Source: Parcubacteria group bacterium Gr01-1014_8 (GTDB taxonomy: Bacteria; Patescibacteriota; Minisyncoccia; Phycocordibacterales; UBA2100). From it: a stretch of DNA of 64,000 nt. Numbering within the stretch: position 1 is the first letter of the stretch; the number at the start of each line of letters is the position of its first letter. The DNA lies in NCBI GenBank assembly GCA_007376385.1, contig VMGC01000001.1:160001-224000 (forward strand), written 5' to 3'. Made by a program: the position numbers and the translations under genes. The notes under the pieces are model-generated. The model was not told the origin of the DNA. It did no database searches and saw nothing but the letters and a program-made list of their open reading frames with translations. This document shows positions 1 through 64,000 of this stretch, one piece after another.

Positions 1-1557
1 TACGCGACGAGCGTTGCTCTCGCATATGCGAAAGAGGCGGGGGTAAAACCGCGCGAGCTTGCAGAAAAACTTGTTGCATCGATGGGATCAGTTGAGGGAA
101 TCTCAAAGATTGATATTGCGGGGCCGGGGTTCATAAATTTTACTCTCGACCCTCGATTCGTATACAAGTCGCTCGAAGCGGGTCTTATGCAGGAAGAGCA
201 ATGGGGGAGCGGACTTTCGCGAAAAGGAAAGAAGATGATGATCGAATACACTGACCCGAACCCGTTCAAGGAATTTCACATTGGCCACCTTGTTCCGAAT
301 ACGCTTGGAGAAAGCATCTCGCGATTGCTAATGTTTTCCGGGGCGGAGGTAAAGCGCGCGAACTATCAGGGCGATGTCGGTATCCATGTCGCAAAGTCCC
401 TTTTCATTCAGTTGGAGAAGGGTATTACAGACCCGACAATCGAGGACCTTGCAAGCGCCTATCCTGAGGGCTCGCGCCGATACGATGAGGACCCTGAAGC
501 GAAAAAAGCCATTGATGAGCTGAACAAAAAGATTTACGACAAGAGCGACGAGAAGATCAATGCGTTGTACGCAAAGGGAAGAGCGCTCTCTCTCGCGCAC
601 TTTGAGGAGTTATACAAAGTTCTTGGAACAACATTCGATTACTATTTTTTCGAAAGCGAGACGGGACCGATCGGCGTGAAGGAAGTGCGGGCGCATCCGG
701 ACGTGTTCGAAGAAAGCGAAGGCGCCGTTGTGTTCAAGGGGGAGAAGTACGGCTTGCATACGCGTGTATTCATCAACAAGCTTGGGCTCCCGACGTACGA
801 AGCAAAAGAACTCGGGCTCGCGCGAATGAAGGCAGAGAAATATCAATTCGATCTTACGCTCACAATAACCGCAAATGAGCAGGCGGAATACTTCAAGGTG
901 GTCATGAAAGCCATGGAACTTTCGCTTCCTGACCTTCGCGGCAAACTCGCGTTCAAGACAAATGGTTTGCTTCGTTTTGCTGACGGAAAAATGTCATCAC
1001 GCCTTGGCAATATCATTACCGGGGAGGAGTTGATAGGCGACCTGAAAGAGAAGGCCATGGAACGCGCATCAAAGAGCAGGGCTACGGACGCGCAAAAACT
1101 GGCTGGTGAAGTTGCGGTTGGTGCCATCAAATATCAAATACTCAAGCAAGGGTTTGGGAAAGATATTATTTTCGACAGAGAACGGGCGCTCTCGCTAGAG
1201 GGCGATTCCGGTCCATACCTTCAGTACGCACATGCCCGAACGAGTGCAATTGTTGAAAAAGCGAGGGGGACGGGCATCGTCGTGAAATTCGATACTGCGA
1301 GCGGTGCGAGCGAACTCGTACGCCGCTTATACCGATTCAACGAGATTGTTATGCGCGCGACAGACGAGCTTGAGCCGCATCTTGTTGCCACCTACCTCAT
1401 CAATCTTGCGGCGGCATTCAATAGCTGGTACGCGAATGAGCAGATACTCGATGGAACACTTGGTGCGTCTCACAAAGTTGCGATAACTGATATCACGAGG
1501 CAGACGCTCAAAAATGGACTTTGGCTCCTCGGTATTCCGGCGCCGGAAAAGATGTGA
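1..1557 (+). CDS. argS: arginine--tRNA ligase (5' end truncated by the window edge)
   Basis: The ORF from 82 extends in frame back to position 1 (translation ...ALAYAKEAGVKPRELAEKL...). Class I HIGH-type motif HIGHLV, ArgRS core and the C-terminal DALR anticodon-binding region are present. Ends in TGA. Confidence 0.9.
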   Translation, partial: YATSVALAYAKEAGVKPRELAEKLVASMGSVEGISKIDIAGPGFINFTLDPRFVYKSLEAGLMQEEQWGSGLSRKGKKMMIEYTDPNPFKEFHIGHLVPNTLGESISRLLMFSGAEVKRANYQGDVGIHVAKSLFIQLEKGITDPTIEDLASAYPEGSRRYDEDPEAKKAIDELNKKIYDKSDEKINALYAKGRALSLAHFEELYKVLGTTFDYYFFESETGPIGVKEVRAHPDVFEESEGAVVFKGEKYGLHTRVFINKLGLPTYEAKELGLARMKAEKYQFDLTLTITANEQAEYFKVVMKAMELSLPDLRGKLAFKTNGLLRFADGKMSSRLGNIITGEELIGDLKEKAMERASKSRATDAQKLAGEVAVGAIKYQILKQGFGKDIIFDRERALSLEGDSGPYLQYAHARTSAIVEKARGTGIVVKFDTASGASELVRRLYRFNEIVMRATDELEPHLVATYLINLAAAFNSWYANEQILDGTLGASHKVAITDITRQTLKNGLWLLGIPAPEKM

Positions 1558-1595
1558 AGCGTTTCAGCGGAGCATATTTCTGTTAGGATGTCGAA

Positions 1596-4500
1596 ATGGC
1601 CGAACAAAACTCACAAGAAAAGAGCGAGACTGCAAAACGAGAAGAGGAGGTGTTGAAGTTTTGGAAAGAGAACACTATCTTCGAGAAATCGCTCAAAAAG
1701 AGAGCTCCGAAAGGCGAGTTTGTTTTTTATGATGGACCTCCGTTTGCGACTGGCTTGCCGCATACGGGTTCGCTCCTTTCATCCATCATCAAAGATGTCG
1801 TGCCGCGCTATAAAACAATGCGGGGATACGTGGTGCAGAGGCGCTGGGGATGGGATTGCCATGGGCTTCCTATCGAGAGCCTTATCGAAAAACGTCTGAA
1901 CTTAAAGACGAAGAAAGACATCCTTGATATCGGCATCGACACATTCAACGAGGCTGCACGGGCGAGTGTGATGGAATTTGAGCACGAGTGGGAAAAGTAT
2001 GTCGACCGTGTCGGCCGATGGGTCGACTTCAAGAATTCCTACAAAACGATGGATAACTCGTACATCGAGAGCGTATGGTGGGCTTTGAAGCAGTTGTATG
2101 AAAAATCGCTGTTGTATGAAGGCAATAAAGTACTCATGTATTGTCCTCACTGCGAGACGCCGCTTGCGAAAGCGGAGATAGCGATGGACCATACGTACAA
2201 AGACATTACAGAAGAGGCGGTCACTGTCCGGTTCAAGATAAAACGTCCGTCGCGCTACGGACTTCCCGAGAATACTCACTTCCTTGCGTGGACGACAACA
2301 CCGTGGACATTGCCGGGCAACGTCGGTCTTGCAGTCGGTCCTGGCATTAGTTATGTTCTTGTGCCGGAATCCGGCGGGATGGCCATCGTTGCCAAGGATC
2401 GCCTCGACATCTTGAAAAAAAGTGCACGTCCGCGGGTAAGCGTCGACATGGGCAGGGAATATAAAGGTTCGGAGCTTGTCGGGATGGAATATGAGCCTTT
2501 GTATGACGTTGTTTCGGTCATCAGACATGGGGGCAATAAACACGTTGTACTCCCTGCGGATTTTGTGTCGACGGAAGAGGGAACGGGCGTCGTGCACACG
2601 GCAGTGATGTACGGAGAAGATGACTTCGCACTGGGGCAAAAAGAAAATCTGCCCAAAGTGCAACTACTCAATCCGAATGGCACATACAACAAAGAAGCGC
2701 CAGCATTTTTACAAGGAAAATATATCAAGGAAGCAGAGAGAGATATTAAACGCGATCTCGAATCGCGCGGACTCCTTTTTGAACGCGAGAATCATACGCA
2801 CTCATATCCGCATTGCTATCGATGCGGGACGCCATTAATTTACAATGCTGTCGCGTCGTGGTTCATCAATATTCAGAAAGTGAAGGACAAAATGCTTTCA
2901 GAGAACGAAAAAGTACAGTGGGTACCGGAACATCTGAAGCACGGGCGCTTCAAGAATATCGTGGAGAATGCGCCAGATTGGACAATTTCGCGCAATCGCT
3001 TTTGGGCGTCGCCGCTTCCTATCTGGAAAGAGAAGAAAGGGAATCGCGTGATGGTTGTCGGTTCACTCGACGAGATAAAGAAAAAGTCGAAGAAAAGCGG
3101 TAATAAATATTTTGTGATGCGGCATGCGTGGTCAACCGGGAATGAGAATGGCACGCTGAGTTCAGACAAGGATGCGGACATCGGTCTGACAGAGAAAGGG
3201 ATCGCGGACGCTCGCGCATCCCTGCGAGCATTCGGAACGAAAGTGGATATCATCTATACGTCGTCCTTTAAACGAACCCGCGAGACTGCAGATATAGCAG
3301 CGGAGGTGCTTGGCGTGCCAAAGGAACATATCAAATCTGATGATAGATTAGGAGAATGCAATTTTGGTCCATACAGCGGGAAGACGCTTGAGGAGTACCA
3401 CGCGGCATTCCCGGAAAAGGCAGAGCGATTCAGTAAAGGCCCTGAAGGTGGGGAGACGTACGTAGAAATTCGTCGACGTATGATGTCGGTTCTGTCCGAA
3501 TTGGAAAAAAGTGAGAAAGGCAAAAATATCCTTATCATCTCGCACGGCACGCCGCTCTGGCTTCTCTGTGCATCTGCGAGAGGGCTCTCTCGCGAAGAGG
3601 CGCTCTCGACTCGCGAGACGGATTATCCGAAACAAAGTGTTATCACCGAACTCTCGTTCGTACCGCTTCCCTATAACGCCGACTATGAATTGGACCTTCA
3701 TCGACCGTATACGGATTCATTGACGCTCCTCGATGAAGAGGGGCGAGAATACGAACGAATTCCGGAGGTCGTGGACTGCTGGGTCGAGTCCGGCTCCATG
3801 CCCTTTGCGGAACAGCACTATCCATTCGAGAATAAATCGGTATTTGAAAAGAGAGCGCCGGGCGATTTTATCGCTGAATATATAGCTCAAACGAGGACGT
3901 GGTTCTACTATATGCACGCGATGGGCGTTCTCCTATTCGGAAGGCTCGCATTCCGAAATGTTGTTTCGACGGGAACCATTCTTGCGGCAGATTCATCTAA
4001 AATGTCGAAGTCGAAGGGAAACTACACGGACCCTTTGGTTGTTATGGACCGCTATGGCGCGGATGCGTTGCGCTTCTATTTGATGGGAAGCGTCGTGATG
4101 CAGGCAGAGGATCTGAATTTTCGCGATGAGGATGTTCGCGATACGCATAATCGCGTTATGGGGCTTTTGTGGAATACATATAAATTCTATGAGCTCTACA
4201 AAAAAGAATACGAAGGAAAAGCTTTTGCGAAAAGAAGCACGAATTTGTTGGACCAATGGGTCATCGCACGGCTTAATGAAACTGTGCGCACAGTTACAAA
4301 TGCGCTTGATGCGTTCAATATGCCGCCTGCAGCACGGGCCATACGAGATTTCGTTGAAGATTATTCCACGTGGTATGTGCGCCGCTCCAGGGAGCGCGTG
4401 AAGGGTTCTGATAAGGCGGATAAACAATTCGCGCTTGCGACGCAAAGAGAAGTACTGCTCGATGTTGCGAAAATGCTCGCGCCCATTGCTCCTTTCATAG

Positions 4501-5093
4501 CCGAGAGCGTGTACAGAGGTGTAGGAGGAGCGCTTGAAAGCGTGCACTTGGAAGAATGGCCGAGTGGGATTTCAAGAGGATTTTTCTCTCGATTATTTGG
4601 CCGCGACAAGAGCAAAGAATCTTTAGCAAACATGGCAGCGGTGAGAGCTGCCGTATCACGTGCACTTGAAGCTAGAGAGAGGGCACGTATGAAAATACGC
4701 CAGCCGCTCTCGGCATTGATCCTTAACGGTGAACGCTTCCCCATCAAGGAAAGCGGGCTCCTTGATATCATCAAAGAAGAAGTGAACGTGAAGCGTGTTG
4801 ACGTTGGGGACATAACGGACGACGTATGGTTGGATACTGCGCTCACTCCTGAATTGAAGCGAGAAGGCCTCATTCGCGAGGTCTCGAGAACGGGACAGGC
4901 GGAGAGGAAGCTTTTGAAGCTGAGTCCGGAAGACAGGCTTTTCAGGGTCATCGTGCGCGGAACAAACGATACGATCCTCGCTGTTAAGGAACACGAATCA
5001 TACTTGCGGGAATCACTGAAAACCGATGTTTTGATGACCGAAGTAGATGAGTCTGGCAAAGAGCCTATGCGCGTTTCCATCGAGAAAAGATGA
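1596..5093 (+). CDS. ileS: isoleucine--tRNA ligase (eukaryote-like type 2) with an inserted histidine-phosphatase domain
   Basis: N-terminal 'EEVLKFWKEN', a HIGH-region variant PHTGS, CP1 editing-domain motif TTTPWTLPGN, 'DWTISRNRFWASPLP', KMSKS (SKMSKSKGN) and a C-terminal anticodon-binding region. The 1165 aa include an extra ~200 aa (see the insertion feature below). Confidence 0.9.
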   Translation: MAEQNSQEKSETAKREEEVLKFWKENTIFEKSLKKRAPKGEFVFYDGPPFATGLPHTGSLLSSIIKDVVPRYKTMRGYVVQRRWGWDCHGLPIESLIEKRLNLKTKKDILDIGIDTFNEAARASVMEFEHEWEKYVDRVGRWVDFKNSYKTMDNSYIESVWWALKQLYEKSLLYEGNKVLMYCPHCETPLAKAEIAMDHTYKDITEEAVTVRFKIKRPSRYGLPENTHFLAWTTTPWTLPGNVGLAVGPGISYVLVPESGGMAIVAKDRLDILKKSARPRVSVDMGREYKGSELVGMEYEPLYDVVSVIRHGGNKHVVLPADFVSTEEGTGVVHTAVMYGEDDFALGQKENLPKVQLLNPNGTYNKEAPAFLQGKYIKEAERDIKRDLESRGLLFERENHTHSYPHCYRCGTPLIYNAVASWFINIQKVKDKMLSENEKVQWVPEHLKHGRFKNIVENAPDWTISRNRFWASPLPIWKEKKGNRVMVVGSLDEIKKKSKKSGNKYFVMRHAWSTGNENGTLSSDKDADIGLTEKGIADARASLRAFGTKVDIIYTSSFKRTRETADIAAEVLGVPKEHIKSDDRLGECNFGPYSGKTLEEYHAAFPEKAERFSKGPEGGETYVEIRRRMMSVLSELEKSEKGKNILIISHGTPLWLLCASARGLSREEALSTRETDYPKQSVITELSFVPLPYNADYELDLHRPYTDSLTLLDEEGREYERIPEVVDCWVESGSMPFAEQHYPFENKSVFEKRAPGDFIAEYIAQTRTWFYYMHAMGVLLFGRLAFRNVVSTGTILAADSSKMSKSKGNYTDPLVVMDRYGADALRFYLMGSVVMQAEDLNFRDEDVRDTHNRVMGLLWNTYKFYELYKKEYEGKAFAKRSTNLLDQWVIARLNETVRTVTNALDAFNMPPAARAIRDFVEDYSTWYVRRSRERVKGSDKADKQFALATQREVLLDVAKMLAPIAPFIAESVYRGVGGALESVHLEEWPSGISRGFFSRLFGRDKSKESLANMAAVRAAVSRALEARERARMKIRQPLSALILNGERFPIKESGLLDIIKEEVNVKRVDVGDITDDVWLDTALTPELKREGLIREVSRTGQAERKLLKLSPEDRLFRVIVRGTNDTILAVKEHESYLRESLKTDVLMTEVDESGKEPMRVSIEKR
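3105..3700 (+). other. Histidine phosphatase (PGAM/SixA-like) domain inserted in the IleRS connective region
   Basis: The translation contains the ordered branch-1 histidine-phosphatase motifs: VMRHAWS (RHG-type catalytic His), LTEKGIADA, IYTSSFKRTRETA, RLGECNFGPYSGKTLEEY, ETYVEIRRRM and ILIISHGTPL (second catalytic His). It is flanked by IleRS sequence (IWKEKKGNRVMVVGSLDEI upstream, LDLHRPYTD...VDCWVESGSMPF downstream). The ORF is continuous and there are no intein-like termini. Confidence 0.7.
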
Positions 5094-5094
5094 C

Positions 5095-5670
5095 ATGTAC
5101 GCAAAGTATCAAACAGAGGCGGTTGTCTTAGGGAGCCGGAATATGAACGAAGCGGACAAGATAGTGGCGCTCTTTACGCGCGACTTTGGTCTCGTGCAGG
5201 CGAAGGCCACGGCTGTGCGTTCGGAGGGTTCGAAGATGCGCTACGCTCTGCAGAATTTCTCTCGCGCGCAAGTCGCGCTTATTAAGGGAGCGAGTGGCTG
5301 GCGAGTGGCTGGCGCTGTATCCATTTCCAATACGCCTGATGCTGGTGGCGAAGCACTCGCGGCACTCGCACGCGTCTCGCAGCTTGTGCTGCGGCTCATC
5401 AAAGGGGAGGAGCGAAACGAATATCTGTTCGCAGCACTCGCGGATGCGCATGCGGCGCTTGTGCAAAAACCCTGCGACGCTTGGGCAACCATTGAATTGA
5501 TGTGCGTTGCCCGCATCCTGTATTCGCTCGGATACTTGTCTTTTGAGGCGTTCGAGACCGCTCTCTTCTCGCACACTGCATACGTAGGGGAGCATTTGAA
5601 GGAAGCTGAAAAACTTAGGGAAAAGCTTTTGGCGTCGGTTAATCGAGCAATGGGGGAGACGCATCTTTAA
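5095..5670 (+). CDS. recO: DNA repair protein RecO (short form)
   Basis: The N-terminal OB-fold signature YxTEAVVL...EADKIVALFTRDFGLVQAKA...SKMRYALQNFS is typical of RecO. I placed the start at the ATG at 5095, just after the ileS stop, rather than the ORF-track start at 5047, which overlaps ileS. Confidence 0.7.
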   Translation: MYAKYQTEAVVLGSRNMNEADKIVALFTRDFGLVQAKATAVRSEGSKMRYALQNFSRAQVALIKGASGWRVAGAVSISNTPDAGGEALAALARVSQLVLRLIKGEERNEYLFAALADAHAALVQKPCDAWATIELMCVARILYSLGYLSFEAFETALFSHTAYVGEHLKEAEKLREKLLASVNRAMGETHL

Positions 5671-5683
5671 TTAAGAATTACGT

Positions 5684-6355
5684 ATGAAATTTGCTACTGT
5701 TGTTTTTGATTTCGACAGTACTCTCGTTGATGTAGAGACGCTTGAGTCAGTGAGTGAGATTGCACTGCAAGGAAGAAAAGATTTCGCTGCCGTGACGGCG
5801 CAGATACGCACCATTACAGAACGCGGCTTGCAGGGAACGATGGCGTTTGATGAATCGCTCGCTCGCCGCATGGCGCTCATTGCCCCGCGCAGAGAGGATG
5901 TTCAGAGAGTCGCGGGCGGGCTTGTCGAGCACATTACGCCGTCAGTGTTGCAGCACAGGGATTTTTTTGCGCACAACGCAGAATGTGTATTCATCGTATC
6001 TGGCGGGTTTGATGAATTGATATTTCCGGTATCAGACACGCTGGGTATTCTTAGGAAGAATGTATTTGCAAATGCCTTTGTGTACGATGAACGCGGTGTT
6101 GCGGTCGGCGTCGACACAACCCGCCCGCTCTCACAGCATCTCGGTAAGGTGAAAGCGTTGAGAGCGGAGAATTTAAAGAGACCGCTTGCGATGGTCGGCG
6201 ATGGTTACACAGATTATGAAGTCAAAGCGCATGGCGAGGCGGATGTCTTTATTGCGTATGTTGAGCATACGCATCGCGACGCAGTCGTGGAACATGCGGA
6301 TAATGTCGCGCTGTCATTCAGCGATGTGCGTCGGTATTTGGAAATGATGTTGTGA
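5684..6355 (+). CDS. HAD-superfamily hydrolase, phosphoserine-phosphatase-like (HAD-IB)
   Basis: Motif I DFDSTL at the N-terminus and a C-terminal GDGYTD (motif IV-like), with a SerB-like layout overall. Confidence 0.75.
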   Translation: MKFATVVFDFDSTLVDVETLESVSEIALQGRKDFAAVTAQIRTITERGLQGTMAFDESLARRMALIAPRREDVQRVAGGLVEHITPSVLQHRDFFAHNAECVFIVSGGFDELIFPVSDTLGILRKNVFANAFVYDERGVAVGVDTTRPLSQHLGKVKALRAENLKRPLAMVGDGYTDYEVKAHGEADVFIAYVEHTHRDAVVEHADNVALSFSDVRRYLEMML

Positions 6356-6365
6356 GCATCTGGAG

Positions 6366-7169
6366 TTAGAGAGACAGTACGTATTGCAGGCGTCGAACGA
6401 GCGCATCATGGATATCGCGAGTGGTGCGAACTTGATTCGTGATCTTGAAATCCACGCCTGTTCGCAAGCGCTCGGAGTAAGAGTTGTGCGTGGCGAGTCG
6501 TTCTGGTGTTGCAACGTAATCGCTCGATGAATGCTGTTTGGCTTCTTGGCCGCAGCGAAGTGCATAGGTATATAGTCGATGTAGCATCTCTGTGCCCTGC
6601 GGGCCGTCGAATTCCCGCAACATTTTTCTCGCTTTGTTCTTGACGAGCTTTTTTTGATCGTCCGTGAGCCACGTGTATCTACTGCCAACTGTATCGGAAG
6701 GAGTGCCCGCGACGTCGATCAAAAATTCAAAATTTCCTGGGATGTCAAAGTTATATATTTGTCCGTCGCTGATGGAATAGTTTTGCAACACGTGAAGGCC
6801 TCTGTCGCCTATGCCAAAGACAACGGCGAGAATAAACATATCTGACTCCGCGACATCTATTTCTGTTGCTGAAGGTTGTCTTTGCCCTCTTTCTGGTGCG
6901 GCCATTGAATAGAAGTTGCCGCGGACTTTGTCATATACTACGGGGCATTGGTTTATGGCTTTCTCGAGAAGCAATGACGTAAAAAATTGTCGTACGGGTT
7001 TGTCGAGCACGAGGTAGAATTTTCTTCCGCTCTCATCTTCAAAAATAGGGTACCCGTAATCTGGTTCATTAGCGATCTTTCGCAGATCCTCACCTTCGAG
7101 AATGGCCCGCGAGTGCGGTATATCATCGGGTGTCGCGTTCGATACTATGTCCTCGTGAGCCATCATCAT
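6366..7169 (-). CDS. hypothetical protein
   Basis: Long minus-strand ORF. I trimmed the start to the MMMAHEDIV methionine cluster (7163-7169), because the ORF-track start at 7433 would overlap the divergent gene at 7231. No recognisable motifs. Confidence 0.45.
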   Translation of the reverse strand: MMMAHEDIVSNATPDDIPHSRAILEGEDLRKIANEPDYGYPIFEDESGRKFYLVLDKPVRQFFTSLLLEKAINQCPVVYDKVRGNFYSMAAPERGQRQPSATEIDVAESDMFILAVVFGIGDRGLHVLQNYSISDGQIYNFDIPGNFEFLIDVAGTPSDTVGSRYTWLTDDQKKLVKNKARKMLREFDGPQGTEMLHRLYTYALRCGQEAKQHSSSDYVATPERLATHNSYSERLRTGVDFKITNQVRTTRDIHDALVRRLQYVLSL

Positions 7170-7230
7170 ACATCGTGGCAGTAAGTATACTGCCGGCGGG
7201 TACGCGGCACTACGTGGTATTATTTTTGGG

Positions 7231-9195
7231 ATGCCGACGAATGGTTCTCCTTCACACGAAGACGAGCGAATTGACCGCTTGCGGCGCGCGATGTACTCGC
7301 GTTCGCTTTCTCCTAACATCAAGGATAAGCCGCGCCGTGAGATGCGCCCCGAGAAAAATCCCGTCGGAGAAGATTGGCAGAGGGCAGAGCCGAAGATACC
7401 AGGCTCGCTCATTGCCCCGCGCGGCATCGGCATGATGCGGCTTGTGATGAAATGGCTTGTCGCGGCTGCGGTAGCATTCTTTGTAGGTGCGCTTGGTTTT
7501 TTTGCATATTATTTCATCCTTGGCGGGGGGAGTTCTCCAGCGTCCCCCGGGAACATCGATATCTCGATCTCGGGCCCGCTGCAAATTGCAAGCGGCGAGC
7601 CGGCCGAATTGCAGGTTGCAATCGTCAATCGAAACCGAACATCATTACAGCTTGCAGACCTCGTCGTAAAATATCCGAATGGAACTCGCTCGCCGACGGA
7701 CCTTCTCACGTCGCTTCCTGATCAACGCATTCCACTCGGGACAATAGAACCCGGAGGGAGGAGACAAGGAACAGTGTCAGCTGTATTTTCCGGTGTTGAA
7801 GGCGAGCACGCGGACATCGCCGTTGAGTTGGAATATCGTCTTGAGAATTCGAGCGCCATCTTTGTTGCGACATCCCAATATCAATTTTTGTTTGCTTCTT
7901 CGCCACTCTCAATTTCTATCGAAGGTAATGATGAGACAGTGTCCGGACAGCCTATTGAGCTCAAGGTGACAATAGCGTCGAACTCTGACACGCCAGTCAA
8001 AGATGTCCTGTTCACGGGGAGCTATCCTTTCGGGTTCACGTTCGGCTCGGGCGAGCCGTCGCCAACGAAGATAGGCGGGGGAAATATGTGGTCGCTCGGA
8101 GATATATTTCCTGGACAAAAACGCACGATCATTTTGCAAGGCACTCTCGCAGGAGAATCCGGAGATGAGCGGGTCTTTCGTTTCAGTGCGGGGACGCGCA
8201 AGTCGAAGACGGACCAGACGATATCTACAACGCTTGCTGACTATGCGCATCATATAACCGTCTCAAAACCATTCCTGGGACTTGCTGTCCTGATCAATAA
8301 AGAAGCGGGTGGGAACACCACTGTCGCTCCTGGAGATTCTGTGACCGTGTCAGTCACGTATCAGAACAATCTTCAAACTGCTATTGCCGACGCGGTCATC
8401 GTCGCGCGTCTTTCGGGCGCTGAGATTGACGGCACGACGGTGCGCTCAACGGACGGATTCTATCGCTCCGCTGATAATGTTGTGCTCTGGGACAAATCAA
8501 CGACGAACGGCAGTTTGGCCACCATCGCGCCCGGGGCGAAGGGGACGGTTAGCTTTTCATTCGTCGTGCCGAAAGATGAAGCGATGCAGGCGCTCCGCAA
8601 CCCTCGGCTCGACATAACTGTGCACGCGGCGGGAAAACGAGTATCGCAAACGGGAGTACCGGAAACTCTGCAGGCGAGCGCGTCGCAAACTCTCCGCTTC
8701 GCAAGCGACTTGCAACTCGCGGCGCAAGGCCTCTATTACACGAATCCTTTCGGGTCGACCGGGCCAATGCCTCCGAAGGCTGGCACGGAGACGACATACG
8801 CGATAGTTTTCAACGTTACCAATACGACAAATAAAGTAGAGAATGCAACTGTACGAGCCACACTGCCGCCGTATGTTCGATGGGTAGGCGTCTACAGTCC
8901 GTCGACGGAAAAGTTGGTGTTCAATCCCAACGATTCGTCCGTGACCTGGCACATAGGCACGATAGAGCCGGGTGCCGGCATCGGCGGCGCTCTGCCGCGT
9001 CAGGCCGCCATCGCGATCGGTTTTACGCCATCCACAAGTCAGATAGGCCAGCAGCCGGCGCTCATACGGAGCATCTCGCTTTCTGGCACGGATGCATCCA
9101 CTCATGTGTCAGTGACGAAAACGACAACTGATATCACGACGAATATAGTCGGCGACCCTGGATTTTCTGCAGCGAACGCGACGGTCGTCAAATAA
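7231..9195 (+). CDS. membrane-anchored extracellular repeat protein (beta-rich, CARDB/DUF11-like repeats; family not certain)
   Basis: 654-aa ORF with an N-terminal TM anchor WLVAAAVAFFVGALGFFAYYFIL, followed by repeated ~100-aa T/S/G-rich beta-type modules. Confidence 0.6.
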   Translation: MPTNGSPSHEDERIDRLRRAMYSRSLSPNIKDKPRREMRPEKNPVGEDWQRAEPKIPGSLIAPRGIGMMRLVMKWLVAAAVAFFVGALGFFAYYFILGGGSSPASPGNIDISISGPLQIASGEPAELQVAIVNRNRTSLQLADLVVKYPNGTRSPTDLLTSLPDQRIPLGTIEPGGRRQGTVSAVFSGVEGEHADIAVELEYRLENSSAIFVATSQYQFLFASSPLSISIEGNDETVSGQPIELKVTIASNSDTPVKDVLFTGSYPFGFTFGSGEPSPTKIGGGNMWSLGDIFPGQKRTIILQGTLAGESGDERVFRFSAGTRKSKTDQTISTTLADYAHHITVSKPFLGLAVLINKEAGGNTTVAPGDSVTVSVTYQNNLQTAIADAVIVARLSGAEIDGTTVRSTDGFYRSADNVVLWDKSTTNGSLATIAPGAKGTVSFSFVVPKDEAMQALRNPRLDITVHAAGKRVSQTGVPETLQASASQTLRFASDLQLAAQGLYYTNPFGSTGPMPPKAGTETTYAIVFNVTNTTNKVENATVRATLPPYVRWVGVYSPSTEKLVFNPNDSSVTWHIGTIEPGAGIGGALPRQAAIAIGFTPSTSQIGQQPALIRSISLSGTDASTHVSVTKTTTDITTNIVGDPGFSAANATVVK

Positions 9196-9245
9196 CGCGG
9201 TTCCATTTTCCCGAGGGAAGCTTTTAAGGTACACTCCAATTTCAT

Positions 9246-10628
9246 ATGACCGAATCACTCATGGAAAAGATAGTCTCGCTCGCTAAACGGCGTGGGTTCG
9301 TCTATCAAGGTTCGGAAATATACGGCGGCCTTGCGGGTACATGGGACTATGGGCCCCTCGGTGTTGCCCTCAAGAAGAATATCGAGAATTTGTGGTGGAA
9401 GAGATTCGTCTTGGATCGCGAGGATATGTATGGCATCGATGCGGCGCTTCTCATGAATCCTAATGTCTGGAAAGCGAGCGGGCATGTGGATGGGTTTGCT
9501 GACCCGCTTGTCGAGGACGTGAAGACACATAGAAGATACAGAGCGGATCACTTGCTTGAGGAAGCGGGGGTTGACCCTAAGGGAATGACTGCGGCACAGA
9601 TGGACCAGACCCTTAAGGAGAAGGGAATAAGGAGTCCGGATGGCAATACGCTCGGCGATGTGAAGCAGTTCAACATGATGTTCAAGACGAGCATCGGGGC
9701 CTCCGGCGATGAGTCATCAATATCGTATCTTCGGCCGGAAACAGCGCAGGGCATGTTCGTCAACTTTAAGAACGTCATGGATACATTCCATCCTAAATTG
9801 CCGTTTGGCATGGCGCAGATAGGGAAAGCCTTCCGCAATGAGATAGCGCCGAGGGATTTCATCTTTCGAGTGCGAGAACTCGAACAGATGGAAATAGAAT
9901 ATTTCGTGAGACCGGAGGACTGGCGGAAACACTTCGACTACTTTTTAAACGAACAAAAGGATTATCTTACGAAGGATCTGGGGCTGCCGGAACAATATAT
10001 TCACTCTGTTGAGGTTCCTGCGGTCGATAGAGCGCATTATTCCAAGCACAGCGTGGACACAGAGTTCGACTTTCCGTTCGGCCAGAAAGAACTCTTGGGA
10101 CTTGCGTACCGCACAGACTTCGACCTTGGGGCGCATGCAAAAGCGTCCGGCGTTGACCTTTCTTACTATGATGAAGAGACGAAGGAGCGGTTCACTCCGC
10201 ATTGCATCGAGCCGACGTTCGGTGTTGGGCGGCTATTCTTGGCTATTCTATCGGGTGCGTATGCTGAAGATGAGAAGAACGGAGAAGTGCGGACATTCCT
10301 TAAATTCTCTTCTAATGTTGCGCCGGTGAAAGCGGCTGTGTTCCCACTCCTTAAGAACAAGCCGGAACTTGTGGCAAAGGCCAGGGAAGTATATGTGGAC
10401 CTTAAAGTGCAGATACCGCAGCTTATGTGGGATGACAACGGTAACATCGGCAAGCGCTATCGCCGGCAAGATGAGATCGGGACTCCGTACTGCATCACCA
10501 TAGACTTCGATACCCTGGGGGAGAGCGGCGATGAGAAAAAAGATACCGTGACCGTACGGGAGAGAGATACTGGCGAACAGACACGATTGCCCATCAGCGA
10601 GCTCGCAAAAAAAGTGAACGGTTCATGA
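9246..10628 (+). CDS. glyQS: glycine--tRNA ligase (alpha2 homodimeric type)
   Basis: MTESLMEKIVSLAKRRGFVYQGSEIYGGLAGTWDYGPLG..., class II motifs and a C-terminal anticodon-binding domain; 460 aa. Confidence 0.9.
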   Translation: MTESLMEKIVSLAKRRGFVYQGSEIYGGLAGTWDYGPLGVALKKNIENLWWKRFVLDREDMYGIDAALLMNPNVWKASGHVDGFADPLVEDVKTHRRYRADHLLEEAGVDPKGMTAAQMDQTLKEKGIRSPDGNTLGDVKQFNMMFKTSIGASGDESSISYLRPETAQGMFVNFKNVMDTFHPKLPFGMAQIGKAFRNEIAPRDFIFRVRELEQMEIEYFVRPEDWRKHFDYFLNEQKDYLTKDLGLPEQYIHSVEVPAVDRAHYSKHSVDTEFDFPFGQKELLGLAYRTDFDLGAHAKASGVDLSYYDEETKERFTPHCIEPTFGVGRLFLAILSGAYAEDEKNGEVRTFLKFSSNVAPVKAAVFPLLKNKPELVAKAREVYVDLKVQIPQLMWDDNGNIGKRYRRQDEIGTPYCITIDFDTLGESGDEKKDTVTVRERDTGEQTRLPISELAKKVNGS

Positions 10629-10770
10629 AAGGTTTCAAACCCCGGGGCAAGCCGCGGGGTTTTGAACCTTTGCTGCCTGCGCCGCTCGGGAATGCAAAAC
10701 TGCGCTTGTGCGTTTTTCTCGCTATCCTCGACAGATAAAAAAAGAGGCCATTGTGCTACCATAAGAACAT

Positions 10771-11832
10771 ATGCCGAATGCGACATTTTCCATCTCTACG
10801 GGCACCATCGTCAAAACGCTTGTTGTTCTTGCGGGTGCGTGGCTTTTATTCCAGCTTCGCGACCTCGTTCTCGTCATACTAACGGCAGTTGTCATAGCAT
10901 CAGCTATCGAGCCGGGCATCCGCACGCTTTCAAGGTATCGCATTCCGCGTCTTCTTGCAGTTATCTTTATCTATCTTTTTCTCATTACGCTCTTCTTAGG
11001 CATATTCTATTTCTTTCTCCCGCTCGTTCTAGAAGATTTTGCAACATTCCTCACAGCGCTTCCGAGTTACTTGGATACATTCAGTAACGTAGGCGCTTTC
11101 GATGAGTACTCGCGCATACTAGGGATTCCGGCCCCTGCAGAGATATCGTCGTCTGCTCTGATGGAACAAGTGCAAAATGGCCTTAATTTGAGCGGTTTTT
11201 TCGGCAATGCACTCGGTGCAGCGTCGAGCATATTCGGCGGCGTGCTCTCCTTTGTTCTCATCATCGTTTTTTCCTTCTACTTTGCGGTGAATGAGACTGG
11301 TATTGCAGATTTCTTGCGCTTCATTGTGCCGAGAAAGTACGAATCATACGTCTTGGATCTTTGGAAACGCTCTCAGCACAAAATAGGACTTTGGATGCAG
11401 GGCCAGCTCATCCTTGGATTTTTCATGGGAGTATTCGTGTGTCTCGGTCTTCTTATCATCGGCGTGAAGCACGCGCTTCTTCTCGCTGTCATTGCGGCGC
11501 TCTTTGAATTGATCCCGGTCTTTGGCCCGACGCTTGCCGCTGTTCCTGCCATTGTGATTGGTTTTGCTGATGGCGGTTTCACGGTCGGTGTGCTGGTCAT
11601 CGCGCTTTACGTCATTCTGCAACAGTTCGAAAATCACTTGCTGTACCCTGGAGTCGTAACAAAGGTTGTCGGTGTGCCGCCGCTTCTCGTTATCCTCGCG
11701 CTCATCATCGGGGCGAAGCTCGCCGGATTCTTAGGAATACTCTTGTCGGTTCCTATGGCAGCTGCACTGCAGGAATTTGTTCGGGATATCGAACAGAGGA
11801 GAAAATTTGCAGTGGACGACGAGGGCGTGTAG
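10771..11832 (+). CDS. AI-2E family transporter (PerM/UPF0118)
   Basis: 353 aa, about 8 TM segments, with the characteristic AI-2E central and C-terminal hydrophobic pattern. Confidence 0.8.
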   Translation: MPNATFSISTGTIVKTLVVLAGAWLLFQLRDLVLVILTAVVIASAIEPGIRTLSRYRIPRLLAVIFIYLFLITLFLGIFYFFLPLVLEDFATFLTALPSYLDTFSNVGAFDEYSRILGIPAPAEISSSALMEQVQNGLNLSGFFGNALGAASSIFGGVLSFVLIIVFSFYFAVNETGIADFLRFIVPRKYESYVLDLWKRSQHKIGLWMQGQLILGFFMGVFVCLGLLIIGVKHALLLAVIAALFELIPVFGPTLAAVPAIVIGFADGGFTVGVLVIALYVILQQFENHLLYPGVVTKVVGVPPLLVILALIIGAKLAGFLGILLSVPMAAALQEFVRDIEQRRKFAVDDEGV

Positions 11833-11841
11833 CCTCACCTC

Positions 11842-13275
11842 ATGGGCAAGTCCTTTTATTTGACAACAACGCTCCCGTACGTGAATGCCGACCCTCACAT
11901 CGGTTTTGCGCTCGAGCTTGTGCATGCGGATATTCTGGCGCGCTATCGTCACTCCTTGGGCGATGATGTGTTCTTTAATACTGGAACAGACGAGCATGGC
12001 TTGAAGATATATCGCAAGGCACAGGAGGAGGGAAAGAAGCCGCAAGCGTATACGGACGAGTACGCAGCAAAGTTCAAGGACTTGAAAGGAAAGCTCGATC
12101 TATTTCCTGGTATCCATTTCATTCGGACGACCGACGCGAACCATAAGAAAGCTGCGCAGGAATTGTGGCGGAGGTGTCTCGCAAAAGGAGATATTTACAA
12201 GAAAAAATATAAAGGCTTGTATTGCGTCGGTGATGAAGCTTTCATCAAGGAAAGCGAATTAGTGAACGGAAGGTGTTCGAATCATCCGACAATGGAAGTC
12301 ATAGAAATAGAGGAAGAGAATTATTTCTTCAGATTGAGTGCGTATCAAGAAAAATTGCTTGTCTACCTTAACCAGGAAGGAGTTATTGTGCCCGAATGGC
12401 GAAGGAAGGAGGCAATTCAGTTCGTCGAACGAGGCCTGGAGGATTTCAGCATCTCCCGCGTAAAAGAGAAGATGCCGTGGGGTGTCGCAGTTCCGGATGA
12501 TGAGAACCAAGTAATGTACGTATGGTTTGATGCTCTGACCAACTACATCTCGACCTTGGGTTGGCCGGAGGATAGAGAGGGCCTCTACAAAAAGTTCTGG
12601 GAGGGTGGCGAGACTGTTCAGCTTGCAGGCAAAGACCAAGTTCGCTTTCAATCCATTATGTGGCAGGCGATGTTGATGTCCGGCGGACTTGCGACGACAA
12701 AAAAGATCGTATATCACGGCTTTATCACGAGCGGAGGACAAAAAATGTCTAAATCCGTCGGGAATGTCATCGACCCCTTGGCAATTGTTGATGAATACGG
12801 CGTGGATGCACTCCGCTATTTTCTCGCGCGGCACGTGCATCCGTTTGAAGATTCAGATTTTACGATGGAGCGGTTCAAGGAGGCTTATAATGCCGATCTT
12901 GCAAATGGGATCGGAAATGCTGCAGCGAGAATTATGACTCTTGCGGAAAAGCATCTCGACAAACCGGTGGAGGTGTCTCCGGCAGAGTTCGCAGATTATT
13001 TCATTGAGAGTATGAATAAATATGAATTCAACGAGACCGTTGCTCACGTAACGGCCTTTGTTGTTGCTCTCGATGAACTCATTACAAGTAAGGAACCATT
13101 CAAACTTGTAAAATCGGACCCAGAAAGTGCCAAAACTGTAATCACTGACGGGGTTCGCATGTTGTGGAGTCTGAATTATCATCTCCAAATATTTATGCCG
13201 GACACTGCGCAGAAGATTCAACAGGCGATAAAAGAGAATAAAAAGCCCGAGAATCTTTTCCCGCGTAAAGAATAA
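11842..13275 (+). CDS. metG: methionine--tRNA ligase
   Basis: HIGH-region variant 'NADPHIGF', KMSKS (QKMSKSVGN) and an anticodon-binding helical domain. Confidence 0.9.
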   Translation: MGKSFYLTTTLPYVNADPHIGFALELVHADILARYRHSLGDDVFFNTGTDEHGLKIYRKAQEEGKKPQAYTDEYAAKFKDLKGKLDLFPGIHFIRTTDANHKKAAQELWRRCLAKGDIYKKKYKGLYCVGDEAFIKESELVNGRCSNHPTMEVIEIEEENYFFRLSAYQEKLLVYLNQEGVIVPEWRRKEAIQFVERGLEDFSISRVKEKMPWGVAVPDDENQVMYVWFDALTNYISTLGWPEDREGLYKKFWEGGETVQLAGKDQVRFQSIMWQAMLMSGGLATTKKIVYHGFITSGGQKMSKSVGNVIDPLAIVDEYGVDALRYFLARHVHPFEDSDFTMERFKEAYNADLANGIGNAAARIMTLAEKHLDKPVEVSPAEFADYFIESMNKYEFNETVAHVTAFVVALDELITSKEPFKLVKSDPESAKTVITDGVRMLWSLNYHLQIFMPDTAQKIQQAIKENKKPENLFPRKE

Positions 13276-13277
13276 AC

Positions 13278-14102
13278 ATGAAATATTTTGACGCTCACAC
13301 GCACGTGAATTTTGTTGCGTTCAATGAGGACCGCGAGGCGACGATTCTGCGCGCGGAAGACGCAGGAGTTGCGATGAATGTTGTGGGGACGCAGCAGGAT
13401 ACGTCGCGCGCGGCAGTCGAGCTTGCGGAAAAGTACGACAACGTCTATGCGACCATCGGGCTTCATCCGGTGCATACGAGCAAGTCGTATCATGATGAAA
13501 AAGAATTGGGGGAGGGAGGAAAGGCGTTCACATCGCGAGGAGAACAATTTGACGCTGCCGTATACGAGCAAATTGCAGCGTCAAAGAAGGTCATCGCGAT
13601 AGGCGAATGCGGGCTCGACTACTATCGCCTTGAAGAAGACTCGAAGAAAAAACAGGAAGAGGCGTTCATTCAGCATATCGAACTTGCGAATACATTACAG
13701 AAGCCTTTGATGCTTCACATTCGGAATGCATATGCGGACGCACTGCGCGTTCTCAAGACTCATGCAAAAGTAAGAGGCGACGTGCACTTCTTTGCAGGCT
13801 CCTGGGATGAGGCGAAACGATTTCTTGACCTTGGTTTTACACTCTCATTCACCGGCGTCGTAACATTCACGCATGATTACGATGAGGTCATCAAAAACAC
13901 GCCGCTCGACATGCTCCTTTCAGAAACCGACGCGCCATACGTCTCCCCAGTGCCGTACAGAGGGAAGCGCAATGAGCCCAGCTTTGTTGTCGAGGTTGTG
14001 CGAAGGATTGCCGACATACGAGGCGAGAGCCACGAAAGCGTCGCAGCTCAGTTACTTCTGAATGCTGAACACGTTTTTGGCCTCAACCTGCGTGCGAAGT
14101 GA
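13278..14102 (+). CDS. tatD: TatD-family metal-dependent hydrolase/DNase
   Basis: N-terminal FDAHTHV, the IGECGLDY motif and the TIM-barrel TatD pattern. The start is 3 nt after the metG stop. Confidence 0.85.
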   Translation: MKYFDAHTHVNFVAFNEDREATILRAEDAGVAMNVVGTQQDTSRAAVELAEKYDNVYATIGLHPVHTSKSYHDEKELGEGGKAFTSRGEQFDAAVYEQIAASKKVIAIGECGLDYYRLEEDSKKKQEEAFIQHIELANTLQKPLMLHIRNAYADALRVLKTHAKVRGDVHFFAGSWDEAKRFLDLGFTLSFTGVVTFTHDYDEVIKNTPLDMLLSETDAPYVSPVPYRGKRNEPSFVVEVVRRIADIRGESHESVAAQLLLNAEHVFGLNLRAK

Positions 14103-14114
14103 TATTATTTCCCT

Positions 14115-14456
14115 ATGACAGTTACGCCGCCGCCAGGGAATAAAAAAGATCCGTATCGAGAAGATCACGGCTTGGATGCGGCAAAGAAGAAGCTTGATGA
14201 GATAACCGGCAGGCCATTTGATGTGATCCAGGTCCTTGCAACGCATAGGGCGAAAGAGGAGCGTGGCAGGGAAAAGGAGAAGGAAATACAACATACACTA
14301 GAGACGACCATCGAAAAGGCACGACGAAAGCGCCAGGAAAAAGAGGCGCGCCAAGCAGAGGAGAATAAGCGTGCGACCATGGAAAGAGAACTTCGGGATA
14401 TTAAGCGCCGGGAGATGAAACTACCAAGGCCAGAAGAAAATAAACCTAAAGAGTGA
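14115..14456 (+). CDS. hypothetical highly charged (K/E/R-rich) coiled-coil protein
   Basis: 113-aa ORF of low complexity. It is kept because of its tight operon spacing after tatD, but could be a spurious ORF. Confidence 0.35.
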   Translation: MTVTPPPGNKKDPYREDHGLDAAKKKLDEITGRPFDVIQVLATHRAKEERGREKEKEIQHTLETTIEKARRKRQEKEARQAEENKRATMERELRDIKRREMKLPRPEENKPKE

Positions 14457-14498
14457 TTTGTTGCGACTGATAGTGAGTCATGCTAGAGTGCGTGCCAC

Positions 14499-15014
14499 AT
14501 GATTGCGGAAGAGAAGAATACTACTGATGATAGGGAGGTCACAACTCGTATTTACGAGATCGGTTATCACGTTGCTGCAAGCGTGAAAGAAGAGGATGTT
14601 GAGAAAGTTGTTTCCTTGATCCGAGAAACCATCGAAAAATCCGGTGGCTCTTTCATTGCGGAAGGCGCTCCGTCGTTGATGAAGCTTGCGTATCCTATGA
14701 CTGTTCGTGAAGGGGAAAAGAAAATTGAACATGACCGCGCCTATTTTGGATGGCTCAAGTTCGAGGCGGCAACCGAAAGTACTGAAGCCCTTGAGAACTC
14801 GCTCAAGTTGAATCCGTCCATCGTTCGTTCCATCGTCTTTAAGACAGTGCGTGAAGATACCCGTGCAAAGATGAAAGCGCCGCAGCTCCGCGAAGTGAAG
14901 CGAACCGACACTATCAAGTCTACACCGAAACGAGCCGTAGCCGAAGAAGCAGGGAAAGCACCAATCTCTGAAGAGAAGTTGGATAAGGCACTTGAAGAGC
15001 TCACGACTGAATAG
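14499..15014 (+). CDS. rpsF: 30S ribosomal protein S6
   Basis: YEIGYHV...SGGSFIAEGAPSLMKLAYPM matches the S6 fold signature, with an acidic/charged C-terminal extension. It sits in the conserved rpsF-ssb-rpsR arrangement. Confidence 0.85.
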   Translation: MIAEEKNTTDDREVTTRIYEIGYHVAASVKEEDVEKVVSLIRETIEKSGGSFIAEGAPSLMKLAYPMTVREGEKKIEHDRAYFGWLKFEAATESTEALENSLKLNPSIVRSIVFKTVREDTRAKMKAPQLREVKRTDTIKSTPKRAVAEEAGKAPISEEKLDKALEELTTE

Positions 15015-15036
15015 CGTAGCGTGGTAGACTGTTCGT

Positions 15037-15483
15037 ATGTACCTAAACAAGGTAATGCTATACGGCAACTTGACGCGCGACCCAGAACTCCGCGCGCTGC
15101 CCTCCGGCATGAATGTCGTGAATTTCAGCGTTGCGACGAATCGTGTGTTTCGCGACCGAGACGGCAAGAAGCAAGAACAAACAGAATTTCACAATGTCGT
15201 TGTGTTTGGGAGGCAAGCGGATACGGTTAATCAATATCTCAAAAAGGGAAGCGCTGTGTTTGTCGAGGGCCGCATGCAGACGAGAAGTTGGGAAGGAAAA
15301 GACGGCGAGAAGAAATATCGTACTGAAGTGGTCGCTGAACGCGTGCAGTTTGGTCCGCGCGCGGGAGGCGGAGGCGGAGGCGCGCGAAAACAGGCGGATG
15401 AGCCGGCCACGGATGAATCTTCAGGGGGCGCAGGCATTGACTACCCGAAAGACGACATCAATCCCGAGGATATTCCTTTTTAA
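15037..15483 (+). CDS. ssb: single-stranded DNA-binding protein
   Basis: OB fold (MYLNKVMLYGNLTRDPELR...FHNVVVFGRQAD...), a Gly-rich linker and an acidic C-terminal tail ending in DIPF. Confidence 0.9.
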   Translation: MYLNKVMLYGNLTRDPELRALPSGMNVVNFSVATNRVFRDRDGKKQEQTEFHNVVVFGRQADTVNQYLKKGSAVFVEGRMQTRSWEGKDGEKKYRTEVVAERVQFGPRAGGGGGGARKQADEPATDESSGGAGIDYPKDDINPEDIPF

Positions 15484-15572
15484 TAGAAAAATAAGGAGCC
15501 AGGCGACTATATTTTTCATTACCCAGTTAAATCCCGCCTACGGCGGGATGACTTGAAATCAAGAGCGAGAAA

Positions 15573-15601
15573 GGGTATATTGCTCCAACTTACGAAAGAA
15601 T
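15573..15601 (+). promoter_or_regulatory. sigma70-like promoter (TTGAAA-N17-TATATT) upstream of rpsR
   Basis: Located in the 207-bp ssb-rpsR gap and preceded by a hairpin (cccgcc-tac-ggcggg). Confidence 0.35.
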
Positions 15602-15690
15602 GAGTCAACAAGTTTCAAGGAGATTCAAGTCGTATTTAACAGGGTGTAAGTTGTTTCTAAGCTCGCCTACGCTCACTAAGAAAAACTAAC

Positions 15691-15891
15691 ATGACCAACA
15701 ATATTTTGACGCAAAATGATATTCAGCACGTCGACTATAAGGACGTGGACCTTTTGAAGCAGTTCATCAACCCGCACGGTCGGGTATTGGGGCGCAAGAG
15801 AACAGGACTTACTGCAAAGCAACAGCGAGCAGTTGAGGCGGCAGTGAAGAGGGCCCGCTTCATGGGGCTTCTCCCGTATATTCAAAAATAG
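15691..15891 (+). CDS. rpsR: 30S ribosomal protein S18
   Basis: ...[39 protein letters not shown] is the S18 signature. Confidence 0.9.
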
Positions 15892-15904
15892 AGAAATCTG
15901 TAAA

Positions 15905-15932
15905 AAACCCTGGCGATACGCCGGGTTTTTTG
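15905..15932. terminator. intrinsic terminator (hairpin plus T6) between the convergent rpsR and efp genes
   Basis: ccctggcg-ata-cgccggg followed by TTTTTT. Confidence 0.55.
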
Positions 15933-15941
15933 CTGTGTACC

Positions 15942-16502
15942 TTATACTCGCTCGACGTATTCTCCCGTTTCCGTATTAATGCGGATTATATCGCCTTGTT
16001 TTACGAACATTGGGACGTTGATAGAGGCACCCGTCTCAAGCTCCACGATCTTCGAGCCGCCCTGGGCCGTATTTCCTCGGACGTCGGGCGGGGCCTCGGT
16101 CACCTTGAGTTCTACCTTGATGGGGAGCTTCACACTGAATATCTTGCCGTCGAAAGACAGTGTCTCTATCTCGGTGTTGTCTTTGAGAAATTTACCGGCT
16201 TCACCCATCATTTCCTCGGGGACGGTAAAGCGCTTAGACTTGTCTTTGATATCATGAAAAAACCACTCGCCATTCCTCTCGTAAATAAATATTGCAGATT
16301 TCTTCTCTATTTCTGCCTCGTTCAATTTATCCGACTGCTGGAACGAATATTCTATGACGTTACCGCGAATAAGGTGGCGGAGTTTCGTTTGGTTCACCGG
16401 ACGGCGCTGCTGCTTCTGCATGATGTTATTCCACGTACAGACGTAGGGCTCGCTTTCGACGAGTACCGCAACTCCCGGCTTCACTTCGTTATATGACAAC
16501 AT
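15942..16502 (-). CDS. efp: elongation factor P
   Basis: MLSYNEVKPGVAVL... and KOW/OB domains (VKQGDIIRINTETGEYVERV at the C-terminus). I chose the start at MLSYNE; the ORF track extends 7 codons further, to 16523. Confidence 0.9.
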   Translation of the reverse strand: MLSYNEVKPGVAVLVESEPYVCTWNNIMQKQQRRPVNQTKLRHLIRGNVIEYSFQQSDKLNEAEIEKKSAIFIYERNGEWFFHDIKDKSKRFTVPEEMMGEAGKFLKDNTEIETLSFDGKIFSVKLPIKVELKVTEAPPDVRGNTAQGGSKIVELETGASINVPMFVKQGDIIRINTETGEYVERV

Positions 16503-16525
16503 AGTCGGGTATTCTATGCGCAATT

Positions 16526-17068
16526 TTGGTTTTGTCCACCCGAATATATACTAGCGAGGTGGAACTCATCAGACCTTCGATAGAATACCGCGCTTCTTTT
16601 TTGGAAGCGGTCAGGGAATATCGCGCCGACGGCAAGCCGATACGATTTGATTTCGACATGGCGGAAAGTGATTTTCCGCGCTTTGTAAAAGAGTTGAATG
16701 AGCATGCGGAAGGTTTGCATATGCCGGAAGACTATGTTCCCGAGACGATATTCTGGCTCGTTGACGGAGGGGAATATATCGGGCAAATAAATATTCGGCA
16801 CTATCTGAACGGCCATTTGCTCACGATCGGCGGACACATCGGGTACGATATTCGCCCGTCTAGGCGAAATCGCGGCTATGGGACGAAACAACTGCAGATG
16901 GTTCTGCCAAAAGCAAAAGAACTTGGCATTGACAGGGTTCTCGTGACATGTGATGTGAGCAATGTCGGCTCGCGGAAGATCATAGAACACGGCGGCGGAT
17001 TCTTAGAGAATCAAGTGCCGAATCCGGATACAGGAGAGGATAAGTTGCGATTTTGGATAAACTTATGA
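16526..17068 (+). CDS. GNAT-family N-acetyltransferase
   Basis: Acetyl-CoA-binding motif RRNRGYGTKQL (Q/RxxGxG/A) in a GNAT fold. It is divergent from efp, with about 24 bp between the two start codons. Confidence 0.75.
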   Translation: MVLSTRIYTSEVELIRPSIEYRASFLEAVREYRADGKPIRFDFDMAESDFPRFVKELNEHAEGLHMPEDYVPETIFWLVDGGEYIGQINIRHYLNGHLLTIGGHIGYDIRPSRRNRGYGTKQLQMVLPKAKELGIDRVLVTCDVSNVGSRKIIEHGGGFLENQVPNPDTGEDKLRFWINL

Positions 17069-17410
17069 TTGTTTTTCTTTCTTTATTTTTCTCTCAATTA
17101 TACCCGCCTCGATACACTGGTTTACCGCTCTGCGCAGGGCAGTGACATGTTGGCTCAAGCTTGGGATACTCTCGAACCTTAATCGTAATCGATTCACAGC
17201 ACGTTCGAGTGTGAATGGCGATTTATGCTCGTCGTGACGTACCGCTTTCGCTTGTTTGCGTACGATGTCCAATACTTTCTTTAGTTCATCTTGAACGTTA
17301 GATTCAGCTGCATGGTGAAAGTTAAGTATGGCAGTCTCTAAAATGTGTTCCGGGTCTTGATTTTCAACTTGTGAGATGGCACGTTCGATTCTTTCAGATT
17401 CGGAACCCAT
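17063..17410 (-). CDS. hypothetical helical protein downstream of recA (possible RecX-like regulator)
   Basis: 115-aa all-helical ORF immediately 3' of recA on the same strand, the usual position of recX. The sequence is too short and divergent to assign confidently. Confidence 0.35.
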   Translation of the reverse strand: MGSESERIERAISQVENQDPEHILETAILNFHHAAESNVQDELKKVLDIVRKQAKAVRHDEHKSPFTLERAVNRLRLRFESIPSLSQHVTALRRAVNQCIEAGIIERKIKKEKQS

Positions 17411-17419
17411 ACACGTACA

Positions 17420-18487
17420 TCATTCGTCTGCTTCGCTCTTGCTCCGCGCGAGAATTGTTGCTCCGTCGAGGTTTTTCCGGATATCTTTCATTATTTGATT
17501 GAGGACAGTCTTGTTCTCACGCAAGAATGTGCGTGCAGCGTCGTAGCCGCGACCCATTTTTGTTTCGCCGTATGAATATGCACCGGTGCCGGCCTTTTCT
17601 ACGACGCCCAATTTCTCGCCGAGCGCGAGCGCCTCTCCTTCTCGTGAGATTCCTTCTCCGTACAACATGTCGAACTCAGTTTGCCTGAATGGCGCCGCAA
17701 CTTTGTTCTTCACTATCTTCACGCGGTGGCGCCCGCCCATCACCTCGTCGCCTTTCTTTATCTGTGCGATGCGGCGGATGTCGATGCGCACCGACGTGTA
17801 AAATTTCAGAGCTTTTCCTCCAGGTGTTGTTTCTGGATTTCCGAACATCACGCCTATCTGCATGCGAATCTGGTTGATGAAGATGATGACCGTTTTAGTT
17901 TTTGAGACGATGGCGGTTAGTTTACGAAGCGCCTGACTCATGAGTCTGGCCTGTTTGCCAACGTGCTGTGCTCCCATGTCGCCCTCTATCTCATCTTTCG
18001 GCGTGAGCGCTGCGACGGAGTCAATGACGATAACGTCTATTTTCCCGCTTCTGACGAGCGATTCCACTATCTCGAGTGCTTGTTCTCCTGTATCTGGCTG
18101 TGAGACTAAAAGGGAAGCGATATCAACGCCGAGTTTTTTTGCGTATTCCGGGTCGAGCGCGTGTTCGGCGTCGATGAACGCACACACGCCTCCCTTCTTC
18201 TGTGCTTCCGCAATTACATGGAGCGAGAGCGTCGTTTTGCCCGAACTTTCGGGGCCGAATACTTCGATGATGCGGCCTCGGGGGAGACCGCCGATGCCAA
18301 GCGCCCAGTCGACTCCGATGGAGCCGGTTGAAATGGCGTTTACGTCCACTTTCGGCTGCGCGCCGAGCATCATGATGGACTCATCGCCGAATTTTGTCTT
18401 AATGTCGGAAATTGCGCGCTCGATGTCCTTGTCGGAACCTGTTCCCGTTTGTTTTGGCGGCGCTTTTTCTTTTTTTCCGAATTTCAT
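17420..18487 (-). CDS. recA: recombinase RecA
   Basis: Walker [10 protein letters not shown], the L1/L2 loops and the canonical RecA core; 355 aa. Confidence 0.95.
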
Positions 18488-18511
18488 AATACAGGGAAGT
18501 ATACCGCTTTC

Positions 18512-18955
18512 TTATTCAGGTGCCACATCCTTGGTGGACGTCCCCGACGATGTTTTATTCTCTGTGTTTGATGATGCGTTGCCGTTTGCGATGTAGATGA
18601 TCTCCAGACTTTTTTGCGTTGTTCTTCCGTATTTGTCTGTTGCATCGAGAACGATGCGATTCTCTCCTTGCATCAAAAGATAGGGCTCTTCAAAAACGCC
18701 ATCTTCGGTCACCGATACTGGAGTGCCGTTGAGTTTGAGTTCAGAAATGTTGGTAGCACGCCCTCGAACAAGCATGAATACTTCGTGTACGACTATTGAG
18801 TCTGACGGCACTGAGATGCGCGGACCAAAGAGCATTGCCTGCGCTTCGTAGTATCCGTAGCCGACGAGAAAAAGAAAAAAAACTACCAGTGTGATCTTTA
18901 CGAATCTGCTGTCGCGATACGGGAGCATAAGGATGTGAGTTATGAAAACAGGCAA
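18512..18955 (-). CDS. hypothetical membrane-anchored protein
   Basis: An N-terminal TM segment followed by a beta-rich soluble domain. Same strand as ftsK and recA and closely spaced with them. Confidence 0.5.
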   Translation of the reverse strand: MPVFITHILMLPYRDSRFVKITLVVFFLFLVGYGYYEAQAMLFGPRISVPSDSIVVHEVFMLVRGRATNISELKLNGTPVSVTEDGVFEEPYLLMQGENRIVLDATDKYGRTTQKSLEIIYIANGNASSNTENKTSSGTSTKDVAPE

Positions 18956-18962
18956 AGAGCGC

Positions 18963-21182
18963 TCATACCTTTTCCTCTTCCGAGTCGCCGTTCTCTGGTT
19001 CCGCCGCGAGTTCGTCTGCGTTTCCTGCGCCTATTACTTCGCGTGGTTTTGCTCCGTCTCCCGGTCCGATGACGCCACGCTCTTCAAGAGTGTCTATCAT
19101 TCTTGCGGCGCGTGCGTAGCCTACGCCTAATTTTCTTTGCAGATATGACGTTGATGCTTTTCCGGCTTCGAGAACAGCTCGTTTTGCCTCCGGGTACAGA
19201 TCGTCCTCGTTTTCATCGGACATCGAGGCGAAAATCGGGTCGGTCCCGCCTCCGTTCGCTTGTTTATCGGTGAAGTTTATCTCACTCGGCATCGTGCCCT
19301 CGTTCGTACGCGCTATATATGCAACAACGCGTTTAACCTCGCTTTCCGACGTAAATGGCGCTTGCAATCGACGGGGCTTCGACATCTCACCGGAAATAAA
19401 GAGCATGTCTCCGGCCCCAAGGAGTTTTTCGGCTCCTCCAGTATCCAGGATAGTCCGGGAATCTATTTGCGAAGAAACCTGCAGTGCAACACGAGCGGGG
19501 ATATTCGCTTTAATGAGCCCGGTGATGACTTTCACGCTTGGCCGCTGTGTCGAGAGGATGAGATGGATGCCGACCGCACGGCTCATCTGTGCGAGCCTGA
19601 CGATGCCAGCTTCAAGCTCGCGTGGATACGAGGACATGATATCTGCCAATTCATCAATGATGACCACAATGTATGGCATTGCTTCAGGCAAAGCACCCTC
19701 CGCCTCTTTTGCTCTGGCCTCTTTAAGCGCAGGTCCGAAAACGTTTTCATGATACGACGCGATGTCGCGCACTTTTTCGGTCTCCAAAATGTTGTATCGC
19801 CGTTCCATTTCTTTTGCGAGCCACTTGATCGCTTCAATCGCCTTTCGTGCGTCGGTTATGACGGGAGTAAGAAGGTGGGGGATTGTGTTATACATTGTCA
19901 GTTCGACTCTTTTTGGGTCAACCATAATGAATCGAAGGCGTTCGGGTCCGCAGCGGTAGAGAAGTGAAATAATGAAATCATGAATTGCTACGGATTTTCC
20001 AGCACCCGTTGCACCCGCGACCAGCATGTGAGGCATGCGGCTCAGGTCTGCAAAGTGAGCTCCACCGGAAATGCTTCGTCCGAGTCCTACGAGAAGCGGT
20101 TTATCGGATTGAGAAAATTGAGGATCTCCGAGAAGTGGAGCAAGTCCGAGCGTCGTACGGGAAATATTCGGCACTTCGATACCAACGAGAGATTTTCCGG
20201 GTATCGGCGCTTCGATGCGGACAGGGGAGGCTGCGAGTGCGAGTTCCAAATTGCTCTGGAGCGCGACTATTTTCGAGAGACGCACGCCCTCGGCAGGTTT
20301 CATCGCGTAGCGTGTCACCGTTGGGCCGATAGAGACCTCGTCCATCTCAACTTGGATGCCGAAATTCTGGAGTGTGCGTTTGATGATGTTCATGTTCGCC
20401 TTCACGTCCCCTACCTCCGGTTTTCCTTTATTTTTTCCGAGGAGCGATAGTGGTGGAGGAATGTATTCGGAATATGTTGCTGCAATAATAGGAAACCCTC
20501 CGGGTGATGTAATCTCTTCTCTTTCCGGTTTCATTAGCTGCGGCTCGCTATCAGGCGCAACCTCTTCTTCTACTTCTTCGGTAGCCTCTTCGTCCATGCC
20601 CTGCATTTCTGCAATTGCTACATCATCCTCTTCGCCGATTCCAGCGTCAGACGGCTCTGACTTGAGTCTCTCGCGCAATCCTTTCACTATAAGACCAAGG
20701 TGGATGTCGAAGGCGACGATAAGTGCTGCGATAATGAATGCAAGCAAAAAGACGATCGTGGCTGCCGTGTCCACGGTCGCAATCAAGGGTTTCGATATGA
20801 GTGAACCAAGGAGTCCGCTCCTTCCTGGGAAGCCTATGTTTATGAGCCCAAGGCTTGCAAGCAAAAAGACGACGACGCTGCCAATTTGCACGACCCCAAA
20901 GCTCTTCTCGAAGGAGCGCAAAATGGCAACCGCTAAGATAAGGAGTGATAGGGGGAAGAGCATATAGCCAATGCCGAGGAGCCATGTCAGAGCCTTGAAA
21001 AGCTGTTCGCCCACAGTGCCCCCGATATCAAATGCTGCGAGGACCAAAAATACGGCCGTTGCAATCAAGAGAACTGCTCCCACGCCCCGCAGTGCCTCAG
21101 AGCTGATAGAGGGCCTATACTCTGTCTCGTCCTTTTCCTTTCGCTCTCTTTTTCCATTCTTTTTTGTTCCATTTCGAGCCAT
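18963..21182 (-). CDS. ftsK: DNA translocase FtsK/SpoIIIE
   Basis: N-terminal TM region, an acidic linker, a motor domain with Walker A GATGAGKS, and a gamma domain (...YLQRKLGVGYARAARMIDTLEERGVIGP). Confidence 0.9.
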   Translation of the reverse strand: MARNGTKKNGKRERKEKDETEYRPSISSEALRGVGAVLLIATAVFLVLAAFDIGGTVGEQLFKALTWLLGIGYMLFPLSLLILAVAILRSFEKSFGVVQIGSVVVFLLASLGLINIGFPGRSGLLGSLISKPLIATVDTAATIVFLLAFIIAALIVAFDIHLGLIVKGLRERLKSEPSDAGIGEEDDVAIAEMQGMDEEATEEVEEEVAPDSEPQLMKPEREEITSPGGFPIIAATYSEYIPPPLSLLGKNKGKPEVGDVKANMNIIKRTLQNFGIQVEMDEVSIGPTVTRYAMKPAEGVRLSKIVALQSNLELALAASPVRIEAPIPGKSLVGIEVPNISRTTLGLAPLLGDPQFSQSDKPLLVGLGRSISGGAHFADLSRMPHMLVAGATGAGKSVAIHDFIISLLYRCGPERLRFIMVDPKRVELTMYNTIPHLLTPVITDARKAIEAIKWLAKEMERRYNILETEKVRDIASYHENVFGPALKEARAKEAEGALPEAMPYIVVIIDELADIMSSYPRELEAGIVRLAQMSRAVGIHLILSTQRPSVKVITGLIKANIPARVALQVSSQIDSRTILDTGGAEKLLGAGDMLFISGEMSKPRRLQAPFTSESEVKRVVAYIARTNEGTMPSEINFTDKQANGGGTDPIFASMSDENEDDLYPEAKRAVLEAGKASTSYLQRKLGVGYARAARMIDTLEERGVIGPGDGAKPREVIGAGNADELAAEPENGDSEEEKV

Positions 21183-21415
21183 ACGACAGCAAATGATACC
21201 ACGCTCCTCGTCAATTTTTCGTTATTTCATACCCCAGAAAGTATGTTTTGCCTGCATGGTAGCGTTTCGTGATGAGACAAAAAGCAGACGCGATAGGCGC
21301 GGGGAATAATGCGATGGTATAAGGGCTTCTTAGAGCGACATTTCCGGGTCGTCATGGACATCGTAGCTTTGCACGTGTTGCAGCACTCATATGTACGTAC
21401 TTCTCTATTGCTTAA

Positions 21416-22285
21416 TTGGATGTCCCTTATGTATACTTCATCTATATGCCGTCGGATCGACAAGATCCTCAAAAGGAATCTTCAAGGACATCATCTCAAT
21501 CAGAATCAATTCCCGTAACGGACATAAGACAAAGGACAGATATATCCATATTTTTAGACCCTGCATTACGGACAAACCCATTTGGCCATAATATATCTGC
21601 GGAGCATATCTATCGGAGGGCGGAGCGAATTGCAGCTGCGGTTCACTTACTCACGGGACACATGCCAAATGCTGAGCCCGTTCGAGATCTTGCCCGAAAA
21701 GAGAGCATTGCACTTCTCAATCATGCGCTCGGGTTACGCAGTGAATTGCGTGCTGCGGGCTCGGAATCATTCAAGCAGACACAAGCATCAATACGGAAAC
21801 TTATTTCTCTCATAAGACTACTCGGGATTTCTGGATACACATCAGCGCAAAATACAGAAACACTTGTGGATGCTCTCGATGAACTTGGGGCGCTTCTGAC
21901 CTCGTCCCAGCGCTCTCAGCTTGCAGAAGATACGTTCCTTACGCGTGATGAACTTACACCAAGGAGAAGTGAACCGGCTCGAGATTCTCAGACAATATCG
22001 TCACGTTCGTCACAACGTAGAGAGGTGCGCATGAAAGTAAGCGGGGTTTCTATAAAGGACAGACTCATAAGGGACACAGGTGTTGATGGCAGAAGCGCTG
22101 GAGCACGAGCCGAACGAATCGTAGACATCTTGCGCTCTGGGGGGATATTGGGAATCAAGGACATAGCGTCAAATTTGCCTGAATATAGCGAAAAAATGAT
22201 ACAGAGGGAACTTGCCGCATTGGTCGAAAGGAATACGGTCAAGAAACTAGGAGCAAAACGATGGAGTAAATATACACTTCTCTAG
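21416..22285 (+). CDS. hypothetical protein with a C-terminal winged-helix-like domain
   Basis: 289-aa ORF with an S/T/R-rich N-terminal half. The C-terminal part (...RAERIVDILRSGGILGIKDIASNLPEYSEKMIQRELAALVERNTVKK...) resembles a wHTH fold. The start is uncertain. Confidence 0.45.
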   Translation: MDVPYVYFIYMPSDRQDPQKESSRTSSQSESIPVTDIRQRTDISIFLDPALRTNPFGHNISAEHIYRRAERIAAAVHLLTGHMPNAEPVRDLARKESIALLNHALGLRSELRAAGSESFKQTQASIRKLISLIRLLGISGYTSAQNTETLVDALDELGALLTSSQRSQLAEDTFLTRDELTPRRSEPARDSQTISSRSSQRREVRMKVSGVSIKDRLIRDTGVDGRSAGARAERIVDILRSGGILGIKDIASNLPEYSEKMIQRELAALVERNTVKKLGAKRWSKYTLL

Positions 22286-22409
22286 GCCAATAAACAGCGG
22301 GCTATACGAGGGGAGCGCCCAAAATAACATGCTTTAGAGCGGGATAATGAGCGCACGTTAAATTAGTGCGACCGGAGGGCCGCTTCTATTTCGGGGAGGG
22401 TTCCCCGGT

Positions 22410-22436
22410 CCTGTGCAGTTGCACAGGGTTCTTTAC
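22410..22436 (+). terminator. hairpin terminator candidate downstream of the 21416-22285 gene
   Basis: cctgtgca-gt-tgcacagg followed by gttcttta. Confidence 0.35.
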
Positions 22437-23047
22437 AGACAAAGCAGATGCTTTTGAAGTAAGAAAGCCGGTTGACTTCGAGGGGGGTCAATTGTATTCT
22501 CAGGCCCGTAGCTAGCGGCCAGGCGCCAATAGGGAATGGTCCGTTTTATCCTCTAGTTATCCACAAAACAGGAAATCACGATTCAACTCGTGCTCTCGTC
22601 CTCATATATAATTGCCAGATGCTTCCTGTGCGTAACAGGTAGGCGTTTCGCAACTGGACGACACCCTGTCTCTGGTTGACTGCTCTTTGACAGAACATAT
22701 AAGGAAAGGAACGGGACACAGGGAATTACCCTATGTTCAGACTAAACTCACATTCATCCGAAAGATGAAAGAAACAACATGCATTGTGCGTCTATGAATA
22801 TAGACCATAAGCGTGCGCATACTGAAATGGCAGAACTTACCCGGATACGGACGAACGAAAGAATTCTGAATTACTTTCTTGGCGCTACCCCCTGATTCTC
22901 TTCTATTAGTAATGAGTCGGGGTTAGCCAATTATTAGTTGTCTGCTTCTGGCAGGCACACACAAATTGCATTCGCGGTTACGTCGAACTTCCGCGCATGC
23001 ATCCAACTCTTCCAATTAGGGAGAGATGGAAAAGGTCAAAATAAACT

Positions 23048-26000
23048 ATGAGTTTAACAACAAAGAATATCGCGACAGTGTTCGTAGGCTTGGGCCTCGT
23101 CCTTGCGCTTTCGTTTGCAGTCGTCACACCGGCGAAAGCAGACATGCTCTCGGATCTTCAGGCACAAGTACAGGCACTGCTCGCACAAATTGCAATGCTT
23201 TCAGGTGGTACAACCACCGGCGGCTCATGCAACACGTTCACGCGTACTCACCAGATGGGTGATTCAGGCGGGGAGGTGATGTGGGTCCAGCAATTCCTTA
23301 ACAGTCATGGTTCCCAGGTATCGGCAACGGGTGCCGGTTCTCCTGGCAATGAATCATCGTACTACGGCGCAAAGACGAAGGCGGCGGTCGCTAAGTGGCA
23401 GGCTGCAAACGGAGTCGCTCCGGCAGCAGGTTACTGGGGTCCGATAACTCGGGCTAAGGCGAACTCGATGTGCGTAAGCACGCCGGGCATACCAGGTGTT
23501 CCGGGCGTCCCAGTGACTGGAAACGGTCTCAAGGTCATGCTCGCATCTGATTCACCGACAAACACAGCGTTGGTCCAGGGACAAGCGATCGCAGAACTTG
23601 CAAAGTTCACGTTCTCGAACCCAACGGGTTCCGAGATCACGGTCACCAACCTCGGCTTCAAGCGTGTTGGCGTGTCGTCTGATTCGACGCTCGCAAACGT
23701 CTACCTCTTCCAGGGGAAGAAGCGCATTACCGATTCCGCTGGAGTCAGTAACACAGCGTTCAACTTCAACGATCCGTCGGGGATCTTCAAGGTACCCGCG
23801 GGTGGCATGGTCACGATCTCTGTCAGCTCGGATATTGCTGCGTCTACGAACGGTCAGCAGGTGGGCGCACAGTTGGTATCGATAGCGTCGTCAGGAGTCC
23901 TCGACTCTTCCGTCGTGCTTCCGATCACCGGCTCGTCGCTCCTCATTTCTTCAGCGACACTCGCGACTGTAGACTTCAACACGACAACGACTCCTGCAGC
24001 GAATACTAACCTGACTCCCCAGAACGATTATCCGCTCTGGCAGAACAACGTCTCGATTGGTACGCGCGCGGTCTGGTTGCAGTCGTTCCAACTTCGTAAC
24101 CTCGGCTCTGTCGGGCTCAACGACATCAGAAACTTCCGTCTCTATGTAGACGGCGTTCAAATCGGTGCGACAATTCCGAACATGTCAGCGGGTGAGGCTT
24201 CCGTTGCATGGGATCTCTCGGCTACCCCGCTCCGTTTGGAAACGGGTACTCGTGTCGTCAAGGTAGTCGCCGACATTGTTGGCGGCTCAAGCCTAACAGC
24301 TCAGCTTTCTCTTCGACGCGCAGCAGACGCTCGTGTCGTCGACACTGAACTTGCTCAGCCTATTCTTGCGACGGCGAATGGAAGTGCATTCTCCGCTCGT
24401 ACGTCAGGTCTGCAGACTATCGGTGCTGCGGCAGTCTCGGTCACGAAGGCGAACACCTCGCAATCGTCGAACGTTGCTGTTGGCGCGTCTAACGTTAAGT
24501 GGGCAACCTTCGAAGTCCGCGCTTCTGGCGAGGACGTGAAGATCGAGTCCCTCGACGTTCAGGCGAATACCTCGCTCGATCGAGGCCTCGACAACGGTAA
24601 AGTGTTCGTCAACGGCGTGCAGGTCGGATCCACCAAGGATCTTACCGACGCGACAGACGTGAACTTTACCTTCGGCTCATCCTTCATCGCGAAGGCGGGC
24701 GCAGTCGAGATCGTCGACATCTATGCTGACGCAAAGTCAACAACGGGTGCGGCATTCTCTGACGCTCATACCGCGGCGATCACGCTCGGCACAGGTTCCT
24801 CGAACGCGTTTGGGCAAGTTTCGCTCAACTCAGTGAACGTTCCTGGCTCCGACGTGACGGCGAACACGGTCACCATCTCGTCTTCAAGCCTCACGGCGAC
24901 GAAGTACTCGGGATATGGTAACCAGACGATGATTGCGGGTACGAACAATGCCCGCCTCGGTTCCTTCACACTCTCATCCGGTTCAACGGAAGGCGTGAAC
25001 GTGAACACCATCGTGGTTGACGTCTCATCCGATGAAGCAGCAACGATCACTGACCTCCGGCTCGTGAATCACGCGACGGGCGCTGCGATCGGCACTGCAA
25101 AAGCGTCACCGTCAACGTCCAACTCGTTCTCGGTGAACGTGAACATCCCGGTTTCGTCGACTCTCACGGTTGACGTCATCGGAAACATCAAGTCTGGCTC
25201 GAACGCAGGTTCGTGGATCGCAGACATTGACACTTCTACTGGTGGAACGGGTCTCTCGACGGGCAACTCCGTCACGATCGGAAGCGACCTCTCGCTCCAG
25301 ACCATCACGGTCGGCTCGGGCTCGATCACGGTCACCAGGGACCCAGGCACGCCAGTTAACTCGAACGTCGTTGCAGGTCTATCCAGCGTACACGTTGGTA
25401 AATTCGACTTCGCAGCGGTAAGCTCTTCGTACACAGTGCAAGAACTCAAGGTCAAGGTTCCGGCTGATGCCGCAACCTCGGTCTCGCAGATCACACTGAA
25501 GTACAAGAACTCTGCAGGTGTTGAACAGACGGTCTCGCAGGCGCTTGCGCTCTCTTCGGGCGCTCTGACGCACGCGACCGCGACGTTCACCGGCCTTACG
25601 TTCTTCGTTCCGGAAAACGATTCAGCTGATATCGATGTCTACGTCGACACGCCGACAATTGCTTCAGGTGGTAAATCTGGCGCAGCTATCTCGGTCTTGC
25701 TCGACGGCGACGAGGGCTTCAAAGCGATCGACTCGTCAGGCGCTTCTGACACGACGCTCGCCGGCTCCTCGACAGACGTCAACTCAGCCGCTTCGACCGG
25801 CTACGGCTCGAAGTACTTGAAGAAGACAGTTCCGACCCTTGCTCGTTTGAGCACTGGCTACACGACAAACACGGTGGCCAACGGTACCGGACTGTTCCGC
25901 TTCACAATGACAGCTGACGCTGCAGGTTCGGTGGACTGGAGAGAGATCTCATTCGAGATCACTACTGCAGGCACCGCGACCGACAGCTACAAGACGTGGA

Positions 26001-26404
26001 CACTCCATGACGTCACAGGCACTGCCGTTCAAGTGAACGACACCGCAGTCGACGTTTCGGGCACCACGATTGCAGTCTGTCCTGGCGTCTCATGCGTAAT
26101 CGGTGAAGCACAGCAGATTGGTGCTGGTTCATCGAAGACGTATGAGCTTCGCTCGGGCGCAGTCACTGGTTGGGGTAGTGCTGGAGACTCAATCAGCATT
26201 AACTTCACTGAGGACTCCAACGATCCTATTACGAACGCAGCCGCATCCAGCCTCCACTCGGGAGATGCCTTTGTCTGGTCTGATCGCTCCGCGAACAGCC
26301 ACACCACGACAACGACTGACTGGACGAACGGTTACCTCGTGAAGGACGTGGACAACGACACTCGCCAGTGTCAGTTCGGAACAGCGACAACCTGTACTCC
26401 GTAA
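23048..26404 (+). CDS. large secreted/surface repeat protein with an N-terminal peptidoglycan-binding (PG_binding_1-like) domain; putative S-layer/adhesin
   Basis: 1118 aa. Signal/anchor MSLTTKNIATVFVGLGLVLALSFAVVTPAKA, then a coiled segment, then a PG-binding motif (VMWVQQFLNSHG...YYGAKTKAAVAKWQAANGVAPAAGYWGPITRAKAN), then six or more repeated ~100-150-aa T/S/V/G-rich beta modules. Gly+Ser+Thr+Val+Ala make up more than 55% of residues. Confidence 0.85.
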   Translation: MSLTTKNIATVFVGLGLVLALSFAVVTPAKADMLSDLQAQVQALLAQIAMLSGGTTTGGSCNTFTRTHQMGDSGGEVMWVQQFLNSHGSQVSATGAGSPGNESSYYGAKTKAAVAKWQAANGVAPAAGYWGPITRAKANSMCVSTPGIPGVPGVPVTGNGLKVMLASDSPTNTALVQGQAIAELAKFTFSNPTGSEITVTNLGFKRVGVSSDSTLANVYLFQGKKRITDSAGVSNTAFNFNDPSGIFKVPAGGMVTISVSSDIAASTNGQQVGAQLVSIASSGVLDSSVVLPITGSSLLISSATLATVDFNTTTTPAANTNLTPQNDYPLWQNNVSIGTRAVWLQSFQLRNLGSVGLNDIRNFRLYVDGVQIGATIPNMSAGEASVAWDLSATPLRLETGTRVVKVVADIVGGSSLTAQLSLRRAADARVVDTELAQPILATANGSAFSARTSGLQTIGAAAVSVTKANTSQSSNVAVGASNVKWATFEVRASGEDVKIESLDVQANTSLDRGLDNGKVFVNGVQVGSTKDLTDATDVNFTFGSSFIAKAGAVEIVDIYADAKSTTGAAFSDAHTAAITLGTGSSNAFGQVSLNSVNVPGSDVTANTVTISSSSLTATKYSGYGNQTMIAGTNNARLGSFTLSSGSTEGVNVNTIVVDVSSDEAATITDLRLVNHATGAAIGTAKASPSTSNSFSVNVNIPVSSTLTVDVIGNIKSGSNAGSWIADIDTSTGGTGLSTGNSVTIGSDLSLQTITVGSGSITVTRDPGTPVNSNVVAGLSSVHVGKFDFAAVSSSYTVQELKVKVPADAATSVSQITLKYKNSAGVEQTVSQALALSSGALTHATATFTGLTFFVPENDSADIDVYVDTPTIASGGKSGAAISVLLDGDEGFKAIDSSGASDTTLAGSSTDVNSAASTGYGSKYLKKTVPTLARLSTGYTTNTVANGTGLFRFTMTADAAGSVDWREISFEITTAGTATDSYKTWTLHDVTGTAVQVNDTAVDVSGTTIAVCPGVSCVIGEAQQIGAGSSKTYELRSGAVTGWGSAGDSISINFTEDSNDPITNAAASSLHSGDAFVWSDRSANSHTTTTTDWTNGYLVKDVDNDTRQCQFGTATTCTP

Positions 26405-26495
26405 TGTCCTAACCCTCGGGCACACCTTTCGGCGCTTCACATGAAGTTGCCGGAAGCACAAGCCTCCAGCTGGGGAATTCGGCCCAGCAAAGCAA

Positions 26496-26530
26496 GCCCT
26501 CGGAGAGAAATCTCCGGGGGTTTTGCTTTT
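26496..26530 (+). terminator. intrinsic terminator after the giant surface-protein gene
   Basis: ccctcggagag-aaat-ctccggggg followed by TTTTGCTTTT. Confidence 0.55.
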
Positions 26531-26572
26531 GAAAACCTGTCAGATGCAGCGCGGTTTTTGGTTGCGCGGAAG

Positions 26573-27289
26573 ATGGTGTATACTTTTCTACCTATGGAAA
26601 ATTCGAATAAAAACGTGCGGATCGGCATTATTGTAACGATTATTGCGATCATCGGACTAGGGCTTTGGTATTACTCGCAAAACCAGAATCCGCTTCCCGT
26701 TCAATCGGGAGACTCAATCGAATCGTGGAATTTCCAAGGTTCTTATAACGACGATGGTCCTAATGAGCAAAAAGCGAGAGATGAAATTGCGCGTCTTGAA
26801 GAAGGGCTCAAAGATGCAGAAACAGAGCCGACGGACTACGCGCTTTATGTATCGCTCGCGAACCAGTACACGCTCCTGGGAGACGGAAAAGCGGCGTACG
26901 AGAATCTCGGGCGAGCGGTAGAGATCGATTCAGAGAAAACAGGTATGGCTTGGCATAATATGGGCGCCTTGATGGAACGCCTCGGCGCATTTGAGACGGC
27001 GCGGGTGGCGTATGGAAAGGCTGTTGCCGCACAGCCCCATCTCGATATCTACCACTTGGCGAATCTCGAATTTCTGATGAAGCACTTCCCGGACGATGTA
27101 GAAGCGATCGAAGATGCGTTTGATGCGAGTGAAAAGCAGTTCAACGCTCCTGCGCCGACGCTGCAGTTAAAAATTCAATGGCTCGAAAGTGTGGGAAGAG
27201 CGGATGAAGCGGAAAACTTGAGGGGCCAGATGAAAGCTGCCCCAGAAACAAGTGGCGAGCCAGAGAGCAATGTGATAACTGTCGAGTAA
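26573..27289 (+). CDS. membrane-anchored TPR-repeat protein
   Basis: I trimmed the start to MVYTFLPMENSNKNVRIGIIVTIIAIIGLGLWYY (TM anchor). TPR-like helical repeats follow (YALYVSLANQYTLLGDGKAAYENLGRAVEID..., AWHNMGALMERLGAFETARVAYGKAV...). Confidence 0.6.
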   Translation: MVYTFLPMENSNKNVRIGIIVTIIAIIGLGLWYYSQNQNPLPVQSGDSIESWNFQGSYNDDGPNEQKARDEIARLEEGLKDAETEPTDYALYVSLANQYTLLGDGKAAYENLGRAVEIDSEKTGMAWHNMGALMERLGAFETARVAYGKAVAAQPHLDIYHLANLEFLMKHFPDDVEAIEDAFDASEKQFNAPAPTLQLKIQWLESVGRADEAENLRGQMKAAPETSGEPESNVITVE

Positions 27290-27290
27290 T

Positions 27291-29510
27291 ATGGGGCGAG
27301 GCGTAGAGCGGATGGTGTCGTGGATGTTGCTACTTCCAGCGGCGCTTCCTCTTATCTACATTAGCGGGCTTTTGTACCCGTACGTTGCGCCGAAGACGCT
27401 CCTACTCCGTTCACTCGCCATCGTCTTAGCCGCGCTTTTCGCTTTTCTTATCCTCTCAAATCGGCCGCTCTATTGGCAGAGGCTGCGGCAGAAAGGCACG
27501 TGGCTTCCCAGCGCACTTCTCGTCGTCGCGTATGTCACGTCGTACTTTGGGATCGATTTCTACCACAGCTTCTGGTCAATCTTTGATCGCGGCGATGGGC
27601 TACTAACCCTTACCGCGCTCGCCCTGTTTTTCTACGGCACGCTTTTGTACGCGGATGCGCCCCTCTTTCGGCGTCTCCACGTTTTTGTCGTGTGGACTGC
27701 ATCGCTCGTCGCCCTGTATGCGCTCCTGCAATGGCTGCAGGCGGCGCTCGGAGTCGATCTGCCCCTCATTTCAGAGCCGCGTGGCAGGTTTGGCTCCACG
27801 TTCGGGAATGCTGCGTACCTCGCGAGCTATCTGGGGCTCACGCTCTTTCTCACGATCGGACTCCTTTGCGAAAACTTTGGGCCGCGTGACGTTACAAGGA
27901 GAAATGCGCTATACATTGGTCTCGCACTCCACATTCTCGCGATACTACTCGCCGCGACGCGCGGCACGTTGCTTGCGCTCGCATTCGTATCTGCCCTCAC
28001 GCTTCTGTATTTCTCGTGGCTGGGCAGCGGGCGGATACGGATCTACTCGCGAGCTGCAATCGCCATCGGACTTGTTGCCGCCGGTTTATTTTTCATGTTC
28101 CGCGCGCAGTTTGCACAGGTGCCAATAGAATTCGTGAGCCGCGTGGCGACGATTTCTTTACGCGATGCGACGGTTGAGAGCCGCCTGTTTATCTGGCGCA
28201 ACATGATCACCGAAAGCCTGCATAGTCCGTTTATGGGATACGGCGCAGAGCATATCGATGTTTTGTTCAATCGCTTCTATGATCCGGTGGCGATTGTCGA
28301 GCAATGGTTCGATCGCTCGCACAACGCGTTCTTTGATTATCTTATCCAGTATGGTTTTGCCGGCCTTCTGCTCTATGTAGGTCTCATCGTGTCGTTTGGC
28401 TACACAGCATATAGGCGATTTGTGCGCGGGGACAAGAACGCGGGTCTCTTAATTCTACTTGCGATTACGTATGCGATTCAAAATGTCTTTGTGTTTGACA
28501 CCGCCTCGACGCTCTGGCTTTTCCTTATATTGTTCGCAGGAATGTTTATTTCTGATCAACGGGCGACGGGGTCTCAGCGCATCCCGAGATTGCCTCGCTA
28601 CACTCCAGCTGCGATCTCGCTGTCTATACTTGTACTTCTCTTTCCTGTTTCAATCCAGCCTCTTCGCGCTAATCTGTATCTCGCGGAAGGATACCTCTAT
28701 CATGTCGTAGATATCGATCGAGCTACCGCCGCGTTAGAGAAGGGGCTCGCGCTCGGCACATATGCTGATCTTGAATATGGGTACCAGGAATATCAAATGT
28801 ATATTGAGCAGCAGCAAACTATGCTTGAGGGGGATAATCGCGTTAAAGCATATCGATTTGCGGTAAACACACTTGGCAATAATGCCGATAGGTATCCGTA
28901 CGACGCGCGTACGCTTACGTATCTTGGGCACGTCTTGAACGACGTGCCGCCCGAGATAGAGGCAAACGAAGATGAGGTGCGCCACGTGCTCGCGCGTGCG
29001 ATAGAGCTGACGCCAAAGAGATTGCAGCCGTGGTACCTCTTAGCGAACGTCGACATAAAGAAAGCGGACGCCATGTCTCCCGGGAAAGCTCGCGATGAAC
29101 TGTACTTGAGGGGGATAGAAACGCTTAAGGAATATGCTGTTGTCGTGCCGAATTCCGCGGAGCCGCGCTTCATCATTGCGACTTTGTATCAGGTAGTGGG
29201 CGATCGCGACGAGGCTAGAAAGTGGGCAGACGAAGGGCTGCCGCTGTATAAGCGGGATCATAATGTTGCAAAACGTGCAGCACGGTACTACGTAACGGCA
29301 GAAGATTGGGGGAATGCACGCTTCTTTTTGCAAGAGCTTACCGAAATTGATTCGAGCGACTATGAAGTCATGTACGATCTTGCCAAAGCCGAATTTCTAA
29401 ACGGCAACGTCGAAGAAGCAGTGCGCATCGTCGAAAGGCTGCGTGTCGATTCCCCCGGCCTTGTCGAAACCGACCCCGCATTTTTGTCCGCTTTAGAGGG
29501 AGGGGAGTGA
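27291..29510 (+). CDS. O-antigen ligase-like (Wzy_C) polytopic membrane protein fused to C-terminal TPR repeats; putative O-oligosaccharyltransferase/O-antigen ligase
   Basis: About 12 TM segments, with the Wzy_C-type periplasmic-loop motif (...RSHNAFFDYLIQYGFAGLLLYVGLIV...). The C-terminal ~300 aa are TPR-like. Confidence 0.75.
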   Translation: MGRGVERMVSWMLLLPAALPLIYISGLLYPYVAPKTLLLRSLAIVLAALFAFLILSNRPLYWQRLRQKGTWLPSALLVVAYVTSYFGIDFYHSFWSIFDRGDGLLTLTALALFFYGTLLYADAPLFRRLHVFVVWTASLVALYALLQWLQAALGVDLPLISEPRGRFGSTFGNAAYLASYLGLTLFLTIGLLCENFGPRDVTRRNALYIGLALHILAILLAATRGTLLALAFVSALTLLYFSWLGSGRIRIYSRAAIAIGLVAAGLFFMFRAQFAQVPIEFVSRVATISLRDATVESRLFIWRNMITESLHSPFMGYGAEHIDVLFNRFYDPVAIVEQWFDRSHNAFFDYLIQYGFAGLLLYVGLIVSFGYTAYRRFVRGDKNAGLLILLAITYAIQNVFVFDTASTLWLFLILFAGMFISDQRATGSQRIPRLPRYTPAAISLSILVLLFPVSIQPLRANLYLAEGYLYHVVDIDRATAALEKGLALGTYADLEYGYQEYQMYIEQQQTMLEGDNRVKAYRFAVNTLGNNADRYPYDARTLTYLGHVLNDVPPEIEANEDEVRHVLARAIELTPKRLQPWYLLANVDIKKADAMSPGKARDELYLRGIETLKEYAVVVPNSAEPRFIIATLYQVVGDRDEARKWADEGLPLYKRDHNVAKRAARYYVTAEDWGNARFFLQELTEIDSSDYEVMYDLAKAEFLNGNVEEAVRIVERLRVDSPGLVETDPAFLSALEGGE

Positions 29511-29672
29511 GTTCATTTCTGGGTGCCTACTGCTACAGGATAGGTCAGACTTATCCCCAACGCGGGGTTGGAATTGAGGGGAGTTTCGAGTGCCGGTGTA
29601 TACTGCAGTTGTCAGGCGTGTGCACTGCACCGTTCTGTTGGGAGTCGATTTAATTTAGCATAATTCCTATCA

Positions 29673-30548
29673 ATGGTATCTGAAGATATGAAGAATCTCA
29701 CATTTATTAAGGATGGTGGGTGGCTTTCGATGACCATTGCGGTTGTTGTTGGCGTGTTTGCGGTTGTAGGGCTTGTTCAAGCAGCGACGACGATCTCAAC
29801 CAATGTAAGCACGGACGGCAACTTATCTGTTACCGGAACTGCGTCAGTGACCGGCCTTACGACGCTCGGTCAGGCCTCTTCAACGAGGTTGTCGGTGACA
29901 GACACGGCATACTTTGGCGGCACAGCAACGACGACCATTACATCCGCAGGTAACGTCAGTGTCGCAGGCACGCTCACGGTTACCGGGGCGGGCACCCACA
30001 CCGGTCTTGCCTCGTTCGTCCAGGCATCCTCGACGCGATTCTCGGTATTCGATACGGCATATTTTGGCGGGTCGGCAACATCGACGTTCTCGTCCACGGG
30101 TGCTCTAACGCTTATTACCGATCTAACACTCCAAAATGGTGAGGTTATCTCAAATAGCACCAATGGGACCGTTTCGATTGGAGGTGCAAGCGACATACTA
30201 AAGATTCTTGGCACCGCAAGTACATCGGCTCTTAAAGTTGGGGACGAGCCGGCAGCTCCTACCATTAACGGTATGGTTATCGGCTACTGTTCGTTCTCGG
30301 ATGTGGCGAGCTTTACGGCTTCCACGACAAAATATTTCGATTGCACAACAACGCCGGCTGGCGCGCTCATTTCTGGAGATCGGGTCTTTGTGCAGGCTAC
30401 GAGTTCCTTTGATTCGCCTTTCATTATTCAGGCTGCGTCAACGACTGGCGTAAGCACGATCAATCTGCGGGTCTTGAATACCGGAATGGACGGTGCAGCG
30501 GACACAACCCTCGGCGGTACCTCGATTAACTTCTGGGCTGTTCGCTAA
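29673..30548 (+). CDS. membrane-anchored/secreted Thr/Ser-rich tandem-repeat protein
   Basis: N-terminal hydrophobic segment WLSMTIAVVVGVFAVVGLVQA. It has an internal duplication (ASVTGLTTLGQASSTRLSVTDTAYFGGTATTTITSAGN / ASFVQASSTRFSVFDTAYFGGSATSTFSSTGA). There is no type IV pilin (G-F/Y-T-L-I-E) signature. Confidence 0.6.
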   Translation: MVSEDMKNLTFIKDGGWLSMTIAVVVGVFAVVGLVQAATTISTNVSTDGNLSVTGTASVTGLTTLGQASSTRLSVTDTAYFGGTATTTITSAGNVSVAGTLTVTGAGTHTGLASFVQASSTRFSVFDTAYFGGSATSTFSSTGALTLITDLTLQNGEVISNSTNGTVSIGGASDILKILGTASTSALKVGDEPAAPTINGMVIGYCSFSDVASFTASTTKYFDCTTTPAGALISGDRVFVQATSSFDSPFIIQAASTTGVSTINLRVLNTGMDGAADTTLGGTSINFWAVR

Positions 30549-30588
30549 AGTAATGTAGCTGGATTATTATCAGCACAGCGAACTGTTC

Positions 30589-31578
30589 ATGAAGAAGATT
30601 CTCAAAGGAATAGCGTTCGCCCTTCTGATACCTGGGCTTGCCGTTGCCGCGTTTAATGATGTCACGCTAACCACTGACGTCGTTCTCTCGAGCAATAGCA
30701 TTTCGCTTTCCGTGTATGGCTCCAGCGCAGTGTTGGAGTCGATTGAAGTTGGTAGTGGGAGTTTTACGGTGACAATGCCCAGCGGTTCATCCATAGAAGT
30801 GCGTTCCACAGATCGTAAGGTCATTGAAGTGAGTAACGCTAGTTACATCACGACCAATGTCTGCAGCACAAGCGAATCACGCGTGAGGCTTGAGAACTCG
30901 GGCACGACCGCCACAATTACGGTGACGCCCTCAAGCAGTACCTGCATAGGTTCTGCGAACACGGCAAGTGGCGGCGGAGGCGGAGGTCCGGCTCCTCAAT
31001 GTGAAGACAGTATCGATAACGACAAGGATGGGCTGATAGACATAAAAGATCCAGGCTGTGAAAATGCAGCTGATACCGATGAGACAAATTCGGCTGCTGC
31101 AACCACAGGTACTGCTACCACCACTGTACCAATTGCGACAAGCGCCGCGACAACTACTCTGACAATAAGCACACAAGCAGCGATTTCGACGCAGACGAAT
31201 CAGACTTCTGCAGCGGTGAGTGCGCTTGTTGCGCAATTGAAGACGCTTATTGCTCAGTTAAAAGCGCTCGGCGGCACTGTTTCTCCGAGCCTTGAGGCGA
31301 CAGTGAGCGCGCTTGAGGGTGGGGCCACGCTCCCCGGCGCGACATTTACGCGTGATCTGAAACTCGGCTCGACCGGGGCAGATGTGAAAGCGCTCCAGGT
31401 GTGGCTGAATGCGAATGGATATATGGTATCAGCATCGGGTCCCGGTTCAGTTGGGAATGAGACAATGATGTTCGGTTCGGCTACACGCGCGGCGCTCATT
31501 AAATTCCAAAAGGCAAAAGGCATTACGCCTGCAGCCGGATATTTTGGACCGAAGACTCGCGCAGCATTAGGGATGTAA
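30589..31578 (+). CDS. secreted protein with a C-terminal peptidoglycan-binding domain and a Cys-flanked Asp-rich putative Ca-binding motif
   Basis: Signal peptide MKKILKGIAFALLIPGLAVAA. Linker GGGGGGPAPQCEDSIDNDKDGLIDIKDPGCEN (DxDxDG-type). C-terminal PG_binding_1-like region (ADVKALQVWLNANGY...FGSATRAALIKFQKAKGITPAAGYFGPKTRAAL). Confidence 0.7.
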   Translation: MKKILKGIAFALLIPGLAVAAFNDVTLTTDVVLSSNSISLSVYGSSAVLESIEVGSGSFTVTMPSGSSIEVRSTDRKVIEVSNASYITTNVCSTSESRVRLENSGTTATITVTPSSSTCIGSANTASGGGGGGPAPQCEDSIDNDKDGLIDIKDPGCENAADTDETNSAAATTGTATTTVPIATSAATTTLTISTQAAISTQTNQTSAAVSALVAQLKTLIAQLKALGGTVSPSLEATVSALEGGATLPGATFTRDLKLGSTGADVKALQVWLNANGYMVSASGPGSVGNETMMFGSATRAALIKFQKAKGITPAAGYFGPKTRAALGM

Positions 31579-31716
31579 ATCGGCCCTTTCGAGACCGCAG
31601 GGCGTTTGCCGATTTCTGGCTCCTCGGCTCGGAGATGCAAAAACTGAGTTTTTCTATCTCGCTCGTTCTACGTCGCCAGTAAGAAAAGTAGAGCGTGTAT
31701 AATGCACAGTTTTGAA

Positions 31717-31743
31717 ACAGCGGCGCCCTTTGGGCGCCGCTGT
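31717..31743. promoter_or_regulatory. perfect 12-bp inverted repeat (acagcggcgccc-ttt-gggcgccgctgt) upstream of the hydrolase gene
   Basis: Read directly from the sequence. It sits between a TTGAAA hexamer (31712-31717) and a TATAAT hexamer (31747-31752), 18 nt before the ATG at 31761. Confidence 0.4.
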
Positions 31744-31760
31744 TCTCATATAATGTCAAG

Positions 31761-34172
31761 GTGAAGCGGATCGAGACATGTATTTCTGCATGTGCCGCGT
31801 TCTTTATTTTCTACGCGACTTGTTTTTCGGTTGCATCAGCATTAGAAAGTCCGAAACAGATCGGTTATTTCTGCGATCCAGATACGCAAAGTATTGTTGA
31901 GGGACAGTATTATCTGCCGCAGCAGAACGTATGCGTCTATCAATCGTCAAGCATTGGCGGGTCCGGAATTTTCCGCGTAGGCGACATGTATCGCGGTACG
32001 CCAGGTAATGCGGAAAGGGTAATAGGACATGGACTCGGATCGGGGACCGAAAGTGCTCAATTAGGAGATCTTACAAATATAAATTTTCTAGGGATTCAGC
32101 AGGGCGAGGATATGTTCGTGGCAATCTATGAAGAACGCCCATGGCTTGGCAGTTACGACATCGAACACTTCCGTCCTTTTTTTGCGACGGGCGGTACGGC
32201 TCCTCATCAGAATTATGGGTTCATCAGATTTAAATACGGTGTAGCACCCCCACCCGAGCCGGACGAACCCGACCCCGTCATCATTATTCCTGGCATTCTA
32301 GGTTCGGAACAGCACAATGGGGAATGGGTGATTGACCCGATATTGCACACGTATGACGACTTGATTGCGACACTGGATGCGAATGGATATACGCCAGGGG
32401 TAGATTTGTTTCCTTTTCCATACAATTGGCGAAAGTCGAATGTGGAGACCGCGATATTGCTGAAGGCGAAGATCGATGAGGTCAAAGGTATTTGCAACTG
32501 CGATAAGGTGGACCTTGTTGCGCATTCAATGGGTGGCCTTGTTGCTAGGCAATACATCCAATCGGATGCGTACGAGCAAGATGTCGACCAATTAATCTTT
32601 CTCGGCACCCCCCACCTCGGCGCTCCGAAAGCGTATTTGATGTGGGAGGGAGGGGAGGTAGGGCCAGATTTCAGTGAGCGTCCCATGGAGTTGATTCTTG
32701 AGCACGAAGCATATGAAAAAAGATATCCCACATTATTTGCATACCTTCGTACTGAACCCATAGAATCTGTTCGAGAACTCTTGCCGATTTATGATTACCT
32801 TCTAGACGGGAGCGAAAAGAGATTGTACCCCGCTGGTTATCCGAAGAATGATTTTCTTGTGTCATTGAATGAAAACGTGGGAAAGTTAGAGACTTCAGGT
32901 GCGCGCATTTATAATTTCGTCGGCGATGTTGGTACACAAAACACTATTACCGAAATTAAAGTTACAAATGAACATCTGCATGCGCCGATGTGGGGACACG
33001 GATATCCGGAGGGATTTTATGAAAATTCTGGAGCTCCAGGTCTTATCAAGGGGCACGGTGATGGGACAGTACCACTTTCAAGTGCGTCTCTCATAACGTC
33101 GAATCTCTCCGCGACTTCTAGTATGCACACCGCATTGCCATCACATACGCAAGGGAAAATATACGAGATTCTTTCGGGAAAGATTGCGCAAACTATTATT
33201 CACGGCATCAATTTTCCAAACGTTCGTCTCGTGCTCATTAAAATTCTTTCCCCAGCCGACCTGCTCGTCATTGCCCCCGATGGCAAAAAAATCGGCAAGG
33301 AGAATGGTCAAGAAGTGAATGAAATACCAAACGCTTTTTACACTGGTTTCAATACGGTCACCGAATACATCGCTATTCTTAATCCGCTTGACGGCGAATA
33401 CAAAGTATTCACCGAAGGGACTGATACAGGCTCGTACACTGTAGAAACGGCATATATAAGCAATGAAAACGTTGTCGACTCATCATTTACGGGGAATACG
33501 ACACTAGGACTCGTAACAGAGCTAAATGTGCCAATTAACAATCAAAATCCACAACCTGATATTCAACCTACAGATAATGAGGCGCCTGCCATAACCATCG
33601 TAGCTCCGGGCGAAGCAGAGTATCTTCGTTCCGAGCAATTACCCATAGAAGTAAGCGCAGTTGATGCAGATTCGGGACTGCACTTTTTGGAAACGAAGCT
33701 CGACGGCATGACTATTCCGAACATTGGCTCAGTTGATTTATTCTTCCACGATCTTGGAAATCACGCGTTGTTTGCATCCTCTACTGACAACGTGAACAAC
33801 GAATCCACAGAATCACGCGCATTCAAGGTCATCGCCAACGCAACAAGCACACGAGACGACATGTCGCGAGCATATTCTTTGGAGTGGGTCACACAGAAAG
33901 TTTACGACGACTTGCTCAAGAAATTTAATGCTTGTTATAAGAAAAAGACCACACTTACAAGCGTTACCAAGACTGTCGTCGTCGCAGGCAAGAATGGTAA
34001 GCCTCCCACAACCAAGAAAGTCAACGAGAAAGTGACGAAAGTGGAAATCTACTTCGACAAAAAAACGGCGCAAGATATGCTGAAGACGTTGGATAAGTAC
34101 CGAGGGAAAGGTCTGAGTGAGGGGGGATATCGGATTATCAAGGAAGATGTTCAGTGGTTGATTAACAACTAA
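31761..34172 (+). CDS. secreted LCAT/PGAP1-like alpha/beta-hydrolase (putative phospholipase/acyltransferase) with C-terminal beta-rich extension domains
   Basis: Signal peptide, then IIIPGILGSE, then FPFPYNWRKS (LCAT-family PYDWR-type motif), then the nucleophile-elbow motif LVAHSMGGLVARQY (GxSxG), then ...GTPHLGAPKA. An extra ~450 aa follow, including a beta-sandwich-like region and a Lys-rich tail. Confidence 0.7.
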   Translation: MKRIETCISACAAFFIFYATCFSVASALESPKQIGYFCDPDTQSIVEGQYYLPQQNVCVYQSSSIGGSGIFRVGDMYRGTPGNAERVIGHGLGSGTESAQLGDLTNINFLGIQQGEDMFVAIYEERPWLGSYDIEHFRPFFATGGTAPHQNYGFIRFKYGVAPPPEPDEPDPVIIIPGILGSEQHNGEWVIDPILHTYDDLIATLDANGYTPGVDLFPFPYNWRKSNVETAILLKAKIDEVKGICNCDKVDLVAHSMGGLVARQYIQSDAYEQDVDQLIFLGTPHLGAPKAYLMWEGGEVGPDFSERPMELILEHEAYEKRYPTLFAYLRTEPIESVRELLPIYDYLLDGSEKRLYPAGYPKNDFLVSLNENVGKLETSGARIYNFVGDVGTQNTITEIKVTNEHLHAPMWGHGYPEGFYENSGAPGLIKGHGDGTVPLSSASLITSNLSATSSMHTALPSHTQGKIYEILSGKIAQTIIHGINFPNVRLVLIKILSPADLLVIAPDGKKIGKENGQEVNEIPNAFYTGFNTVTEYIAILNPLDGEYKVFTEGTDTGSYTVETAYISNENVVDSSFTGNTTLGLVTELNVPINNQNPQPDIQPTDNEAPAITIVAPGEAEYLRSEQLPIEVSAVDADSGLHFLETKLDGMTIPNIGSVDLFFHDLGNHALFASSTDNVNNESTESRAFKVIANATSTRDDMSRAYSLEWVTQKVYDDLLKKFNACYKKKTTLTSVTKTVVVAGKNGKPPTTKKVNEKVTKVEIYFDKKTAQDMLKTLDKYRGKGLSEGGYRIIKEDVQWLINN

Positions 34173-34185
34173 TATTATTTTCCGC

Positions 34186-34629
34186 ATGGGATCAAAAAAC
34201 TTGCTTCACAATTTTATATCTCATTTGGTTTTGTTGGTGATTTCAGTTGGGCTTACTTACTATTTGACACCACGTACGTACGAATCTCTGTATTGCAAAT
34301 ATATAAGCAACTGTGGCGGCGGATGGGTAGATTACGGCCCTGTCTTATGGATGGTAGCTTCGTATACATTTCTCGTTACGTTTCTTTTTATGACTTTCGG
34401 TAGGGCATATCGATATTGGTGGATCGGAATTTGTCTTGCACCGATATTGTTTTTAATTTTATGGATGACAATGCCTCCACTTATTTACATTAGCTCATTC
34501 GATTTTTCAGGCACCGCACTTTTATTGGGTGCTTGGGGTATTTATATACTTGCCGGATTAATTCTCGGCACAATTGCCCACAAGACCCTCCAAAAACTCG
34601 CGCGTGCGTTTATGGCGAGATTGTCGTAG
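34186..34629 (+). CDS. hypothetical integral membrane protein (about 4 TM)
   Basis: Hydrophobicity pattern, with tight spacing within the island. Confidence 0.5.
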   Translation: MGSKNLLHNFISHLVLLVISVGLTYYLTPRTYESLYCKYISNCGGGWVDYGPVLWMVASYTFLVTFLFMTFGRAYRYWWIGICLAPILFLILWMTMPPLIYISSFDFSGTALLLGAWGIYILAGLILGTIAHKTLQKLARAFMARLS

Positions 34630-34661
34630 ACAGAGGCAAGTAGGGCGGTTACCATAGCTAC

Positions 34662-35219
34662 ATGAATAAACAGTGGCTCACGCTTGGCATCGCGCTTGGC
34701 ATGCCCCTCCTCCTTATCGCCGTCGTAGCCGGCTCTATCAAGATATCCGAAATGCGCGTGAGCCCTGCGTATGACGTGCTATATGCAACTGGCTATGGCT
34801 ACGCCGGCAAGTACTACTATGTCCAGGGAACTCATATTTCTTCTGACATTGTCGATGAGAGCGGCCAAATGATAAAAAAAGGGCAGTCGGCTACGAATGA
34901 CTACTCGTATACGAATCAGCAAGAGTCCGTGAATCAAACTCGATTCTATCGCTATGATCCGGTCACGGATTCATCATCGTCCGTAGGAGGCTACGCCGAC
35001 GCGCGAAAGCTGGATATAATCAGTATTGATAAATCGCCAGATGGGTATCGTGTCATAAGGGGTACTGATAGCGGCGATGCGTTCTTCTTTCCCTTTTTCT
35101 ATGACGGCGGCCGTAATACGACCGGCTTCGTTATAGAAGGCGAGAACGGGCGCAAGAATATCAGGCTCACCGGCGATGACTATTACAGGACTGATATAAT
35201 CGGATGGATAGAGAAATAG
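34662..35219 (+). CDS. hypothetical membrane-anchored protein
   Basis: N-terminal TM WLTLGIALGMPLLLIAVVAG followed by a soluble Y/G/D-rich domain. Confidence 0.5.
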   Translation: MNKQWLTLGIALGMPLLLIAVVAGSIKISEMRVSPAYDVLYATGYGYAGKYYYVQGTHISSDIVDESGQMIKKGQSATNDYSYTNQQESVNQTRFYRYDPVTDSSSSVGGYADARKLDIISIDKSPDGYRVIRGTDSGDAFFFPFFYDGGRNTTGFVIEGENGRKNIRLTGDDYYRTDIIGWIEK

Positions 35220-35220
35220 C

Positions 35221-36201
35221 ATGGACAAACAACAGATACTTGACCTCATCAAGACAAAGCTTGCGTCAGGCGAGTTGACGCAGCAGGACTTGAAAAATCT
35301 GTCGAGCGGGACACCAGTTCACTCGCAAGCGGGCGTCGCGGTCATTTCGCGTCCTATTTCTCCTGAAGGAGCACATGTAAATATCTCCAAGATGCTTTAT
35401 TACATTGGCGGCCTCATTGTACTCATTGGGGTCGGCGTCTTTGTGTCACAATTCTGGGACGATTTTGGCTCAGAGATACGCGTTCTGATTTCACTCGGCG
35501 GTGCCGTCATTGCGTACGGTACCGGACTCGTGTTATCGAAAACAGATGAAAAGAGCGAGATTGCATCTGCGTTTCATCTTCTTGGCGGAGTATTGTTTCC
35601 GTTTGGCGCGATTACGCTTCTGTATGAAATGGGGATAGAGGCAGAATGGGGAACGTACGCATTGCTCTTCGGCGCACTGACGTTCCTGTATGTAATGACG
35701 ATGTTGATAGTCACGTATCCGCTCGTCACGTTCTTTGCAATAGCAAATGCGACGGCCGCGCTATTCGCACTGACACAGTTTGTATTTCAAGACAACATAA
35801 TCTTCGATTTCTACTATTACTTTGCAATCGTGATGGGAGCGAGTTATTTATACCTTGGTACGCAATTCATAGGCACACGAAACGAACAGATATGTCGGCT
35901 GCTTCTCCTCATCGGCTCTGCGTGGTTTCTTGGTGGCGCATTCATGCTCTACGACTCGCTTATCGGATGGGCGCTTCTATATCCATTTCTGATCGCGGGC
36001 ACCATGGCGCTCAGTATCTACGTTAAGCGGATGTCAGTGCTTCTCATGTCTACCGTGGCCATTATGTCGTACGTCGCATACATAACTGGTAAATATTTTG
36101 CCGACAGTGTCGGTTGGCCGCTCGCGTTGATTGTGATAGGGTTTCTGTTTATCGCGACGGGTTATTTCAGTTACTATCTGCATCAAAAGTATTTTAAATA
36201 A
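35221..36201 (+). CDS. hypothetical polytopic membrane protein (DUF2157-like architecture)
   Basis: A soluble N-terminal ~50 aa followed by about 8 TM segments. The start overlaps the previous stop (ATAGCATGG). Confidence 0.55.
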   Translation: MDKQQILDLIKTKLASGELTQQDLKNLSSGTPVHSQAGVAVISRPISPEGAHVNISKMLYYIGGLIVLIGVGVFVSQFWDDFGSEIRVLISLGGAVIAYGTGLVLSKTDEKSEIASAFHLLGGVLFPFGAITLLYEMGIEAEWGTYALLFGALTFLYVMTMLIVTYPLVTFFAIANATAALFALTQFVFQDNIIFDFYYYFAIVMGASYLYLGTQFIGTRNEQICRLLLLIGSAWFLGGAFMLYDSLIGWALLYPFLIAGTMALSIYVKRMSVLLMSTVAIMSYVAYITGKYFADSVGWPLALIVIGFLFIATGYFSYYLHQKYFK

Positions 36202-36266
36202 CTTACGCCTTCGTTCATGGCGAAGATTTCGTGATTTTCAAAAGTGCCGCGTGCTAGAATTTGCGG

Positions 36267-36986
36267 ATGAAATTTCTCGTGTTTCAGCATGTGCCACATG
36301 AGCATCCGGGGATGCTGGGGGATGCGGCAAAAACGTGGGGAGTAGACCTAACCGTCATCGAGCTATGGAAACCGTACATCATGCCCGTTGCAGATGAGTT
36401 TGATGCGCTCGTTATCATGGGAGGACCTATGGGAGTGTACGAGGGGAAAGAGCAGTATTCGTCAAAAGACGATGAGCTCGCGTTTATAAAAGAGAATCTT
36501 GGAAAAATGTCGGTGATAGGGTTTTGCCTCGGCGGGCAACTGCTGGCGCATGCGCTGGGGAGCCGTGTGTACCCCAATCTCACCGACGGAAAACGGCAAA
36601 AAGAAGTTGGATATCATACTGTCGAACTTACTGCCGAAGGCGCTGCTGACCCGTTATTCAAAGGTTTTTCGAGTCCAATAAAAGTATTGCAATGGCATGG
36701 TGATGCGTTCGATCTCCCGAAAGATGCGACACTTCTTGCATTCTCGTCCGCCTGTCCGAATCAGGCGTTTCGTTGGGGCACGAACGTATATGGCATGCTT
36801 TTCCACAATGAGTTCACGCCGGAGATGATAAACATGCAGCTTTCGATAGATAAGGAATGGATCCATAAGGATTACGAAATAGACGAGCGGGCGCTTCGGG
36901 ACGAAGCGCGCGCCAATGCGCCCCTTATGCGTGAACAGTGTAATCGACTATTCGGCAATTTTTGCGAGACAGCGGCACGACATTGA
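36267..36986 (+). CDS. class-I glutamine amidotransferase-like protein (GATase1/peptidase C26-like), stand-alone
   Basis: Nucleophile-elbow GFCLGGQLL (GxCxGxQ) and a downstream MLFHNE (HPE-like) motif. I chose the start at MKFLVFQH. Confidence 0.7.
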   Translation: MKFLVFQHVPHEHPGMLGDAAKTWGVDLTVIELWKPYIMPVADEFDALVIMGGPMGVYEGKEQYSSKDDELAFIKENLGKMSVIGFCLGGQLLAHALGSRVYPNLTDGKRQKEVGYHTVELTAEGAADPLFKGFSSPIKVLQWHGDAFDLPKDATLLAFSSACPNQAFRWGTNVYGMLFHNEFTPEMINMQLSIDKEWIHKDYEIDERALRDEARANAPLMREQCNRLFGNFCETAARH

Positions 36987-37199
36987 CAGGTTTTTTCGTG
37001 ATACACTGGTGGCGAGTCGTGCGGTAACTCATATGGAATCTCCATTCGAGTCGTTCTTGCGATTCGTCGTCGGTTTTACGGTTTTTATCTCCGTGAGTTT
37101 CGGGGTGACCTATGCCGTCAATACGTATTCACAGATGCAAGAAGTGGAAAAGCAGACAGCATCGGCATTTCAGGCGATGATTATTCCAGAGATGTAGAT

Positions 37200-37640
37200 T
37201 TACCACCGCTTGTTTCGCACCTGCCACCTTGCAAGCGCGTAACAAAGTCCAATGACACAGGATAAAATAAAAGCGGCCAATGGAATCGCATAGACCGCAT
37301 CTGAAACGAGTAGATAGATGCCTGATACGTACACTGCCCCAGATGCAAGCGCTGCTGGCGCGATGTAGGGTAAGAATGGTCTGAATTCTTCGTTGGGATT
37401 TTTTGTTAACATTGGAAAGAATAACTTTCTCAATGTTGTACTCGGCTTTTCGCCTCGCGGATTGCCAGTCGCTAATCGTGTTGCACTCCATTTTAATTGA
37501 AGAGATTGCGTAAACAATGACCACATTAAATTGGTGAAAAGAACAATACCTATAAGCGTCCACCCCACGACCGTGTTGAGCGTCCACTCTACAGTCTCGA
37601 AATATGATGCTGTTTCCCCAAACGATTGCGACGGATCCAC
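37200..37640 (-). CDS. hypothetical membrane protein (about 3 TM)
   Basis: Hydrophobic segments. It is convergent with the upstream + strand genes. Confidence 0.45.
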   Translation of the reverse strand: MDPSQSFGETASYFETVEWTLNTVVGWTLIGIVLFTNLMWSLFTQSLQLKWSATRLATGNPRGEKPSTTLRKLFFPMLTKNPNEEFRPFLPYIAPAALASGAVYVSGIYLLVSDAVYAIPLAAFILSCVIGLCYALARWQVRNKRW

Positions 37641-37662
37641 CCGAAAATTCTAGCATGTAGGT

Positions 37663-37690
37663 TGACCGCAGAGACAATATGTGTAAAATG
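37663..37690 (+). promoter_or_regulatory. sigma70-like promoter candidate (TTGACC-N16-TAAAAT) preceding a ~300-nt leader upstream of rplJ
   Basis: Hexamer match. The long leader may contain an L10(L12)4 autoregulatory structure. Confidence 0.3.
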
Positions 37691-37995
37691 CGCACAACTG
37701 GGCCAGAGAAAGTGGGTTCTGCAGAAATGCAGAGTAATGTCGAAAGACGCCTATCGAGGTCGAACCACTCCTTAGGGAGGGCCTAGATAAAAATTAGTAG
37801 GCCATTTGGGCATAGCGATATTCTCCGCAGTTAAATACGGCTTCGCCTGCTTTTGCCTTCGGCAAAAGATTTAACGGGGCATAAGATCTTCTAACTCGCT
37901 TCGCTCATATGAGAATACTCATATCACGTCTTCGCTCGGATATCATGAAAGCAAGCTTTCGCGATAATCCTCGCTAGCCGTGATAACAAAATCTA

Positions 37996-38496
37996 ATGAA
38001 TAAAACTAAACAACAGAAAGTAGAGCTGGTAGAAAATATGGCGAAGTCTCTTAAAGAGGCTGCGTCCACTGTTTTCGTCGGCTTTAAGGGGATGAACGTT
38101 GCGGACGAAAGTGCTATGCGACGTTCTCTGAGAGGCGACAGTGTGAAGTACACCGTCTTTAAAAAGACGCTGCTTCGCCGCGCGCTCGAAAGTCTCGGTC
38201 ACGCACCGAGCGAAGTGCCGCTTGAAGGGGAGGTTGCTGTCGCATATGGCGGCGGGGACGATGTCACCGCAGCGGCGAGACTTATCCATGATTTCGGAAA
38301 GAAGTTCAAGGATAGACTCGTCATTCTCGGAGGTATCTTTGAGGGCAAGCTTGCGGGGGAAGCGCTGATGCAGGAGATCGCAACAATTCCGTCGATGCTG
38401 GGCTTGCGGGGCATGTTTGCGCAGGTTCTCAACTCTCCGCACCAACGATTTGCAGTTGTGCTCAGCGCTGTTGCCGAGAAAAAATCGCAGTCTTAA
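37996..38496 (+). CDS. rplJ: 50S ribosomal protein L10
   Basis: MNKTKQQKVELVENMAKSLKEAASTVFVGFKGMNVADESAMRRSLR... is the L10 signature. It is followed by rplL. Confidence 0.9.
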   Translation: MNKTKQQKVELVENMAKSLKEAASTVFVGFKGMNVADESAMRRSLRGDSVKYTVFKKTLLRRALESLGHAPSEVPLEGEVAVAYGGGDDVTAAARLIHDFGKKFKDRLVILGGIFEGKLAGEALMQEIATIPSMLGLRGMFAQVLNSPHQRFAVVLSAVAEKKSQS

Positions 38497-38521
38497 TTAT
38501 CTAATTAATCCTAATTAACGT

Positions 38522-38878
38522 ATGTCAAACGAACAAATTATTGAAGCAGTAGAGAAAATGACAGTGCTCGAACTTAATACGCTTGTGAAGGCGATTGAGG
38601 AGAAGTGGGGAGTATCCGCTGCAGCAGTTGCGGTCGCAGGACCAGCAGCGGCAGCTGGGGAAGAGAAGACGGAATTCACTGTCGAATTGACGGCTGTAGG
38701 GGAACAAAAAGTTGCCGTCATCAAGGTAGTGAAAGAAGCTCTTGCGCTCGGATTGAAGGAAGCGAAAGACTTGGTAGACGCCGCTCCCAAGGTCCTCAAA
38801 GAGAATATGAAAAAGGAGGACGCAGAAGTTCTCAAGAAAAAGCTTGAGGAAGCCGGTGCCAAAGTAGCTCTGAAATAA
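38522..38878 (+). CDS. rplL: 50S ribosomal protein L7/L12
   Basis: [31 protein letters not shown]..., an Ala/Gly hinge, and the C-terminal domain ending [14 protein letters not shown]. Confidence 0.95.
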
Positions 38879-39335
38879 TATTTCAGAGTTTTTCACCGGC
38901 TTGGGAGGGGTGAGAAGCGAATACTTGGAGCTTCACAAGGCCGGAGCCCGACGGGGCGAGGCGGGGTCGCGCAATTCGCCAGCAGGCGAATATGTGTGGC
39001 GGGGAACAGTTGGTCTCCCGTGGGGGAATAAATTGCAGTTGACTGCGATTTATCCGCTGCCGGAGGTAAGCGCCGATGCGAGCTTGCGAGCAGGCGCTAG
39101 GGCGACTTCTTCTGGTGTCGCGTTGAAAACCATGGGTGACCAAGAAAATAACGAGTGCAACGAGTATATTTTCTGAAGTACTCTTGTGGTGTTTTCAAGG
39201 AGGAGTTCTGTGATAAGCAGAGCGACGACGGGTAGTGCTAAGGTAACTCTCAAATAATTTTCTCGTTCTAAACAAAAAGCCCTCGTTGGGGCTTTTTGTT
39301 TAGAGTAGAGGAAAGGCGGCCGAAGCCGCCCTTCG

Positions 39336-39449
39336 TCAGTGCTTTAGAAGATACTCGAGGATCGCAAGAGTGATAATGGGGGAAACCGCGACCAGAGCGG
39401 CAATCGCCCAAAAGAGCGCAAAGATGATCTCATCGCGCTTCCAAGGCAT
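39336..39449 (-). CDS. small hydrophobic single-TM peptide (37 aa: MPWKRDEIIFALFWAIAALVAVSPIITLAILEYLLKH)
   Basis: ATG start with the SD sequence AAGGAG 7 nt upstream. A minus-strand intrinsic terminator lies immediately downstream (gggcggc-ttcg-gccgcc followed by a T-rich tail). Confidence 0.45.
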   Translation of the reverse strand: MPWKRDEIIFALFWAIAALVAVSPIITLAILEYLLKH

Positions 39450-39592
39450 GACACTTCTCCTTTGCCGTAGTTGGCTGCAAATATTGAGCATGTCGGCACT
39501 TGCAGCCAACAACGAGAAGAGGTCTAGGAGAAGTACGTTGGGTGAGCGTATATACGTCAACAAAGAGGAAAGCGGCCGTGAGGCCGCTCCCG

Positions 39593-39679
39593 TCACTTGC
39601 CCTTCCCAAAATAGGTGACAATAAGGGCAACTATTGTGCCGCCCCCGATGCCCATACCGATAATTATTAGGTCACGCAT
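39593..39679 (-). CDS. small hydrophobic single-TM peptide (28 aa: MRDLIIIGMGIGGGTIVALIVTYFGKGK)
   Basis: ATG start with the SD sequence GAGGAG 7 nt upstream. A minus-strand terminator lies immediately downstream (gcggcc-tcac-ggccgc followed by TTTCCTCTTT). Confidence 0.45.
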   Translation of the reverse strand: MRDLIIIGMGIGGGTIVALIVTYFGKGK

Positions 39680-39827
39680 GACGGTGCTCCTCTTCCGAAA
39701 ACCGGACGCGGGAGGCGAGTTTCTCGCTTTCTGCGTCCGGTCAGAAAAGGTCTGGGCGGAACTATGCGCCAGGCGGACTTTTTTTGCAACACTGTATTTT
39801 TGAAGGGTGCTGCTATACAATCTCGCC

Positions 39828-40442
39828 ATGTCTACGGATTTTCTAGCAGCATTTATAAAAAATCCGGCTCAGGCAAAAGTCTTGCGGGTTCTCGTATCGA
39901 ATGAGACTCTGCAATTGACCGTAACGACTATCGCAAAACGAGCTGAGGTAAGTGTCGCTCTTGCCGAGAGAGAATTGCATGTGCTTGCAAGACTGGAAAT
40001 CGTAAAGAAAATTGAACCGCAATTTTCAAAGCATAAAGCAAAACAGGAGCAAGTTGAACATTGGATGTTCAATAAAGAATTTAAATATGCTCTGTCACTT
40101 ACCGCATTCGTGCAAGAGACCTCCCCCGTGGAATTCAAGAACGTCGAGCGTGCGCTTAAAAGTTCAGGACGAATTTCTGCCGTCGTACTCTCAGGTATCT
40201 TCATGGGGGACCCTACGAGGCCTGCAGATCTTCTCATCGCGGGCGACGCCTTGAACGAGAGCCGTCTTGAGAAGGCAGTGAAAACGCTTGAGCCGATGTT
40301 CGGCCGCGAGATACGGTATGCCGCCTTTTCAACACCCGAATTTCGGTATCGACTGACTATTCAGGACCGCCTTTTTAGGGATACTCTGGAATTTCCGCAC
40401 CGTATCCTGATCAGCAAGAACGGAATCTTCAAAAAGGCTTAA
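39828..40442 (+). CDS. hypothetical protein with an N-terminal HTH-like segment
   Basis: I trimmed the start to MSTDFLAAF.... ...TIAKRAEVSVALAERELHVLARLEIVKK... looks HTH-like. The C-terminal domain is unassigned. Confidence 0.45.
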   Translation: MSTDFLAAFIKNPAQAKVLRVLVSNETLQLTVTTIAKRAEVSVALAERELHVLARLEIVKKIEPQFSKHKAKQEQVEHWMFNKEFKYALSLTAFVQETSPVEFKNVERALKSSGRISAVVLSGIFMGDPTRPADLLIAGDALNESRLEKAVKTLEPMFGREIRYAAFSTPEFRYRLTIQDRLFRDTLEFPHRILISKNGIFKKA

Positions 40443-40531
40443 ATTGAGGATTGAATCATATCCACATCGCATATGGGTATTCTGTTCGGTTGCATTGGAT
40501 GTGTTACAATTTGCAGATCAGTTATACCGTT

Positions 40532-40873
40532 ATGTCTCAACAGCGAGAAGATGCAGGTCCTGGTCAATTAACTCAGGCGGAACTTCGTCAGGCTGAAGAC
40601 CTCAAGACCTCTGTATTGAGACAGTTTCATAAATGGGATTCTTCACAAACGAGCTGTGGGCGACTTTTTGATGCAGCAATTCGTGAAGGCGGTAACGACA
40701 TAAAAGCTCTCGTAACTGCGAAAGCCGCTGAACAAGTTGATAAAGTTGTCGATAGTATGTATCAAAAATTCAGTCAGTTAAATCCGGTTGGCGGGGAACT
40801 CATGGAAGATGCCAGAGGTTCAATCAAATCTGCAATATACAAGGCAAAGGGGCTTAGGTCTTCTGCGAGTTAG
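40532..40873 (+). CDS. hypothetical protein
   Basis: About 113-aa ORF (MSQQREDAGPGQLTQAELRQ...). The start is uncertain. Confidence 0.3.
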   Translation: MSQQREDAGPGQLTQAELRQAEDLKTSVLRQFHKWDSSQTSCGRLFDAAIREGGNDIKALVTAKAAEQVDKVVDSMYQKFSQLNPVGGELMEDARGSIKSAIYKAKGLRSSAS

Positions 40874-41189
40874 AAATAGCCTCAAATGAGCAATCGCGTA
40901 GGTGGTAATCAGAAATGTAGACTGAATTTTGCATCCCCAACCTTCCTCTTTCTCACCCCTTGAGGTGGGCTTTTAGAGGGTGTCTCGCAGCGCGACGGCG
41001 CGAGAGTCAGCGCTCCGAGAGTACGCGGAGGCAGCGATCCGAGAAAAGCCCACAGATAAAGGGTTTTTCCACTTTTCCTGTATCCACACGACTATGCTCA
41101 AAACCGAAGGCTGACCGCCTGCGATGCTATCATCTGGGTATAGGGGTCGAAACCTTTAGTAGCCATTATTAGGTATCTTTTTTGTACAT

Positions 41190-41885
41190 ATGATAGTTGA
41201 ACAATCGGCGAATGTGCTCCAAAGCTCATTCAACGACGTCTGGTTCGCTGTCGCGTCTTTCGTGCCAAGCATCCTCGCCGCAATCGTCATTTTTGTCATC
41301 GGCTGGATAATCGGTGTGATTCTCGCGAAGATAATCGAACAAGTCGTCGAGGTATTGCGCGTTGACGAAGCGTTGAAAGCAACGGGTGCAAATGACGCGT
41401 TCAAGAACACGGGCTACCAGCTCCATGTCGGCGTGCTTCTTGGCACGCTCGTGAAGTGGTTCGTCATCATCGTGTTTCTGGTCGCATCGCTCGATGTCCT
41501 CGGACTGTACCAAGTTAACTCGTTCTTGCAGGGAGTTGTCTTGCTGTACCTCCCGAACGTTATCGTCGCGGTACTCTTCTTGATCCTCGCCGCAATCGTG
41601 GCGGAGATCGTGAAGAATGTGGTGAGCGGTTCTGCTCGCGCCGCTGGCGTCACATCGGCAAATCTTGCTGGTGTTGTTGCCAAGTGGGCGATATGGATCT
41701 TCGCGATCATTGCAGCTCTCACGCAACTCGGTGTTGCAAGTGCGCTCATCCAAACTCTGTTTACAGGTTTGGTCATCGCCATCTCTCTCGCGTTCGGACT
41801 CGCGTTCGGGCTCGGTGGGAAAGATGCGGCATCGCGCGCTATCGACCGCGTACGCTCGGAAGTGGCTCATCACAACAAAGACTGA
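41190..41885 (+). CDS. membrane protein with repeated conserved TM helices (MscS N-terminal/TM_helix-like)
   Basis: 231 aa with four hydrophobic helices of similar pattern (...AAIVIFVIGWIIGVILAKIIEQV..., ...IVAVLFLILAAIVAEIVKNVV...). Confidence 0.55.
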   Translation: MIVEQSANVLQSSFNDVWFAVASFVPSILAAIVIFVIGWIIGVILAKIIEQVVEVLRVDEALKATGANDAFKNTGYQLHVGVLLGTLVKWFVIIVFLVASLDVLGLYQVNSFLQGVVLLYLPNVIVAVLFLILAAIVAEIVKNVVSGSARAAGVTSANLAGVVAKWAIWIFAIIAALTQLGVASALIQTLFTGLVIAISLAFGLAFGLGGKDAASRAIDRVRSEVAHHNKD

Positions 41886-42106
41886 TTCGACCCATTTCTC
41901 CTAGAACATTGAGGATTTTAGCCCCGCCAGGCCGCAGCCTGGCGGGGCTCCGTGCTTGTCCACCGGAAATCCACACTTTAAGCGCTCTTTTACCAAAATG
42001 CCCTCTTGACTTCCTCTTTTTCCCGTCTATACTCTCCCTTACGTATATGTGTTCGGAATTTAGCCTTAAAAAGTGGCAGATGTAGCCTAAGCGTTGCTTG
42101 TGCTAC

Positions 42107-42131
42107 TGAAGCCGCTTATGAGCGGCTTTTT
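42107..42131 (+). terminator. intrinsic terminator (aagccgct-tatg-agcggctt followed by TTTTTCG)
   Basis: Hairpin followed by a T-run. It separates the membrane-protein gene from the rRNA locus. Confidence 0.5.
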
Positions 42132-43110
42132 TCGTGCCAAATACGATAGTCCTTTGACAACTGAAGAACGACACAATTCTTGCTCGTAAGAGCAGGAGAA
42201 AAAGAAAGAATAAGAAATTTTCTGAAAAGAAAATTTCTTTTCGCGCCGTCGCTCGCGGATCATGAGAATAAATTCTCGCGATACCGCTCGCTCGGCGCGA
42301 TCAACAACATTGATTCGGCTATTGTCTTTGGCCGGATCAGTGCAGGAAAAAATGTATTTTTGCGCAACCACTTTTCACAACCACAAGGTTGTAGAAAAGT
42401 GCAGTCCTGTAATAGGGAAAGCAAAAATCAAAAACAATCCGCCTTCGCACACGTTGTGTGCTATGGCGGGACAAAGAAAGTCCCGACACGCCAAAAGGTG
42501 TGACGGGCGCAATGCTTGTCCGTCTTGTAGCGGACAAGCAAAGTAATAAACCAATAACGCGGTTCTCAAATTTCCAAACGGGAATTCTGAGAAAGGGCGT
42601 GCGGCGGATGCCTTGACAGAAGAAGGCGATGAAGGACGCAGTTCGGCGGCGATACGCTTCGGGGAGGTGCCAAGCAACCTTCGATCCGGAGATTTCCGAA
42701 TGGGGAAACCCCATAGAGCAACCCTCTATGACTCATGCTCTAAACAGCATAGAGAGCAGACCTTGGGAAGTGAAACATCTCAGTACCAAGAGGAAAAGAG
42801 ACCAATAGGTATTCCCTTAGTAGCGGCGAGCGAAACGGGAAAAGCACAAACTCAGCCACAAAATCGAAGCGCGATTTATTTCGCGAATCGATTTTGGGGA
42901 TGGGGGTTATAAGGCTACAGCGCTAGCAATAGGTAGAGTAAAAAAATGCTTAGTTAGAGGAAGCGCCTGGGAAGGCGCGCAACACAGGGTAATAGCCCCG
43001 TACTCGAAAACGAAGCATCTCTATGGCTGTAGTTCTTGAGTAACTCGAGACATGAATAGCTCGGGTGAATTTGCCGGGACTAACCGGTAATGCTACATAC
43101 TTCTTCTGAT

Positions 43111-43153
<43 letters not shown>

Positions 43154-44660
43154 GGTGAGGGGAGTGAAATAGACCTGAAACCGCATGCCTACAAGGAGTC
43201 GGAGCGGGCACCACAGTGCTCTTGAAATTTTTTGCAGAATTTTTGCAAAAGATCTTTTCGGGTGCAGTGTGGTGTCCGTCACGGCGTGCCTATTGAAGAA
43301 TGAGCCAACGAGTTAATGCATACAGCTGGCTAAGCCCTTTTCGGGTGGAGCCGTAGCGAAAGCGAGTGTGAATAGCGCGACTATAGTTGTATGTATTAGA
43401 CCCGAAGCCAGGTGAGCTACCCATGAGCAGGCTGAAGTTTATAGAAATATAGATGGAGGGCCGAACCCGTAGATTGTGCAACATCTTGGGATGACTTGTG
43501 GGTTGGAGTGAAAAGCTTATCGAACCTGGTAATAGCTGGTTCTCTCCGAAAGAGCTTTCGGGCTCGCGTCATGGATTACATATGGGGGTAGAGCACTGGA
43601 AGAAGCGGATAGGCCGAAAGGCCACTGCCTCTATCAAACTCCGAATACCATATGCGTACCGTGGCAGTTAGACGATGGGGGCGAAGCTCCATTCGTCAAA
43701 AGGGAAACAGCCCAGACCGCCAGTTAAGGTCCCTAAATCTATGCTCAGTGCATTTCCAAGGAGGTGAAATTTCACAGACAGTGAGGATGTTGGCTTAGAA
43801 GCAGCCACCATTCAAAGAAAGCGTAACAGCTCACTCACTCAGAGATTTCGCGCCACAAATGATCGGGGCTTAAGCATAGTACCGAAACTGCGGATTCAGT
43901 ACGTCTTCGGATGTACTGTCTGGTAGGAGAGCGTTCTCTGTGCGATGAAGGTAAAGGGGTGACCCATGCTGGAGCGCAGGGAAGTGAAAATGTTGGCACG
44001 AGTAACCGCAAGGCAGGTGAGATTCCTGCCCGCCGAAAGAACAAGGTTTCCTTCGCAATGGAGATCAACGAAGGGTTAGTCGGTCCTAAGCCAATGGCGA
44101 ATGCCGCAGGCGATGGATTCATGGTTAATATTCCATGACTCGGAATTGGTGCGATGGAGTGACGGAGTGTTGTACCTCAAGCATATTATGGATTTATGTT
44201 CAGGCCGTGAGGATGCTTTTCAGGAAAATCCGGAGAGCACAGTCCAAGCGGAGTGGAAAAGTGGAGGCCTCGGCCGAAACTGATTTGAGGGAGCACGCTT
44301 CCAAGAAAAACTTCTAAGCTTATAACCAATGACGAACCGTACCGCAAACCGACACAGGTGTTCTGGTCGAATAGACTAAGGCGAACGGGTGAGAGATGCT
44401 CAAGGAACTCGGCAAAAAAGTGGCCGTACGTTAGCAATAAGGCCTGCCCAATACAGTGATGTATGGGGCCGCAGATAATTATTCCCAGGCGACTGTTTAC
44501 CAAAAACACAGCTCCCTGCAAACTCGTAAGAGGAAGTATAGGGGGTGATGCCTGACCAATGCCGGAAGGTCAAGTGTGGTCGGTCTCATATAGCAATATA
44601 TGTTGCTGGCACTACATAAGCCCCGGTCAATGTCGGCGATAACTATAATCGTCCTAAGGT

Positions 44661-45360
44661 TTCCCGCTTAAGAAATTGAGCGGGGAAGGACTGGGACGAT
44701 CATAGAATCGAATAAACAGCGAAAGAAAATACCAAAGCTGCCTCTCTGTGCAGTAATGCACAAGTGGTCCTAGAAACATGGCTATATGCTGGAAACCCTA
44801 TGGTATAATTATTCCATAGATGAGTAATCAGCAGGAAAGGCCAGAGATGAAAGGGTGGATCGTCGGTTTTACCGACGGCGAAGGATGCTTTTCAATAAGC
44901 ATGTTTCGCAACAAAACCACCAAGTTTGGTTGGCAAGTATTCCCAGAGTTTGTAATAACTCAGGGAAAGAAAAGTTTGCCAGCACTCGAAACTTTCCAAA
45001 ACTTCTTTAAGTGCGGAAAGATATACGAGAACGCTAGGTACGATAATCATCGTGAATATCTGTATCGATACTGTGTACGATCAATTTCGGATTTGCGGGA
45101 GAAAATAATCCCGTTTTTTCGAAAAAACAAATTGTATACAGCCAAACAAAAAGATTTCGAACTGTTTGCAGATGTCATAGAAAAGGTGTATCGAAAAGAA
45201 CATCTTTTAGAATCGGGATTGCGAGCGATAGCGCGCAAGATCGAACAGATGAATCGCAAGAAGAAATCAACATTTCTGGAATCCTCAGAGACTACACGCC
45301 ATGCCCCTAAATCTAAATAAGATCGGGTGAAGATATAGTCCAAAGGTAATAGGAACCTAG
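44661..45360 (+). mobile_element. group I intron 1 (after the E. coli U1917 equivalent) encoding an intact LAGLIDADG endonuclease
   Basis: The upstream exon ends in T, the intron ends in G (omega-G), and the downstream exon resumes at AGCGAAATTCCT. Conserved R-like (cagagactacacg) and S (gaagatatagtcc) core elements are present. Confidence 0.75.
44820..45320 (+). CDS. LAGLIDADG homing endonuclease (single-motif, 166 aa)
   Basis: Motif IVGFTDGEGCFS with the pattern characteristic of LAGLIDADG homing endonucleases. The 3' end of the ORF overlaps the intron R element. Confidence 0.8.
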   Translation: MSNQQERPEMKGWIVGFTDGEGCFSISMFRNKTTKFGWQVFPEFVITQGKKSLPALETFQNFFKCGKIYENARYDNHREYLYRYCVRSISDLREKIIPFFRKNKLYTAKQKDFELFADVIEKVYRKEHLLESGLRAIARKIEQMNRKKKSTFLESSETTRHAPKSK

Positions 45361-45372
45361 AGCGAAATTCCT

Positions 45373-45681
45373 AGAAGACTGGGACTATCAGTCAAAAACT
45401 ACTGATAGCAAATTCTGCTATATGCTGGAAACTCCGAGTATCCAACAGTACCCTGACGAAATGGAAGGGTAAAAATCTGTTGGTGCGGACAATCAGCAGG
45501 GAAGTCGTAATTGACCCCTCAACGACTACACGCAGAACTCCACGAAGCTCATCAATCCGATGCTGTTTCGGGAGGTGATATAGTCTGAACTGCATGGCGA
45601 CATGCAGAGTTTGGCTCGCGCCAAACCGCTTCAAACAAATTGAAGTCATTATTCTCACTAGAGAATAGTAAGTAACAGAAT
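45373..45681 (+). mobile_element. group I intron 2a (ORF-less; carries a decayed homing-endonuclease N-terminal remnant)
   Basis: Follows the 12-nt exon agcgaaattcct. Contains the R element tcaacgactacacg, the S element gtgatatagtc and a terminal G before the exon TGTCTGGT. Its 5' region is similar to intron 1 (gactgggac..gctatatgctggaaac). The remnant reading frame (aat cag cag gga agt cgt aat tga) parallels the homing-endonuclease 1 N-terminus SNQQERP. Confidence 0.5.
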
Positions 45682-45689
45682 GTGTCTGG

Positions 45690-46149
45690 TAACTGGATTG
45701 CCAGTTAGTACAGCGATGTACTACAAAAGATCCGCCTGTCAGCAATGACGGTAGTAATTCGGCTTATAACGGTGGAATCCTACTCGGAGCACTTTAGACG
45801 AGGTGCGTTGATGAAAGGATAATACCGTGGGAAGTCTTGTGAGTTTCGTGGAGGGCAACCTCCGTGCGAGAGCGCCTCGCCCGGTTGAGGGCGGTCGGTC
45901 GGCATTGGTGCTGACTGTCTGATCTGGAGCCTCTGTCCAGGCTCTCGCATCAATCTTCTCATCATGGTGATGGGAACTTCCACGAAACTCGCAATGACCC
46001 CGTAACGACTTAGCGCGAAAGCGCTGGAAGTGTCTCAAAAACACTTAACACGCCGACTCTGCAATGCGCAGAAGAAGATATAGTCTAATGCCCGAAGTAA
46101 TTCGGGGAGAGTGTCATATTGCGCGAAATATGACGATCAAACTCAAATG
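45690..46149 (+). mobile_element. group I intron 2b (ORF-less; carries a decayed homing-endonuclease remnant homologous to the intron 3 endonuclease)
   Basis: Follows the 8-nt exon tgtctggt. Contains the R-like element cgtaacgacttagc, the S element gaagatatagtc and an omega-G before the exon AAGTTCAGACG. The remnant reading frame is KDNTVGSLVSF..., compared with MDNTVGSLTQL in intron 3; the ATG has been lost. Confidence 0.5.
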
Positions 46150-46699
46150 AAGTTCAGACGCGCACGAATGGTATAACGACTTGGGAACTGTCTCGAGCAT
46201 TTGCCCGGTGAAAATACAAGGGCGGTGAAGATGCCGCCTTCCTGCAGCTAGACGAAAAGACCCCAGAAGCTTTACTGTAATTTGGTATTGAGGATACGAT
46301 TTTTCCGCGTAGCGTAAGTGGGAGGCTTTGAAGCAAGGATCTCGGTTCTTGTGGAGCCGTCAATGCAACACCACTCCTAAAAATTGTATTTTCTAACTTC
46401 CATAGCAAAACTGTGGAAAGACAGTACCTGATGGACAGTTTCGGTGGGGCGCTGTCCTCCTAAAAAGTAACGGAGGAGCCTATTAAGGTCACCTAGGTGC
46501 GAATGGAAACCGTACCGGTAGTGCAATGGCAAAAGGTGGCTTGACTGCGAGTCGTACGTGACAAGCAGGCGCGAAAGCGGAGCATAATGAACCGATGGTT
46601 CGCATTAGATGCGACCAAAGATTAACGGATAAAAGTTACTCTGGGGATAACAGGCTGGTTTCGCCTAAGAGTCCAAATCGACGGCGAAGTTCGGCACCT

Positions 46700-47542
46700 T
46701 AACAAATCGGGGTGCGACGTAAGCAATTACGTAGCTTGGCTCACACATGAGACCAAGAACCAACATGTGTGCAGTTCAAATCGTGGCTTATAACGGTGAA
46801 CTCCATGGTATTATAGAACAATCGTTCTATAGTATATGGACAATACCGTGGGAAGTTTAACTCAATTACAGCGATCAATAATTATCGGTAGTCTCTTAGG
46901 TGATGGCTACTTACGGATCGTACCGCGCAGATACAATGCGTTTCTCGAGATCAATCATTCGTATTCACAAAAAGAATATGTTGATTGGACATTCGAGATG
47001 CTCAAATCGATCTGTAGAAGCGGTCCGAAGATGCGAAACGGAAATGGTGTGCGAATTGCATACCGTTTTACGACTCGTCAAATGCCGGAAATCACCGAAT
47101 TGTTCAAAGTGTTTTATGCCAATGGCAAGAAATAAATTTCGAACAATTTAAGATTAGATCCGATAATGCTTGCTGTATGGTTCATGGATGATGGAAGTAG
47201 GTGTAGCGTTGAGAACGTGTACCTTAATACTCAGCAGTTTAATTTCGATGATCAAGAAAAATGCAGGGCAATGCTCATGCGGCTTGGTATCGAAACAACT
47301 CTCAATAAGGACAAGAAGTATTTGAGAGTGAGGATAAAAACATCCTCAATCCCAAAACTTCATAAAATTATCTCACCGCACATCATTCCATCCATGAAAT
47401 ATAAATTGGGTTATAACCCCGTAGAGACTCGCTTCTTCGGAAGCGGAGTTACTGACTCTGTAATGAGCAGTAGCTAACACGCCACCTCCTTTCAATAGAA
47501 AGGATGATGATATAGTCCGATCCTTCCAGTAATGGAAGAAAA
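46700..47542 (+). mobile_element. group I intron 3 (near the E. coli 2499/2500 equivalent) with a double-motif LAGLIDADG gene
   Basis: The upstream exon ends ...GGCACCT, the intron ends ...cattG, and the downstream exon resumes CGATGTCGGCTCATC. The S element is gatgatatagtcc. Confidence 0.7.
46836..47477 (+). pseudogene. double-motif LAGLIDADG homing endonuclease interrupted by a single in-frame TAA (47133-47135)
   Basis: First motif IIGSLLGDGYL and second motif LAVWFMDDGS are in the same reading frame. The 30 nt between the stop and the next ATG also read in frame (ISNNLRLDPI), consistent with one ancestral ORF of about 213 aa. Confidence 0.7.
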
Positions 47543-47786
47543 AATGACATTGCGATGTCGGCTCATCTTAGCGCGGGGCTGGAGAAGGTCCCAAGCGTAT
47601 GGCTGTTCGCCATTTAAAAAGGTACGTGAGCTGGGTTCAAACCGTCGTGAGACAGGTTGGTCTTAATCTGCTGTAGGCGTTGATTCTTGAGGAGACTCAT
47701 TTTTAGTACGAGAGGACCGAAATGAACTGACCTCTGGTCTGGGGGCTGTAGTACCAACTGCATCGCCCCGTAGCTATGTCGGGATT

Positions 47787-47819
<33 letters not shown>

Positions 47820-48002
47820 GACTCCAAGATTAGGAATCGTTATAGACTCGTGGGAGATGACCACGTTGATAGGCACCAGGTGGAAGCGCAGTAATGCGTT
47901 GAGCCGAGGTGTACTAATTAGTCGACAGAATTCTCGAAAGGAATTTTGGGAGTCGCGATACTGGTTTATTGCGACGAGCGAGGACGAAGCGAAAATTTAT
48001 TG

Positions 48003-48090
48003 GCGACGTAGGGCGAGAGAAGCGAAAATGTACTCATTTTCATTTCCGAGCCGAGGAGCCAAAATAGGGTCGAATACCCTTTATTTTCAT
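48003..48090 (+). repeat. conserved ~88-bp element, copy A (23S-5S spacer)
   Basis: gcgacgtagggcgagagaagcgaaaatgtactcattttcatttccgagccgaggagccaaaatagggtcgaataccctttattttcat. It shares an identical 30-mer (gtactcattttcatttccgagccgaggagc) with copy B at 61884-61970, and about 80% identity overall. Confidence 0.6.
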
Positions 48091-48256
48091 TTCGTCCGAG
48101 CGAAGGCGCAACAAAGGGTTACTACCCTTTATTGCGAAGTAACAAAACGCATTCTTTCTTTCTGTGGTTCGCCGAAGCTCGCACAAGCGAGCGTAGGAGA
48201 CTGCATTGTGTCGTTCTTCGGTTGCCGAAGGCAAAGTTCATTGCAATTGAAGTTTT

Positions 48257-48367
48257 TGTTCTGGTGATTTATCGCTGGGGTCACACCTGTTCTCATTCCG
48301 AACACAGTAGTTAAGCCCAGTTGAGGCGATGGTAGTCGCAAGGCGAGAGTAGCTAGTCGCCAGAACA
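48257..48367 (+). rRNA. rrf: 5S ribosomal RNA
   Basis: ctggtga...tcacacctgttctcattccgaacacagtagttaagcccag...gatggtagt...gagagtag...tcgccag. Helix I pairs (ctggtga / tcgccag) and loop C is conserved. Confidence 0.85.
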
Positions 48368-48385
48368 AAGATTTCAAAGCAACAA

Positions 48386-48412
48386 AAACTCCCACTCCAG
48401 GAGTTTTTTGTT
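48386..48412 (+). terminator. intrinsic terminator after 5S (aaaaactcc-cact-ccaggagtttttt)
   Basis: Hairpin followed by a T-run. Confidence 0.5.
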
Positions 48413-48808
48413 GTGATACAGTATTTTCGTGACCGACCGAATGCAAAATCAACCTCAAATGCCGAAGGACGGGGAAGCGTTGAAAGATGTGCAGTGCGGT
48501 TGCTGCGGGGAGCTTGGTAATGTAACCGCAGCAATAGTGCCGCCTAAAAAACGCTGGAGAAGAGTCTAAGTATAAATTTGAGTGCGATCCGAGCAGTACT
48601 AACGATAAGGGCAAACAGGGTTGCGGCATGTCCGTTACGATTTCAGTCAAATAACTTTCACAGAGAAAAGTACCTTTGGACGCATATGTTGGCGCTGAAA
48701 TGGAACTCGCGTATAAAAAAGACCTAGGCTCGCTGCACCATCCGAAGTAAACATTAGATTCGGCGCGTTATACTTGCATTAGTCTCGCGGTACGCGGGGC
48801 AATCTATC

Positions 48809-51190
48809 ATGCTGAAACAAGATGAGCATTGGTGGTCGCCGGGGGTGCGTAAGCGGATCATGGACGGTCCCGCCGCTGATTCGAAAATTGTGGACAGCGG
48901 CGTAGGGTCCAAAACGCCCGAGGGAAGCGGATCGTGGTCCGAAACTGCGCAGCAAATTCTCGACTCTTTGTTCGCTACTAAAAACAGCAGGAGTTTCGAG
49001 GAATATCTCGAACGAAACTTCCTTACAGAACCTCGTATCTCCGACAAAGTGACATTACAATCACTAGCATATGCCCGCGACAAGCTGGCGGCGTTGGGTA
49101 GCGACCGCCGTAACAGAGAAGACGGCACAGATGCAGAACTTATTCAAAATGCGCATGTCGCACTCGTCCGAGCAATTATAAAGGTGCGTGTCGCGCAGGA
49201 ATCCACACCCAAATCGAATAAAGAACGGGAGCCGTATAAAGACCCGACTATTGTCACAGCAGCAGAAGTCCAACAATCGGCGATAGACACGCAGCGAGAC
49301 TTGCATATTCGCGCCGAACAGACCGAGCATGAAATTCGGGTTCTTCTGGATAAGTTATTTCACGCCAGTATTCTTGGGAAAAAAGAAAGACAATCAGTCG
49401 TAGATGAGATTGAAACCTACGTAAAAGAAGCCAAAGAGAGTATCGATGAGAGGCGCTATGCGTATCTGCAGATGTCGCTCGCTTCAGTTTGGCACTCGCT
49501 TCAGGATATTGAGAGAAAAAAAGAGCCAAGCGCTGAACTACTTGCAGAACTATCGAAACGCGCCTACGACGAACTCTATGGCAAGTTACGGGAGACTGCG
49601 CGCGCGCTTTTTAATGTTGAGCTTGATTCGTACGCACTTTCTGACGAGCGGGATGTTATTTCTGTTTTCACGAATACAAGCCACACATCTCGATTGCATG
49701 AGTTGGGTTTGACAGCGGAAGAAATTGACTCGTTCCGCATCGCGGCGGGGTTTCTCCAAAAACACCAATCAGATTATCGGTTGGTCGGCTCATCGGCATT
49801 TGCCACGAAGCTATTTCTAGGTTCGTTCAATAAAGTTACGTGCAGAAATCATATAGAAAATGTCACCGTTGCGCTTGATAAAGCACTTGTGCGTCGAATG
49901 AGAGATGAGCTCGTTCAATTACTTCCCGAGCTTTGGAATGCGGGGGTATATAAGTACACACCTGAAGTCATCATAGATAAAATGATGGAAAAAGCCGACG
50001 CACAGTATCAAGCGGGATTTCGGAATAGTTATTCAAGATTGCGCCCAAAACTGGAAGAAGCATTCCGCGATGCAGAAGAGAGACTTCGAGCAAGTGGCGT
50101 TGAAGCGACGGCTCGCAAAGTGGAATTTAACGAGGAAGAATGGGCACTCGATGCGATATTGAGCGAGAATCGGGCACGGCTTGAATATCTTGAATTCATC
50201 AATCCATCGAACGGTGCCGCAGAAAAAGCGAAATTCTTTGATGCGTTGAAAAGAGGCGAAGAATATAATCCGCAATTAGAATACGCGGTGAAGGAATCTC
50301 AGGAGCAAGCACTCAAGCTTGCGTCGCATACAATAGAAAGAGCAGGAAGAATGGTGAAAACGGGTCCAAACGTCGATATATTCGTTCGGGAAATAGTAGT
50401 GCAGGAGCGTACACTTGAGTTTATACGAGGCATTGGCGCGGAACACTGGTCGCAGCGTCGTGCCGAACGACTGTTCGGTCGCATCGACAGATTTCTTCTC
50501 GATGACACAGTTGCCGAGCTCAAAGAAATGCCAAGCGGTTTTTTTGAGAACGGAGGAGAGAATCTTTCGAAAGACGAGGTTAGAACGCAGGCAATGAAGG
50601 CTTTGAAAGATGTTGGCGCTTCAGATTGGTCATTCGACTTTCATGCGCAAGAAAATGTGCCATCTGTCGTGCTCGCGAGCAGGAAGCAAGTCTTTTTCCA
50701 GAAACGCGAAGTGTATCCGGAACAATTCGTGAACATTCTCATAGCGCATGAAATTTACGGCCATGTTGCACAAGATAATAATGCTTTGAAGCACGGAGTC
50801 GGACTTCTTCAGAGCGGTCTCGGCAATTACGAGCCACTGATGGAGGGTTTTGCGCTTGATCAGGAACGGAAAGTAAATCCTCTCACGGAACTTCGCATTA
50901 AGTTCTACTACGCTGCAGTCGCGCATGCAGCTAAACACTCCTTGCATGATACGTTCCAGTATCTCAAACGATGGCTTCCCGATGAGGATGCTTATGCACT
51001 GGCGTCACGGGTGAAGCGGGGGATGCGGGACACGAGTAAGCCCGGTACGTGGCTTAAGGACAAGATATATTTGGAGGGACTAACAGAACTGGATCATATG
51101 TCGGCTGAAGATCAGGCGCTTGTGAGGCACGGCAAGTTTGAAGGAGCTCTGACGGCGAACGTTCGTCGGCTCGTTTCCAATCGGCTCTAG
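48809..51190 (+). CDS. DUF1704/QEGLA-family-like protein (putative zincin-type metallopeptidase) with a ~550-aa helical N-terminal extension
   Basis: The C-terminal region has HExxH (ILIAHEIYGHV) followed about 25 aa later by ...PLMEGFALDQE (a QEGLA-like motif). 793 aa. Confidence 0.55.
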   Translation: MLKQDEHWWSPGVRKRIMDGPAADSKIVDSGVGSKTPEGSGSWSETAQQILDSLFATKNSRSFEEYLERNFLTEPRISDKVTLQSLAYARDKLAALGSDRRNREDGTDAELIQNAHVALVRAIIKVRVAQESTPKSNKEREPYKDPTIVTAAEVQQSAIDTQRDLHIRAEQTEHEIRVLLDKLFHASILGKKERQSVVDEIETYVKEAKESIDERRYAYLQMSLASVWHSLQDIERKKEPSAELLAELSKRAYDELYGKLRETARALFNVELDSYALSDERDVISVFTNTSHTSRLHELGLTAEEIDSFRIAAGFLQKHQSDYRLVGSSAFATKLFLGSFNKVTCRNHIENVTVALDKALVRRMRDELVQLLPELWNAGVYKYTPEVIIDKMMEKADAQYQAGFRNSYSRLRPKLEEAFRDAEERLRASGVEATARKVEFNEEEWALDAILSENRARLEYLEFINPSNGAAEKAKFFDALKRGEEYNPQLEYAVKESQEQALKLASHTIERAGRMVKTGPNVDIFVREIVVQERTLEFIRGIGAEHWSQRRAERLFGRIDRFLLDDTVAELKEMPSGFFENGGENLSKDEVRTQAMKALKDVGASDWSFDFHAQENVPSVVLASRKQVFFQKREVYPEQFVNILIAHEIYGHVAQDNNALKHGVGLLQSGLGNYEPLMEGFALDQERKVNPLTELRIKFYYAAVAHAAKHSLHDTFQYLKRWLPDEDAYALASRVKRGMRDTSKPGTWLKDKIYLEGLTELDHMSAEDQALVRHGKFEGALTANVRRLVSNRL

Positions 51191-52272
51191 CCCTTCTTAT
51201 CAGGAGTACGGTCGGGCACGATAGTCACAACTGCCGGTATGAGGCCGCCACTTTGTGAGATGTTGAGCTTTTCACCGGGCAGGTCGCGGCAAGTCCTCGA
51301 CATAAAAAATATGTTGTATTTTCCCGAGTGCTTGTCTTTCATGAGATACATGTCAAGGCCGTACTTGTACGTTACGCCCTTGAAATCAAATGTTGCAATA
51401 TCAATGAATTCTTGCAGTGCATACACTACGCCCCCCGGGTTTTTTTCTTTGTCCGGCACGGGAACTTGTTGGCCGGGAAAATACACATCGTCGCCCGCAA
51501 GGCCAACACTGGCTTTACATACCCAGCCTTCAGGGACGACAAAAGTCTCGCCGGGCACGATGACTTTCTTCTGCCCTTTGGGAAGAATTGGTGATTCGAT
51601 ATCCGTAAGTTGTGATTTGTCGCCTGCACGTACTGTGCCCTGTTTATTGACCACGTCCGCCAAAGCCTCTCGTATTAAATGGTGAGAATCGTTCAATTTC
51701 TGCAACTCGGCATCCAGTGTGAATCGTAGTGCCTTATTCATATCTATGCCGGCATCTACTGCTGTCTTGATGTTCTCAAGATCGGCAGGTACTTGTGTGA
51801 ATTTCCCTCCCCACATGTGATCACTAGCTATACGAGCTTCTGCCTCGCCGACTCTCTGGACTCCTGTGTTCTCATTCGACATTACCCATGTCGGAGTCGT
51901 CATATCTTCCATGTTTTGTCCTATCGTGTCGAACGTTTGCATTTCTCCGTATGCTGCGTGTGCAATTGCGTTGAACATAACGCCGCCGGGGATCTGAGCA
52001 TTTATTTCTATGAGACGCATATCCCCGTTCTTGGTCGGTGCGAGGTCAACCCGCATAAATTCCGGTGTATTGAGCAGCCCTGCTTTCTTTGAAACCGTTT
52101 CGACAACTCGTATCGTTTCATCGACAACTCGTCTGGGAAGTTCAACATACATCGGGGGGAAAGTCGGGAATACTTTCTCGCCAATCCTTACGTAGTTATG
52201 TAACAAATCCGGCATCTCGGGCTGTCTTTCAGGATCTGGGTGTCTGACATCTTTCGGCCGCAATTCACTCAT
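51187..52272 (-). CDS. glutathionylspermidine-synthase-like (GSP_synth/YgiC-YjfC family) ATP-grasp amidoligase
   Basis: N-proximal motif FMRVDLAPTKNGDMRLIEINAQIPGG matches the family motif R-x-D-x-A...G-x-x-K-L-L-E-x-N-A-D-T-P. 361 aa, convergent with the DUF1704 gene with a 4-nt overlap. Confidence 0.5.
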   Translation of the reverse strand: MSELRPKDVRHPDPERQPEMPDLLHNYVRIGEKVFPTFPPMYVELPRRVVDETIRVVETVSKKAGLLNTPEFMRVDLAPTKNGDMRLIEINAQIPGGVMFNAIAHAAYGEMQTFDTIGQNMEDMTTPTWVMSNENTGVQRVGEAEARIASDHMWGGKFTQVPADLENIKTAVDAGIDMNKALRFTLDAELQKLNDSHHLIREALADVVNKQGTVRAGDKSQLTDIESPILPKGQKKVIVPGETFVVPEGWVCKASVGLAGDDVYFPGQQVPVPDKEKNPGGVVYALQEFIDIATFDFKGVTYKYGLDMYLMKDKHSGKYNIFFMSRTCRDLPGEKLNISQSGGLIPAVVTIVPDRTPDKKG

Positions 52273-52442
52273 AGCGGAATAATATCACAGCCCGTTTTGC
52301 GCTTGTCTTGCACAGCTAAATTGCAAATGTTAGCGTGTCCGAATGCATCCAAACGGACTGCAGAACATCATTTCGATTATTACTCCCGAGGAAGCGGGGG
52401 AATTTTCGATTGTGTAGGAAGTAGGTAAACCAAAACAATCAG

Positions 52443-52466
52443 AAGCCCCCGCAAGGGGCTTTTTTG
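52443..52466 (+). terminator. intrinsic terminator hairpin (gcccccgc-aa-ggggc followed by TTTTTT) in an ORF-free region
   Basis: Read directly from the sequence. There is no upstream + strand CDS. Confidence 0.45.
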
Positions 52467-52775
52467 ATGCTTCGGATTCGGCTCTTGCAAATCGAGATTC
52501 GAATCTGGGGTCGTCAGGGCTCCAGCCGGCTTGAGCCGGAAACTCGAATGGTCTGGAGGACCCATGGGAAAGTATCCCAAACCTGATCCTTTTGCTGCGC
52601 CATTTGGCATCAACTGTCGGCATGCCTCCGATTCGGAGCCGAGGAAGCCGAAAGTCCGCCAACGCCGGAGGATGAAAATCCGAAAAGCGAAAAAAAGCAA
52701 AGCATAAGGCAGCGCTCCACCGCCTCCTTTTAAGCTAAGGCTCGTCGCGCGACTCGTTCGTGCGGCGGCCTTTCT

Positions 52776-52813
52776 TTATAAAAACTCAGCCGTAGCGCGA
52801 GGAGCGCTACGGC
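52776..52813 (-). terminator. minus-strand intrinsic terminator (gccgtagcgc-gagga-gcgctacggc, then UGAGUUUUUAU on the minus strand)
   Basis: Perfect 10-bp stem. The U-run lies on the minus strand. Confidence 0.45.
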
Positions 52814-53160
52814 CAAGGACGTCACTCCCAGATGATTTCGACATACTCGTGTGGGCGAGCTGGGTCGACACCTGCGGGACGCAGAACCACCCTCCGTGGG
52901 GTGCGCCGCCTCCGAACGGGTGAGTTCGGGGCAGACCCCGACGCTTTCGCGTCGTCAATCCGGCTCAGCGCCAAGATTTCTTGTTTATCAGTCGTGCAAT
53001 TCCTGGGCATTTGCCACCTCGCTTTCAGCACAGGCCGTGTTCCACCGGAATGGTCATACACGGAGTCTATGCGGAGTATTCTGCACAGGCCCCGGGCCAC
53101 CACAAGGGCACTTCCATTTTTGTAACGCCTTGCGGCTAACAAAAATTGGTCGCACCCATT

Positions 53161-53190
53161 AAAAAAGCCCTCCTAGGTGGAGGGCTTGTC
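53161..53190. terminator. hairpin terminator (gccctcc-tagg-tggagggc), T6 on the minus strand and a weaker T-rich tail on the + strand
   Basis: Read directly from the sequence. Confidence 0.4.
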
Positions 53191-53341
53191 TGTATCTACT
53201 TTATTTTTCTCAACTAGACACAAGCAAAACCTCCACCAGAGTGGGTAAGAAGGAGGCTAAGGAGAAGACCTTTTATATACTTGTCGGACATGGATTTGAT
53301 TGTATTGGACATTTGTATCCTGTCAACGATACAATCTGTTC

Positions 53342-53632
53342 ATGAGCGATAAGTCGTGGAAGCCGGATGCGCAGAAGCTGCCAACTCTTTCGCGAGATAC
53401 AGCCAAGAAAATGATTGACGATTTTCCAACGATCAAGAGTGCGTATTTGGCTGAAACAAGCAAAGAGGGAGGCTTGATACTAGCGACAGAACTCGCGAGG
53501 GGATATTTAGAGGATATTTTAAATCTTCCCGAAAAAGAACGGAACACGTGGGATTCAGAAATAACAGGTCTCGGAAATATTCTGTGGTTTTGGGAGCATC
53601 GACATGATCCGAATCAACGCGAGCCTCGCTGA
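53342..53632 (+). CDS. hypothetical protein
   Basis: ORF trimmed to MSDKSWKPDAQ.... No motifs recognised. Confidence 0.35.
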   Translation: MSDKSWKPDAQKLPTLSRDTAKKMIDDFPTIKSAYLAETSKEGGLILATELARGYLEDILNLPEKERNTWDSEITGLGNILWFWEHRHDPNQREPR

Positions 53633-54494
53633 GCATAGTGGCAGGCAACGGAGCAAACATCAGGACTCGCAACTTATAGAATCCATGACAAACGCATTTT
53701 TCGGACGACCCAGAGAGCCAGACAGAGCGGAACAACCGCTTTCGCATGAAGACATGGTGCGCATTGCCTCGCAGTTGCATCATGATGCAATATTATCCCC
53801 GAAGAGATTTGATGACGCTGCCGATGCACGACTGCGAGTCGTCAAAGCATTTGCGAATCTCGCAATACAAACGAAGGAGTATCTCAACACGTCGTGCGAT
53901 ACCCTGATCATCGACCAAAAGAGCGGCAATTTGCCGGGTCTGTTCTTCAAGCAATTGACGGCAGATATCTACCGCAATACGGGTAAGGTCGCACCTGCTA
54001 TCCACGACATCGTTGCAAGTCTTCGTCTTCCGGATCGCGTCAATGTTCTTGAAACATACTTTCGAGACGCTTTTGAGAATCAATTGATCGGCGACCACAT
54101 TCTCATCGTCACTGAACACGCAATATCTCGAAGTAGTGCGGGTCTCGTAACGTTTGCCGATATGATTAAGCGGATTGGCGCAGAGTTTGGGAAAGAGCCC
54201 GAGATCCGCTTTGCCGCGGTTTCAGTTGGCAGAGAATTCCCGACACGTGCGCAGCGGGCGGACAAGGGGCTTGAAAATTTGTATCAATGGTACGCCGGTG
54301 AACTTGGATACTCCATCGGCTCAATGGCGTTCCACCGGGCAAATGTAAATGATCTTGCGTATATGGAAGGAAGCGCTCGTCCTCGGATAGTACCTTCTTC
54401 GGAAGCGGGTCCGGATGCCGAGGCCGCAAAAGCCGACATGATCATGCTCGCCCGTGAACTCGCTCCGCTTGTCCTTGGTAAAAAATCAACGTAA
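53604..54494 (+). CDS. hypothetical protein (start uncertain)
   Basis: 296-aa ORF. It contains a segment DHILIVTEHAISRSSAGL weakly reminiscent of a phosphoribosyltransferase PRPP loop. Not assigned to a family. Confidence 0.4.
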   Translation: MIRINASLAEHSGRQRSKHQDSQLIESMTNAFFGRPREPDRAEQPLSHEDMVRIASQLHHDAILSPKRFDDAADARLRVVKAFANLAIQTKEYLNTSCDTLIIDQKSGNLPGLFFKQLTADIYRNTGKVAPAIHDIVASLRLPDRVNVLETYFRDAFENQLIGDHILIVTEHAISRSSAGLVTFADMIKRIGAEFGKEPEIRFAAVSVGREFPTRAQRADKGLENLYQWYAGELGYSIGSMAFHRANVNDLAYMEGSARPRIVPSSEAGPDAEAAKADMIMLARELAPLVLGKKST

Positions 54495-54503
54495 GGTAGG
54501 CAA

Positions 54504-55247
54504 ATGGCGGCCAGAATTCTCGTCATACAATTCCGCTTAAGAGATCAGGCGCGCGCGGAGCAGCAGCCCTTAGAGCGCGTGCTCGGAAGCGAAAAATGCT
54601 CACTGGTTTTTAAGAACGCTTTTGTGGAAGGTATCGATTGGAGTCGCCCGGAACGTGAATTGCATGGATTCGATGCGGTCATTTTGTCAGGCTCCGGCGA
54701 CCTTTATTTTGATGGCGGTTATGCCGAGACTCACCACGGTCGGATAATTACCAGCAGGCTCGCGGAAAACGCAAAACCGTTTGCTCAATACCTCATAGAA
54801 AACAATATTCCGACCCTCGGCATCTGTTTTGGCCATCAACTGCTCGGGTATGCGGCAGGTGTGAATGTCGGCCATTCACGAATTGAGAGTAAGACAGGCA
54901 CCTACGGGGTACGGTTGACGGACATAGGAAGAACAGATCCCCTCATGAAAGACATCTCAGACCGTTTTGCAGCTCATTACGGGCATAAAGACGTACTCTT
55001 TGATCTTCCGCCCGGTGCGGTGGTGCTTGCTCATGGGGAAGACAAATGCCGCTATTCAGCTCTTCGATACGCTCCGCGCGTCTACAGCGTGCAATTTCAT
55101 CCAGAACTTTCGCGAAAGGAGATCGAGAACATCATGAGGAAATATCCCGAATATATGCCTGACGATAAGGATTGTGATGAGTTGTTCGAAGATACGGAAG
55201 AAGCCGAGCATATTTTGAAGAATTTCGTTCGTGTAGCGACACGCTAG
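54504..55247 (+). CDS. class-I glutamine amidotransferase-like protein (GATase1/peptidase C26-like), stand-alone
   Basis: GICFGHQLL (GxCxGxQ) and VQFHPE motifs; 247 aa. Confidence 0.7.
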   Translation: MAARILVIQFRLRDQARAEQQPLERVLGSEKCSLVFKNAFVEGIDWSRPERELHGFDAVILSGSGDLYFDGGYAETHHGRIITSRLAENAKPFAQYLIENNIPTLGICFGHQLLGYAAGVNVGHSRIESKTGTYGVRLTDIGRTDPLMKDISDRFAAHYGHKDVLFDLPPGAVVLAHGEDKCRYSALRYAPRVYSVQFHPELSRKEIENIMRKYPEYMPDDKDCDELFEDTEEAEHILKNFVRVATR

Positions 55248-55289
55248 CGGCGCTTTTGGCTGTGGCGTCTCTGCGCTACAATTGCCACC

Positions 55290-56075
55290 ATGACCTGGGC
55301 GTCCCGCCGTCGAACCATCTACGCCTCTGGCGTTACGCTGTTTTTTCTTATCGTACTCGGCGTTCCTCTCGCGATATGGTGGTACCAGCCCGCGAATTGT
55401 ACGGATGGAGAAATGAATGGAGCAGAGACCGATGTCGACCGCGGAGGCAATTGCCCGCTTCTCGATGAACGGACGCTCATCCCGCATGCTATCCAGTGGG
55501 CGAGGGCGTTTCCGGTTCGTGATGGGACGTGGAGCGCAGTTGCGTATGTCGAGAATCCTAACGACCAAGGCGGCGTCGCCGCAGTGCCGTATCGGTTCAA
55601 GCTCTATGACGACCGCAATATCATCGTTGCAGAACGCGAAGGCACGACCTACATTATGCCGGGAGCAGTGACCCCAATTTATGAAGGCGGCATTTCGACA
55701 GGGAACCGTTCTGTGGCCCGCGCATATTTTGAATTTGCGGCGCCGTTGGTGTGGGAGAGGATGTCAGACCGGTCTCGCGCAGTCGATGTCACCGGTAAGG
55801 CGGTTTCTGATGCCGACTCAATGCCGCGCGTGACTGCGTTCGCCGAAAATACCGAAGTATCAGATGCAAAGAATGTTGAATTCGTGTCGGTCATTTTCGA
55901 TCCGGCGGGCAACGCTATCGCGGCTTCCAGCACTGTCCTCCCCCTCCTAAAAGCGGGGGAGAGGGCGAATCTTGTCTTTACCTGGCCTGATCCGTACATT
56001 CGCGCAGTCGGTCGTGTTGATGTCATTCCGTTGCGCGCCCCTGTATTGAATACCGCGAACAATAGCTTCTTCTAG
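55290..56075 (+). CDS. hypothetical membrane-anchored protein
   Basis: N-terminal TM segment VTLFFLIVLGVPLAIWWY followed by a soluble domain. It lies immediately upstream of the SEDS gene. Confidence 0.5.
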   Translation: MTWASRRRTIYASGVTLFFLIVLGVPLAIWWYQPANCTDGEMNGAETDVDRGGNCPLLDERTLIPHAIQWARAFPVRDGTWSAVAYVENPNDQGGVAAVPYRFKLYDDRNIIVAEREGTTYIMPGAVTPIYEGGISTGNRSVARAYFEFAAPLVWERMSDRSRAVDVTGKAVSDADSMPRVTAFAENTEVSDAKNVEFVSVIFDPAGNAIAASSTVLPLLKAGERANLVFTWPDPYIRAVGRVDVIPLRAPVLNTANNSFF

Positions 56076-56077
56076 CC

Positions 56078-57232
56078 ATGATAGAAATGTTGAGAACGGG
56101 AGGTCGAGAGTATTCCCGGTGGTTTTCCCACATTGATTGGTTCCTGTTCGCCTCCGCACTCGCGATATCGCTCCTAGGCCTCATCACGATGAGGCCCTTT
56201 GCCGCAGACCCCGGCGCCTTTTTTGACCGGCAGATGTTCTGGATAGCTATCGCATGCGCGGTATTTTTTATAGCGAGTATTCCTGAATACAGTATGTTGC
56301 GGCGCTCGCGCTTCGTTGTCGTTCTCTATGCGTTCATCGTAACCTTGCTTGCATTCGTGTTCGTATTTGGCGCGGTGGTAAAAGGCGCCCAGCAGCGATT
56401 CGATCTAGGGTTCATCTCGTTCCAGCCCTCTGATCCTGCAAAGTTAGTTCTCATCATCGTCCTTGCAAAATATTTTGCGCGTCGTCATGTTGAGATCGGG
56501 CACATCCGGCATATATTGGTTTCAGGAGTTTACGCTTTTCTTCTCTGCATCATGGTCTTCTTGCAGCCGGACTTTGGCGGAGCCATCATCATTGCGTCAA
56601 TCTGGCTCGGCATGGTGTTGGTCGCCGGCATTTCGTGGCGGCATCTTGCGACACTCATCATTACAGGACTCGTGTGTGCGGGTGCTCTGTGGCAGTACGC
56701 GCTCGAGGATTATCAAAAAGATCGCATCCTCACGTTCATTCATCCCCTCGCAGATATACAGGGGGCTGGCTACAACGCGTACCAAGCGACCATTGCTGTT
56801 GGTTCTGGTGAGTGGATAGGCAAGGGTATCGGACAAGGAAGTCAGTCGAAGCTGCGGTTTCTCCCTGAATATCAGACAGATTTTATTTTCGCAGCGTATG
56901 CAGAGGAGTGGGGATTCGTTGGGGTAGTACTCCTGTTCGGCCTGTACGCGGTCCTTATTTTGCGCACGCTCGCGAGCGCGCTCCATGCGTCGGATAATTT
57001 CACAACGCTTCTTGGAGTCGGCATAGCTATCATGTTCACAACCAACTTTCTCGTTCACGTCGGTATGAACATCGGCCTTCTACCTGTTACGGGAACGACA
57101 ACTCCGTTCATGAGCTACGGCGGCTCGCATTTGCTTACGGAATTCGCTGCTATAGGCATCTTGATGGGACTTAGAAAACACACGCGTCCTGCGGCGCGAG
57201 CGAGAACTCAATCACTCATTGAGGAAGTCTGA
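56078..57232 (+). CDS. SEDS-family peptidoglycan glycosyltransferase (FtsW/RodA)
   Basis: 10-TM protein with the conserved C-terminal ...TGTTTPFMSYGGSHLL... motif. Confidence 0.85.
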   Translation: MIEMLRTGGREYSRWFSHIDWFLFASALAISLLGLITMRPFAADPGAFFDRQMFWIAIACAVFFIASIPEYSMLRRSRFVVVLYAFIVTLLAFVFVFGAVVKGAQQRFDLGFISFQPSDPAKLVLIIVLAKYFARRHVEIGHIRHILVSGVYAFLLCIMVFLQPDFGGAIIIASIWLGMVLVAGISWRHLATLIITGLVCAGALWQYALEDYQKDRILTFIHPLADIQGAGYNAYQATIAVGSGEWIGKGIGQGSQSKLRFLPEYQTDFIFAAYAEEWGFVGVVLLFGLYAVLILRTLASALHASDNFTTLLGVGIAIMFTTNFLVHVGMNIGLLPVTGTTTPFMSYGGSHLLTEFAAIGILMGLRKHTRPAARARTQSLIEEV

Positions 57233-57235
57233 TTT

Positions 57236-58381
57236 CTAACGGCCAGTGCTTGCGTTATAGACAGCAAGCGTATTCCGTATCATTGCCGCGAGTGAGAATT
57301 TTTCTGTAACACGAGTCCTTAGCGCAGAGCCGAGTCGCTCTCTCGCAGCCTGGTTCGCATACAAGAACACAAGCGCATCACACAGAGCGCGCGCATCAGA
57401 CACTGGGGTCAGTATGCCTGTTTGCGACGAGATTATTTCAGCAATGCCGCCTGTATCGCTTGCGATGACAGGCACTCCTGCGCTGCCTGCTTCGAGGATA
57501 GCGTAATTGAGACCTTCAGAGAGAGAAGGGAGAAGGAATACATCGAATGCCTTCAGGGATTCAGATGCATCAGCGACAAAGTCTGTGAGATGTACTCGAT
57601 CAGAAAGATCCATGCTTCGTATTTGTTGTTCTAAGCGTCTCTTTTCAGCGCCGCCGCCGATCATTAAATATCTTGCGTCGGGATGGTCTTTTGAGAATTT
57701 ATGAAACGCCTCGATACCGAAGGAAAGCCCTTTCACCGGATGAAGTTCCGCAATGGTGCCTATCCAAAATTCGTTTTGTTCTTTGGGACAGTGTGCAATG
57801 GTTGCAAGGTGCTGCCGTGCTTCCTCTCGGGATTTGAACAAAATAGAGGGAATGCCATTGTGCACGACAGTTATTTTGCTCTGTAATGATGGTCCTATCT
57901 GCTCCTTGACCCTTTCCGAGACTGCGATCGTTGTATGGGAGAGCATGACCGTTAATTTTGCCAAGAGCCGAATAAAGATTCGGGAGGTCCCTGGGCGAGG
58001 TGCATTGAACTCCCATGCGTGAGCAGTAAAGATGATGTGGGGAACGCCGGCCAATCGTGCCGCGATTGCCCCGATGCCGCCCATCTTAGAACTATTTGTA
58101 TGCAATATCTGAGGGCGTTCCCGCCGGAGCAGGCGGTAAAAATCGAGAAAGGATCTGAGGTCCCCAAAAATACTGACATTTCGGACCAGGGATTCGAGAG
58201 AAATGGTTCGTATTCCGGCATTGTGGAGCTTGTCCATCAGTATCCCGCGTCCGCCAGCAACGACGACTGTCTCGTATGAATCTTTAGGAAGCGATGTCGC
58301 AAGGTCGTATACATATCGCTGCGCCCCGCCATAATTCGACTGCGTTATGGCAAGCATTATTTTTATAGTTTTTCCTTGCAC
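57236..58381 (-). CDS. glycosyltransferase family 4 (GT-B, retaining)
   Basis: N-terminal GG-type motif ...YGGAQRYVYDLA... and a C-terminal EX7E-like region (LLPSLSEGLNYAILEAGSAGVPVIASDTGG). Confidence 0.85.
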   Translation of the reverse strand: MQGKTIKIMLAITQSNYGGAQRYVYDLATSLPKDSYETVVVAGGRGILMDKLHNAGIRTISLESLVRNVSIFGDLRSFLDFYRLLRRERPQILHTNSSKMGGIGAIAARLAGVPHIIFTAHAWEFNAPRPGTSRIFIRLLAKLTVMLSHTTIAVSERVKEQIGPSLQSKITVVHNGIPSILFKSREEARQHLATIAHCPKEQNEFWIGTIAELHPVKGLSFGIEAFHKFSKDHPDARYLMIGGGAEKRRLEQQIRSMDLSDRVHLTDFVADASESLKAFDVFLLPSLSEGLNYAILEAGSAGVPVIASDTGGIAEIISSQTGILTPVSDARALCDALVFLYANQAARERLGSALRTRVTEKFSLAAMIRNTLAVYNASTGR

Positions 58382-58458
58382 ATAGCCATAATAGCTCTCT
58401 TTGGCAATCGAGAGAACTGTGGCTAAAAGTCGCGATTCCTGCTATACATTCCGAATAT

Positions 58459-59826
58459 ATGAGCTCGGTACGTATTCGAGAGCTCCTCATGCTGTTCTTG
58501 GGGGATCTGATTTTTCTTGTTCTCGCATTGTGGGTGACGCTCGCTGTGCGCTATTTTGAGATTCCTTCGCGGCCGCTTCTCGAAAGTCACCTCATCCCAT
58601 TCTCGCTCCTTTTCGTTGTCTGGCTCCTTTTATTTTTTATGGCAGGTCTCTATGACCAACACACGATGATATTCCGCGCGAAATTACCGGAGCGGATCTT
58701 GCGCGCGCAAGTCTTGAACATCATCATAGCTGGCCTCTTTTTCTTTTTTGTCCCTATCTTTGAGATAGCCCCGAAGAGAAATCTTCTTATTTATCTTGTT
58801 GTCTCCCTGGTTCTCATTGTGTACTGGCGTCTCGAGCTTTTCCCGCATTTTTTGTCGAGAAAGCGCGAAGACTCGCTTCTTATCGGTGGAGGGAGCGAGT
58901 TAAAGGAGTTGATGGAGGAAGTGAATAACAACGACCGGTACCCATTCATATTCAAAGAAAGTATTTCTGTCGATCATATGGACGGAGGAGCGCTTTCGAA
59001 CAAGGTTTTTGCGCTCCTGAGGGACGAAAAGATCAGCATGGTGGCAGTCGATCTGAAGCATCGAAAATTGGCCAACATTTTACCGCATTTGTACAAGCCT
59101 CTCTTTTCGAACACTAAATTCGTCGACTTGCGCGACTTGTATGCTGAGATTTTCGAGCGTCTTCCGCTCTCGATGCTTACGGATGCCGAATCCATTCAAC
59201 ACTCTGCCAACGGAACGCCGCACTTTGTGTATGCATCATTCAAGCGGATGATGGATATTTCCGGAGGCCTCATCATGGGTTTTATCGCCATGATTCTCGT
59301 GCCCGCAGTCTGGCTCGCGCAAAGATTCGAAGGCGATGGTCCTCTTTTTATCGCGCAGCAACGTCTCGGAATGAACGGAACAAAGATGACATCGTACAAA
59401 TTCCGAACGATGCGTCTCAATGATCCATCGAGTGCATCGTGGGTGCACGAAGGGGAGAATACAGTTACACGTGTTGGCTCCTTTTTACGGCGCACGAGCT
59501 TGGATGAATTTCCACAATTCATAAATATTCTGAAGGGCGAAATGTCTCTCATTGGACCGCGCAATGATATTGAGGGCTTGGGCAAACGACTTTCGGAAGC
59601 TATCCCTTTTTATGATTTTAGATACATCGTGAAGCCGGGACTCACTGGGTGGGCCCAAATAAACCAGAAGTATGAGCAGGGGAACATTTCCCCGCAATCG
59701 ATCGAAGAGACAAAAGTGCGTCTCGCGTATGATTTCTATTACATAAAAAATCGCTCGATAATGCTTGATATCATCATTGCTCTGAAGACCGTGAAGCGCA
59801 TGGTATTCCGGGTCAGTTCTTGGTAA
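58459..59826 (+). CDS. polyprenyl-phosphate hexose-1-phosphate transferase (bacterial sugar transferase, WbaP/WcaJ-like)
   Basis: N-terminal TM segments and the C-terminal catalytic domain ...DEFPQFINILKGEMSLIGPRN.... Confidence 0.85.
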   Translation: MSSVRIRELLMLFLGDLIFLVLALWVTLAVRYFEIPSRPLLESHLIPFSLLFVVWLLLFFMAGLYDQHTMIFRAKLPERILRAQVLNIIIAGLFFFFVPIFEIAPKRNLLIYLVVSLVLIVYWRLELFPHFLSRKREDSLLIGGGSELKELMEEVNNNDRYPFIFKESISVDHMDGGALSNKVFALLRDEKISMVAVDLKHRKLANILPHLYKPLFSNTKFVDLRDLYAEIFERLPLSMLTDAESIQHSANGTPHFVYASFKRMMDISGGLIMGFIAMILVPAVWLAQRFEGDGPLFIAQQRLGMNGTKMTSYKFRTMRLNDPSSASWVHEGENTVTRVGSFLRRTSLDEFPQFINILKGEMSLIGPRNDIEGLGKRLSEAIPFYDFRYIVKPGLTGWAQINQKYEQGNISPQSIEETKVRLAYDFYYIKNRSIMLDIIIALKTVKRMVFRVSSW

Positions 59827-59835
59827 AGTACGCAA

Positions 59836-60912
59836 ATGAGCCACAAAATCCTCATTACTGGCGCCGCCGGCTATGTCGGTTTTATGCTAGTAGAGCAATT
59901 TTCGAAGCGCTCCGATGTGGAGAAAATAATCGCACTTGATAAAGAGGTAATGCCCGAATCCTTCAAGAAAGACCCGAAAATTCTTTACATTCAGGCGAAT
60001 ACAAGTGATGAGTGGGAGGCAAAAGTCGCACAACAGGCGCCTGACATCATTGTCCATGCCGCATGGCATATCCGCGACATCTACGGCAATAGTTCGAAGC
60101 AGTGGAAGTGGAATATCGCTGGTTCAGACAAGGTATTCGATTTTGCCTTCTCGCAACATTCTGTGCAAAGGCTCGTCTATTTTTCGACGGTTGCATCCTA
60201 TGCGCCGTATCCGGAGAATGAAATATCCCACGTGTTCACGGAAGAATCGCCATTTCGTTCGAGCGATTATCGCTACGCAGAAGAAAAACGCATAAGCGAA
60301 ATGCATTTGGAAGAAAAATATAAGGTTGCTACTGCAAAAAGAAAAGACATTTCTGTGTTTGTCGTTCGTCCTGCAGCCATATCCGGACCGCGCGGACGTT
60401 TTTCAAGGATTCGATTTGGCTTGCAATCGGCGCTCTCGGGTCAGCTTTCAGGTTCTTTCGTGTACAGAATCGTGACGCTTCTTACGTCGTTCGTGCCTGC
60501 GACGCCAAAATGGGCCAGGCAGTTCGTGCACGAAGATGACGTCGTTGATATTGTCGAGCTTCTCGCGTTTGACGCACCGCAATCAGGATATGATGTATTC
60601 AATCTCTGCCCGCCTGGAGAGCCGGTCTTGGCGAAAGACATGGCGCAGGCGGTTGGGAAGCGCATCCTGCCAATGCACCCCCTGCTCATTCGTTTTGCTT
60701 TTTTCCTCATGTGGCATCTTTCCCTTGGAAAGATCCCGACGACGAGGGGCGCATGGAAAGGATACTCGTATCCGATAATTGTTGATGGGAGCAAGATAAC
60801 GAAAAAGTATGGATACACCTATCGTATGGCTTCTAAAGATGCGTTCGTCTACACTGATGGCAGGTATGAGGGTGCCATACCTCGCATGTACTTGAAAAGA
60901 AAAACAGCATGA
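59836..60912 (+). CDS. NAD-dependent epimerase/dehydratase (extended SDR)
   Basis: Rossmann motif ITGAAGYVG and a YxxxK-type catalytic region; 358 aa. Confidence 0.75.
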   Translation: MSHKILITGAAGYVGFMLVEQFSKRSDVEKIIALDKEVMPESFKKDPKILYIQANTSDEWEAKVAQQAPDIIVHAAWHIRDIYGNSSKQWKWNIAGSDKVFDFAFSQHSVQRLVYFSTVASYAPYPENEISHVFTEESPFRSSDYRYAEEKRISEMHLEEKYKVATAKRKDISVFVVRPAAISGPRGRFSRIRFGLQSALSGQLSGSFVYRIVTLLTSFVPATPKWARQFVHEDDVVDIVELLAFDAPQSGYDVFNLCPPGEPVLAKDMAQAVGKRILPMHPLLIRFAFFLMWHLSLGKIPTTRGAWKGYSYPIIVDGSKITKKYGYTYRMASKDAFVYTDGRYEGAIPRMYLKRKTA

Positions 60913-61862
60913 AGATACTTGTTACCGGTGCAGCAGGATTTATTGGTTCTCACTTGGCGGAGCGGTTGGTGAAGGACGGGCATATCGTAATAGCTCTTGA
61001 TTGCTTCACTGATTACTACGATGTGCGCATTAAAGAGATAAATGCAGGAGAAGTCCAAAGTGCAGGAGCGAAATTCTTGAAATTAGACCTCGCGGAGGAC
61101 GATCTCGTTGGTGCGGTCAGCGGCGTGGAGGCGATATTTCACTGTGCGGCACAACCGGGTATCTCTTCGTCAACGCCATTTGAATCGTATGTGCGAAACA
61201 ATATTGTCGCGACAGAGCGTTTGCTTCTCGCCGCGGAAAAAGAGCCGTCACTAAAAGTGTTCATTAACTTTGCGACCTCATCGGTCTATGGTGTGCACGC
61301 AAATGGCAATGAGACGATGGAGCCAAGGCCTGCATCATATTACGGCGTTACCAAGCTTGCTGCAGAACAGCTGGTTCTTGCGAGGGCGAGGAGCCGGGGT
61401 TTTCCGGGAATTTCACTCCGTATCTTTTCTGTGTACGGGGAGCGCGAACGGCCGGAGAAGCTCTATCATAAATTGACGAAGGCGATACTTGAAGACACGC
61501 CATTTCCGCTTTTTGATGGTTCACGAGAACACGTGCGAAGTTTTACGTATGTCGGGGACATCGTTGAAGCGTGCACGCAGGTTCTTGCCGCATACGAAGC
61601 ATGCATCGGGGAGATCTTCAATGTGGGCAACGATACAACACATACTACCGACGAAGGAATCAATTTGATCGAAGGTTTAGTCGGTAAAAAAGCTACATTC
61701 GAGATGCAACCAGCACGACCTGGCGACCAACATGATACTGCCGCGAATATTGCGAAAGCACATGCTGCATTTGGGTTTGCTCCTAAAACTGACCTTCGTG
61801 AAGGATTGAAACGAGAGGTGGACTGGTACAGAGCCAAAATTTATGGCAAGCTTCGTCCTTAG
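60909..61862 (+). CDS. NAD-dependent nucleotide-sugar epimerase/dehydratase (UDP-glucose 4-epimerase/UDP-glucuronate decarboxylase-like)
   Basis: VTGAAGFIGSHL and YGVTKLAAE (the YxxxK motif). The start overlaps the previous stop. Confidence 0.85.
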   Translation: MKILVTGAAGFIGSHLAERLVKDGHIVIALDCFTDYYDVRIKEINAGEVQSAGAKFLKLDLAEDDLVGAVSGVEAIFHCAAQPGISSSTPFESYVRNNIVATERLLLAAEKEPSLKVFINFATSSVYGVHANGNETMEPRPASYYGVTKLAAEQLVLARARSRGFPGISLRIFSVYGERERPEKLYHKLTKAILEDTPFPLFDGSREHVRSFTYVGDIVEACTQVLAAYEACIGEIFNVGNDTTHTTDEGINLIEGLVGKKATFEMQPARPGDQHDTAANIAKAHAAFGFAPKTDLREGLKREVDWYRAKIYGKLRP

Positions 61863-61883
61863 AACCGCCTAAGTCTCTTATTA

Positions 61884-61970
61884 GCGACGTAGAGCGAGTG
61901 AAGTGAAAGTGTACTCATTTTCATTTCCGAGCCGAGGAGCTAACAAGGGTAGAATATCCTTTATTTTCAT
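61884..61970 (+). repeat. conserved ~88-bp element, copy B (immediately upstream of, and in frame with, folD)
   Basis: gcgacgtagagcgagtgaagtgaaagtgtactcattttcatttccgagccgaggagctaacaagggtagaatatcctttattttcat. See copy A at 48003-48090. Confidence 0.6.
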
Positions 61971-62787
61971 GATCGTAGACGGGAAATCGATCGCAGAGAC
62001 ACTCTATTCAAAGCTAGTCGACGAGCGCGCAGCGTTCAGTGGCCCAGTTTCGCTGGGCATTTTAGTAGGTGACAAGAATCCAGTCACCGCATCATACGTG
62101 CGCATAAAAGAGAAGGCGGCGGAACGTTTGAGCGTCACAATGGTGAGAAAAGAACTTCCTGTAGGTGCGACAACTAAGGATGCACTCTTTGCTATTGAAG
62201 AACTTGTCGGATCTGCTGATGGCGTTATCCCGCAATTGCCGATGGTAAGTATCGACGTGGATGCGGTACGCAATGCAATTCCGAAAGAGAAAGATGTTGA
62301 TGTCCTGTCCGATGAGGCGTTCAAAGCATTCGAAAAGGGAGATTGGCCTGCAATACCGCCAGTTCCCGCTGCGCTTACATACATTCTCCAGCAAAAAAAC
62401 GTGACGATAAAAGACGCGAATGTCGTTGTTGTTGGGAAAGGCAGGTTGGTTGGAAAGCCAGCCGAGATCTTGTTTGCTCAATTAGGAGGCCACGTGACAG
62501 CGTTGATGAAAGGCGACGATGTCGCATTATATACGAGGGAGGCTGATATTATTGTCTTAGGGGCAGGTTCCGCAGGGCTTCTGAAACCGAATATGGTTAA
62601 AAAGGGTGTTGCAGTCGTTGATGCTGGCACGAGCGAACTTGGCGGCAAGGTAGTGGGGGATGCTGATCCGAGCGTTGCAGAAGTAGCCGCCGTCTTTACA
62701 CCGGTGCCCGGCGGCGTTGGGCCTGTCGCCATTGCAGAGATATACAAAAATCTTTTTGCACTCAAACGAGCATATGGAAACAAATAA
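61969..62787 (+). CDS. folD: bifunctional methylenetetrahydrofolate dehydrogenase/cyclohydrolase
   Basis: MIVDGKSIAETLYSKLV..., a Rossmann segment, and ...TPVPGGVGPVAIAEIYKNL at the C-terminus. I chose the start at 61969; the ORF track begins at 61903, which would lie inside the repeat element. Confidence 0.85.
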   Translation: MIVDGKSIAETLYSKLVDERAAFSGPVSLGILVGDKNPVTASYVRIKEKAAERLSVTMVRKELPVGATTKDALFAIEELVGSADGVIPQLPMVSIDVDAVRNAIPKEKDVDVLSDEAFKAFEKGDWPAIPPVPAALTYILQQKNVTIKDANVVVVGKGRLVGKPAEILFAQLGGHVTALMKGDDVALYTREADIIVLGAGSAGLLKPNMVKKGVAVVDAGTSELGGKVVGDADPSVAEVAAVFTPVPGGVGPVAIAEIYKNLFALKRAYGNK

Positions 62788-64000
62788 GATACAGCGGGCA
62801 TTACTTTCGGTCTACGACAAAACCGGGCTCGTTCCGTTTGCGGAAGTATTGCACGAAGCCGGAATAGAACTCATCTCCACCGGCGGCACCGCGAAAACGC
62901 TCAAGGAAGCGGGTCTACCCGTCATAGAACTGGGCGTTTATACGGACTATCCGGAGATGTTCGGGGGTCGAGTCAAAACATTGCACCCAAAAATTCACGG
63001 CGGGCTTCTCTATATTCGAGGGAATGCAGAACATGAGAAGATTGCAAAAGAAAACGGCATCGGACCAATTGATCTTGTTGTGGTGAATTTGTATCCATTT
63101 GAGAATATTGCCGCGAAGCAAGACGCAACATCTGAAGAAATCATCGAGAATATAGACATTGGCGGTCCCTCGATGATACGCAGCGGTTCAAAAAATCACG
63201 CATCTGTCACAGTCGTCGTCGATCCTGCAGATTATTCTTCTGTTGCGGAAGAGATACAGAAAAATGGAGAGGTCTCGTTTGAACGTCGCCGCGAACTTGC
63301 CGGAAAAGCATTTTCCCGCACCGCCGCTTATGATTCCGCCATCGCCTCCCACTTTAATAACCGACATCGTATGTCGGTCATTTCGGACACATCCGGCGCA
63401 CTTTCGATACATGCTCTGCTCGTTCAAACGCTTCGCTATGGAGAGAATCCGCACCAAAAAGCGGCTCTCTACGGAAAATTCAACGACTATTACAAACAAC
63501 TGCACGGCAAAGAACTTTCATACAACAATATTCTCGATTTGACTGCAGCCGCAGAACTTATCCACGAATTCAAAACGGACGAACCGACCATCGCGATTCT
63601 TAAGCACAACAACCCGTGCGGAGTCGGGCAGGCATCCTCGCTTCGCGAAGCGTGGGATAAAGCGTTTGCGACGGACAAGCAAGCTCCGTTTGGAGGCATT
63701 ATTGCTTCGAATGTGATTATGGATGGCGACACTGCGTCGGCTATTGCCGAATTATTCAGCGAGGTCGTAGTTGCCCCGGATTTTACACATGATGCACTCA
63801 TCATACTGCAGACAAAAAAGAATTTGCGCCTTATTAAGGTGCTAAAAGATATAACTTCCGGCTCGCCATGGCGAGTACGAAGTGTTGGACCGGATACGTA
63901 TGTCTCGCAGGAAGCAGATTTGCATGAACTAAAGGAGAACGATGTAAAAATTGTGACGAAACGTGCGCCAACGCCGGAAGACATGAAGGCACTTCTTTTT
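62774..64000 (+). CDS. purH: bifunctional AICAR transformylase/IMP cyclohydrolase (3' end truncated by the window edge)
   Basis: Translation from the ATG at 62774 reads [43 protein letters not shown]...[10 protein letters not shown]..., an MGS-like IMP cyclohydrolase domain followed by the AICARFT domain. The ORF is still open at position 64000. Confidence 0.85.
   Translation, partial: [409 protein letters not shown]

Follow-up and report, generated by a model that had tools for sequence, protein, structure and literature searches.

Aminoacyl-tRNA synthetases are among the best-studied enzymes, and their accessory domains have repeatedly given new biology (editing, signalling, resistance). 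Isoleucyl-tRNA synthetases (IleRS) that carry an extra enzyme form a recognised class, IleRS with an N-acetyltransferase (NCBIfam NF040702, ileS_w_GNAT), whose accessory domain differs from the one described here. Bacterial CCA-adding enzymes have an HD-domain phosphohydrolase as their own 2',3'-cyclic phosphodiesterase/phosphatase for tRNA 3'-end repair. The histidine phosphatase (HP) superfamily includes the protein phosphatases SixA, PGAM5 and Sts-1, and among its short members are PspA (4IJ5/4IJ6), a phosphoserine phosphatase, and GpgP (4PZ9/6S2Q), a glucosyl-3-phosphoglycerate phosphatase. Within the connective peptide (CP) of IleRS, CP3 is structurally the most variable subdomain (PMC7191050), and in the yeast enzyme the segment 453-ARDWNVSRNRYWG-465, homologous to the CP2-3 linker, lines the tRNA 3'-end and reveromycin pocket (PMC7955072); our CP subdomain names follow these two papers.

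Here we examined an ileS gene with an embedded HP domain in a 64-kb stretch of DNA (hereafter the window) from an uncultured member of the Patescibacteria; an identical protein has been deposited for Parcubacteria group bacterium Gr01-1014_8. Found here are the clade-wide occurrence of the embedded domain, its split form upstream of ileS and its counterpart in valyl-tRNA synthetase (ValRS). Full-text literature searches, including those on Patescibacteria/CPR, returned no published description of a phosphatase-bearing IleRS or other tRNA synthetase, in keeping with an earlier reading made from the letters of the window (the sequence-only reading), which knew of none.

The ileS gene and its embedded domain

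The features of the locus are as follows.

1..1557, + strand: argS, truncated at its 5' end by the window edge (Pfam tRNA-synt_1d and DALR_1; frame open from nucleotide 1)
1596..5093, + strand: ileS, predicted type-2 IleRS with embedded HP domain (ORF, 1165 aa; TIGR00392)
1761..1772, + strand: non-canonical HIGH signature H-T-G-S, aa 56-59 (translation, motif census of homologues)
2196..2813, + strand: CP1 editing domain, aa ~201-406 (1WK8 match, 3.5e-32)
2970..3008, + strand: CP2-3 linker APDWTISRNRFWA (translation)
3084..3677, + strand: inserted block, aa 497-694, comprising linker K-x-S-G-N, the HP and linker P-L-P-x-N (alignment gap against 8C8U)
3111..3605, + strand: His_Phos_1 (PF00300) match, aa 506-670 (Pfam, E=8e-35)
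3120..3128, + strand: R509-H510-A511, with the predicted phosphate-binding Arg and nucleophilic His (column counts, translation)
3273..3275, + strand: R560, predicted second phosphate-pocket arginine (117/117 conserved)
3354..3356, + strand: E587, presumed general acid/base in the RLxE motif (117/117 conserved)
3453-3455, + strand: E620 (translation)
3543..3545, + strand: H650, predicted second catalytic histidine in the SHGxPLW motif (117/117 conserved)
3678..3770, + strand: C-terminal half of CP3 (ADYELDLHRPYTD...EVVDCW), where the IleRS fold resumes (8C8U alignment resumes at query 695)
3999..4013, + strand: KMSKS signature, aa 802-806 (translation)
5047..5670, + strand: recO, overlapping the ileS stop (Pfam RecO_N)

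The gene for argS lies directly upstream of ileS, and the 38-nt spacer between them holds no free-standing HP gene; recO completes the argS-(HP)-ileS-recO order common to relatives in which the two genes are split. Pfam scans of the 64-kb window revealed no second ileS, its annotation contained neither a kinase nor a pyrophosphatase, no further His_Phos gene and no gene for RNA repair, and no tRNA genes were present in it.

The window protein exceeds the TIGR00392 (ileS) equivalog cut-off (825.2 bits vs 621.4). Its nearest solved relatives are the Priestia megaterium IleRS2 8C8U (2e-207), Thermus thermophilus 1ILE and eukaryotic IleRS, the match to type-1 IleRS being weaker (1.7e-91), and a DUF5915-type C-terminal domain was recognised by PF19302. 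In an AlphaFold2 (AF2) model of the full-length protein (pLDDT 84.6), the top Foldseek matches were likewise IleRS2. Judging from these matches, we assign the synthetase to type 2. The canonical HIGH pattern (H-x-G-H) is absent; the clade shows HHGS, HTGS or HSGS at this site, with HHGS as the consensus in a census of homologues. The motif WTTTPWTLPGN in the CP1 editing domain, H702, P704, Y705 and D707 in the C-terminal half of CP3, and K802, S804, K805 and S806 of KMSKS are invariant in the family. Apart from the insert, the IleRS body is complete, with editing domain, KMSKS, anticodon-binding and C-terminal domains.

The sequence-only reading described an unbroken ileS ORF of 1165 aa, coding for a type-2 IleRS whose connective peptide seemed to have a true domain inserted at 3105-3700, with all the branch-1 HP motifs in order. 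Translation bore out the ORF and the order and coordinates of every listed motif, and the insert boundaries proved right to within ~7 codons at each end. Alignment with 8C8U pairs query residue 496 with chain residue 476 and query residue 695 with chain residue 482, which means that a block of about 198 aa replaces a CP3 surface loop of some 5 residues. The domain insertion is true and in frame, and can be placed more finely, in the CP3 subdomain just past the CP2-3 linker. The match to PF00300, a search that the same reading had proposed, reached 120.7 bits (gathering score 21.7), and the block 3105-3700, excised and searched alone, gave E=2.9e-36.

The insert is a genuine branch-1 HP domain with the full catalytic set of R509, H510, R560, E587 and H650, residues conserved in 99-100% of homologues, and the embedded phosphatase is apparently active. 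An AF2 model of the domain alone (pLDDT 95.9) and its Foldseek matches gave the alpha/beta fold and cap subdomain of branch-1 HPs, the cap comprising ~33 residues between E587 and E620. In the two linkers, K499, N503 and P692 do not vary and S501, G502 and N694 are at least 90% conserved, and in the full model pLDDT is 88-96 across both junctions. The G+C content of the insert (0.50-0.52) is no different from that of the rest of ileS, and the HP-domain family is mildly acidic (median pI 5.7). The window copy deviates in having RHA-W in place of RHG-E, plus P557S; the third position of the RHG motif is Ala here and Gly in 116 of 117 relatives. Elsewhere in the subfamily, TsaC-HP, P0167 and P0204 also have RHA. 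Relaxed selection on the RHA copy of the window is unsupported, given a typical ratio of HP to body identity (0.68 vs a median of 0.66), and comparison among homologues indicates that the HP domain is under purifying selection.

None of the NCBIfam HP subfamilies scored reached its cut-off with the insert. The highest-scoring was alpha-ribazole phosphatase CobC (TIGR03162, 77.6 vs 162.9), and metal-independent phosphoserine phosphatase PspA (NF045917) stayed at 60.3 vs 350 although it is the best PDB match. Cofactor-dependent phosphoglycerate mutase (TIGR01258, 30.0 vs 81.7; archaeal-type NF038349, 72.0 vs 225) and phosphohistidine phosphatase SixA (TIGR00249, 23.9 vs 74.5; SixA is capless, whereas the insert has a cap) were rejected as well. 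The score against IleRS with GNAT (NF040702, 298 vs 1999) came from the IleRS part only. Overall, the HP domain resembles the short small-molecule phosphatases PspA, PhoE and GpgP: phmmer gave E=5e-12 to 1e-11 against such enzymes and Foldseek E ~1e-13 at TM ~0.75, the best HP-only structural matches being PspA 4IJ6, GpgP 6S2Q/4PZ9, PhoE 1H2E and others.

Embedded, adjacent and unlinked forms

A survey of related IleRS for the same insertion, which the sequence-only reading had suggested, revealed a clade-wide feature, not one peculiar to the window genome. When the insert alone was searched, 100 of the 150 best cluster representatives at 50% identity were IleRS-embedded, with IleRS bodies down to ~30-40% identity. 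One apparent stand-alone match (P0140) was really an IleRS gene with embedded HP, broken by in-frame TGA codons taken as stops, in an organism that reads UGA as Trp; because of breaks of this type, some of the 50 non-IleRS matches are fragments. From then on, only free-standing HPs that clearly began with Met and also had a C-terminal end were used.

Among GTDB species representatives, 371 genomes carried a relative. In the best 80 loci of this survey, the HP lay directly upstream of ileS or within 0.6 kb in 47, was embedded at the same CP3 site in 20 and was unlinked in 10, the other 3 ending at a contig edge. Hence HP and ileS are linked, whether adjacent or embedded, at 67 of the 77 informative loci, across IleRS subtypes with HYGH, GVHH, GIHH and HxGS signatures. 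In sister Paceibacteria the closest free-standing HP, of 195 aa, is encoded immediately upstream of an ileS that has no insert. Gene order there (argS-ileS-recO) is that of the window, the stop codon of HP often overlaps or abuts the ileS start, and the free-standing and embedded HPs share the motifs N-x-Y-F-x-x-RHG and SHGxPLW. The window gene is the fused form of a conserved two-gene HP/ileS module. No N-terminal HP-IleRS fusion was seen among the insert-search clusters and surveyed loci, internal CP3 insertion being the rule. A rough neighbour-joining (NJ) tree interleaves embedded and adjacent forms and does not settle the direction, fusion or fission.

One derived clade of the same HP subfamily sits away from ileS, in contexts that vary (MazG, NTP-transferase, nucleases), and no conserved partner was found among the neighbours of the unlinked HPs. 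A TsaC-HP fusion, considered as a clue to an adenylate/PPi link, was downgraded: it occurs in only 4 clusters, and patescibacterial TsaC is fused to many unrelated domains (MGMT, TruB, 2H, Nudix and GNAT besides HP).

The same domain was detected in a second synthetase. ValRS of Gracilibacteria, Peregrinibacteria and relatives carry 1-4 HP domains at the homologous CP3 site; HP was present in 71 of the 120 best ValRS matches, with 71 copies lying ~20 aa past WCISRQ. The copies are often tandem (2-4), a second insertion site follows CP1, a quarter of the copies lack the Glu and some are without the second His. In a rough NJ tree, the ValRS HPs form a clade separate from those of IleRS. ValRS in these other Patescibacteria gained the same domain, and did so at the position in CP3 homologous to that in IleRS.

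Possible roles of the phosphatase

We favour, at a probability of roughly 0.55, the view that the HP serves the class Ia synthetase as its dedicated accessory catalytic unit, namely a phosphomonoesterase held rigidly beside the synthetic site. It would hydrolyse a phosphomonoester via a phospho-His510 intermediate, with the short conserved linkers fixing it next to the CP2-3 linker, which would line the tRNA 3'-end and adenylate pocket. Such a role is favoured by the linkage at 67 of 77 informative loci across IleRS subtypes, by the parallel insertion into ValRS at the same CP3 site and by the absence of N-terminal fusions though the free gene lies upstream. It is also favoured by the conserved and confidently modelled linkers, by a position adjoining the 3'-end pocket (PMC7955072) and by the family-typical rate at which the window copy evolves. 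Other observations weaken it: one HP clade lives away from ileS in variable contexts, and CP3, as the most variable CP subdomain, may simply be the most permissive site. The tandem ValRS copies, some without Glu or second His, suggest that exact geometry is not always needed, and in the window itself the case is weakened by RHA-W and P557S.

The modelled fold and cap resemble those of phosphatases of small, nucleotide-sized substrates, and two candidate targets are preferred. The substrate might be a phosphorylated nucleotide or metabolite in free form that either disturbs aminoacylation or is connected to it, which is doubtful but the likelier of the two, or a 2'/3'-phosphorylated 3'-terminal tRNA nucleotide cleaned before charging, a slightly fainter prospect; what is left of the probability of a coupled HP falls to candidate substrates of another kind. 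Fainter still is a bolder version, in which an HP embedded in CP3 or bound to IleRS would be the third catalytic site of patescibacterial class Ia synthetases, taking up the 3' end of tRNA in the manner of the editing site and stripping 2'/3'-phosphate or pyrophosphate. Candidate sources of such groups would be ribotoxins, tRNA-pyrophosphorylating toxins and the opening of cyclic phosphates, and tRNA end-healing and charging would take place on one enzyme. The mildly acidic domain offers no obvious RNA-binding surface, which weakens the tRNA-end idea, and we know of no RNA-end phosphatase in the HP superfamily. Since the HP family removes terminal phosphomonoesters, Ap4A is chemically unlikely as a substrate.

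The main rival to a dedicated accessory unit, which we regard as rather unlikely, is a general small-molecule phosphatase or mutase (e.g. PhoE, phosphoserine-phosphatase, PGM or nucleotidase-like) that is tied to aminoacylation by co-expression only, its gene having chanced into the argS-ileS-recO block and become fused as CP3 tolerates insertions. The closest relatives in sequence and structure are indeed all small-molecule enzymes, the domain is acidic, and recO is just as syntenic with ileS without a functional link. The unlinked clade in its variable neighbourhoods, the promiscuous fusions of patescibacterial TsaC, the tandem and partly degenerate ValRS copies and the differences in CP3 structure among IleRSs point the same way. 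However, chance association fits poorly with linkage at 67 of 77 loci over very deep divergence and across IleRS subtypes, or with parallel acquisition at the homologous CP3 site by ValRS in another class of Patescibacteria. Moreover, read-through from an upstream gene would give an N-terminal fusion, whereas the insertion is always internal, and its linkers are conserved and rigid.

A regulatory role is improbable even when its several forms are taken jointly. In one form the HP would remove phosphate from IleRS, for example to undo an inactivating phosphorylation close to the active site such as kinase toxins inflict on other class I synthetases; in another it would tune IleRS activity as a sensor of phospho-metabolites or as a pseudo-enzyme. 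That the HP is paired 1:1 with a single synthetase, in split and fused loci alike, would suit the synthetase as substrate, the superfamily has its protein phosphatases, some ValRS copies are kept despite a lost Glu or His, and the window copy has RHA-W. Yet the cap is of the full size typical of small-substrate members, unlike the capless SixA, the Foldseek neighbours are all metabolite phosphatases, no conserved kinase lies nearby, and the catalytic set, invariant in 117 IleRS copies, argues against a pseudo-enzyme. That the insert is a chimeric assembly, an intein or another mobile element removed from the mature protein has a negligible chance of being right, and the sequence data, as far as they reach, already refute it. 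Beyond its a priori oddity, this explanation can point to a real mobile insertion in the same genome, a 23S rRNA group I intron that carries a LAGLIDADG ORF. All 120 closest homologues, however, share the PF00133+PF00300 architecture in independent NCBI, JGI, ENA and Logan assemblies, on contigs of up to 837 kb, which disposes of the chimera that the sequence-only reading had wished to see excluded. Its remark that intein termini are lacking also holds: the junctions KKK/SKKSGNKYF and PLPYN/ADYELDLH have no Cys/Ser/Thr nucleophile and no His-Asn, Ser498 at the N-junction is followed by no Hint block, and no Hint/intein Pfam match was found in the window IleRS. Uniform composition and purifying selection on the HP domain likewise speak against this explanation.

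Hundreds of Paceibacteria species keep an apparently active phosphatase stably within IleRS or as its obligate neighbour, and the minimal genomes of these CPR lineages are unlikely to retain an idle domain. With split and fused forms to compare, and with the parallel CP3 insertion in two synthetases, a functional partnership can be put to a direct test. Were the substrate the tRNA 3' end, this would be a new tRNA quality-control step, a new type of quality control by synthetases and the first RNA-end phosphatase of the HP superfamily; were it a metabolite, the translation machinery would offer a new example of metabolic moonlighting, and 'phosphoglycerate-mutase family' calls in CPR metabolic reconstructions may then be synthetase inserts. 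Because many embedded-HP proteins are named merely 'class I tRNA ligase family protein' by NCBI, IleRS can be under-called. As a rare genomic change, the insertion could also serve as a clade marker.

Comparison with known systems

The whole synthetase body is like that of type-2 (eukaryote-like) bacterial IleRS (P. megaterium IleRS2 8C8U/8C8V, T. thermophilus 1ILE), sharing the Rossmann fold, CP core, CP1-CP3, KMSKS, anticodon-binding and C-terminal (DUF5915) domains (E=2e-207; Foldseek TM 0.73, target-normalised). Unlike 8C8U, it has ~198 extra HP residues in the CP3 loop, where that enzyme has 5 residues, and HTGS instead of HYGH. With HPs of ~200 aa, such as Hydrogenobacter PspA (4IJ5/4IJ6), Geobacillus PhoE (1H2E/1EBB), mycobacterial GpgP (4PZ9/6S2Q) and CobC, the insert shares the fold, cap and R-H...R...E...H set, but it is only 22-27% identical to them, sits in or beside a synthetase and has motifs of its own, K-x-S-G-N-x-Y-F ahead of RHG and SHGxPLW.

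Fusion of a branch-1 HP to a nucleic-acid enzyme is also seen in the RNase HI/CobC-like acid phosphatase (M. tuberculosis Rv2228c type, NF005567), whose phosphatase half the insert matches at 75.7 bits (cut-off 326); that protein is an end-to-end RNase H fusion, whereas the window IleRS has an internal insertion. The HD domain of CCA-adding enzymes offers a functional analogy for the tRNA idea, with an unrelated fold and a metal-dependent chemistry unlike that of HP. Further related systems exist within the Patescibacteria. The free-standing upstream HP (e.g. of 'Ca. Microsyncoccus archaeolyticus' or of the complete genome CP179888) belongs to the same subfamily, at 34-37% identity to the insert; in such split-form Paceibacteria there are two polypeptides, and the partner IleRS is insert-less and often of HYGH or GVHH type. 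ValRS of Gracilibacteria and Peregrinibacteria, in turn, has the same domain family at the same CP3 site, in another synthetase and another bacterial class.

A phosphatase domain within CP3 of IleRS

Features of the window
ends at 1557, cut by the window start: argS
1596-5093 (+): ileS, encoding a type-2 IleRS with a histidine-phosphatase (HP) domain; uninterrupted ORF of 1165 aa; TIGR00392
5684-6355: HAD hydrolase gene, among the aminoacyl-tRNA synthetase genes
6366-7433 (-): 355-aa ORF, no Pfam match; overlaps the start of the next ORF by ~200 nt, with a mis-set start probable in one of the pair
7231-9195 (+): 654-aa DUF11-repeat ORF
9246-10628: class II HGTP-type aminoacyl-tRNA synthetase gene
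11842-13275: metG, short, 477 aa
42579-47938 (+): 23S rRNA gene, 5.36 kb for a 2.9-kb model
44820-45320: LAGLIDADG endonuclease ORF in the 23S rRNA gene (E=2e-25)
45363-45607: group I intron in the 23S rRNA gene (RF00028, 67 bits)
48260-48365: 5S rRNA gene
48809-51190 (+): 793-aa ORF, Pfam MATCAP (microtubule-associated tyrosine carboxypeptidase family; E=6e-18), a family name unexpected in a bacterium

The ORF at 1596-5093 scored 825 bits against the NCBIfam model TIGR00392 (isoleucine-tRNA ligase; cut-off 621), and its product matched the Pfam families tRNA-synt_1, Anticodon_1, DUF5915 and His_Phos_1 (PF00300), the last at aa 506-670, between the halves of the catalytic domain (E=8e-35; 120.7 bits, where the gathering score is 21.7 bits). 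The block at 3105-3700, excised and searched alone, also gave a strong match to PF00300 (E=2.9e-36). These results bear out the sequence-only reading, which had described an unbroken 1165-aa ORF with an embedded phosphatase; all of the HP motifs that it listed were found in the insert, at coordinates verified by translation. ileS is one of four synthetase genes in the first 13 kb of the window (1-13275), among which tatD and an AI-2E transporter gene also lie.

PF00133 and PF00300 occurred together in all 120 best homologues listed (57-100% identity), which came from assemblies of NCBI, JGI, ENA and Logan, with contigs reaching 837 kb; those named were Parcubacteria, Kaiserbacteria, Paceibacterota or Minisyncoccia, and the 100% match was the protein deposited for 'Parcubacteria group bacterium Gr01-1014_8'. 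Given this shared architecture in separate assemblies, and a base composition of the insert equal to that of the remaining ileS gene, the probability of an assembly artefact is negligible. Our surveys (the best 120 homologues, the best 150 cluster representatives and the best 80 loci) are not censuses. An intein was rejected as well: no Hint or intein Pfam match was found in the window IleRS, and the junctions, translated as ...DEIKKK/SKKSGNKYF... and ...FVPLPYN/ADYELDLH..., lack intein junction residues at both ends, in agreement with the earlier proposal of a true domain insertion. For contrast, the window does hold a true mobile insertion, the group I intron with its LAGLIDADG ORF in the 23S rRNA gene, which has ~2 kb of further extra length; no 16S or tRNA gene was found within the 64 kb.

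The closest solved structure is IleRS2 of P. megaterium (8C8U; E=2e-207). Query residues 496 and 695 align to residues 476 and 482 of its chain, which puts ~198 residues (aa 497-694, nt 3084-3677) in place of a five-residue loop. Naming the subdomains after the IleRS structures of yeast and Candida (PMC7955072, PMC7191050), we identified the conserved segment APDWTISRNRFWA (aa 459-471) as the linker between connective peptides 2 and 3 (CP2-3), which in yeast IleRS forms part of the pocket for the tRNA 3' end and reveromycin A (PMC7955072). The insert is located ~30 residues beyond it, within CP3, flanked in the AF2 secondary structure by a short strand-strand-helix element (aa 476-497) and by a hairpin returning to the DCWVESGS strand; the connective-peptide placement given earlier was thus correct and is now narrowed to CP3. 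The full-length AF2 model (pLDDT 84.6, pTM 0.75) had type-2 IleRSs as its best PDB matches, with blocks over the HP domain and both junctions at 82-96. The linker residues preceding the domain (K499, S501, G502, N503) and following it (P692, N694) vary little or not at all and are modelled with confidence, which points to a phosphatase held in a fixed orientation rather than on a floppy tether.

Across 117 full-length relatives, H510, R560, E587 and H650 were conserved in every protein, R509 in 116, and N516 and E620 in 114 each. Sequence change is faster in the insert than in the synthetase body (mean pairwise identity 42-44% versus 65%), yet the catalytic and pocket positions are kept. The window copy reads RHA-W (116/117 relatives have RHG, and the next residue is E in 101/117) and carries S at the near-invariant P557. 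Because RHA recurs in other members of the subfamily and the overall divergence of this copy is typical of the family, we see no evidence of decay in its sequence.

Embedded, split and parallel forms

When the insert alone was searched against 1.84 billion 50%-identity cluster representatives, 100 of the 150 best matches were embedded in IleRS (full-length or fragments), with bodies only ~30-58% identical to the window IleRS, and the fusion is thus old and widespread. Rare variants include an IleRS with two tandem HPs (P0193) and a 1419-aa IleRS with a canonical HYGH (P0174; locus L004, 6001-10260) whose two HPs are located elsewhere, one following DCWFESGSMPYA and one separating the KMSKS region from the anticodon-binding domain; the other genes on its contig (SufBD, PurA, DAHP synthase, SLH protein) are not Patescibacteria-like. 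At locus L005 (3-1361), in-frame TGA at seven conserved Trp positions of an IleRS[HP] gene (including SS*F, H*VPEH, RP*AVSR, RF*G, LPI*E and DC*FESGS) indicates UGA=Trp recoding; gene callers had split this gene into three 'proteins', one resembling a free phosphatase.

About 30 of the remaining matches were genuine free-standing proteins of 185-213 aa. In all three cases examined (P0198, P0216, P0160) the free HP gene lay directly upstream of an insert-less ileS (955-984 aa), separated from it by 1-8 nt or overlapping it by 11 nt, in the order argS-HP-ileS-(small ORF)-recO; the small ORF is unannotated, of 100-178 aa, and has no Pfam match. The window order, argS-ileS[HP]-recO, matches, with a spacer of only 38 nt between argS and ileS. 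There, recO starts 47 nt before the ileS end (5047-5093), which suggests translational coupling of the two. With an alignment of free HPs as query, we scanned one genome for each GTDB species; 371 genomes contained relatives, and the best 80 loci were sorted by tblastn.

Position of HP relative to ileS in the best 80 loci
directly upstream of ileS: 44
overlapping the ileS start: 1
ileS ~0.6 kb downstream: 2
embedded, same CP3 site: 20
no ileS within 6 kb: 10
contig ends after HP: 3

HP was therefore physically linked to ileS in 67/77 informative loci, including 'Ca. Microsyncoccus archaeolyticus' (adjacent) and the complete Nealsonbacteria genomes CP179887 (embedded) and CP179888 (adjacent). 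This linkage spans IleRS subtypes with differing HIGH signatures: HYGH or GVHH in adjacent forms, and GIHH or HYGH in embedded ones, the window's clade having HxGS. The window IleRS has H-T-G-S (1761-1772, aa 56-59); its clade (P0001-P0120) has HHGS (64), HTGS (18) and HSGS (13), without the fourth His, and other HP-linked Patescibacteria IleRSs have G-x-H-H (GVHH, GIHH). The titles of PDB entries 8C8W and 8C9F tie altered HIGH motifs in IleRS2 to mupirocin hyper-resistance. In rough, distance-based NJ trees, embedded and adjacent HPs interleave, and the ten unlinked HPs form one derived clade (nine in a tight cluster, L054 nearby) for which no shared neighbour gene was found. One locus (L029, 4241-7278) shows argS-HP-recO without ileS, HP being in place and ileS elsewhere.

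The domain also occurs in ValRS. With a four-HP ValRS (P0266) as query, PF00300 was present in 71 of the 120 best matches, those named being Gracilibacteria and Peregrinibacteria, on contigs of up to 1.37 Mb; hmmsearch and motif mapping gave one copy in 58 proteins, two in 11, three in 1 and four in 1. Seventy-one copies lie in CP3, ~20 residues after WCISRQ and homologous to the IleRS site, and nine lie before WCISRQ, just after CP1. The E587 equivalent is lost in 24/87 copies and the second His in 9/87, multi-copy proteins almost always keeping at least one complete copy. As the ValRS HPs form a clade apart from the IleRS-linked ones in the rough NJ tree, their sequences suggest independent acquisition at the same CP3 site. 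Two ValRS matches (among P0266, P0270-P0388) also list PF04480 (DUF559, endonuclease-like). The IleRS insert shares its SGNKYFLMRHAEA junction with a TsaC(YrdC)-HP fusion, which in the same rough tree is placed among the IleRS-embedded HPs. We give this fusion little weight because it occurs in only four clusters and TsaC (threonylcarbamoyl-AMP synthase) is fused to many other domains: most Patescibacteria matches (P0256, P0389-P0505; L003) carry an MGMT-like PF01035, others TruB, 2H/cyclic phosphodiesterase (PF07823/PF13563), Nudix, GNAT or methylpurine glycosylase.

Phosphatase type and possible function

The window insert reached none of the NCBIfam HP subfamily cut-offs.

NCBIfam scores of the insert (cut-off in brackets)
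CobC: 77.6 (162.9)
Rv2228c-type RNase H/acid phosphatase: 75.7 (326)
archaeal dPGM: 72 (225)
PspA: 60 (350)
SixA: 24 (74.5)

Among solved proteins, those nearest in sequence are the Hydrogenobacter phosphoserine phosphatase PspA (4IJ5; 5e-12) and PhoE (1EBB, 1H2E; ~1.5e-11). A domain-only AF2 model (pLDDT 95.9) matched PspA, mycobacterial glucosyl-3-phosphoglycerate phosphatase, S. pombe PGM, a riboflavin-pathway phosphatase, PhoE, Rv3214 and FBPase-2 (TM ~0.7-0.75, 20-27% identity). Because sequence and fold matches agree in placing the insert in the fold group of PspA, PhoE and other 'short' branch-1 enzymes, we assign it as a predicted generic member with a normal cap. With its relatives, it makes up a separate subfamily, recognisable by the motifs N-x-Y-F-x-x-RHG and SHGxPLW. 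To our knowledge, all characterised 'short' branch-1 enzymes act on small phosphomonoesters. Ap4A, suggested by the sequence-only reading, is not a phosphomonoester and is thus an unlikely substrate for this chemistry.

Judging from sequence, an apparently competent HP is a conserved component or operon partner of IleRS in much of Paceibacteria, and the same holds for ValRS elsewhere in the Patescibacteria; both synthetases carry the insertion in CP3, with conserved junctions. We favour, at a probability of roughly 0.55, a functionally coupled accessory phosphomonoesterase that would work together with the synthetase, because the linkage to ileS is deep and frequent and persists across IleRS subtypes, because ValRS uses the same CP3 site in parallel, and because fusion is always internal, beside the catalytic core, where upstream read-through would yield an N-terminal fusion. 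Several observations weigh against coupling, or at least against the requirement for an exact geometry: the unlinked HP clade, the ValRS copies that are tandem and in part degenerate, the fusion-proneness of CPR proteins generally, the structural variability of CP3 (PMC7191050) and the mild acidity of the HP domain (median pI 5.7). A housekeeping enzyme that merely hitch-hikes with the synthetase is accordingly conceivable, if rather unlikely, and a regulatory or protein-directed role seems improbable. Were the phosphatase indeed coupled, a free nucleotide or metabolite would be a tentative candidate for its substrate and a tRNA 3'-end phosphate a doubtful one.

Relation to known synthetase architectures

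Both parts are ordinary, a type-2 IleRS and a branch-1 histidine phosphatase; their combination is new. No publication on this architecture was found in the literature, consistent with the sequence-only reading, which knew of no synthetase with a phosphatase domain. As precomputed Pfam annotations already display it, the architecture is unreported rather than undetectable, and many of the proteins are named merely 'class I tRNA ligase family protein' by the NCBI pipeline. Its interest lies in being clade-wide, present in two synthetases, found in split and fused forms, and directly testable. It belongs to a recognised kind, the aminoacyl-tRNA synthetases with an accessory enzymatic domain, among which IleRS with a GNAT domain has an NCBIfam model of its own, whereas IleRS-HP has none.

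Follow-up and report, generated by a model that had tools for sequence, protein, structure and literature searches.

Tandem small membrane-peptide genes beside rplL in a Parcubacteria genome: members of a lineage-restricted transcription-unit family and candidate type I toxin-like modules

Does the DNA between the ribosomal-protein gene rplL and a neighbouring HTH gene in the Parcubacteria group bacterium Gr01-1014_8 encode small proteins, and if so, of what kind? The question was raised by a sequence-only reading of the window, the whole stretch of 64,000 nucleotides that was analysed, which noticed two tandem genes for small hydrophobic peptides with a single transmembrane (TM) segment. It named type I toxin-like peptides, bacteriocin-like peptides and accessory micro-subunits of membrane complexes as possible identities. 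The genes of the locus are the following, in coordinates of the window:

37996-38496, plus strand: rplJ
38522-38878, plus strand: rplL
about 355 nt between rplL and the bidirectional terminator: a GC-rich non-coding stretch
39336..39449, minus strand: ORF2, 37 aa, MPWKRDEIIFALFWAIAALVAVSPIITLAILEYLLKH, with a single TM helix
39593..39679, minus strand: ORF1, 28 aa, MRDLIIIGMGIGGGTIVALIVTYFGKGK, with a single Gly-rich TM helix and a GKGK tail
39828-40442, plus strand, beyond the small ORFs: the MarR-like HTH gene
after the HTH gene: a 140-aa ORF, a gene with a mechanosensitive-channel TM-helix domain, and a 5.4-kb 23S rRNA gene with a group I intron

Both small ORFs lie on the minus strand exactly where they had been placed, and the strong Shine-Dalgarno (SD) sequences ascribed to them are present 7 nt ahead of each ATG, as GAGGAG at 39692-39687 for ORF1 and AAGGAG at 39462-39457 for ORF2. 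The maximum 17-residue Kyte-Doolittle mean is 2.36 for the 28-aa peptide and 2.57 for the 37-aa peptide, and both have the size and hydrophobicity of type I toxins (under about 60 aa, hydrophobic, with membrane targeting predicted). The expectation that annotation would miss them holds for ORF1, which has no entry in the protein collection and is unannotated, and fails for ORF2, which is the GenBank hypothetical protein TSC87093.1 (locus tag G01um10148_198, a singleton cluster). Two other readings of the frames were rejected. Longer versions of 78 and 86 aa are absent from the protein collection, and they would cross the promoter and the leader hairpin, and a leader-peptide or attenuator function would find no gene downstream on the minus strand, where only the antisense of rplL follows.

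To judge how readily such ORFs arise by chance, we scanned the whole 64-kb window for ORFs of 18-60 aa that combine an SD no shorter than 5 nt with a stretch of TM-grade hydrophobicity. Four matches were obtained, namely ORF1, ORF2 and two ORFs antisense within large genes, and the expectation from second-order Markov shuffles is 0.63 such ORFs per 64 kb. An SD is absent from 39 of the 52 long ORFs of the window, and only three of the 52 have one of at least 5 nt. No purine tract lies upstream of rplJ, rplL, the HTH gene and others, and several SD-less genes carry a TATAAT-like box 6-10 nt ahead of the start codon. The genome is therefore SD-poor and the strong SDs of ORF1 and ORF2 are atypical in it; given this rarity and the low expected number, chance does not explain the two ORFs. 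Across 26.6 kb of spacers between rplL and the HTH gene, taken from 29 loci, strongly hydrophobic small ORFs are confined to the minus strand, and outside the family described below there are just two, one a different kind of small gene in L135 and the other a doubtful 59-aa ORF in L002 that has no SD.

Each small ORF appears to sit in a transcription unit of its own, for which the following elements were predicted:

39784..39789, minus strand: unit 1 predicted -35 box, TTGCAA; L087 has the same hexamer with the same geometry
39761..39766, minus strand: unit 1 predicted -10 box, CATAGT, 17 nt past the -35 box; identical in L087, L170 and L171
39680..39753, minus strand: unit 1 5' UTR, 74 nt, with an inverted repeat, folds and covariation
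39558..39591, minus strand: unit 1 terminator hairpin and tail, with the core GCGGCC-TCAC-GGCCGC followed by UUUCCUCUUUGUUG
39532..39560, minus strand: unit 2 predicted promoter, TTGACG (39560-39555), a 17-nt spacer and CGTACT (39537-39532)
39450..39525, minus strand: unit 2 5' UTR, 76 nt, with an inverted repeat, folds and covariation
39307..39333, minus strand: unit 2 terminator hairpin and tail, GGCGGC-TTCG-GCCGCC (39330-39315) followed by UUUCCUCU
39267..39304, both strands: bidirectional terminator with perfect 16-bp arms, shared by rplL (plus strand) and unit 2 (minus strand)

Transcription of unit 1 would start at A39753, in the layout TTGCAA-17-CATAGT-7-AGACCTTTTCTG. Unit 2 has a weak -10 box and a predicted start at A39525, and its layout, TTGACG-17-CGTACT-6-AGACCTCTTCTCG, has the geometry of unit 1 and of L087, L170 and L171. 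The units of the HTH gene and of the small ORFs are divergent, with back-to-back, overlapping -35 boxes. At the 3' ends, a hairpin followed by a U-tract had been described for each gene; both GC hairpins are there, whereas both tails read UUUCCUCU and form no clean U run. The stem of the unit 1 terminator (39591-39568) has 10 pairs, seven of them GC, and a loop of 4, and it is the sole terminator-like site that a consensus scan detected in 38400-40400; the tail of the unit 2 hairpin, TTTCCTCTACTC, has too few T for the T-run rule of that scan. This tail is kept in L171, as TTTCCTCTACTC(T/C)AAAACAAAAAGCCCC. The 3' box TTTCCTCT is common to unit 1, unit 2, L087 and L171, with hairpin stems that differ, and the bidirectional terminator has homologues in L087 and L171. 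A long-distance 5'-3' pairing between the 3' box UUUCCUCU and the SD was considered and dropped, as it is possible in three of four units, not in unit 2, and is absent from the MFE folds.

The description of the two ORFs as independent small genes is borne out by homologous units in three other genomes. Judged by sequence and layout, unit 1 and unit 2 are paralogues of one lineage-restricted and undescribed family of transcription units in a few groundwater Parcubacteria; wells at Hainich yielded this MAG and the H41, H43 and H52 relatives. The other members are in three metagenomic contigs (L087, L170 and L171) that are among the nearest relatives (HTH identity 66-67%), and the units are always convergent with rplL and divergent from the conserved HTH gene. 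The family has the promoter consensus TTGACA/TTGCAA-N16-18-CATAGT, an mRNA predicted to start about 7 nt past the -10 box and to begin AGACCUCUU, a leader of about 75 nt, a start codon 6-8 nt past the SD, an ORF of 28-37 codons with a single TM segment, and then a GC hairpin and UUUCCUCU. In L171 the order is TTGACA-18-CATAGT, GGACCTCTTTCG, hairpin, CGGCAGAGGAG, 8 nt, ATG, the peptide MRKFLPLIFLVGMITILMLIPALVLVLP, hairpin, TTTCCTCTACTCC including TTTCCTCT, and the rplL terminator. L170 follows this order, with the peptide MKKFLPLIFLLGMITILILIPALVLVLP, identical to that of L171 at 25 of 28 residues, and its contig ends within the terminator. The L087 unit has TTGCAA-16-CATAGT-6-AGACCTCTTTCG, with an AGACC box; after a hairpin and the SD GGGGGAGGA, a GTG start at 6 nt opens a TM peptide of 35 aa, and a hairpin and TTTCCTCT follow. 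Upstream of this unit, the 3' motif occurs a second time, in decayed form.

A regular expression for the promoter and AGACC box matched family units only in 1.3 Mb of fetched DNA, and a covariance model of the leader, which its training sequences match by construction, detected no copy beyond these in 526 kb of DNA from relatives. Within the window, tblastn, blastn, the 3'-motif search and the covariance model gave no further paralogues, and every contig with proteins exactly matching those of the window is 100% identical to it. Leaders are 67-79% identical across the family, and those of unit 2 and L170 are 79-83% identical, whereas the ORFs of unit 2 and L170 are identical only at shuffle level (47%). 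BLASTP between the family peptides gave nothing significant, and the charged flank is C-terminal in ORF1 and N-terminal in L170 and L171.

The distribution of the units is patchy. They are present in four of about eight nearest relatives and absent from L084, L088, L172 and L173, and the carriers have one or two copies. Relatives that keep all of the neighbours, the HTH and channel-domain genes included, are among those without units. In most relatives the HTH gene follows rplL at 40-180 nt (e.g., L001, L003, L007, L015, L084, L089-L092, L172 and L173), and the spacer, in about 60 loci, is anywhere between 38 and 2274 nt long, with folK and folP inside it in L002. Because this spacer is so variable, we interpret the 520 nt with the small ORFs as accessory DNA in a hot spot. 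An rplL scan of GTDB species genomes (80 loci, mostly from unrelated phyla) found the three closest to be without units.

Database searches place neither peptide in a described family. For ORF1, Pfam and NCBIfam were empty even at E <= 10, and for ORF2 the only match was to the NCBIfam family YmiA, which is not a toxin family, at a non-significant E = 0.89. PHROGs gave nothing significant, and the Pfam and NCBIfam profiles of known type I toxins (Hok, Ldr, Fst, TisB, Ibs, ShoB, TxpA and others) gave no significant match. A phmmer search of ORF2 against 1.84 billion representative proteins returned only itself, and a concatenated ORF2+ORF1 protein query returned ORF2 alone. No match came from a back-translated 8-mer scan of metagenome contigs with both peptides or from tblastn against plasmids. 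Rfam recognised only 23S rRNA, 5S rRNA and the group I intron across the window, and in 38700-40000 every match at E <= 10 was far under the gathering score.

Evidence that the ORFs are coding comes from the family. All five units have kept a start at SD distance and a frame that stays open until just ahead of the terminator, and all five peptides are of TM-grade hydrophobicity. The small ORFs of L170 and L171 differ by eight synonymous and three conservative non-synonymous changes (dN 0.051, dS 0.477, dN/dS approximately 0.1; binomial p = 0.002 for the synonymous excess), between genomes whose HTH genes are 94% identical with dS = 0.74. This pattern of substitutions shows purifying selection on the L170/L171 peptide; for ORF1 and ORF2, neither of which has a close orthologue, selection would follow from family membership only. 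According to the sequence-only reading, nucleotides conserved in related genomes without the peptide ORFs would imply an RNA element. That is not the pattern seen, as the ORF and its hydrophobicity are conserved and the peptide sequences are not. We consider it very probable that ORF1 and ORF2 are genuine, expressed small-protein genes.

The best-conserved part of the units is the leader, and it bears on how these proteins would be made. In unit 1, an anti-SD near the 5' end, CCUUUUCUGA (39750-39741), and the segment UUCGGAAGAGG, of which the SD GAGGAG is a part, are predicted to pair and to form the base of a long hairpin, whose inner 19-bp arms span 39741-39701. In unit 2, the 5' segment CCUCUUCUCG (39522-39513) would pair with the CGG..AAGGAG region around a 15-bp inner hairpin (39514-39466). 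The same holds for the family, in which the 5' end of the leader, AGACCUCU, and the SD pair to form the base of a covarying hairpin of 27 bp. RNAalifold folds the five leaders into this single 27-pair hairpin with compensatory changes in 14 pairs, and the base helix, in which the 5'-proximal CCUCU/UCG pairs with CGG/AGAGG (the SD), is conserved. In an alignment fitted to the model, which comprises five sequences only, 85% of cells are paired, compared with 36-44% after the partners are shifted by 1-3 columns, and the 14 pairs with double changes compare with 1-5 after such shifts and 5.8 in shuffles, none of 500 of which reaches 14. Single-sequence folds are also more stable than shuffles (z = -6.6 for 39300-39760 and z = -8.3 for L087). 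The predicted fold and its covariation therefore have the structural mark of a type I toxin mRNA, an SD sequestered by an upstream anti-SD.

The energetic strength of this masking should not be overstated. Counted from the predicted transcription start, opening positions -15 to +3 would cost 12.8 kcal/mol in unit 1 and 8.4 kcal/mol in unit 2, and 12.1, 8.8 and 21.4 kcal/mol in L171, L170 and L087, respectively; for 52 control ORFs the cost is 7.0 +/- 2.7 kcal/mol (maximum 13.8). L087 alone is extreme, and masking of the window units is predicted to be only moderately above the genome background. Opening energy was used here in place of SD pairing probability, which is also high in controls (median 0.72) and does not discriminate. 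Because the opening energies are only moderately above background and the pairing probability is uninformative, the 5'-terminal hairpin could be a stabiliser of the mRNA and not a gate. Gram-positive mRNAs are known to carry 5'-terminal stabiliser hairpins and STAB-SD elements. The units resemble these in that their stem-loop starts at most about 3 nt from the predicted 5' end and in the SD-type sequence of the leader. They differ in that the paired SD is the initiation SD itself and its partner mimics the 16S anti-SD, an arrangement that would point to repression and not to stability alone.

According to the descriptors of T1TAdb, type I toxin mRNAs are characterised by SD/anti-SD pairing and by 5' and 3' stem-loops (PMC8594479). 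In the type I aapA/IsoA modules of H. pylori, the toxin mRNA carries a 5' stem-loop that sequesters the SD (PMC6733600). The units share with such mRNAs a hydrophobic peptide of less than 60 aa, a monocistronic organisation, the 5' and 3' stem-loops and the upstream anti-SD, and also their occurrence as tandem copies, their variable intergenic position and their patchy distribution. They differ in having no detected antisense or divergent sRNA gene and no sequence similarity to toxin families. Their host also differs, being a member of the Patescibacteria/CPR with a genome that scarcely uses the SD; a 2025 paper describes type I systems as found so far only in Proteobacteria, Firmicutes and Tenericutes (PMC12390103). 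Our literature searches found no paper that joins a type I toxin with Patescibacteria, and none that joins the Candidate Phyla Radiation, small proteins and toxin-antitoxin. Fst-like peptides typically start with M-[K/R]-D-L, have a single TM helix and end in a short charged tail. ORF1 shares this start, the TM helix and the charged tail with the Fst/Ldr peptides, a resemblance of layout only; it has no Pfam or NCBIfam match at E <= 10, and the units lack an RNAII-like convergent antitoxin with direct repeats.

A search for the antitoxin was made on the plus strand, where the sequence-only reading had suggested that an antisense sRNA or overlapping transcript might be found. At the scan threshold, no antisense promoter was detected in the units of the window, L087, L170 or L171, and a relaxed scan gave just two GATAAT boxes, both weak and accompanied by poor -35 boxes, which arise from Ile-Ile codons. 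There is no plus-strand terminator inside the units (none of four hairpins has a plus-strand T run) and no complementary segment elsewhere within the window. The promoter, terminator and complementarity scans, all made on sequence, thus yielded no antisense candidate.

In our view, the best reading of the units is that they encode leader-gated, type I toxin-like membrane peptides, to which we assign a probability of roughly 45%. Transcription of the units would probably be strong, and translation would be held back by a ribosome-binding site locked in the leader hairpin. Such masking may matter more here than usual because the other genes of the genome are almost free of SDs. Opening or processing of the leader would allow the peptide to be made, to enter the membrane and to perturb it, and the module would be accessory DNA in the hypervariable spacer between rplL and the conserved HTH gene. 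Translational gating, membrane insertion and toxicity are inferred here, and an antitoxin RNA is assumed by analogy with known systems. The toxin-like traits of the family are tandem units, a decayed copy, patchy distribution, a variable spacer and peptides that have lost all recognisable similarity beside a conserved leader. The earlier suggestion of type I toxin-like peptides thus gains from the paired SD and anti-SD in a covarying hairpin, the tandem units and the variable locus, and loses from the missing antisense antitoxin. The units are candidate, not demonstrated, type I toxins for which no antitoxin was found.

The alternative that survives best, and which we regard as a real possibility at rather less than even odds, is that the peptides are benign small membrane proteins that modulate or stabilise a membrane protein or a stress response, with the hairpin as a stabiliser of the mRNA or as a switch of translation that depends on conditions, and with neither toxin nor antitoxin involved. 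The evidence that the genes are real applies equally to this alternative, which also accommodates the undetected antitoxin and the opening energies of units 1 and 2, both inside the upper range of ordinary genes. Moreover, divergence from a MarR-like HTH gene with overlapping -35 boxes is a common layout of a regulator and its target, and the gene with the mechanosensitive-channel TM-helix domain lies two genes downstream. However, the units are patchy even among the closest relatives, vary between one and two copies and are monocistronic, outside any operon. The HTH and channel-domain genes are kept in many relatives without units, and the lack of a detectable shared peptide sequence and of a conserved charge topology argues against a conserved partner. 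The same observations bear on the micro-subunits that had been proposed. KdpF, CydX, AcrZ and MgtS are similar in size (28-37 aa) and in having a single TM helix, but those proteins are encoded in or near the operon of their partner and are co-conserved with it, whereas the units are monocistronic between rplL and the HTH gene, do not occur in half of the nearest relatives and lack sequence conservation. With no partner operon nearby, patchy occurrence and a topology that is not conserved, the micro-subunit reading is disfavoured.

The preferred reading of leader-gated, toxin-like peptides can also be extended. The antitoxin might be the convergent, highly expressed rplL transcript itself, which overlaps the unit at the shared terminator, in which case the units would be the first type I modules of the CPR. 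The peptide would then be released once transcription of the ribosomal-protein genes drops, in a host genome whose other genes would be largely SD-less or leaderless. We consider this extension doubtful.

It is more improbable still that the peptides are exported or host-directed and membrane-active, in the manner of leaderless bacteriocins or phenol-soluble modulins, and act against a host or competitors. CPR bacteria are episymbionts, and such a role would suit peptide genes that are small, tandem and monocistronic and have a strong promoter and SD, as well as fast diversification of the peptide sequences and a lineage-specific distribution. However, the peptides are uniformly hydrophobic TM helices and not amphipathic and cationic, the selection on the L170/L171 peptide is purifying and not diversifying, and a scan of seven flanking ORFs revealed no leader, transporter, immunity or modification gene, which also leaves the bacteriocin-like peptides suggested earlier without support. 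Least probable of all is that the units are RNA or DNA elements only (hairpin insulators, terminators or an sRNA) with incidental ORFs: the non-coding parts are indeed the best conserved (leaders at 67-79%, with window and L170 ORFs at shuffle level), the hairpins are strongly structured and a purine tract could be a mere helix strand in a genome that hardly uses the SD, but an SD-spaced start and frame are present in all five units (the chance of an open frame being about (61/64)^28 to (61/64)^37 per unit), all five peptides are TM-grade hydrophobic, the L170/L171 changes are eight synonymous to three non-synonymous (p = 0.002), such ORFs are expected by chance at 0.63 per 64 kb, and no Rfam family matches.

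The genomes of CPR/Patescibacteria are tiny and poorly understood, and their small proteins and RNA-level regulation are almost uncharted. The units offer a concrete and testable case, with a conserved promoter, a covarying leader that would mask the ribosome-binding site and SD initiation in an SD-poor genome. If the peptides are toxic, the range of type I toxin-like modules would come to include a superphylum for which the 2025 paper cited above lists no cases (PMC12390103). If they are not, the units would exemplify translational gating and rapid small-protein turnover at a ribosomal-operon hot spot.

A separate observation concerns rplL itself. Its last 24 nt, which encode GGKVTLK and the stop codon, are repeated 63-355 nt downstream in approximately 25 related loci. 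The segment between the two copies, at 38879-39233 in the window, is a structured RNA that is conserved and whose hairpins covary. Rfam has no match for this segment, which is separate from the small-ORF units. In the second copy of the rplL end, the coding sense is nearly always kept and the differences are synonymous only.

The spacer between rplL and the gene for a MarR-like HTH protein is hypervariable, and its length ranges from 38 to 2274 nt among approximately 60 related loci. In one of these loci (L002), the spacer (6357-8536) houses folK and folP. In another (L135; spacer 3190-3492), it carries a different small TM ORF on the same strand, MLEQLQAFGDVRNWPSLILAIGVVVGTIYLLLH, which is preceded by an SD and has its own terminator and a promoter of the form TTGACT-17-CATAAT.

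At approximately 25 Parcubacteria loci, the terminal 24 nt of rplL, which encode G-G-K-V-T-L-K and the stop codon, are present again 63-355 nt downstream. In nearly all cases, the second copy retains this coding sense and departs from the first copy by synonymous changes only. Two loci, L108 and L113, contain a third, decayed copy. The element was located as follows.

Window 38879-39257, + strand: rplL 3′ element.
L088 4878-5023: rplL 3′ element in a relative.
L153, L114, L131, L138, L097, L107, L108, L113, L003 and others: rplL 3′ element in further relatives.

The segment between the two copies is a conserved structured RNA with covarying hairpins (GGGGAAC..GUUCCCC and GUUGARAACC..GGUUYUCAAGGAGG) and the conserved blocks GGARAGCAG and CGACGACGGCU, and a search of Rfam returned no match for it. 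The rplL 3′ element of the window appears to combine two such elements. One possibility is that an element of this type is a small element targeting the 3′ end of rplL and supplying a replacement gene end; another is that it is a functional 3′ UTR RNA. The window is matched at 100% identity by two Logan contigs from run SRR8863434, of which one stops and the other starts within the element, at 39173-39187, with an overlap of 15 nt. This break suggests a branch in the assembly graph that arose from a repeat or from population variation at this position.

At the other end of the spacer, the promoter of the HTH gene lies back to back with that of the adjacent small-ORF unit, which is unit 1 in the window. 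The -10 box of the HTH promoter, TATACAAT, is positioned 6-8 nt upstream of the HTH ATG, and the -35 boxes of the two promoters overlap in L171.

Window 39796-39863: divergent promoter region of unit and HTH gene.
L171 647-676: the same region in a relative.
L170 237-264: the same region in a second relative.

In the window, an imperfect inverted repeat of 27 nt extends across the start of the HTH gene and may represent an operator.

L087, another relative with a homologous unit, contains a second copy of the 3′ motif that no clean TM ORF precedes; this copy is probably a decayed tandem unit.

L087 1431-1620, - strand: second hairpin-plus-TTTCCTCT 3′ motif, upstream of the intact unit.
L087 1620-1592: separate promoter-like site, ATTACA-17-CATAAT.

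An SD of 4 nt or more precedes only 13 of the 52 long ORFs of the window, and ordinary genes, including rplJ and rplL, lack any SD. Upstream regions were inspected at the following start codons.

Window 31761, 35221, 37996, 38522, 39828, 41190 and 52272 (- strand): start codons.

In several ordinary genes, a TATAAT-like box lies 6-10 nt ahead of the start codon. These boxes suggest that leaderless mRNAs would be widespread in Gr01-1014_8.

The 23S rRNA gene (42579-47938) extends over 5.36 kb, compared with 2.9 kb for the model. A group I intron lies within it, as does an ORF in which a LAGLIDADG homing-endonuclease domain was recognised (E = 2e-25).

Window 44820-45320 and 45363-45607: further segments listed for the 23S rRNA gene with its intron and LAGLIDADG ORF.

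Follow-up and report, generated by a model that had tools for sequence, protein, structure and literature searches.

In a CPR bacterium, the 23S rRNA gene is split by group I introns at four conserved sites (L1931, L1943, L1951, and L2500), a reading to which we assign a probability of about 0.9. The first-pass annotation of this DNA had proposed four such introns, and the proposal is borne out by their cores, their insertion sites, and the empty sites of relatives; to these can be added the covariation within the intron families and the states of their open reading frames (ORFs). Judged from their sequences, the introns would be spliced from the precursor, two of them probably one after the other, and may be mobile.

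The window, by which we mean the whole analyzed stretch of 64,000 nt, comes from Parcubacteria group bacterium Gr01-1014_8, a CPR bacterium of groundwater. The exons of its 23S rRNA gene were mapped against E. coli 23S (L001:650-3552) and related 23S genes. In what follows, four-digit L numbers denote insertion sites in E. coli numbering and three-digit ones denote loci used for comparison. The gene and its parts are:

42579-47938, forward strand: 23S rRNA gene, 5360 nt (Rfam LSU_rRNA_bacteria, 2090.8 bits, model positions 1-2925)
44661-45360, forward strand: intron 1, group I, L1931, 700 nt, with an intact homing endonuclease gene; follows T1931 and ends in G
45361-45372, forward strand: exon 2, 12 nt, AGCGAAATTCCT, identical to E. 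coli 1932-1943
45373-45682, forward strand: intron 2a, group I, L1943, 310 nt, ORF-less (Rfam Intron_gpI, 67.1 bits, E=7.7e-15, model positions 1-253)
45683-45690, forward strand: exon 3, 8 nt, TGTCTGGT, 5' strand of helix 71, E. coli 1944-1951
45691-46149, forward strand: intron 2b, group I, L1951, 459 nt, ORF-less, with P7.1/P7.2 (Rfam Intron_gpI, 24.7 bits, E=0.0017)
46700-47552, forward strand: intron 3, group I, L2500, 853 nt, endonuclease gene disabled; between GGCACCT and CGATGTCGG

The gene is 71.6% identical to E. coli 23S across 2798 aligned positions, exceeds the Rfam bacterial LSU model by approximately 2.4 kb, and contains four insertions, which lie 3' of U1931, U1943, U1951, and U2500. 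Its exons read ...CGTCCTAAGGT / AGCGAAATTCCT / TGTCTGGT / AAGTTCAGACGCGCACGAATGG ... GGCACCT / CGATGTCGGCTCATC, and the mapping to E. coli and the relatives confirms both these exon blocks and the spacers of 12 and 8 nt as they had first been read from the sequence. It had also been claimed that every 5' splice site follows a U and every intron ends in G, which holds for all four. Of the intron lengths first given, 700 nt stands, whereas 309, 460, and 843 nt are corrected to 310, 459, and 853 nt, and the end of the feature moves from 47542 to 47552. Removal of the four introns leaves a computed 23S of 3038 nt and restores exactly the uninterrupted sequence of the relatives, which also matches E. 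coli; exons 2 and 3, as well as 3 and 4, are contiguous in L186, and the 2500 site is uninterrupted in L175 and L128. By our own arithmetic, the probability that a 12-mer and an 8-mer, both exact and correctly ordered, would turn up by chance within 1.47 kb is about 1e-6, and a chance origin of the exon pattern is not plausible. Comparison of the whole gene with E. coli revealed no further insertion longer than 50 nt beyond two non-intron expansion segments, at E. coli positions ~276-282 and ~545, the latter of which, at approximately 47 nt, could be an intervening sequence (IVS) of the RNase III type.

Rfam recognizes group I sequence at all four places, as the first-pass annotation had anticipated of a covariance-model search, although only the L1943 intron exceeds the gathering score of RF00028 (67.1 vs 50 bits). 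The other three fall below it, with 32.4 bits at L2500, 24.7 at L1951, and 17.5 (E=0.26) at L1931, and their cores were set by hand and from relatives. The low score of intron 1 is attributable to the ORF that fills its P6, and across the three introns the model is disrupted by large inserts, ORFs or P6 extensions, and by P7.1/P7.2; the match of intron 3 (E=8.9e-6) covers the 3' core. The P7 (R/S) elements noted earlier are present in all four introns: each contains one GATATAGTC, at 45332, 45577, 46077, and 47509, with an upstream partner that is GACT followed by A, T, or C. The introns fall into two structural kinds. Those at L1931 and L1943 have a common core, GCUAUAUGCUGGAAAC ... AAUCAGCAGG ... 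GACUACACGC, and those at L1951 and L2500 have another, with P7.1/P7.2 hairpins. A U before the cut paired with a guide G, as expected of P1, is found in introns 2a, 2b, and 3, and compensatory base changes that support a group I structure are found in the L1943 and L1951 families and in the 5' hairpin of the L1931 introns. In the Rfam scan of 44600-47600, no group II intron family matched at E up to 10; matches to naRNA4 and to the c-di-GMP-II riboswitch (E=4.6 and 4.8) inside the region were put down to chance. A twintron arrangement was also considered and rejected, as each intron has its own complete P1-P9, and the spacers of 12 and 8 nt consist of rRNA exon sequence, which relatives have uninterrupted.

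These properties bear on the possibility that the four segments are expansion segments or IVSs, either kept in the mature rRNA or excised by RNase III without ligation to give a fragmented 23S, as is the case with helix-25 and helix-45 IVSs. Such IVSs exist in CPR and other bacteria, Tsurumaki et al. expect some among the CPR insertions (PMC11270868), and the two small expansions mentioned above lie in this same gene. However, all four segments have group I cores, a preceding U, and a terminal G, some carry homing endonuclease genes, and they occupy classic group I homing sites rather than IVS sites (PMC1995217, PMC6125680), none being a hairpin of helix 25 or 45. Moreover, excision without ligation would release, as free fragments of 12 and 8 nt, the segments from which helix 71 and its junction are built. 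We consider it very improbable that the segments are of this kind, and group I introns remain the preferred interpretation.

Intron 1 has a P3 of CAUGGC/GCCAUG and a P7 of GACUA (45290) with the UAGUC inside GATATAGTC (45332). Homologous L1931 introns occur in L123, L128, L184-L186, and L190; they have in common an invariant GGACUGGGACGAU (44688-44700 in intron 1), and their 5' hairpin covaries. The intron contains one ORF:

44820-45320, forward strand: ORF of intron 1, single-motif LAGLIDADG, 166 aa, intact (Pfam LAGLIDADG_1, E=2.3e-25, 89.9 bits against a cut-off of 23.1)

The match of an intact ORF to a curated profile marks the product as a predicted LAGLIDADG endonuclease; it has 2205 homologues, the top one being 96% identical, whereas an exact-sequence query gave no record. 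The ORF start and the P4' (Q) element AAUCAGCAGG overlap. No P1 of the usual form, in which a U.G is followed by Watson-Crick pairing of the AAGG immediately upstream, was found in intron 1. Instead, the consensus fold of the L1931 introns places the splice-site U opposite an invariant A or G (A27 or G28), beside an internal loop of 3-4 nt, and pairs exon bases -15 to -5 with an invariant UGGGACGAU. Hosts with a different exon were sought; the upstream exon AATCGTCCTAAGGT is identical in all seven L1931 introns compared, and because of this identity the exon-guide model draws no support from covariation. The L1931 intron of Simkania is reportedly called 'unspliced' in the title of a paper, so retention of such an intron is not impossible in principle.

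Intron 2a belongs to a family with at least 30 metagenomic copies. Its P1 is UCCU/AG : CUGGGA (45379-45384), with a U.G at the splice site and a UCCU : GGGA core at 45381-45384. Among 20 distinct copies, double-sided changes were found in 44 of 71 pairs and 94% of cells were canonical, and the compensatory changes cover P3, P4, P7, P8, P9, P9.1, and P9.2. The site is empty in the relatives L123, L184, and L186. Relatives of intron 2a carry in P6 a gene for a double-motif LAGLIDADG protein of approximately 285 aa (the ORF of L161, for example, has 284 aa), a lineage of about 250 protein clusters, some of which are annotated as 'hypothetical protein' in Candidatus Taylorbacteria genomes. A search of a 596-Gb genome collection with the 12-base anchor AGCGAAATTCCTV..GGGR returned 120 loci, all of them chance matches in protein-coding DNA (none of the ten checked was rRNA); these matches are uninformative because an anchor of 12 bases is much too short for a collection of this size. 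Neither the L1943 site nor its endonuclease lineage was found in the searchable literature, which here takes in neither the curated site lists (Comparative RNA Web site, GISSD) nor Brown et al. 2015, and both may be new.

The P1 of intron 2b is CUGGU : GCCAG (45700-45704), with a U.G. The intron aligns to 11 other L1951 introns with P2-P9 in common, and in this family of 12 sequences P1, P2, P3, P8, and P9 covary as judged by eye, P3 appearing as UCGGC/GCCGA, ACGGC/GCCGU, CCGGC/GCCGG, and GUGGC/GCCAC. A long GC-rich extension of P6 has its arms at 45837-45852 and 45979-45994. L186 and L128 lack an intron at this site.

Exon 3, which lies between introns 2a and 2b, differs from the E. coli sequence TGTCGGGT by G1948U alone, for which C1958A in exon 4 compensates. 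The compensatory change in helix 71 noted in the first-pass annotation, GUCUG...CAGAC against GUCGG...CCGAC in E. coli, is real. Three-way covariation ties the guide of the L1951 intron to exon base 1948 and to base 1958, with which 1948 pairs in helix 71, in the combinations TGTCTGGT/CAGAC/GCCAG, TGTCAGGT/CTGAC/GCCTG, and TGTCGGGT/CCGAC/GCCCG. The two micro-exons had been thought shorter than a typical P1/P10 guide. This does not hold, since P1 uses only the last 4 (L1943) or 5 (L1951) exon bases and fits inside them, so that exons of 12 and 8 nt are long enough. Three of the introns had also been assigned to helices 69-71 and to the intersubunit bridges B2a and B3. On the helix numbering of E. 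coli, their sites presumably lie 3' of helix 69, in the H70/H71 region; helix 71 (bridge B3) is indeed split, whereas helix 69 (bridge B2a) is uninterrupted.

The same crowding is found elsewhere. An independent metagenome contig from another sample (L185, ENA ERZ27279942) has the L1931 intron, the same 12-nt exon, the L1943 intron, the same 8-nt exon, and the L1951 intron, in this order, and of the 30 metagenome loci with an L1943 intron, 18 likewise have the 8-nt exon between this intron and one at L1951. These observations stand against an assembly artefact in which intron-bearing strain variants were stitched together, so that no single genome would have all four, or the three close, introns. 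It is true that metagenome assembly of rRNA genes is difficult, and that an independent short-read assembly of one sample (Logan SRR8863434) is broken a short way downstream of the rRNA region, the downstream 793-aa protein being on a 13.9-kb contig. However, L185 has the trio in the same order but with a differing sequence (its endonuclease is 83% identical), and the joins of a chimera would have to fall inside the 12- and 8-nt exons. We give such an artefact hardly any chance, and take the four introns to belong to one gene.

Intron 3 has a P1 of GCACCU : GGGUGC (46710-46715), with a U.G, and, by inspection, a P10 of AUCG : CGAU immediately 5' of the guide. It has core blocks in common with intron 2b (repeats D3 and D4; alignment z=12.6). 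The L2500 site is empty in L128, L166, and L175, and one homologue, from L123, was examined. The intron contains an interrupted ORF:

46836-47477, forward strand: ORF of intron 3, LAGLIDADG_2, two halves in one frame, with one in-frame TAA at 47133-47135

The halves match Pfam LAGLIDADG_2 over profile positions 1-89 (E=4.3e-20) and 104-168 (E=7.1e-11), and apart from the stop the ORF is collinear with the L2500 endonuclease of L123, which is intact and 207 aa long. Given the in-frame stop, the endonuclease gene of intron 3 either is a pseudogene or needs readthrough.

Three further features accompany the 23S rRNA gene:

42151-42188, forward strand: 5' arm of an inverted repeat that brackets the whole 23S, 38 nt, 79% complementary to 48194-48231
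48194-48231, forward strand: 3' arm of the inverted repeat, pairing with 42151-42188
48260-48365, forward strand: 5S rRNA gene, downstream of the 23S (Rfam 5S_rRNA, 73.9 bits)

By analogy with bacterial rRNA operons, the inverted repeat is probably a precursor processing stem. The idea that this is a decaying, non-functional 23S copy, with a second, intron-free copy elsewhere supplying the ribosomes, could appeal to the fact that the window covers 64 kb of the genome and contains no 16S linked to the 23S, but it is the least credible of the alternatives, as the exons cover the LSU model in full and are conserved at every junction, the helix-71 change is compensated, the 5S gene and the flanking stem are present, syntenic relatives have comparable intron sets at the same locus, and a single rRNA copy is usual in CPR genomes (PMC11270868).

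For a functional gene with four group I introns, we envisage that the whole precursor would be transcribed and each intron would then fold as its own ribozyme. The internal guide (P1) of each would hold the last 4-6 bases of the upstream exon, with the splice-site U opposite a G; attack by guanosine would cut the 5' splice site, and the exons would be ligated just past the terminal G. Repeated at all four introns, this would give a normal 3038-nt 23S rRNA. In the 8-nt exon, bases 2-5 belong to the P10 of the L1943 intron (AGAC : GUCU) and bases 4-8 to the P1 of the L1951 intron. Two bases fall in both pairings, and since these could not coexist, the two introns probably act one after another.

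The introns are best regarded as selfish homing elements, apparently at several stages of the homing cycle. Intron 1 would represent the stage with an intact LAGLIDADG gene, intron 3 that with one fresh stop, and introns 2a and 2b that in which the ORFs have been lost. Since all three crowded sites fall in a stretch of 20 bp, a cut by any one endonuclease in an empty allele could lead to their co-conversion. The L1931 and L1943 introns have a guide motif in common, ACUGGGAC, which pairs with the ...UCCU exon stretch, and together with the relatedness of the ribozymes this suggests that the L1943 element arose from an L1931-type intron that relocated to the next UCCU, 12 nt downstream. We tentatively propose, with the odds leaning against it, that L1943 is an undescribed homing site with its own endonuclease lineage, derived from an L1931-type intron, and that L1931, L1943, and L1951 form a co-converting mobile block. 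If the trio is one such block, ORF-less introns may hitch-hike on the endonuclease of a neighbor. With three ribozymes within 20 rRNA bases around helix 71, and with guides that use a common 8-nt exon, the gene indicates how far group I crowding can go while the introns presumably remain removable. The comparative set of 30 L1943 and 12 L1951 introns, with its three-way covariation, offers material on which ordered splicing and the co-conversion of neighboring introns can be tested.

The crowding had been called an extreme case in the first-pass annotation, a description that does not survive comparison: it is a recurrent, largely documented habit of CPR bacteria and not unique. Insertions are found in 82% of CPR 23S genes, with up to 16 per rRNA gene; many of them are group I introns encoding LAGLIDADG proteins, and their excision from the transcripts is reported (PMC11270868). 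Apart from this CPR background, the same trio occurs in L185, the 8-nt exon in 18 other loci, and a tabulated archaeal gene also has an 8-nt exon between introns. The general picture of CPR rRNA introns, already established, is unchanged. The insertions of Brown et al. 2015, as reported by Tsurumaki et al. 2024, resemble ours in host group, type of element, location in the 3' half of 23S, and number per gene (PMC11270868). The frequent CPR sites given by Tsurumaki et al. are 1917, 1931, 1952 (=L1951), 2593, 2604, and 2657, while sites 1943 and 2500 are unmentioned in the text of that survey, whose supplement has no per-site table. The L1943 site and its endonuclease lineage have not been singled out by surveys of CPR rRNA insertions. 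The survey stresses single-domain LAGLIDADG proteins, whereas the L1943 lineage is a two-motif protein of approximately 285 aa, and micro-exons, here of 12 and 8 nt, are not discussed in it (PMC11270868).

Outside the CPR, the 23S of Synechococcus sp. C9 has group I introns at three sites, L1917, L1931, and L2593 (Haugen et al. 2007, PMC1995217). As in our gene, several introns with homing endonuclease genes lie in one bacterial 23S, ORFs run into the ribozyme core (here that of intron 1), and the exon between the L1917 and L1931 introns, 14 nt by subtraction, is likewise short. However, the host is a cyanobacterium, there are three introns instead of four, L1917 is occupied and not L1943 or L1951, and all ORFs are intact. 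[quoted passage not shown] In contrast to our gene, its host is archaeal, the sites are 1923 and 1931 rather than 1943 and 1951, and two introns are crowded, not three. In the same classification, L1931 introns are IB4, and those at L2500 and L2593 are IA3 (PMC6125680).

The closest counterparts of single introns are found in Thermotoga, whose L1931 introns of 699-700 nt encode a 162-aa LAGLIDADG protein, and in Coxiella burnetii, whose L1951 intron of 720 nt encodes one of 157 aa (PMC1995217, Table 1). The Thermotoga introns are actively self-splicing according to the title of Nesbo and Doolittle 2003, as given in the reference list of PMC3984707. Intron 1 has the same site and size as the Thermotoga introns, and intron 2b the same site as that of C. 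burnetii. In both genera these are single introns per gene at these sites, in contrast to the crowded ones here, and compared with the C. burnetii L1951 intron, intron 2b has lost its ORF and gained a structured P6 extension of 140 nt.

A first-pass annotation proposed that the 23S rRNA gene in the window is split by four group I introns, three of them crowded around exons of 12 and 8 nt. Exon mapping against E. coli 23S rRNA (L001:650-3552) and against relatives confirmed this architecture. E. coli numbering was verified at the known modified positions 1911, 1915, 1917, 1939 and 1962, and one base was added near 2500, where the reference copy is one base short. The resulting features are as follows.

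42579-47938, + strand: 23S rRNA gene (Rfam, full-length bacterial LSU, 2090.8 bits, model 1-2925)
42858-42934: non-intron expansion of ~71 nt, at E. coli ~276-282
43210-43256: non-intron expansion of about 47 nt, at E. coli ~545
E. coli 1720-1749: 30-nt deletion in the window's 23S
44661-45360: intron 1, 700 nt, after U1931
45361-45372: exon 2, 12 nt, AGCGAAATTCCT, between introns 1 and 2a
45373-45682: intron 2a, 310 nt, after U1943
45683-45690: exon 3, 8 nt, TGTCTGGT, between introns 2a and 2b
45691-46149: intron 2b, 459 nt, after U1951
46700-47552: intron 3, 853 nt, after U2500
48260-48365, + strand: 5S rRNA gene (Rfam)

The exon layout read at first thus stood, with sizes corrected from 309 to 310, 460 to 459 and 843 to 853 nt and the last intron end moved from 47542 to 47552. 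The gene spans 5360 nt and exceeds the Rfam model by ~2.4 kb. With the introns removed, it is 3038 nt long; across 2798 aligned positions it shares 71.6% identity with E. coli and, the four inserts aside, departs from it in the two expansions and the deletion and nothing else. The ~545 expansion lies near the classic helix-25 IVS site and is missing or different in L123, a groundwater relative, too (spliced positions 623-703 unaligned).

The group I identity of the inserts is supported by several features. A T precedes all four introns, G is the last base of each, and GATATAGTC occurs once per intron (45332, 45577, 46077 and 47509 in introns 1, 2a, 2b and 3) with an upstream GACT(A/T/C) partner, together the two P7 strands; the boundary bases and S/R-type elements reported at first are present in all four. 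A permissive Rfam scan of 44600-47600, the check proposed with that annotation, matched Intron_gpI at all four places and gave no match to any group II model. Intron 2a alone (67.1 bits) exceeded the gathering score of 50 and also appeared in the window-wide Rfam scan; introns 3, 2b and 1 scored 32.4, 24.7 and 17.5 bits. These low scores arise because the model is interrupted, in introns 1 and 3 by an ORF that fills P6, in intron 2b by a 140-nt P6 extension, and in introns 2b and 3 by P7.1/P7.2 hairpins. On inspection, all four cores read as complete. Intron 1 has P3 CAUGGC/GCCAUG, P4 UGCUGG with Q AAUCAGCAGG, and P7 GACUA/UAGUC; intron 2a has P2-P9.3; intron 2b has P3 UCGGC/GCCGA, P4 ACGGU/ACCGU, P6, P7, P7.1 GCGC-GAAA-GCGC, P7.2, P8 and P9; and intron 3 has P3 GUGGC/GCCAC with the remaining blocks as in 2b. 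Repeats (D1 and D7 common to introns 1 and 2a, D3 and D4 to 2b and 3) and pairwise alignment scores (z of 7.5 for 1 vs 2a and 12.6 for 2b vs 3) show two structural types, 1 with 2a and 2b with 3. Introns at L1931 belong to class IB4 and those at L2500 to class IA3 (Nawrocki et al. 2018, PMC6125680). Intron 2b also has one additional hairpin, GAUCCGCCUGUCAGCAAUGACGGUAGUAAU (45731-45759), lying between its P2 and P3; 11 of 11 other aligned L1951 introns lack it.

The host is a CPR MAG, "Parcubacteria group bacterium Gr01-1014_8", with whose NCBI entries five proteins of the window agree exactly, and relatives were reached via homologues of the intron 1 endonuclease (2205 matches, top identity 96%). 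The Hainich groundwater relative L123 is syntenic, with 83-91% 23S identity to the window, and has introns at L1931, L1951 (188 nt), L2449 and L2500 and an empty L1943 site; its 919-nt L2449 insert (7241-8159) holds a 200-aa LAGLIDADG_2 ORF. In L128 (GCA_005239955.1) the L1931 intron is accompanied by inserts near 2593 (7198-7512 and 7559-8398, one with a 159-aa LAGLIDADG_1 ORF), and sites 1943, 1951 and 2500 are empty. Such differences in intron sets among syntenic relatives show rapid intron turnover in the lineage. Three further loci (L186-L188), in which L1931 is the only intron, contain uninterrupted AGCGAAATTCCTTGTCTGGTAAGTTCAGACGC, an exact match to the window's predicted ligation product, and another, L175, has an uninterrupted 2500 site near-identical to the window's ligated exons.

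The guide pairings of introns 2a, 2b and 3 were read from the sequence. Intron 2a would form P1 as UCCU|AG : CUGGGA (45379-45384), placing U.G at the splice site, and P10 as AGAC : GUCU, taking exon-3 bases 2-5; intron 2b, P1 CUGGU : GCCAG (45700-45704) and P10 AACU : AGUU; intron 3, P1 GCACCU : GGGUGC (46710-46715) and P10 AUCG : CGAU directly 5' of the guide, the textbook arrangement. Because P1 takes only 4-5 exon bases, the 12- and 8-nt exons appear long enough, and the earlier description of them as shorter than a typical guide does not hold. The P10 of intron 2a and the P1 of intron 2b have two exon bases in common and are therefore mutually exclusive; the two introns probably act one after the other. 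For intron 1, seven L1931 introns were compared, all with one exon sequence in every host. Each starts at intron base 1 with a variable, covarying hairpin, followed by an invariant A and then invariant GGACUGGGACGAU (44688-44700 in the window). RNAalifold pairs UGGGACGAU with exon bases -15 to -5; a small internal loop remains, and the splice-site U is stacked onto the hairpin, facing the invariant A/G. This pairing is a predicted model, without covariation support because the exon sequence is the same in every host.

Scanning metagenomes for CTAAGGTAGCGAAATTCCT with a non-T next to it returned 55 loci; in 30 of them a homologue of intron 2a begins at exactly that position. Among 20 distinct aligned copies, 44 of 71 base pairs from P1 to P9.2 show both-sided changes and 94% of cells are canonical; examples are U-A to G-C in P4 (14/20), U-A to C-G in P7 (5/20) and G-C to C-G in P9 (6/20), with three covarying pairs in P3. 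This covariation is strong evidence that the family is one of functional ribozymes.

The 8-nt exon and the L1951 intron follow the L1943 intron in 18 of these 30 loci. A 1885-nt metagenome contig from a different sample (L185, ENA ERZ27279942) repeats the window's triple arrangement, running from an L1931 intron through a 12-nt exon, an L1943 intron, an 8-nt exon and a 567-nt L1951 intron to AAGTTCAGACGC. Among the loci with this 8-nt exon, three bases change together: 1948 in the exon, 1958 as its helix-71 partner, and the corresponding base of the L1951 guide.

Three-way covariation at the loci with the 8-nt exon (exon / helix-71 partner / L1951 guide)
Set 1: TGTCTGGT / AAGTTCAGAC / GCCAG
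Set 2: TGTCAGGT / AAGTTCTGAC / GCCTG
Set 3: TGTCGGGT / AAGTTCCGAC / GCCCG or GCCCC

At the level of comparative sequence, this covariation proves that the predicted P1 of the L1951 intron uses the five 3'-terminal bases of the 8-nt exon, and it bears out the compensatory change noted earlier for that exon. In L185 (1336-1542) and another comparison locus, L184 (1480-1638), small ORFs of 68 and 52 aa, with no Pfam match on record, lie in P6 of the L1951 intron, in the place of intron 2b's GC-rich non-coding extension (45837-45994).

The coding content of the four introns covers the range of stages expected as homing elements cycle through gain, decay and loss. The LAGLIDADG_1 gene of intron 1 (166 aa) is intact, the LAGLIDADG_2 gene of intron 3 has a single in-frame TAA (47133-47135) but is otherwise collinear with an intact 207-aa protein of L123, and an ORF search in introns 2a and 2b found none. 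Short L1943 members (274-343 nt), the window's among them, have no ORF. In long members (1050-1222 nt), P6 holds an ORF of ~285 aa that encodes two LAGLIDADG motifs; the first codons of this ORF overlap P5'/P4' and its last codons the R element. Pfam finds LAGLIDADG_1 in the C-terminal half of the protein, whose closest solved relatives are monomeric enzymes, e.g., I-PanMI and I-OnuI. This two-motif lineage comprises ~250 protein clusters; some Candidatus Taylorbacteria members have no annotation beyond "hypothetical protein" or "LAGLIDADG family homing endonuclease". Intron 1 and the guide of intron 2a have ACUGGGAC in common, its GGGA facing exon UCCU in both introns, which is compatible with derivation of the L1943 element from an L1931-type intron.

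Across the 64-kb window, no 16S or tRNA genes were detected (Rfam; ARAGORN for tRNA); the rRNA genes of this small CPR genome are unlinked, the 23S-5S pair lying apart from any 16S gene. A 38-nt inverted repeat (42151-42188/48194-48231, 79% complementary) encloses the intron-laden 23S over 6 kb and a 21-nt one (48247-48267/48357-48377, 86%) encloses the 5S; both probably serve as stems for processing of the precursor. In the 23S-5S spacer, an element of ~90 nt (47997-48090), with copies at 61878-61970 and 31609-31682 (minus strand; 89% and 79% identity), could be a small mobile repeat. A 48-nt spacer piece (48081-48127), overlapping only the last ~10 nt of that element, matches L180 124-170, an insert in the loop of P9.2 in an L1943 intron of a different metagenome. 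Directly downstream of the rRNA genes, 48809-51190 (+) encodes a 793-aa protein with a Pfam MATCAP match (microtubule-associated tyrosine carboxypeptidase; E=6e-18, residues 481-765), an unexpected family in a CPR bacterium.

Of 348 CPR 23S genes, 82% carry insertions, and a single CPR rRNA gene can hold as many as 16; group I introns make up 45% of the 23S insertions, often with LAGLIDADG genes, and the insertions are stated, following Brown et al. 2015, to be removed from transcripts (Tsurumaki et al. 2024, PMC11270868). That study names 1917, 1931, 1952, 2593, 2604 and 2657 as frequent sites; 1943 and 2500 are absent as numbers from its text. One Synechococcus 23S has three introns, at L1917, L1931 and L2593 (Haugen et al. 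2007, PMC1995217), and an archaeal contig has L1923 and L1931 introns 8 nt apart (Nawrocki et al. 2018, PMC6125680). Precedents therefore exist for the phenomenon as a whole, for sites L1931, L1951 and L2500, and even for an exon of 8 nt. The first-pass annotation was right in substance but made the crowding out to be rarer and mechanistically harder than it is. A search of the openly accessible literature turned up no paper that names an rRNA intron at L1943; this site, together with the two-motif endonuclease lineage, is possibly a modest addition to a known kind.

Follow-up and report, generated by a model that had tools for sequence, protein, structure and literature searches.

The window analysed here is a 64,000-nt stretch of the genome of Parcubacteria group bacterium Gr01-1014_8 (contig VMGC01000001.1, positions 160,001 to 224,000). 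It carries a 23S rRNA gene followed by a 5S rRNA gene and, further downstream, an epimerase gene followed by folD. The 23S gene is 5.36 kb long because of insertions and contains a group I intron. The epimerase is assigned by Pfam, and the folD start is confirmed by FolD homologs. A short repeat lies in the 23S-5S spacer (copy A) and again between the epimerase gene and folD (copy B). Copy B fills a 106-nt gap between the epimerase stop at 61862 and the folD ATG at 61969, and its 3′ end (...CCTTTATTTTC) adjoins the folD start codon. A search for homologs of the gene downstream of 5S returned that protein itself and no other. At the Rfam gathering threshold, the window yields the 23S, the 5S, and the group I intron only, leaving the repeat unmatched. 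The coordinates of the element, its parts, and the rRNA features are collected in Table 1.

Table 1. Copies of the element, their parts, and the rRNA features of the window; R1 is the covariance model of the element.
Feature	Position	Strand	Evidence or sequence
Canonical copy A, 23S-5S spacer	47997..48090	+	R1 88.2 bits, E 4e-25; fold z = -3.6
Copy A, 5′ TTAT	47997-48000		
Copy A, P1	47998-48004 with 48058-48064		
Copy A, GA-rich 5′ loop	48005-48018		
Copy A, P2	48019-48030 with 48035-48046; loop 48031-48034		
Copy A, 3′ loop	48047-48057		CGAGCCGAGGA
Copy A, P3 hairpin	48066-48080		
Copy A, tail	48080-48088		TTTATTTTC
Diverged variant-type sister element enclosing A	47966..48133	+	nested minimum-free-energy fold
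Sister element, 5′ half			TTATTGCG-AC-GAGCGAG-GACGAAGCGAAAAT
Sister element, 3′ half			...TTTCGTC-CGAGCGAAGG-CGCAA
Sister element, own P3	48113-48130		terminal TTAT at 48129-48132
Canonical copy B, epimerase-folD gap	61878..61970	+	R1 85.6 bits, E 2.6e-24
Canonical copy C, CTG/CAG class, TTAC at both junctions	31579..31682	-	R1 68.6 bits, E 6e-19
D1, probable diverged relative	37906..37986	-	R1 21.5 bits, E 4e-4 (match 37988-37918); fold z = -2.1
D2, probable diverged relative	10628..10738	-	R1 19.0 bits, E 2.5e-3 (match 10739-10667); fold z = -3.2
D3, probable diverged relative	42210..42306	-	R1 17.3 bits, E 9e-3 (match 42306-42234)
23S rRNA gene	42579..47938	+	Rfam LSU_rRNA_bacteria 2090.8 bits
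Group I intron in 23S gene	45363-45607		Rfam
5S rRNA gene	48260..48365	+	Rfam 5S_rRNA 73.9 bits

Copies A and B share the 30-mer GTACTCATTTTCATTTCCGAGCCGAGGAGC, which has exactly two matches in the window, at 48030-48059 and 61911-61940. None of 100 shuffles reproduced a match, so the 30-mer common to both copies is not expected by chance, and the original prediction of an identical core holds. The repeat of about 88 bp and about 80% identity that it described is likewise real, with a somewhat longer extent and a higher similarity: 47997-48088/90 corresponds to 61878-61968/70, and global alignment gives 82 identical positions out of 92 (89%) with one 1-nt indel. A repeat finder divides the match into 47997-48062 with 61878-61943 at 91% and 48066-48090 with 61946-61970 at 92%. 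The short hairpin AGGGTcgaatACCCT / AGGGTAgaaTATCCT is present in the copies as predicted, and both end in the common tail (C/T)CCTTTATTTTCAT.

Copy A is itself nested inside a sister element. The 5′ half of this sister lies upstream of A, and its 3′ half and own P3 lie downstream; the 179 nt of 47962-48140 form a single nested fold at -65.6 kcal/mol (z = -5.6). The degenerate partial duplication noted beside A in the original prediction is therefore genuine but constitutes merely one arm of this nested arrangement, which extends over ~47966-48133.

Beyond A and B, the covariance model R1, run on the window without filters, recovers a third canonical copy (C) and the weaker relatives D1, D2, and D3, for a window total of three canonical copies and about four diverged ones, including the sister that encloses A. 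The original prediction had noted neither copy C nor D1, D2, and D3. All are intergenic according to Pfam assignments of the flanking genes. Copy C is inserted in antisense behind a PG_binding_1 gene, after its stop codon (TAA, 31576-31578) and before its terminator hairpin (31715-31745); the repeat finder also detects it, as the minus-strand arms I3, I10, and I14. D1 is located 10 nt upstream of rplJ (Pfam) on the opposite strand and consists of a P1 stem (TTATCACG/CGTGATA), a core (AGCGAG ... CGAGCGAAGA), and a P3 hairpin (ATATGAG/CTCATAT). D2 lies between genes for a class II aaRS and an AI-2E transporter (Pfam) and is antisense to both. D3 sits in the 23S leader, upstream of the gene, in antisense to the rRNA. 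Its P1 measures 8 bp and its P3 12 bp, its core reads GAGCGAG/CGAGCGA, and it folds at -47.8 kcal/mol (z = -5.9). The three relatives keep the canonical layout of P1, GAGCGAG ... CGAGCGA, P2, and P3.

Read 5′ to 3′ on its own strand, the element consists of a TTAY tetranucleotide, the 5′ strand of P1, a 5′ loop, P2, a 3′ loop, the 3′ strand of P1, P3, and a 3′ end of the form ...TTTAY or ...CCTATAT, with a total length of about 95-200 nt. P1 is a 7-bp closing stem with invariant inner GC/GC pairs, followed by three covarying ones (UUA/UAA, CUG/CAG, CGA/UCG, UAA/UUA, and UUG/CAA). It encloses a GA-rich internal loop with GACGUAGRGCGAG and one variable base on the 5′ side and CGAGCCGAGGA on the 3′ side. 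P2 is a fully covarying stem of ~12 bp with a purine-rich 5′ strand and a cap that is usually UAAU or UACU, and it sometimes holds an inserted GAGCGAAGCG-type module. P3, the second hairpin, ranges widely in length (20-100+ nt) and can contain GC-rich hairpin modules. The inserted modules carry stable loops of the RNA type (CUUG, UUCG), and many P3 hairpins contain the T-loop-like GGUUCAAUACC.

The predicted pairing is strongly supported by covariation. In a gapless alignment of 44 different copies, 94.1% of paired cells are complementary, compared with 35-49% when the partners are slid; 14 of the 19 pairs show compensatory changes on both sides, and none of 500 shuffles reaches the observed values. 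Pairing in P3 is likewise kept despite changes in sequence, as in AAACCGG/CCGGTTT, ATATAGG/CCTATAT, and AAAGGG/CCCTTT. Mismatches in P2 comprise 49 G-T and 20 A-C, an excess indicating that the structure belongs to one strand, as RNA or as single-stranded DNA. The GCGAG and CGAGC segments flanking P2 could pair as G-C, C-G, G.A, A.G, and G-C, judging from their sequences, and this core is the sole part of the loop kept in the diverged window copies. Part of the apparent invariance at 23 loop positions comes from the search pattern itself, and secondary copies recovered by the covariance model carry 1-3 changes in the conserved loop blocks. An unpaired GTAG stands 1 nt 5′ of the extended hairpin (GAC-GTAG-A-[GCGAG...CGAGC]) in all pattern-selected copies.

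An open frame (M/V-YSFSFPSRGA...) passes through both A and B. Because the stems covary and the spacing of the blocks varies from 28 to 45 nt, a coding repeat is ruled out, and the original prediction that the element is not protein-coding is borne out. A resemblance to 5S loop E (GAUGGUAG against the GACGUAG of the element) was also considered and rejected; a permissive Rfam search of the copy A region gives no 5S match to the element.

The family extends far beyond the window. The pattern GCGACGTAG-N25-45-CCGAGCCGAGGAGC, built from two blocks common to the three canonical window copies, was scanned against one genome per species and matched at least 117 stretches. All but two of those listed have the full architecture, giving at least 115 copies from at least 86 assemblies; the two exceptions (L064 and L117) are high-GC chance matches that lack the element structure. 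Nearly all are Patescibacteria; the assemblies carry the names Kaiser-, Yonath-, Nomura-, Vogel-, Komeili-, Buchanan-, Doudna-, and Shapirobacteria or Parcubacteria/Paceibacterota, or are third-party MAGs with loose labels. The covariance model adds ~12 extra copies within the 8-kb flanks of other copies, and the two-block pattern has no match in 2.9 million viral contigs. A full-text literature search on the element sequence, on CPR repeats, and on CPR RNA motifs returned no description of the family, and nine other loci compared with Rfam gave no match to the element. It is thus a structured repeat family spread across Patescibacteria, mainly in lineages of the Parcubacteria/Paceibacteria type, and apparently undescribed. 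The original prediction had pictured a miniature mobile element or structured nucleic-acid module and had named presence at these two sites only, with none in related genomes, as evidence against it. Such a restriction is clearly contradicted by this distribution, and what is new here is the scale and anatomy of the family.

The edges of the element are sharply defined. Across 114 copies, the 5′ edge reads T (.92), T (.94), A (.99), and Y (T.79, C.20). The Y of this tetranucleotide pairs with the third base after the GC of P1, as U-A in 31 cases and C-G in 12. Among elements with a 5′ TTAC, 11 of 13 also have TTAC at the 3′ end, and the A and C in that position are not accounted for by P3 pairing. 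Elements of the T class end in TTTAT or CCTATAT, and many have CCTATAT in place of TTAT. Pairing of P1 and P3 with overlapping stretches of a single central segment can account in part for the terminal direct repeat. Reading of the sequences reveals no terminal inverted repeats; when the 5′ end (TTATTAGCGACG...) is set against the 3′ end in reverse complement (e.g. TAATATAGTCCC...), only an AT-rich TAATA is common to both. Upstream of position -7 the information content is zero, which means that no promoter lies at a fixed distance. A sigma-70 promoter scan around copies A, B, and C found none, and a terminator scan flagged only the weak P3 of copy A. About 15-20% of copies have a terminator-like hairpin directly upstream whose T-tail runs into the element.

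Comparison of copies within one genome points to mobility. Same-genome pairs (L047/L056, L057/L073, two in L006, and A/B) are near-identical from the junction TTTATT/GGCG to the end of CCCTTTATT, and their flanks beyond these edges are unrelated. Such pairs can differ by whole internal hairpin modules. In a Logan contig from the same organism, the sequence stops 45 nt past the epimerase gene, inside copy B, as expected of an assembly at a repeat.

The site of copy C is empty in a syntenic relative. In Kaiserbacteria JACRFI01 (JACRFI010000021, L124), which has the nearest match (70% identity) to the lipase-like protein encoded downstream, the order of the PG_binding and lipase-like genes is kept, as are the surroundings of the stop codon, a GT.G.GCG...AATGCACAG stretch, and the GCGGCGCC terminator hairpin. 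The spacer there is 69 nt long and has no R1 match, and the window has ~104-110 extra nt exactly between the stop codon and the GT.G.GCG...AATGCACAG stretch. On the element strand, the junctions of copy C read TTTTC[TTAC-TGGCG...GCCGAT]TTAC-ATCCC, in which the 3′ TTAC is complementary to a host GTAA containing the stop codon. With a relative at just 70% protein identity, it is formally possible that the JACRFI01 site reflects a deletion.

At folD, three relatives with FolD proteins 73-81% identical have no element, and the folD start overlaps the end of the preceding gene or lies right against it (ATGA or TAAtATG). The comparison does not amount to a clean empty site, since the window's epimerase and the gene upstream of folD in the relatives are not orthologs (29% identity). 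Relatives retrieved with FolD from JGI metagenomes were all 37% identical or less, too distant to serve in an empty-site comparison.

Neither the orientation nor the neighbourhood of the element follows a host gene. So far as crude gene calling of the flanking ORFs allows, 28 copies lie in sense between co-directional genes and 17 in antisense, divergent and convergent gene pairs enclose 19 and 18 copies respectively, and orientation is about random. Clustering of the 648 ORFs within 3 kb of the at least 115 copies yields no family present at more than 4 loci; the largest cluster among the copies listed comprises histidine kinases at 4 loci. Recurring neighbours are housekeeping genes such as those for histidine kinase, LepA, ThyA, ValRS, NusA, RecJ, and similar. 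At 64 of 97 loci, the strand that is locally richer in G is the one carrying the top strand of the element (p = 0.002). This bias is modest, and co-orientation with transcription could be an alternative cause. A tblastn search for Y1/RAYT proteins over ~0.83 Mb around the elements, a weak test that used three query sequences (RAYT, IS200, and IS608 TnpA), gave nothing below E = 0.4.

Occurrence in any intergenic context and in either orientation does not fit an rRNA-processing site, a role that the original prediction had entertained, or a folD regulator. The element is neither a 23S-5S processing signal nor a folD-specific signal; the closest relatives have no spacer before folD at all. A riboswitch reading of copy B was discarded for the same reasons, namely the overlap of folD with its upstream gene in relatives and the occurrence of the element in any context. 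The more general suggestion of a nucleotide-level RNA or DNA module or miniature mobile element is upheld by the covariation, the dispersal over at least 86 assemblies, and the mobile behaviour.

Several features of the element resemble those of IS200/IS605 insertion sequences. IS608 inserts 3′ of TTAC, which it recognises through base pairs formed with the foot of a subterminal hairpin (PMC3201880). The element similarly has no terminal inverted repeats, a strand-specific structure, and a hairpin near each end, and TTAY stands immediately 5′ of it, both at the 5′ edge across 114 copies and at the TTAC junctions of copy C. Its flanking tetranucleotide is complementary to bases at the hairpin foot, and the TTAC or TTAT class covaries with that base. 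For IS200/IS605 elements, action on the lagging-strand template has been reported (PMC6006769, PMC5027513), a template that the locally G-rich strand may mark; the orientation of the element is biased to the G-rich strand at the 64 of 97 loci, and transcription could contribute to this bias. Unlike these insertion sequences, the element has no TnpA that the tblastn search could find in ~0.83 Mb with three queries, and its P1/P2 and P3 differ in sequence and shape, whereas IS200/IS605 ends carry similar hairpins. The same tetranucleotide recurs at its 3′ end, where IS608 has TCAA, and its conserved part is a large GA-rich internal loop maintained over whole bacterial classes.

The element also resembles REP/REPIN sequences as an extragenic, hairpin-forming, non-autonomous repeat that often lies just downstream of genes or terminators. 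It carries the mark of REP sequences mobilised by RAYT, a GTAG or GTGG 0-2 nt 5′ of a hairpin (PMC6006769). REP sequences, in contrast, measure 20-40 bp and commonly occur as inverted pairs, while the element measures 95-200 nt and occurs as single units. Its basal stem is not fully paired, as it contains putative tandem G.A mismatches and a bulge, and its sequence is not species-specific, being distributed over several candidate classes and at least 86 assemblies. Unlike REP sequences, it also lies between divergent genes and has no RAYT found nearby; no RAYT gene flanked by repeats was found within 3 kb of the copies listed.

Other repeat families share the general appearance of the element. 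The pneumococcal BOX, enterobacterial ERIC, and Neisseria Correia repeats are of similar size, strongly structured by prediction, and intergenic, with a modular build that includes optional internal hairpin modules and co-transcription with neighbouring genes. They have no sequence similarity to the element and are each confined to one genus or family, whereas the element spans many classes of a phylum-level group and lacks the terminal inverted repeats and TA duplications of the Correia type. A classical DDE-derived MITE was rejected, since the ends share only TAATA and form no terminal inverted repeats. TIGR units were rejected as well: they are defined as tandem arrays beside a tas (Nop-domain) gene with variable loop spacers (PMC12045711), whereas the element is dispersed, has conserved loops, and is accompanied by no such gene. 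No Rfam 15 family, including GA-cis, ZTP, THF, and the L10 leader, reaches its gathering threshold on the element.

Copies A and B are probably members of a Patescibacteria family of short, non-coding, structured interspersed repeats with non-autonomous mobile (duplicative) behaviour. The defined architecture, the sharp TTAY edges, the several copies per genome at unrelated sites in both orientations, and the absence from an orthologous site together lead to the assignment of non-autonomous mobile behaviour. The element would move as a single strand, with the GA-rich hairpin serving as the recognition site for a trans-acting enzyme. Integration would take place next to TTAY in T-rich intergenic DNA, such as terminator tails and the complements of TAA stop codons. 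By analogy, the best guess for the route is one like the peel-and-paste of IS200/IS605 and REP-RAYT elements. After insertion, the element joins host transcripts, as part of the pre-rRNA spacer (A), the folD 5′ UTR (B), or an antisense 3′ UTR (C). It is therefore filed as working like a single-strand, hairpin-recognised, non-autonomous element and not as a member of IS200/IS605 or REP-RAYT, in view of the dissimilar hairpins, the long single unit, the non-species-specific sequence, and the lack of Y1/RAYT near the copies.

An alternative account, in which the element is primarily a functional structured RNA, is doubtful. Its loops would then serve the host, whether by binding proteins, by directing RNA processing, by stabilising RNA, or as a self-cleaving ribozyme, and the copies would be paralogous RNA genes or cis modules. 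The strong covariation and the excess of G-U over A-C are consistent with this account, as are the conserved purine-rich loops with their possible tandem sheared G.A pairs (GCGAG/CGAGC), whose core is kept in diverged variants. So are the stable RNA-type loops CUUG and UUCG in the modules, the T-loop-like GGUUCAAUACC in many P3 hairpins, and the conservation of sequence across classes. Copies A and B are also necessarily transcribed, given their positions in the pre-rRNA spacer and between co-directional genes. However, there is no conserved promoter, some copies begin directly in the T-tail of an upstream terminator, and orientation relative to genes is about random, with C, D1, D2, and D3 all antisense. 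Neither synteny nor an associated gene accompanies the element, a close relative lacks it at the site of copy C, and no Rfam family matches it. Host function and mobility are not mutually exclusive. Selfish repeats do not usually keep their loop sequences from class to class, and this conservation suggests that the loop has a conserved partner or serves the host.

That the element belongs to an already described family, whether a REP/REPIN mobilised by RAYT, a MITE bearing terminal inverted repeats, a TIGR unit, or an Rfam family such as GA-cis or a folate/ZTP riboswitch, is highly improbable. The unpaired GTAG 1 nt 5′ of the extended hairpin recalls the GTAG-tagged REPs (PMC3733652, PMC6006769), but the length of 95-200 nt, the lack of inverted pairs, the breadth across species, and the absence of a nearby RAYT oppose a REP. 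Arrays of TIGR stem-loops are reported in CPR bacteria (PMC12045711), but the loops of the element are invariant where TIGR has variable spacers, and its units are dispersed and not arrayed. The absence of terminal inverted repeats opposes the MITE. At E <= 10, the sole Rfam match to the element in the copy A region is GA-cis (RF02987), a weak local likeness of a GAGGAG...hairpin...UUU segment at 14.7 bits against a gathering threshold of 34.7; it has an E of about 1, covers P3 alone, is unmatched in the nine other loci, and is taken as chance. The position of copy B upstream of folD recalls a folate riboswitch, but no ZTP/THF match appears in the copy A region at E <= 10 or in copy B and the rest of the window at the gathering threshold, and relatives have no leader at all before folD. 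Finally, there is next to no chance that the repeat is a fortuitous or purely local duplication or the remnant of a coding repeat without wider meaning. The open frame through A and B is the one feature in its favour, and it is opposed by the empty shuffles, the at least 115 further copies in at least 86 assemblies, the variable block spacing, and substitutions that are compensatory and not codon-preserving.

A bolder and rather improbable reading takes the invariant GA-rich hairpin as an active nucleic-acid module and not as a passive binding site. It would be either a new self-cleaving or self-processing ribozyme or a single-stranded guide that reads its own TTAY by base-pairing. If true, either would establish a new class of very small mobile elements, restricted to candidate-phyla-radiation bacteria and moved by an enzyme so far unconnected with transposition. 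Conservation of the GA-rich internal loop points to a conserved protein partner or catalytic activity, and the putative partner is a concrete target for biochemistry.

For annotation, these elements are not to be read as rRNA-processing signals, riboswitches, or small ORFs. They explain some assembly breaks and some odd rRNA-operon spacers, and they rewrite 5′ and 3′ UTRs; in this window they make up the entire leader of folD and a portion of the pre-rRNA. The genomes of Patescibacteria are very small and streamlined, and repeats are usually said to be scarce in them. A structured mobile element present in many of their lineages would be a useful marker of genome dynamics and horizontal exchange in these uncultured bacteria.

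The element is modular in its build. Near-identical copies differ by entire internal hairpin modules, which appear as indels of 60-100 nt between element-bearing stretches outside the window (L047 vs L056, L057 vs L073, and L035 vs L071). The modules are GC-rich stems whose loop is CUUG, UCU, or UUCG, and AATACC stands in front of each one. A GAGCGAAGCGAG-like motif is repeated in the P2 loops, within P3, and after the diverged relative D1 (window 37895-37910). In some genomes among the matches listed, two copies of the element lie head-to-tail, approximately 10-20 nt apart, and the second copy is often degenerate.

Repeat copies also make up part of both flanks of the 23S rRNA gene: diverged relative D3 in the leader, and the nested pair around canonical copy A in the trailer. 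A long-range inverted repeat, which is probably the pre-23S processing stem, encloses the gene and both element-bearing spacers, leaving a leader of 390 nt and a trailer of 256 nt within it. The 23S gene itself carries a group I intron and LAGLIDADG homing-endonuclease ORFs, of which the adjacent pair looks like a single gene broken by a frameshift or stop. No tRNA genes and no 16S rRNA gene were found across the 64-kb window, so that 23S and 5S form a pair not linked to the 16S gene.

Coordinates of features in and around the 23S rRNA gene, at the folD loci, and of head-to-tail element pairs
Feature	Location	Remark
23S rRNA gene	42579-47938	5.36 kb vs 2.9-kb model
Group I intron	45363-45607	inside 23S rRNA gene
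LAGLIDADG homing-endonuclease ORF	44820-45320	inside 23S rRNA gene
LAGLIDADG homing-endonuclease ORFs, pair	46836-47135 and 47166-47477	inside 23S rRNA gene
Long-range inverted repeat	42151-42188 and 48194-48231	38 nt, 79% complementary
Two epimerase/dehydratase genes	59836-61862	5' of folD in the window
Epimerase of relative L129	1591-2499	before folD
Epimerase of relative L131	1596-2504	before folD
Head-to-tail element pair	L093 5642-5769	
Head-to-tail element pair	L099 6684-6836	
Head-to-tail element pair	L069 24-98 and downstream	

D1 lies upstream of rplJ (L10) on the opposite strand, 10 nt from the start codon (window 37906-37995). Ahead of rplJ there is no match to the Rfam L10-leader and no obvious Shine-Dalgarno sequence. 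Canonical copy B, behind which no obvious Shine-Dalgarno sequence precedes folD, sits exactly at a gene-replacement junction in a polysaccharide-synthesis locus. Two epimerase/dehydratase genes lie 5' of folD in the window; in the relatives, a single epimerase that is not orthologous to the window's (29% identity) precedes folD, and its stop overlaps the folD start.

Among the matches listed, several element-bearing third-party MAGs carry the label Gammaproteobacteria or Roseivirgaceae, and Saccharibacteria is the label on many (carriers noted for their record titles: L006, L010, L013, L034, L047, L056, and L078). The presence of the element, together with the genes around it, makes these names look like wrong assignments or the result of contaminating contigs from Parcubacteria-type genomes.
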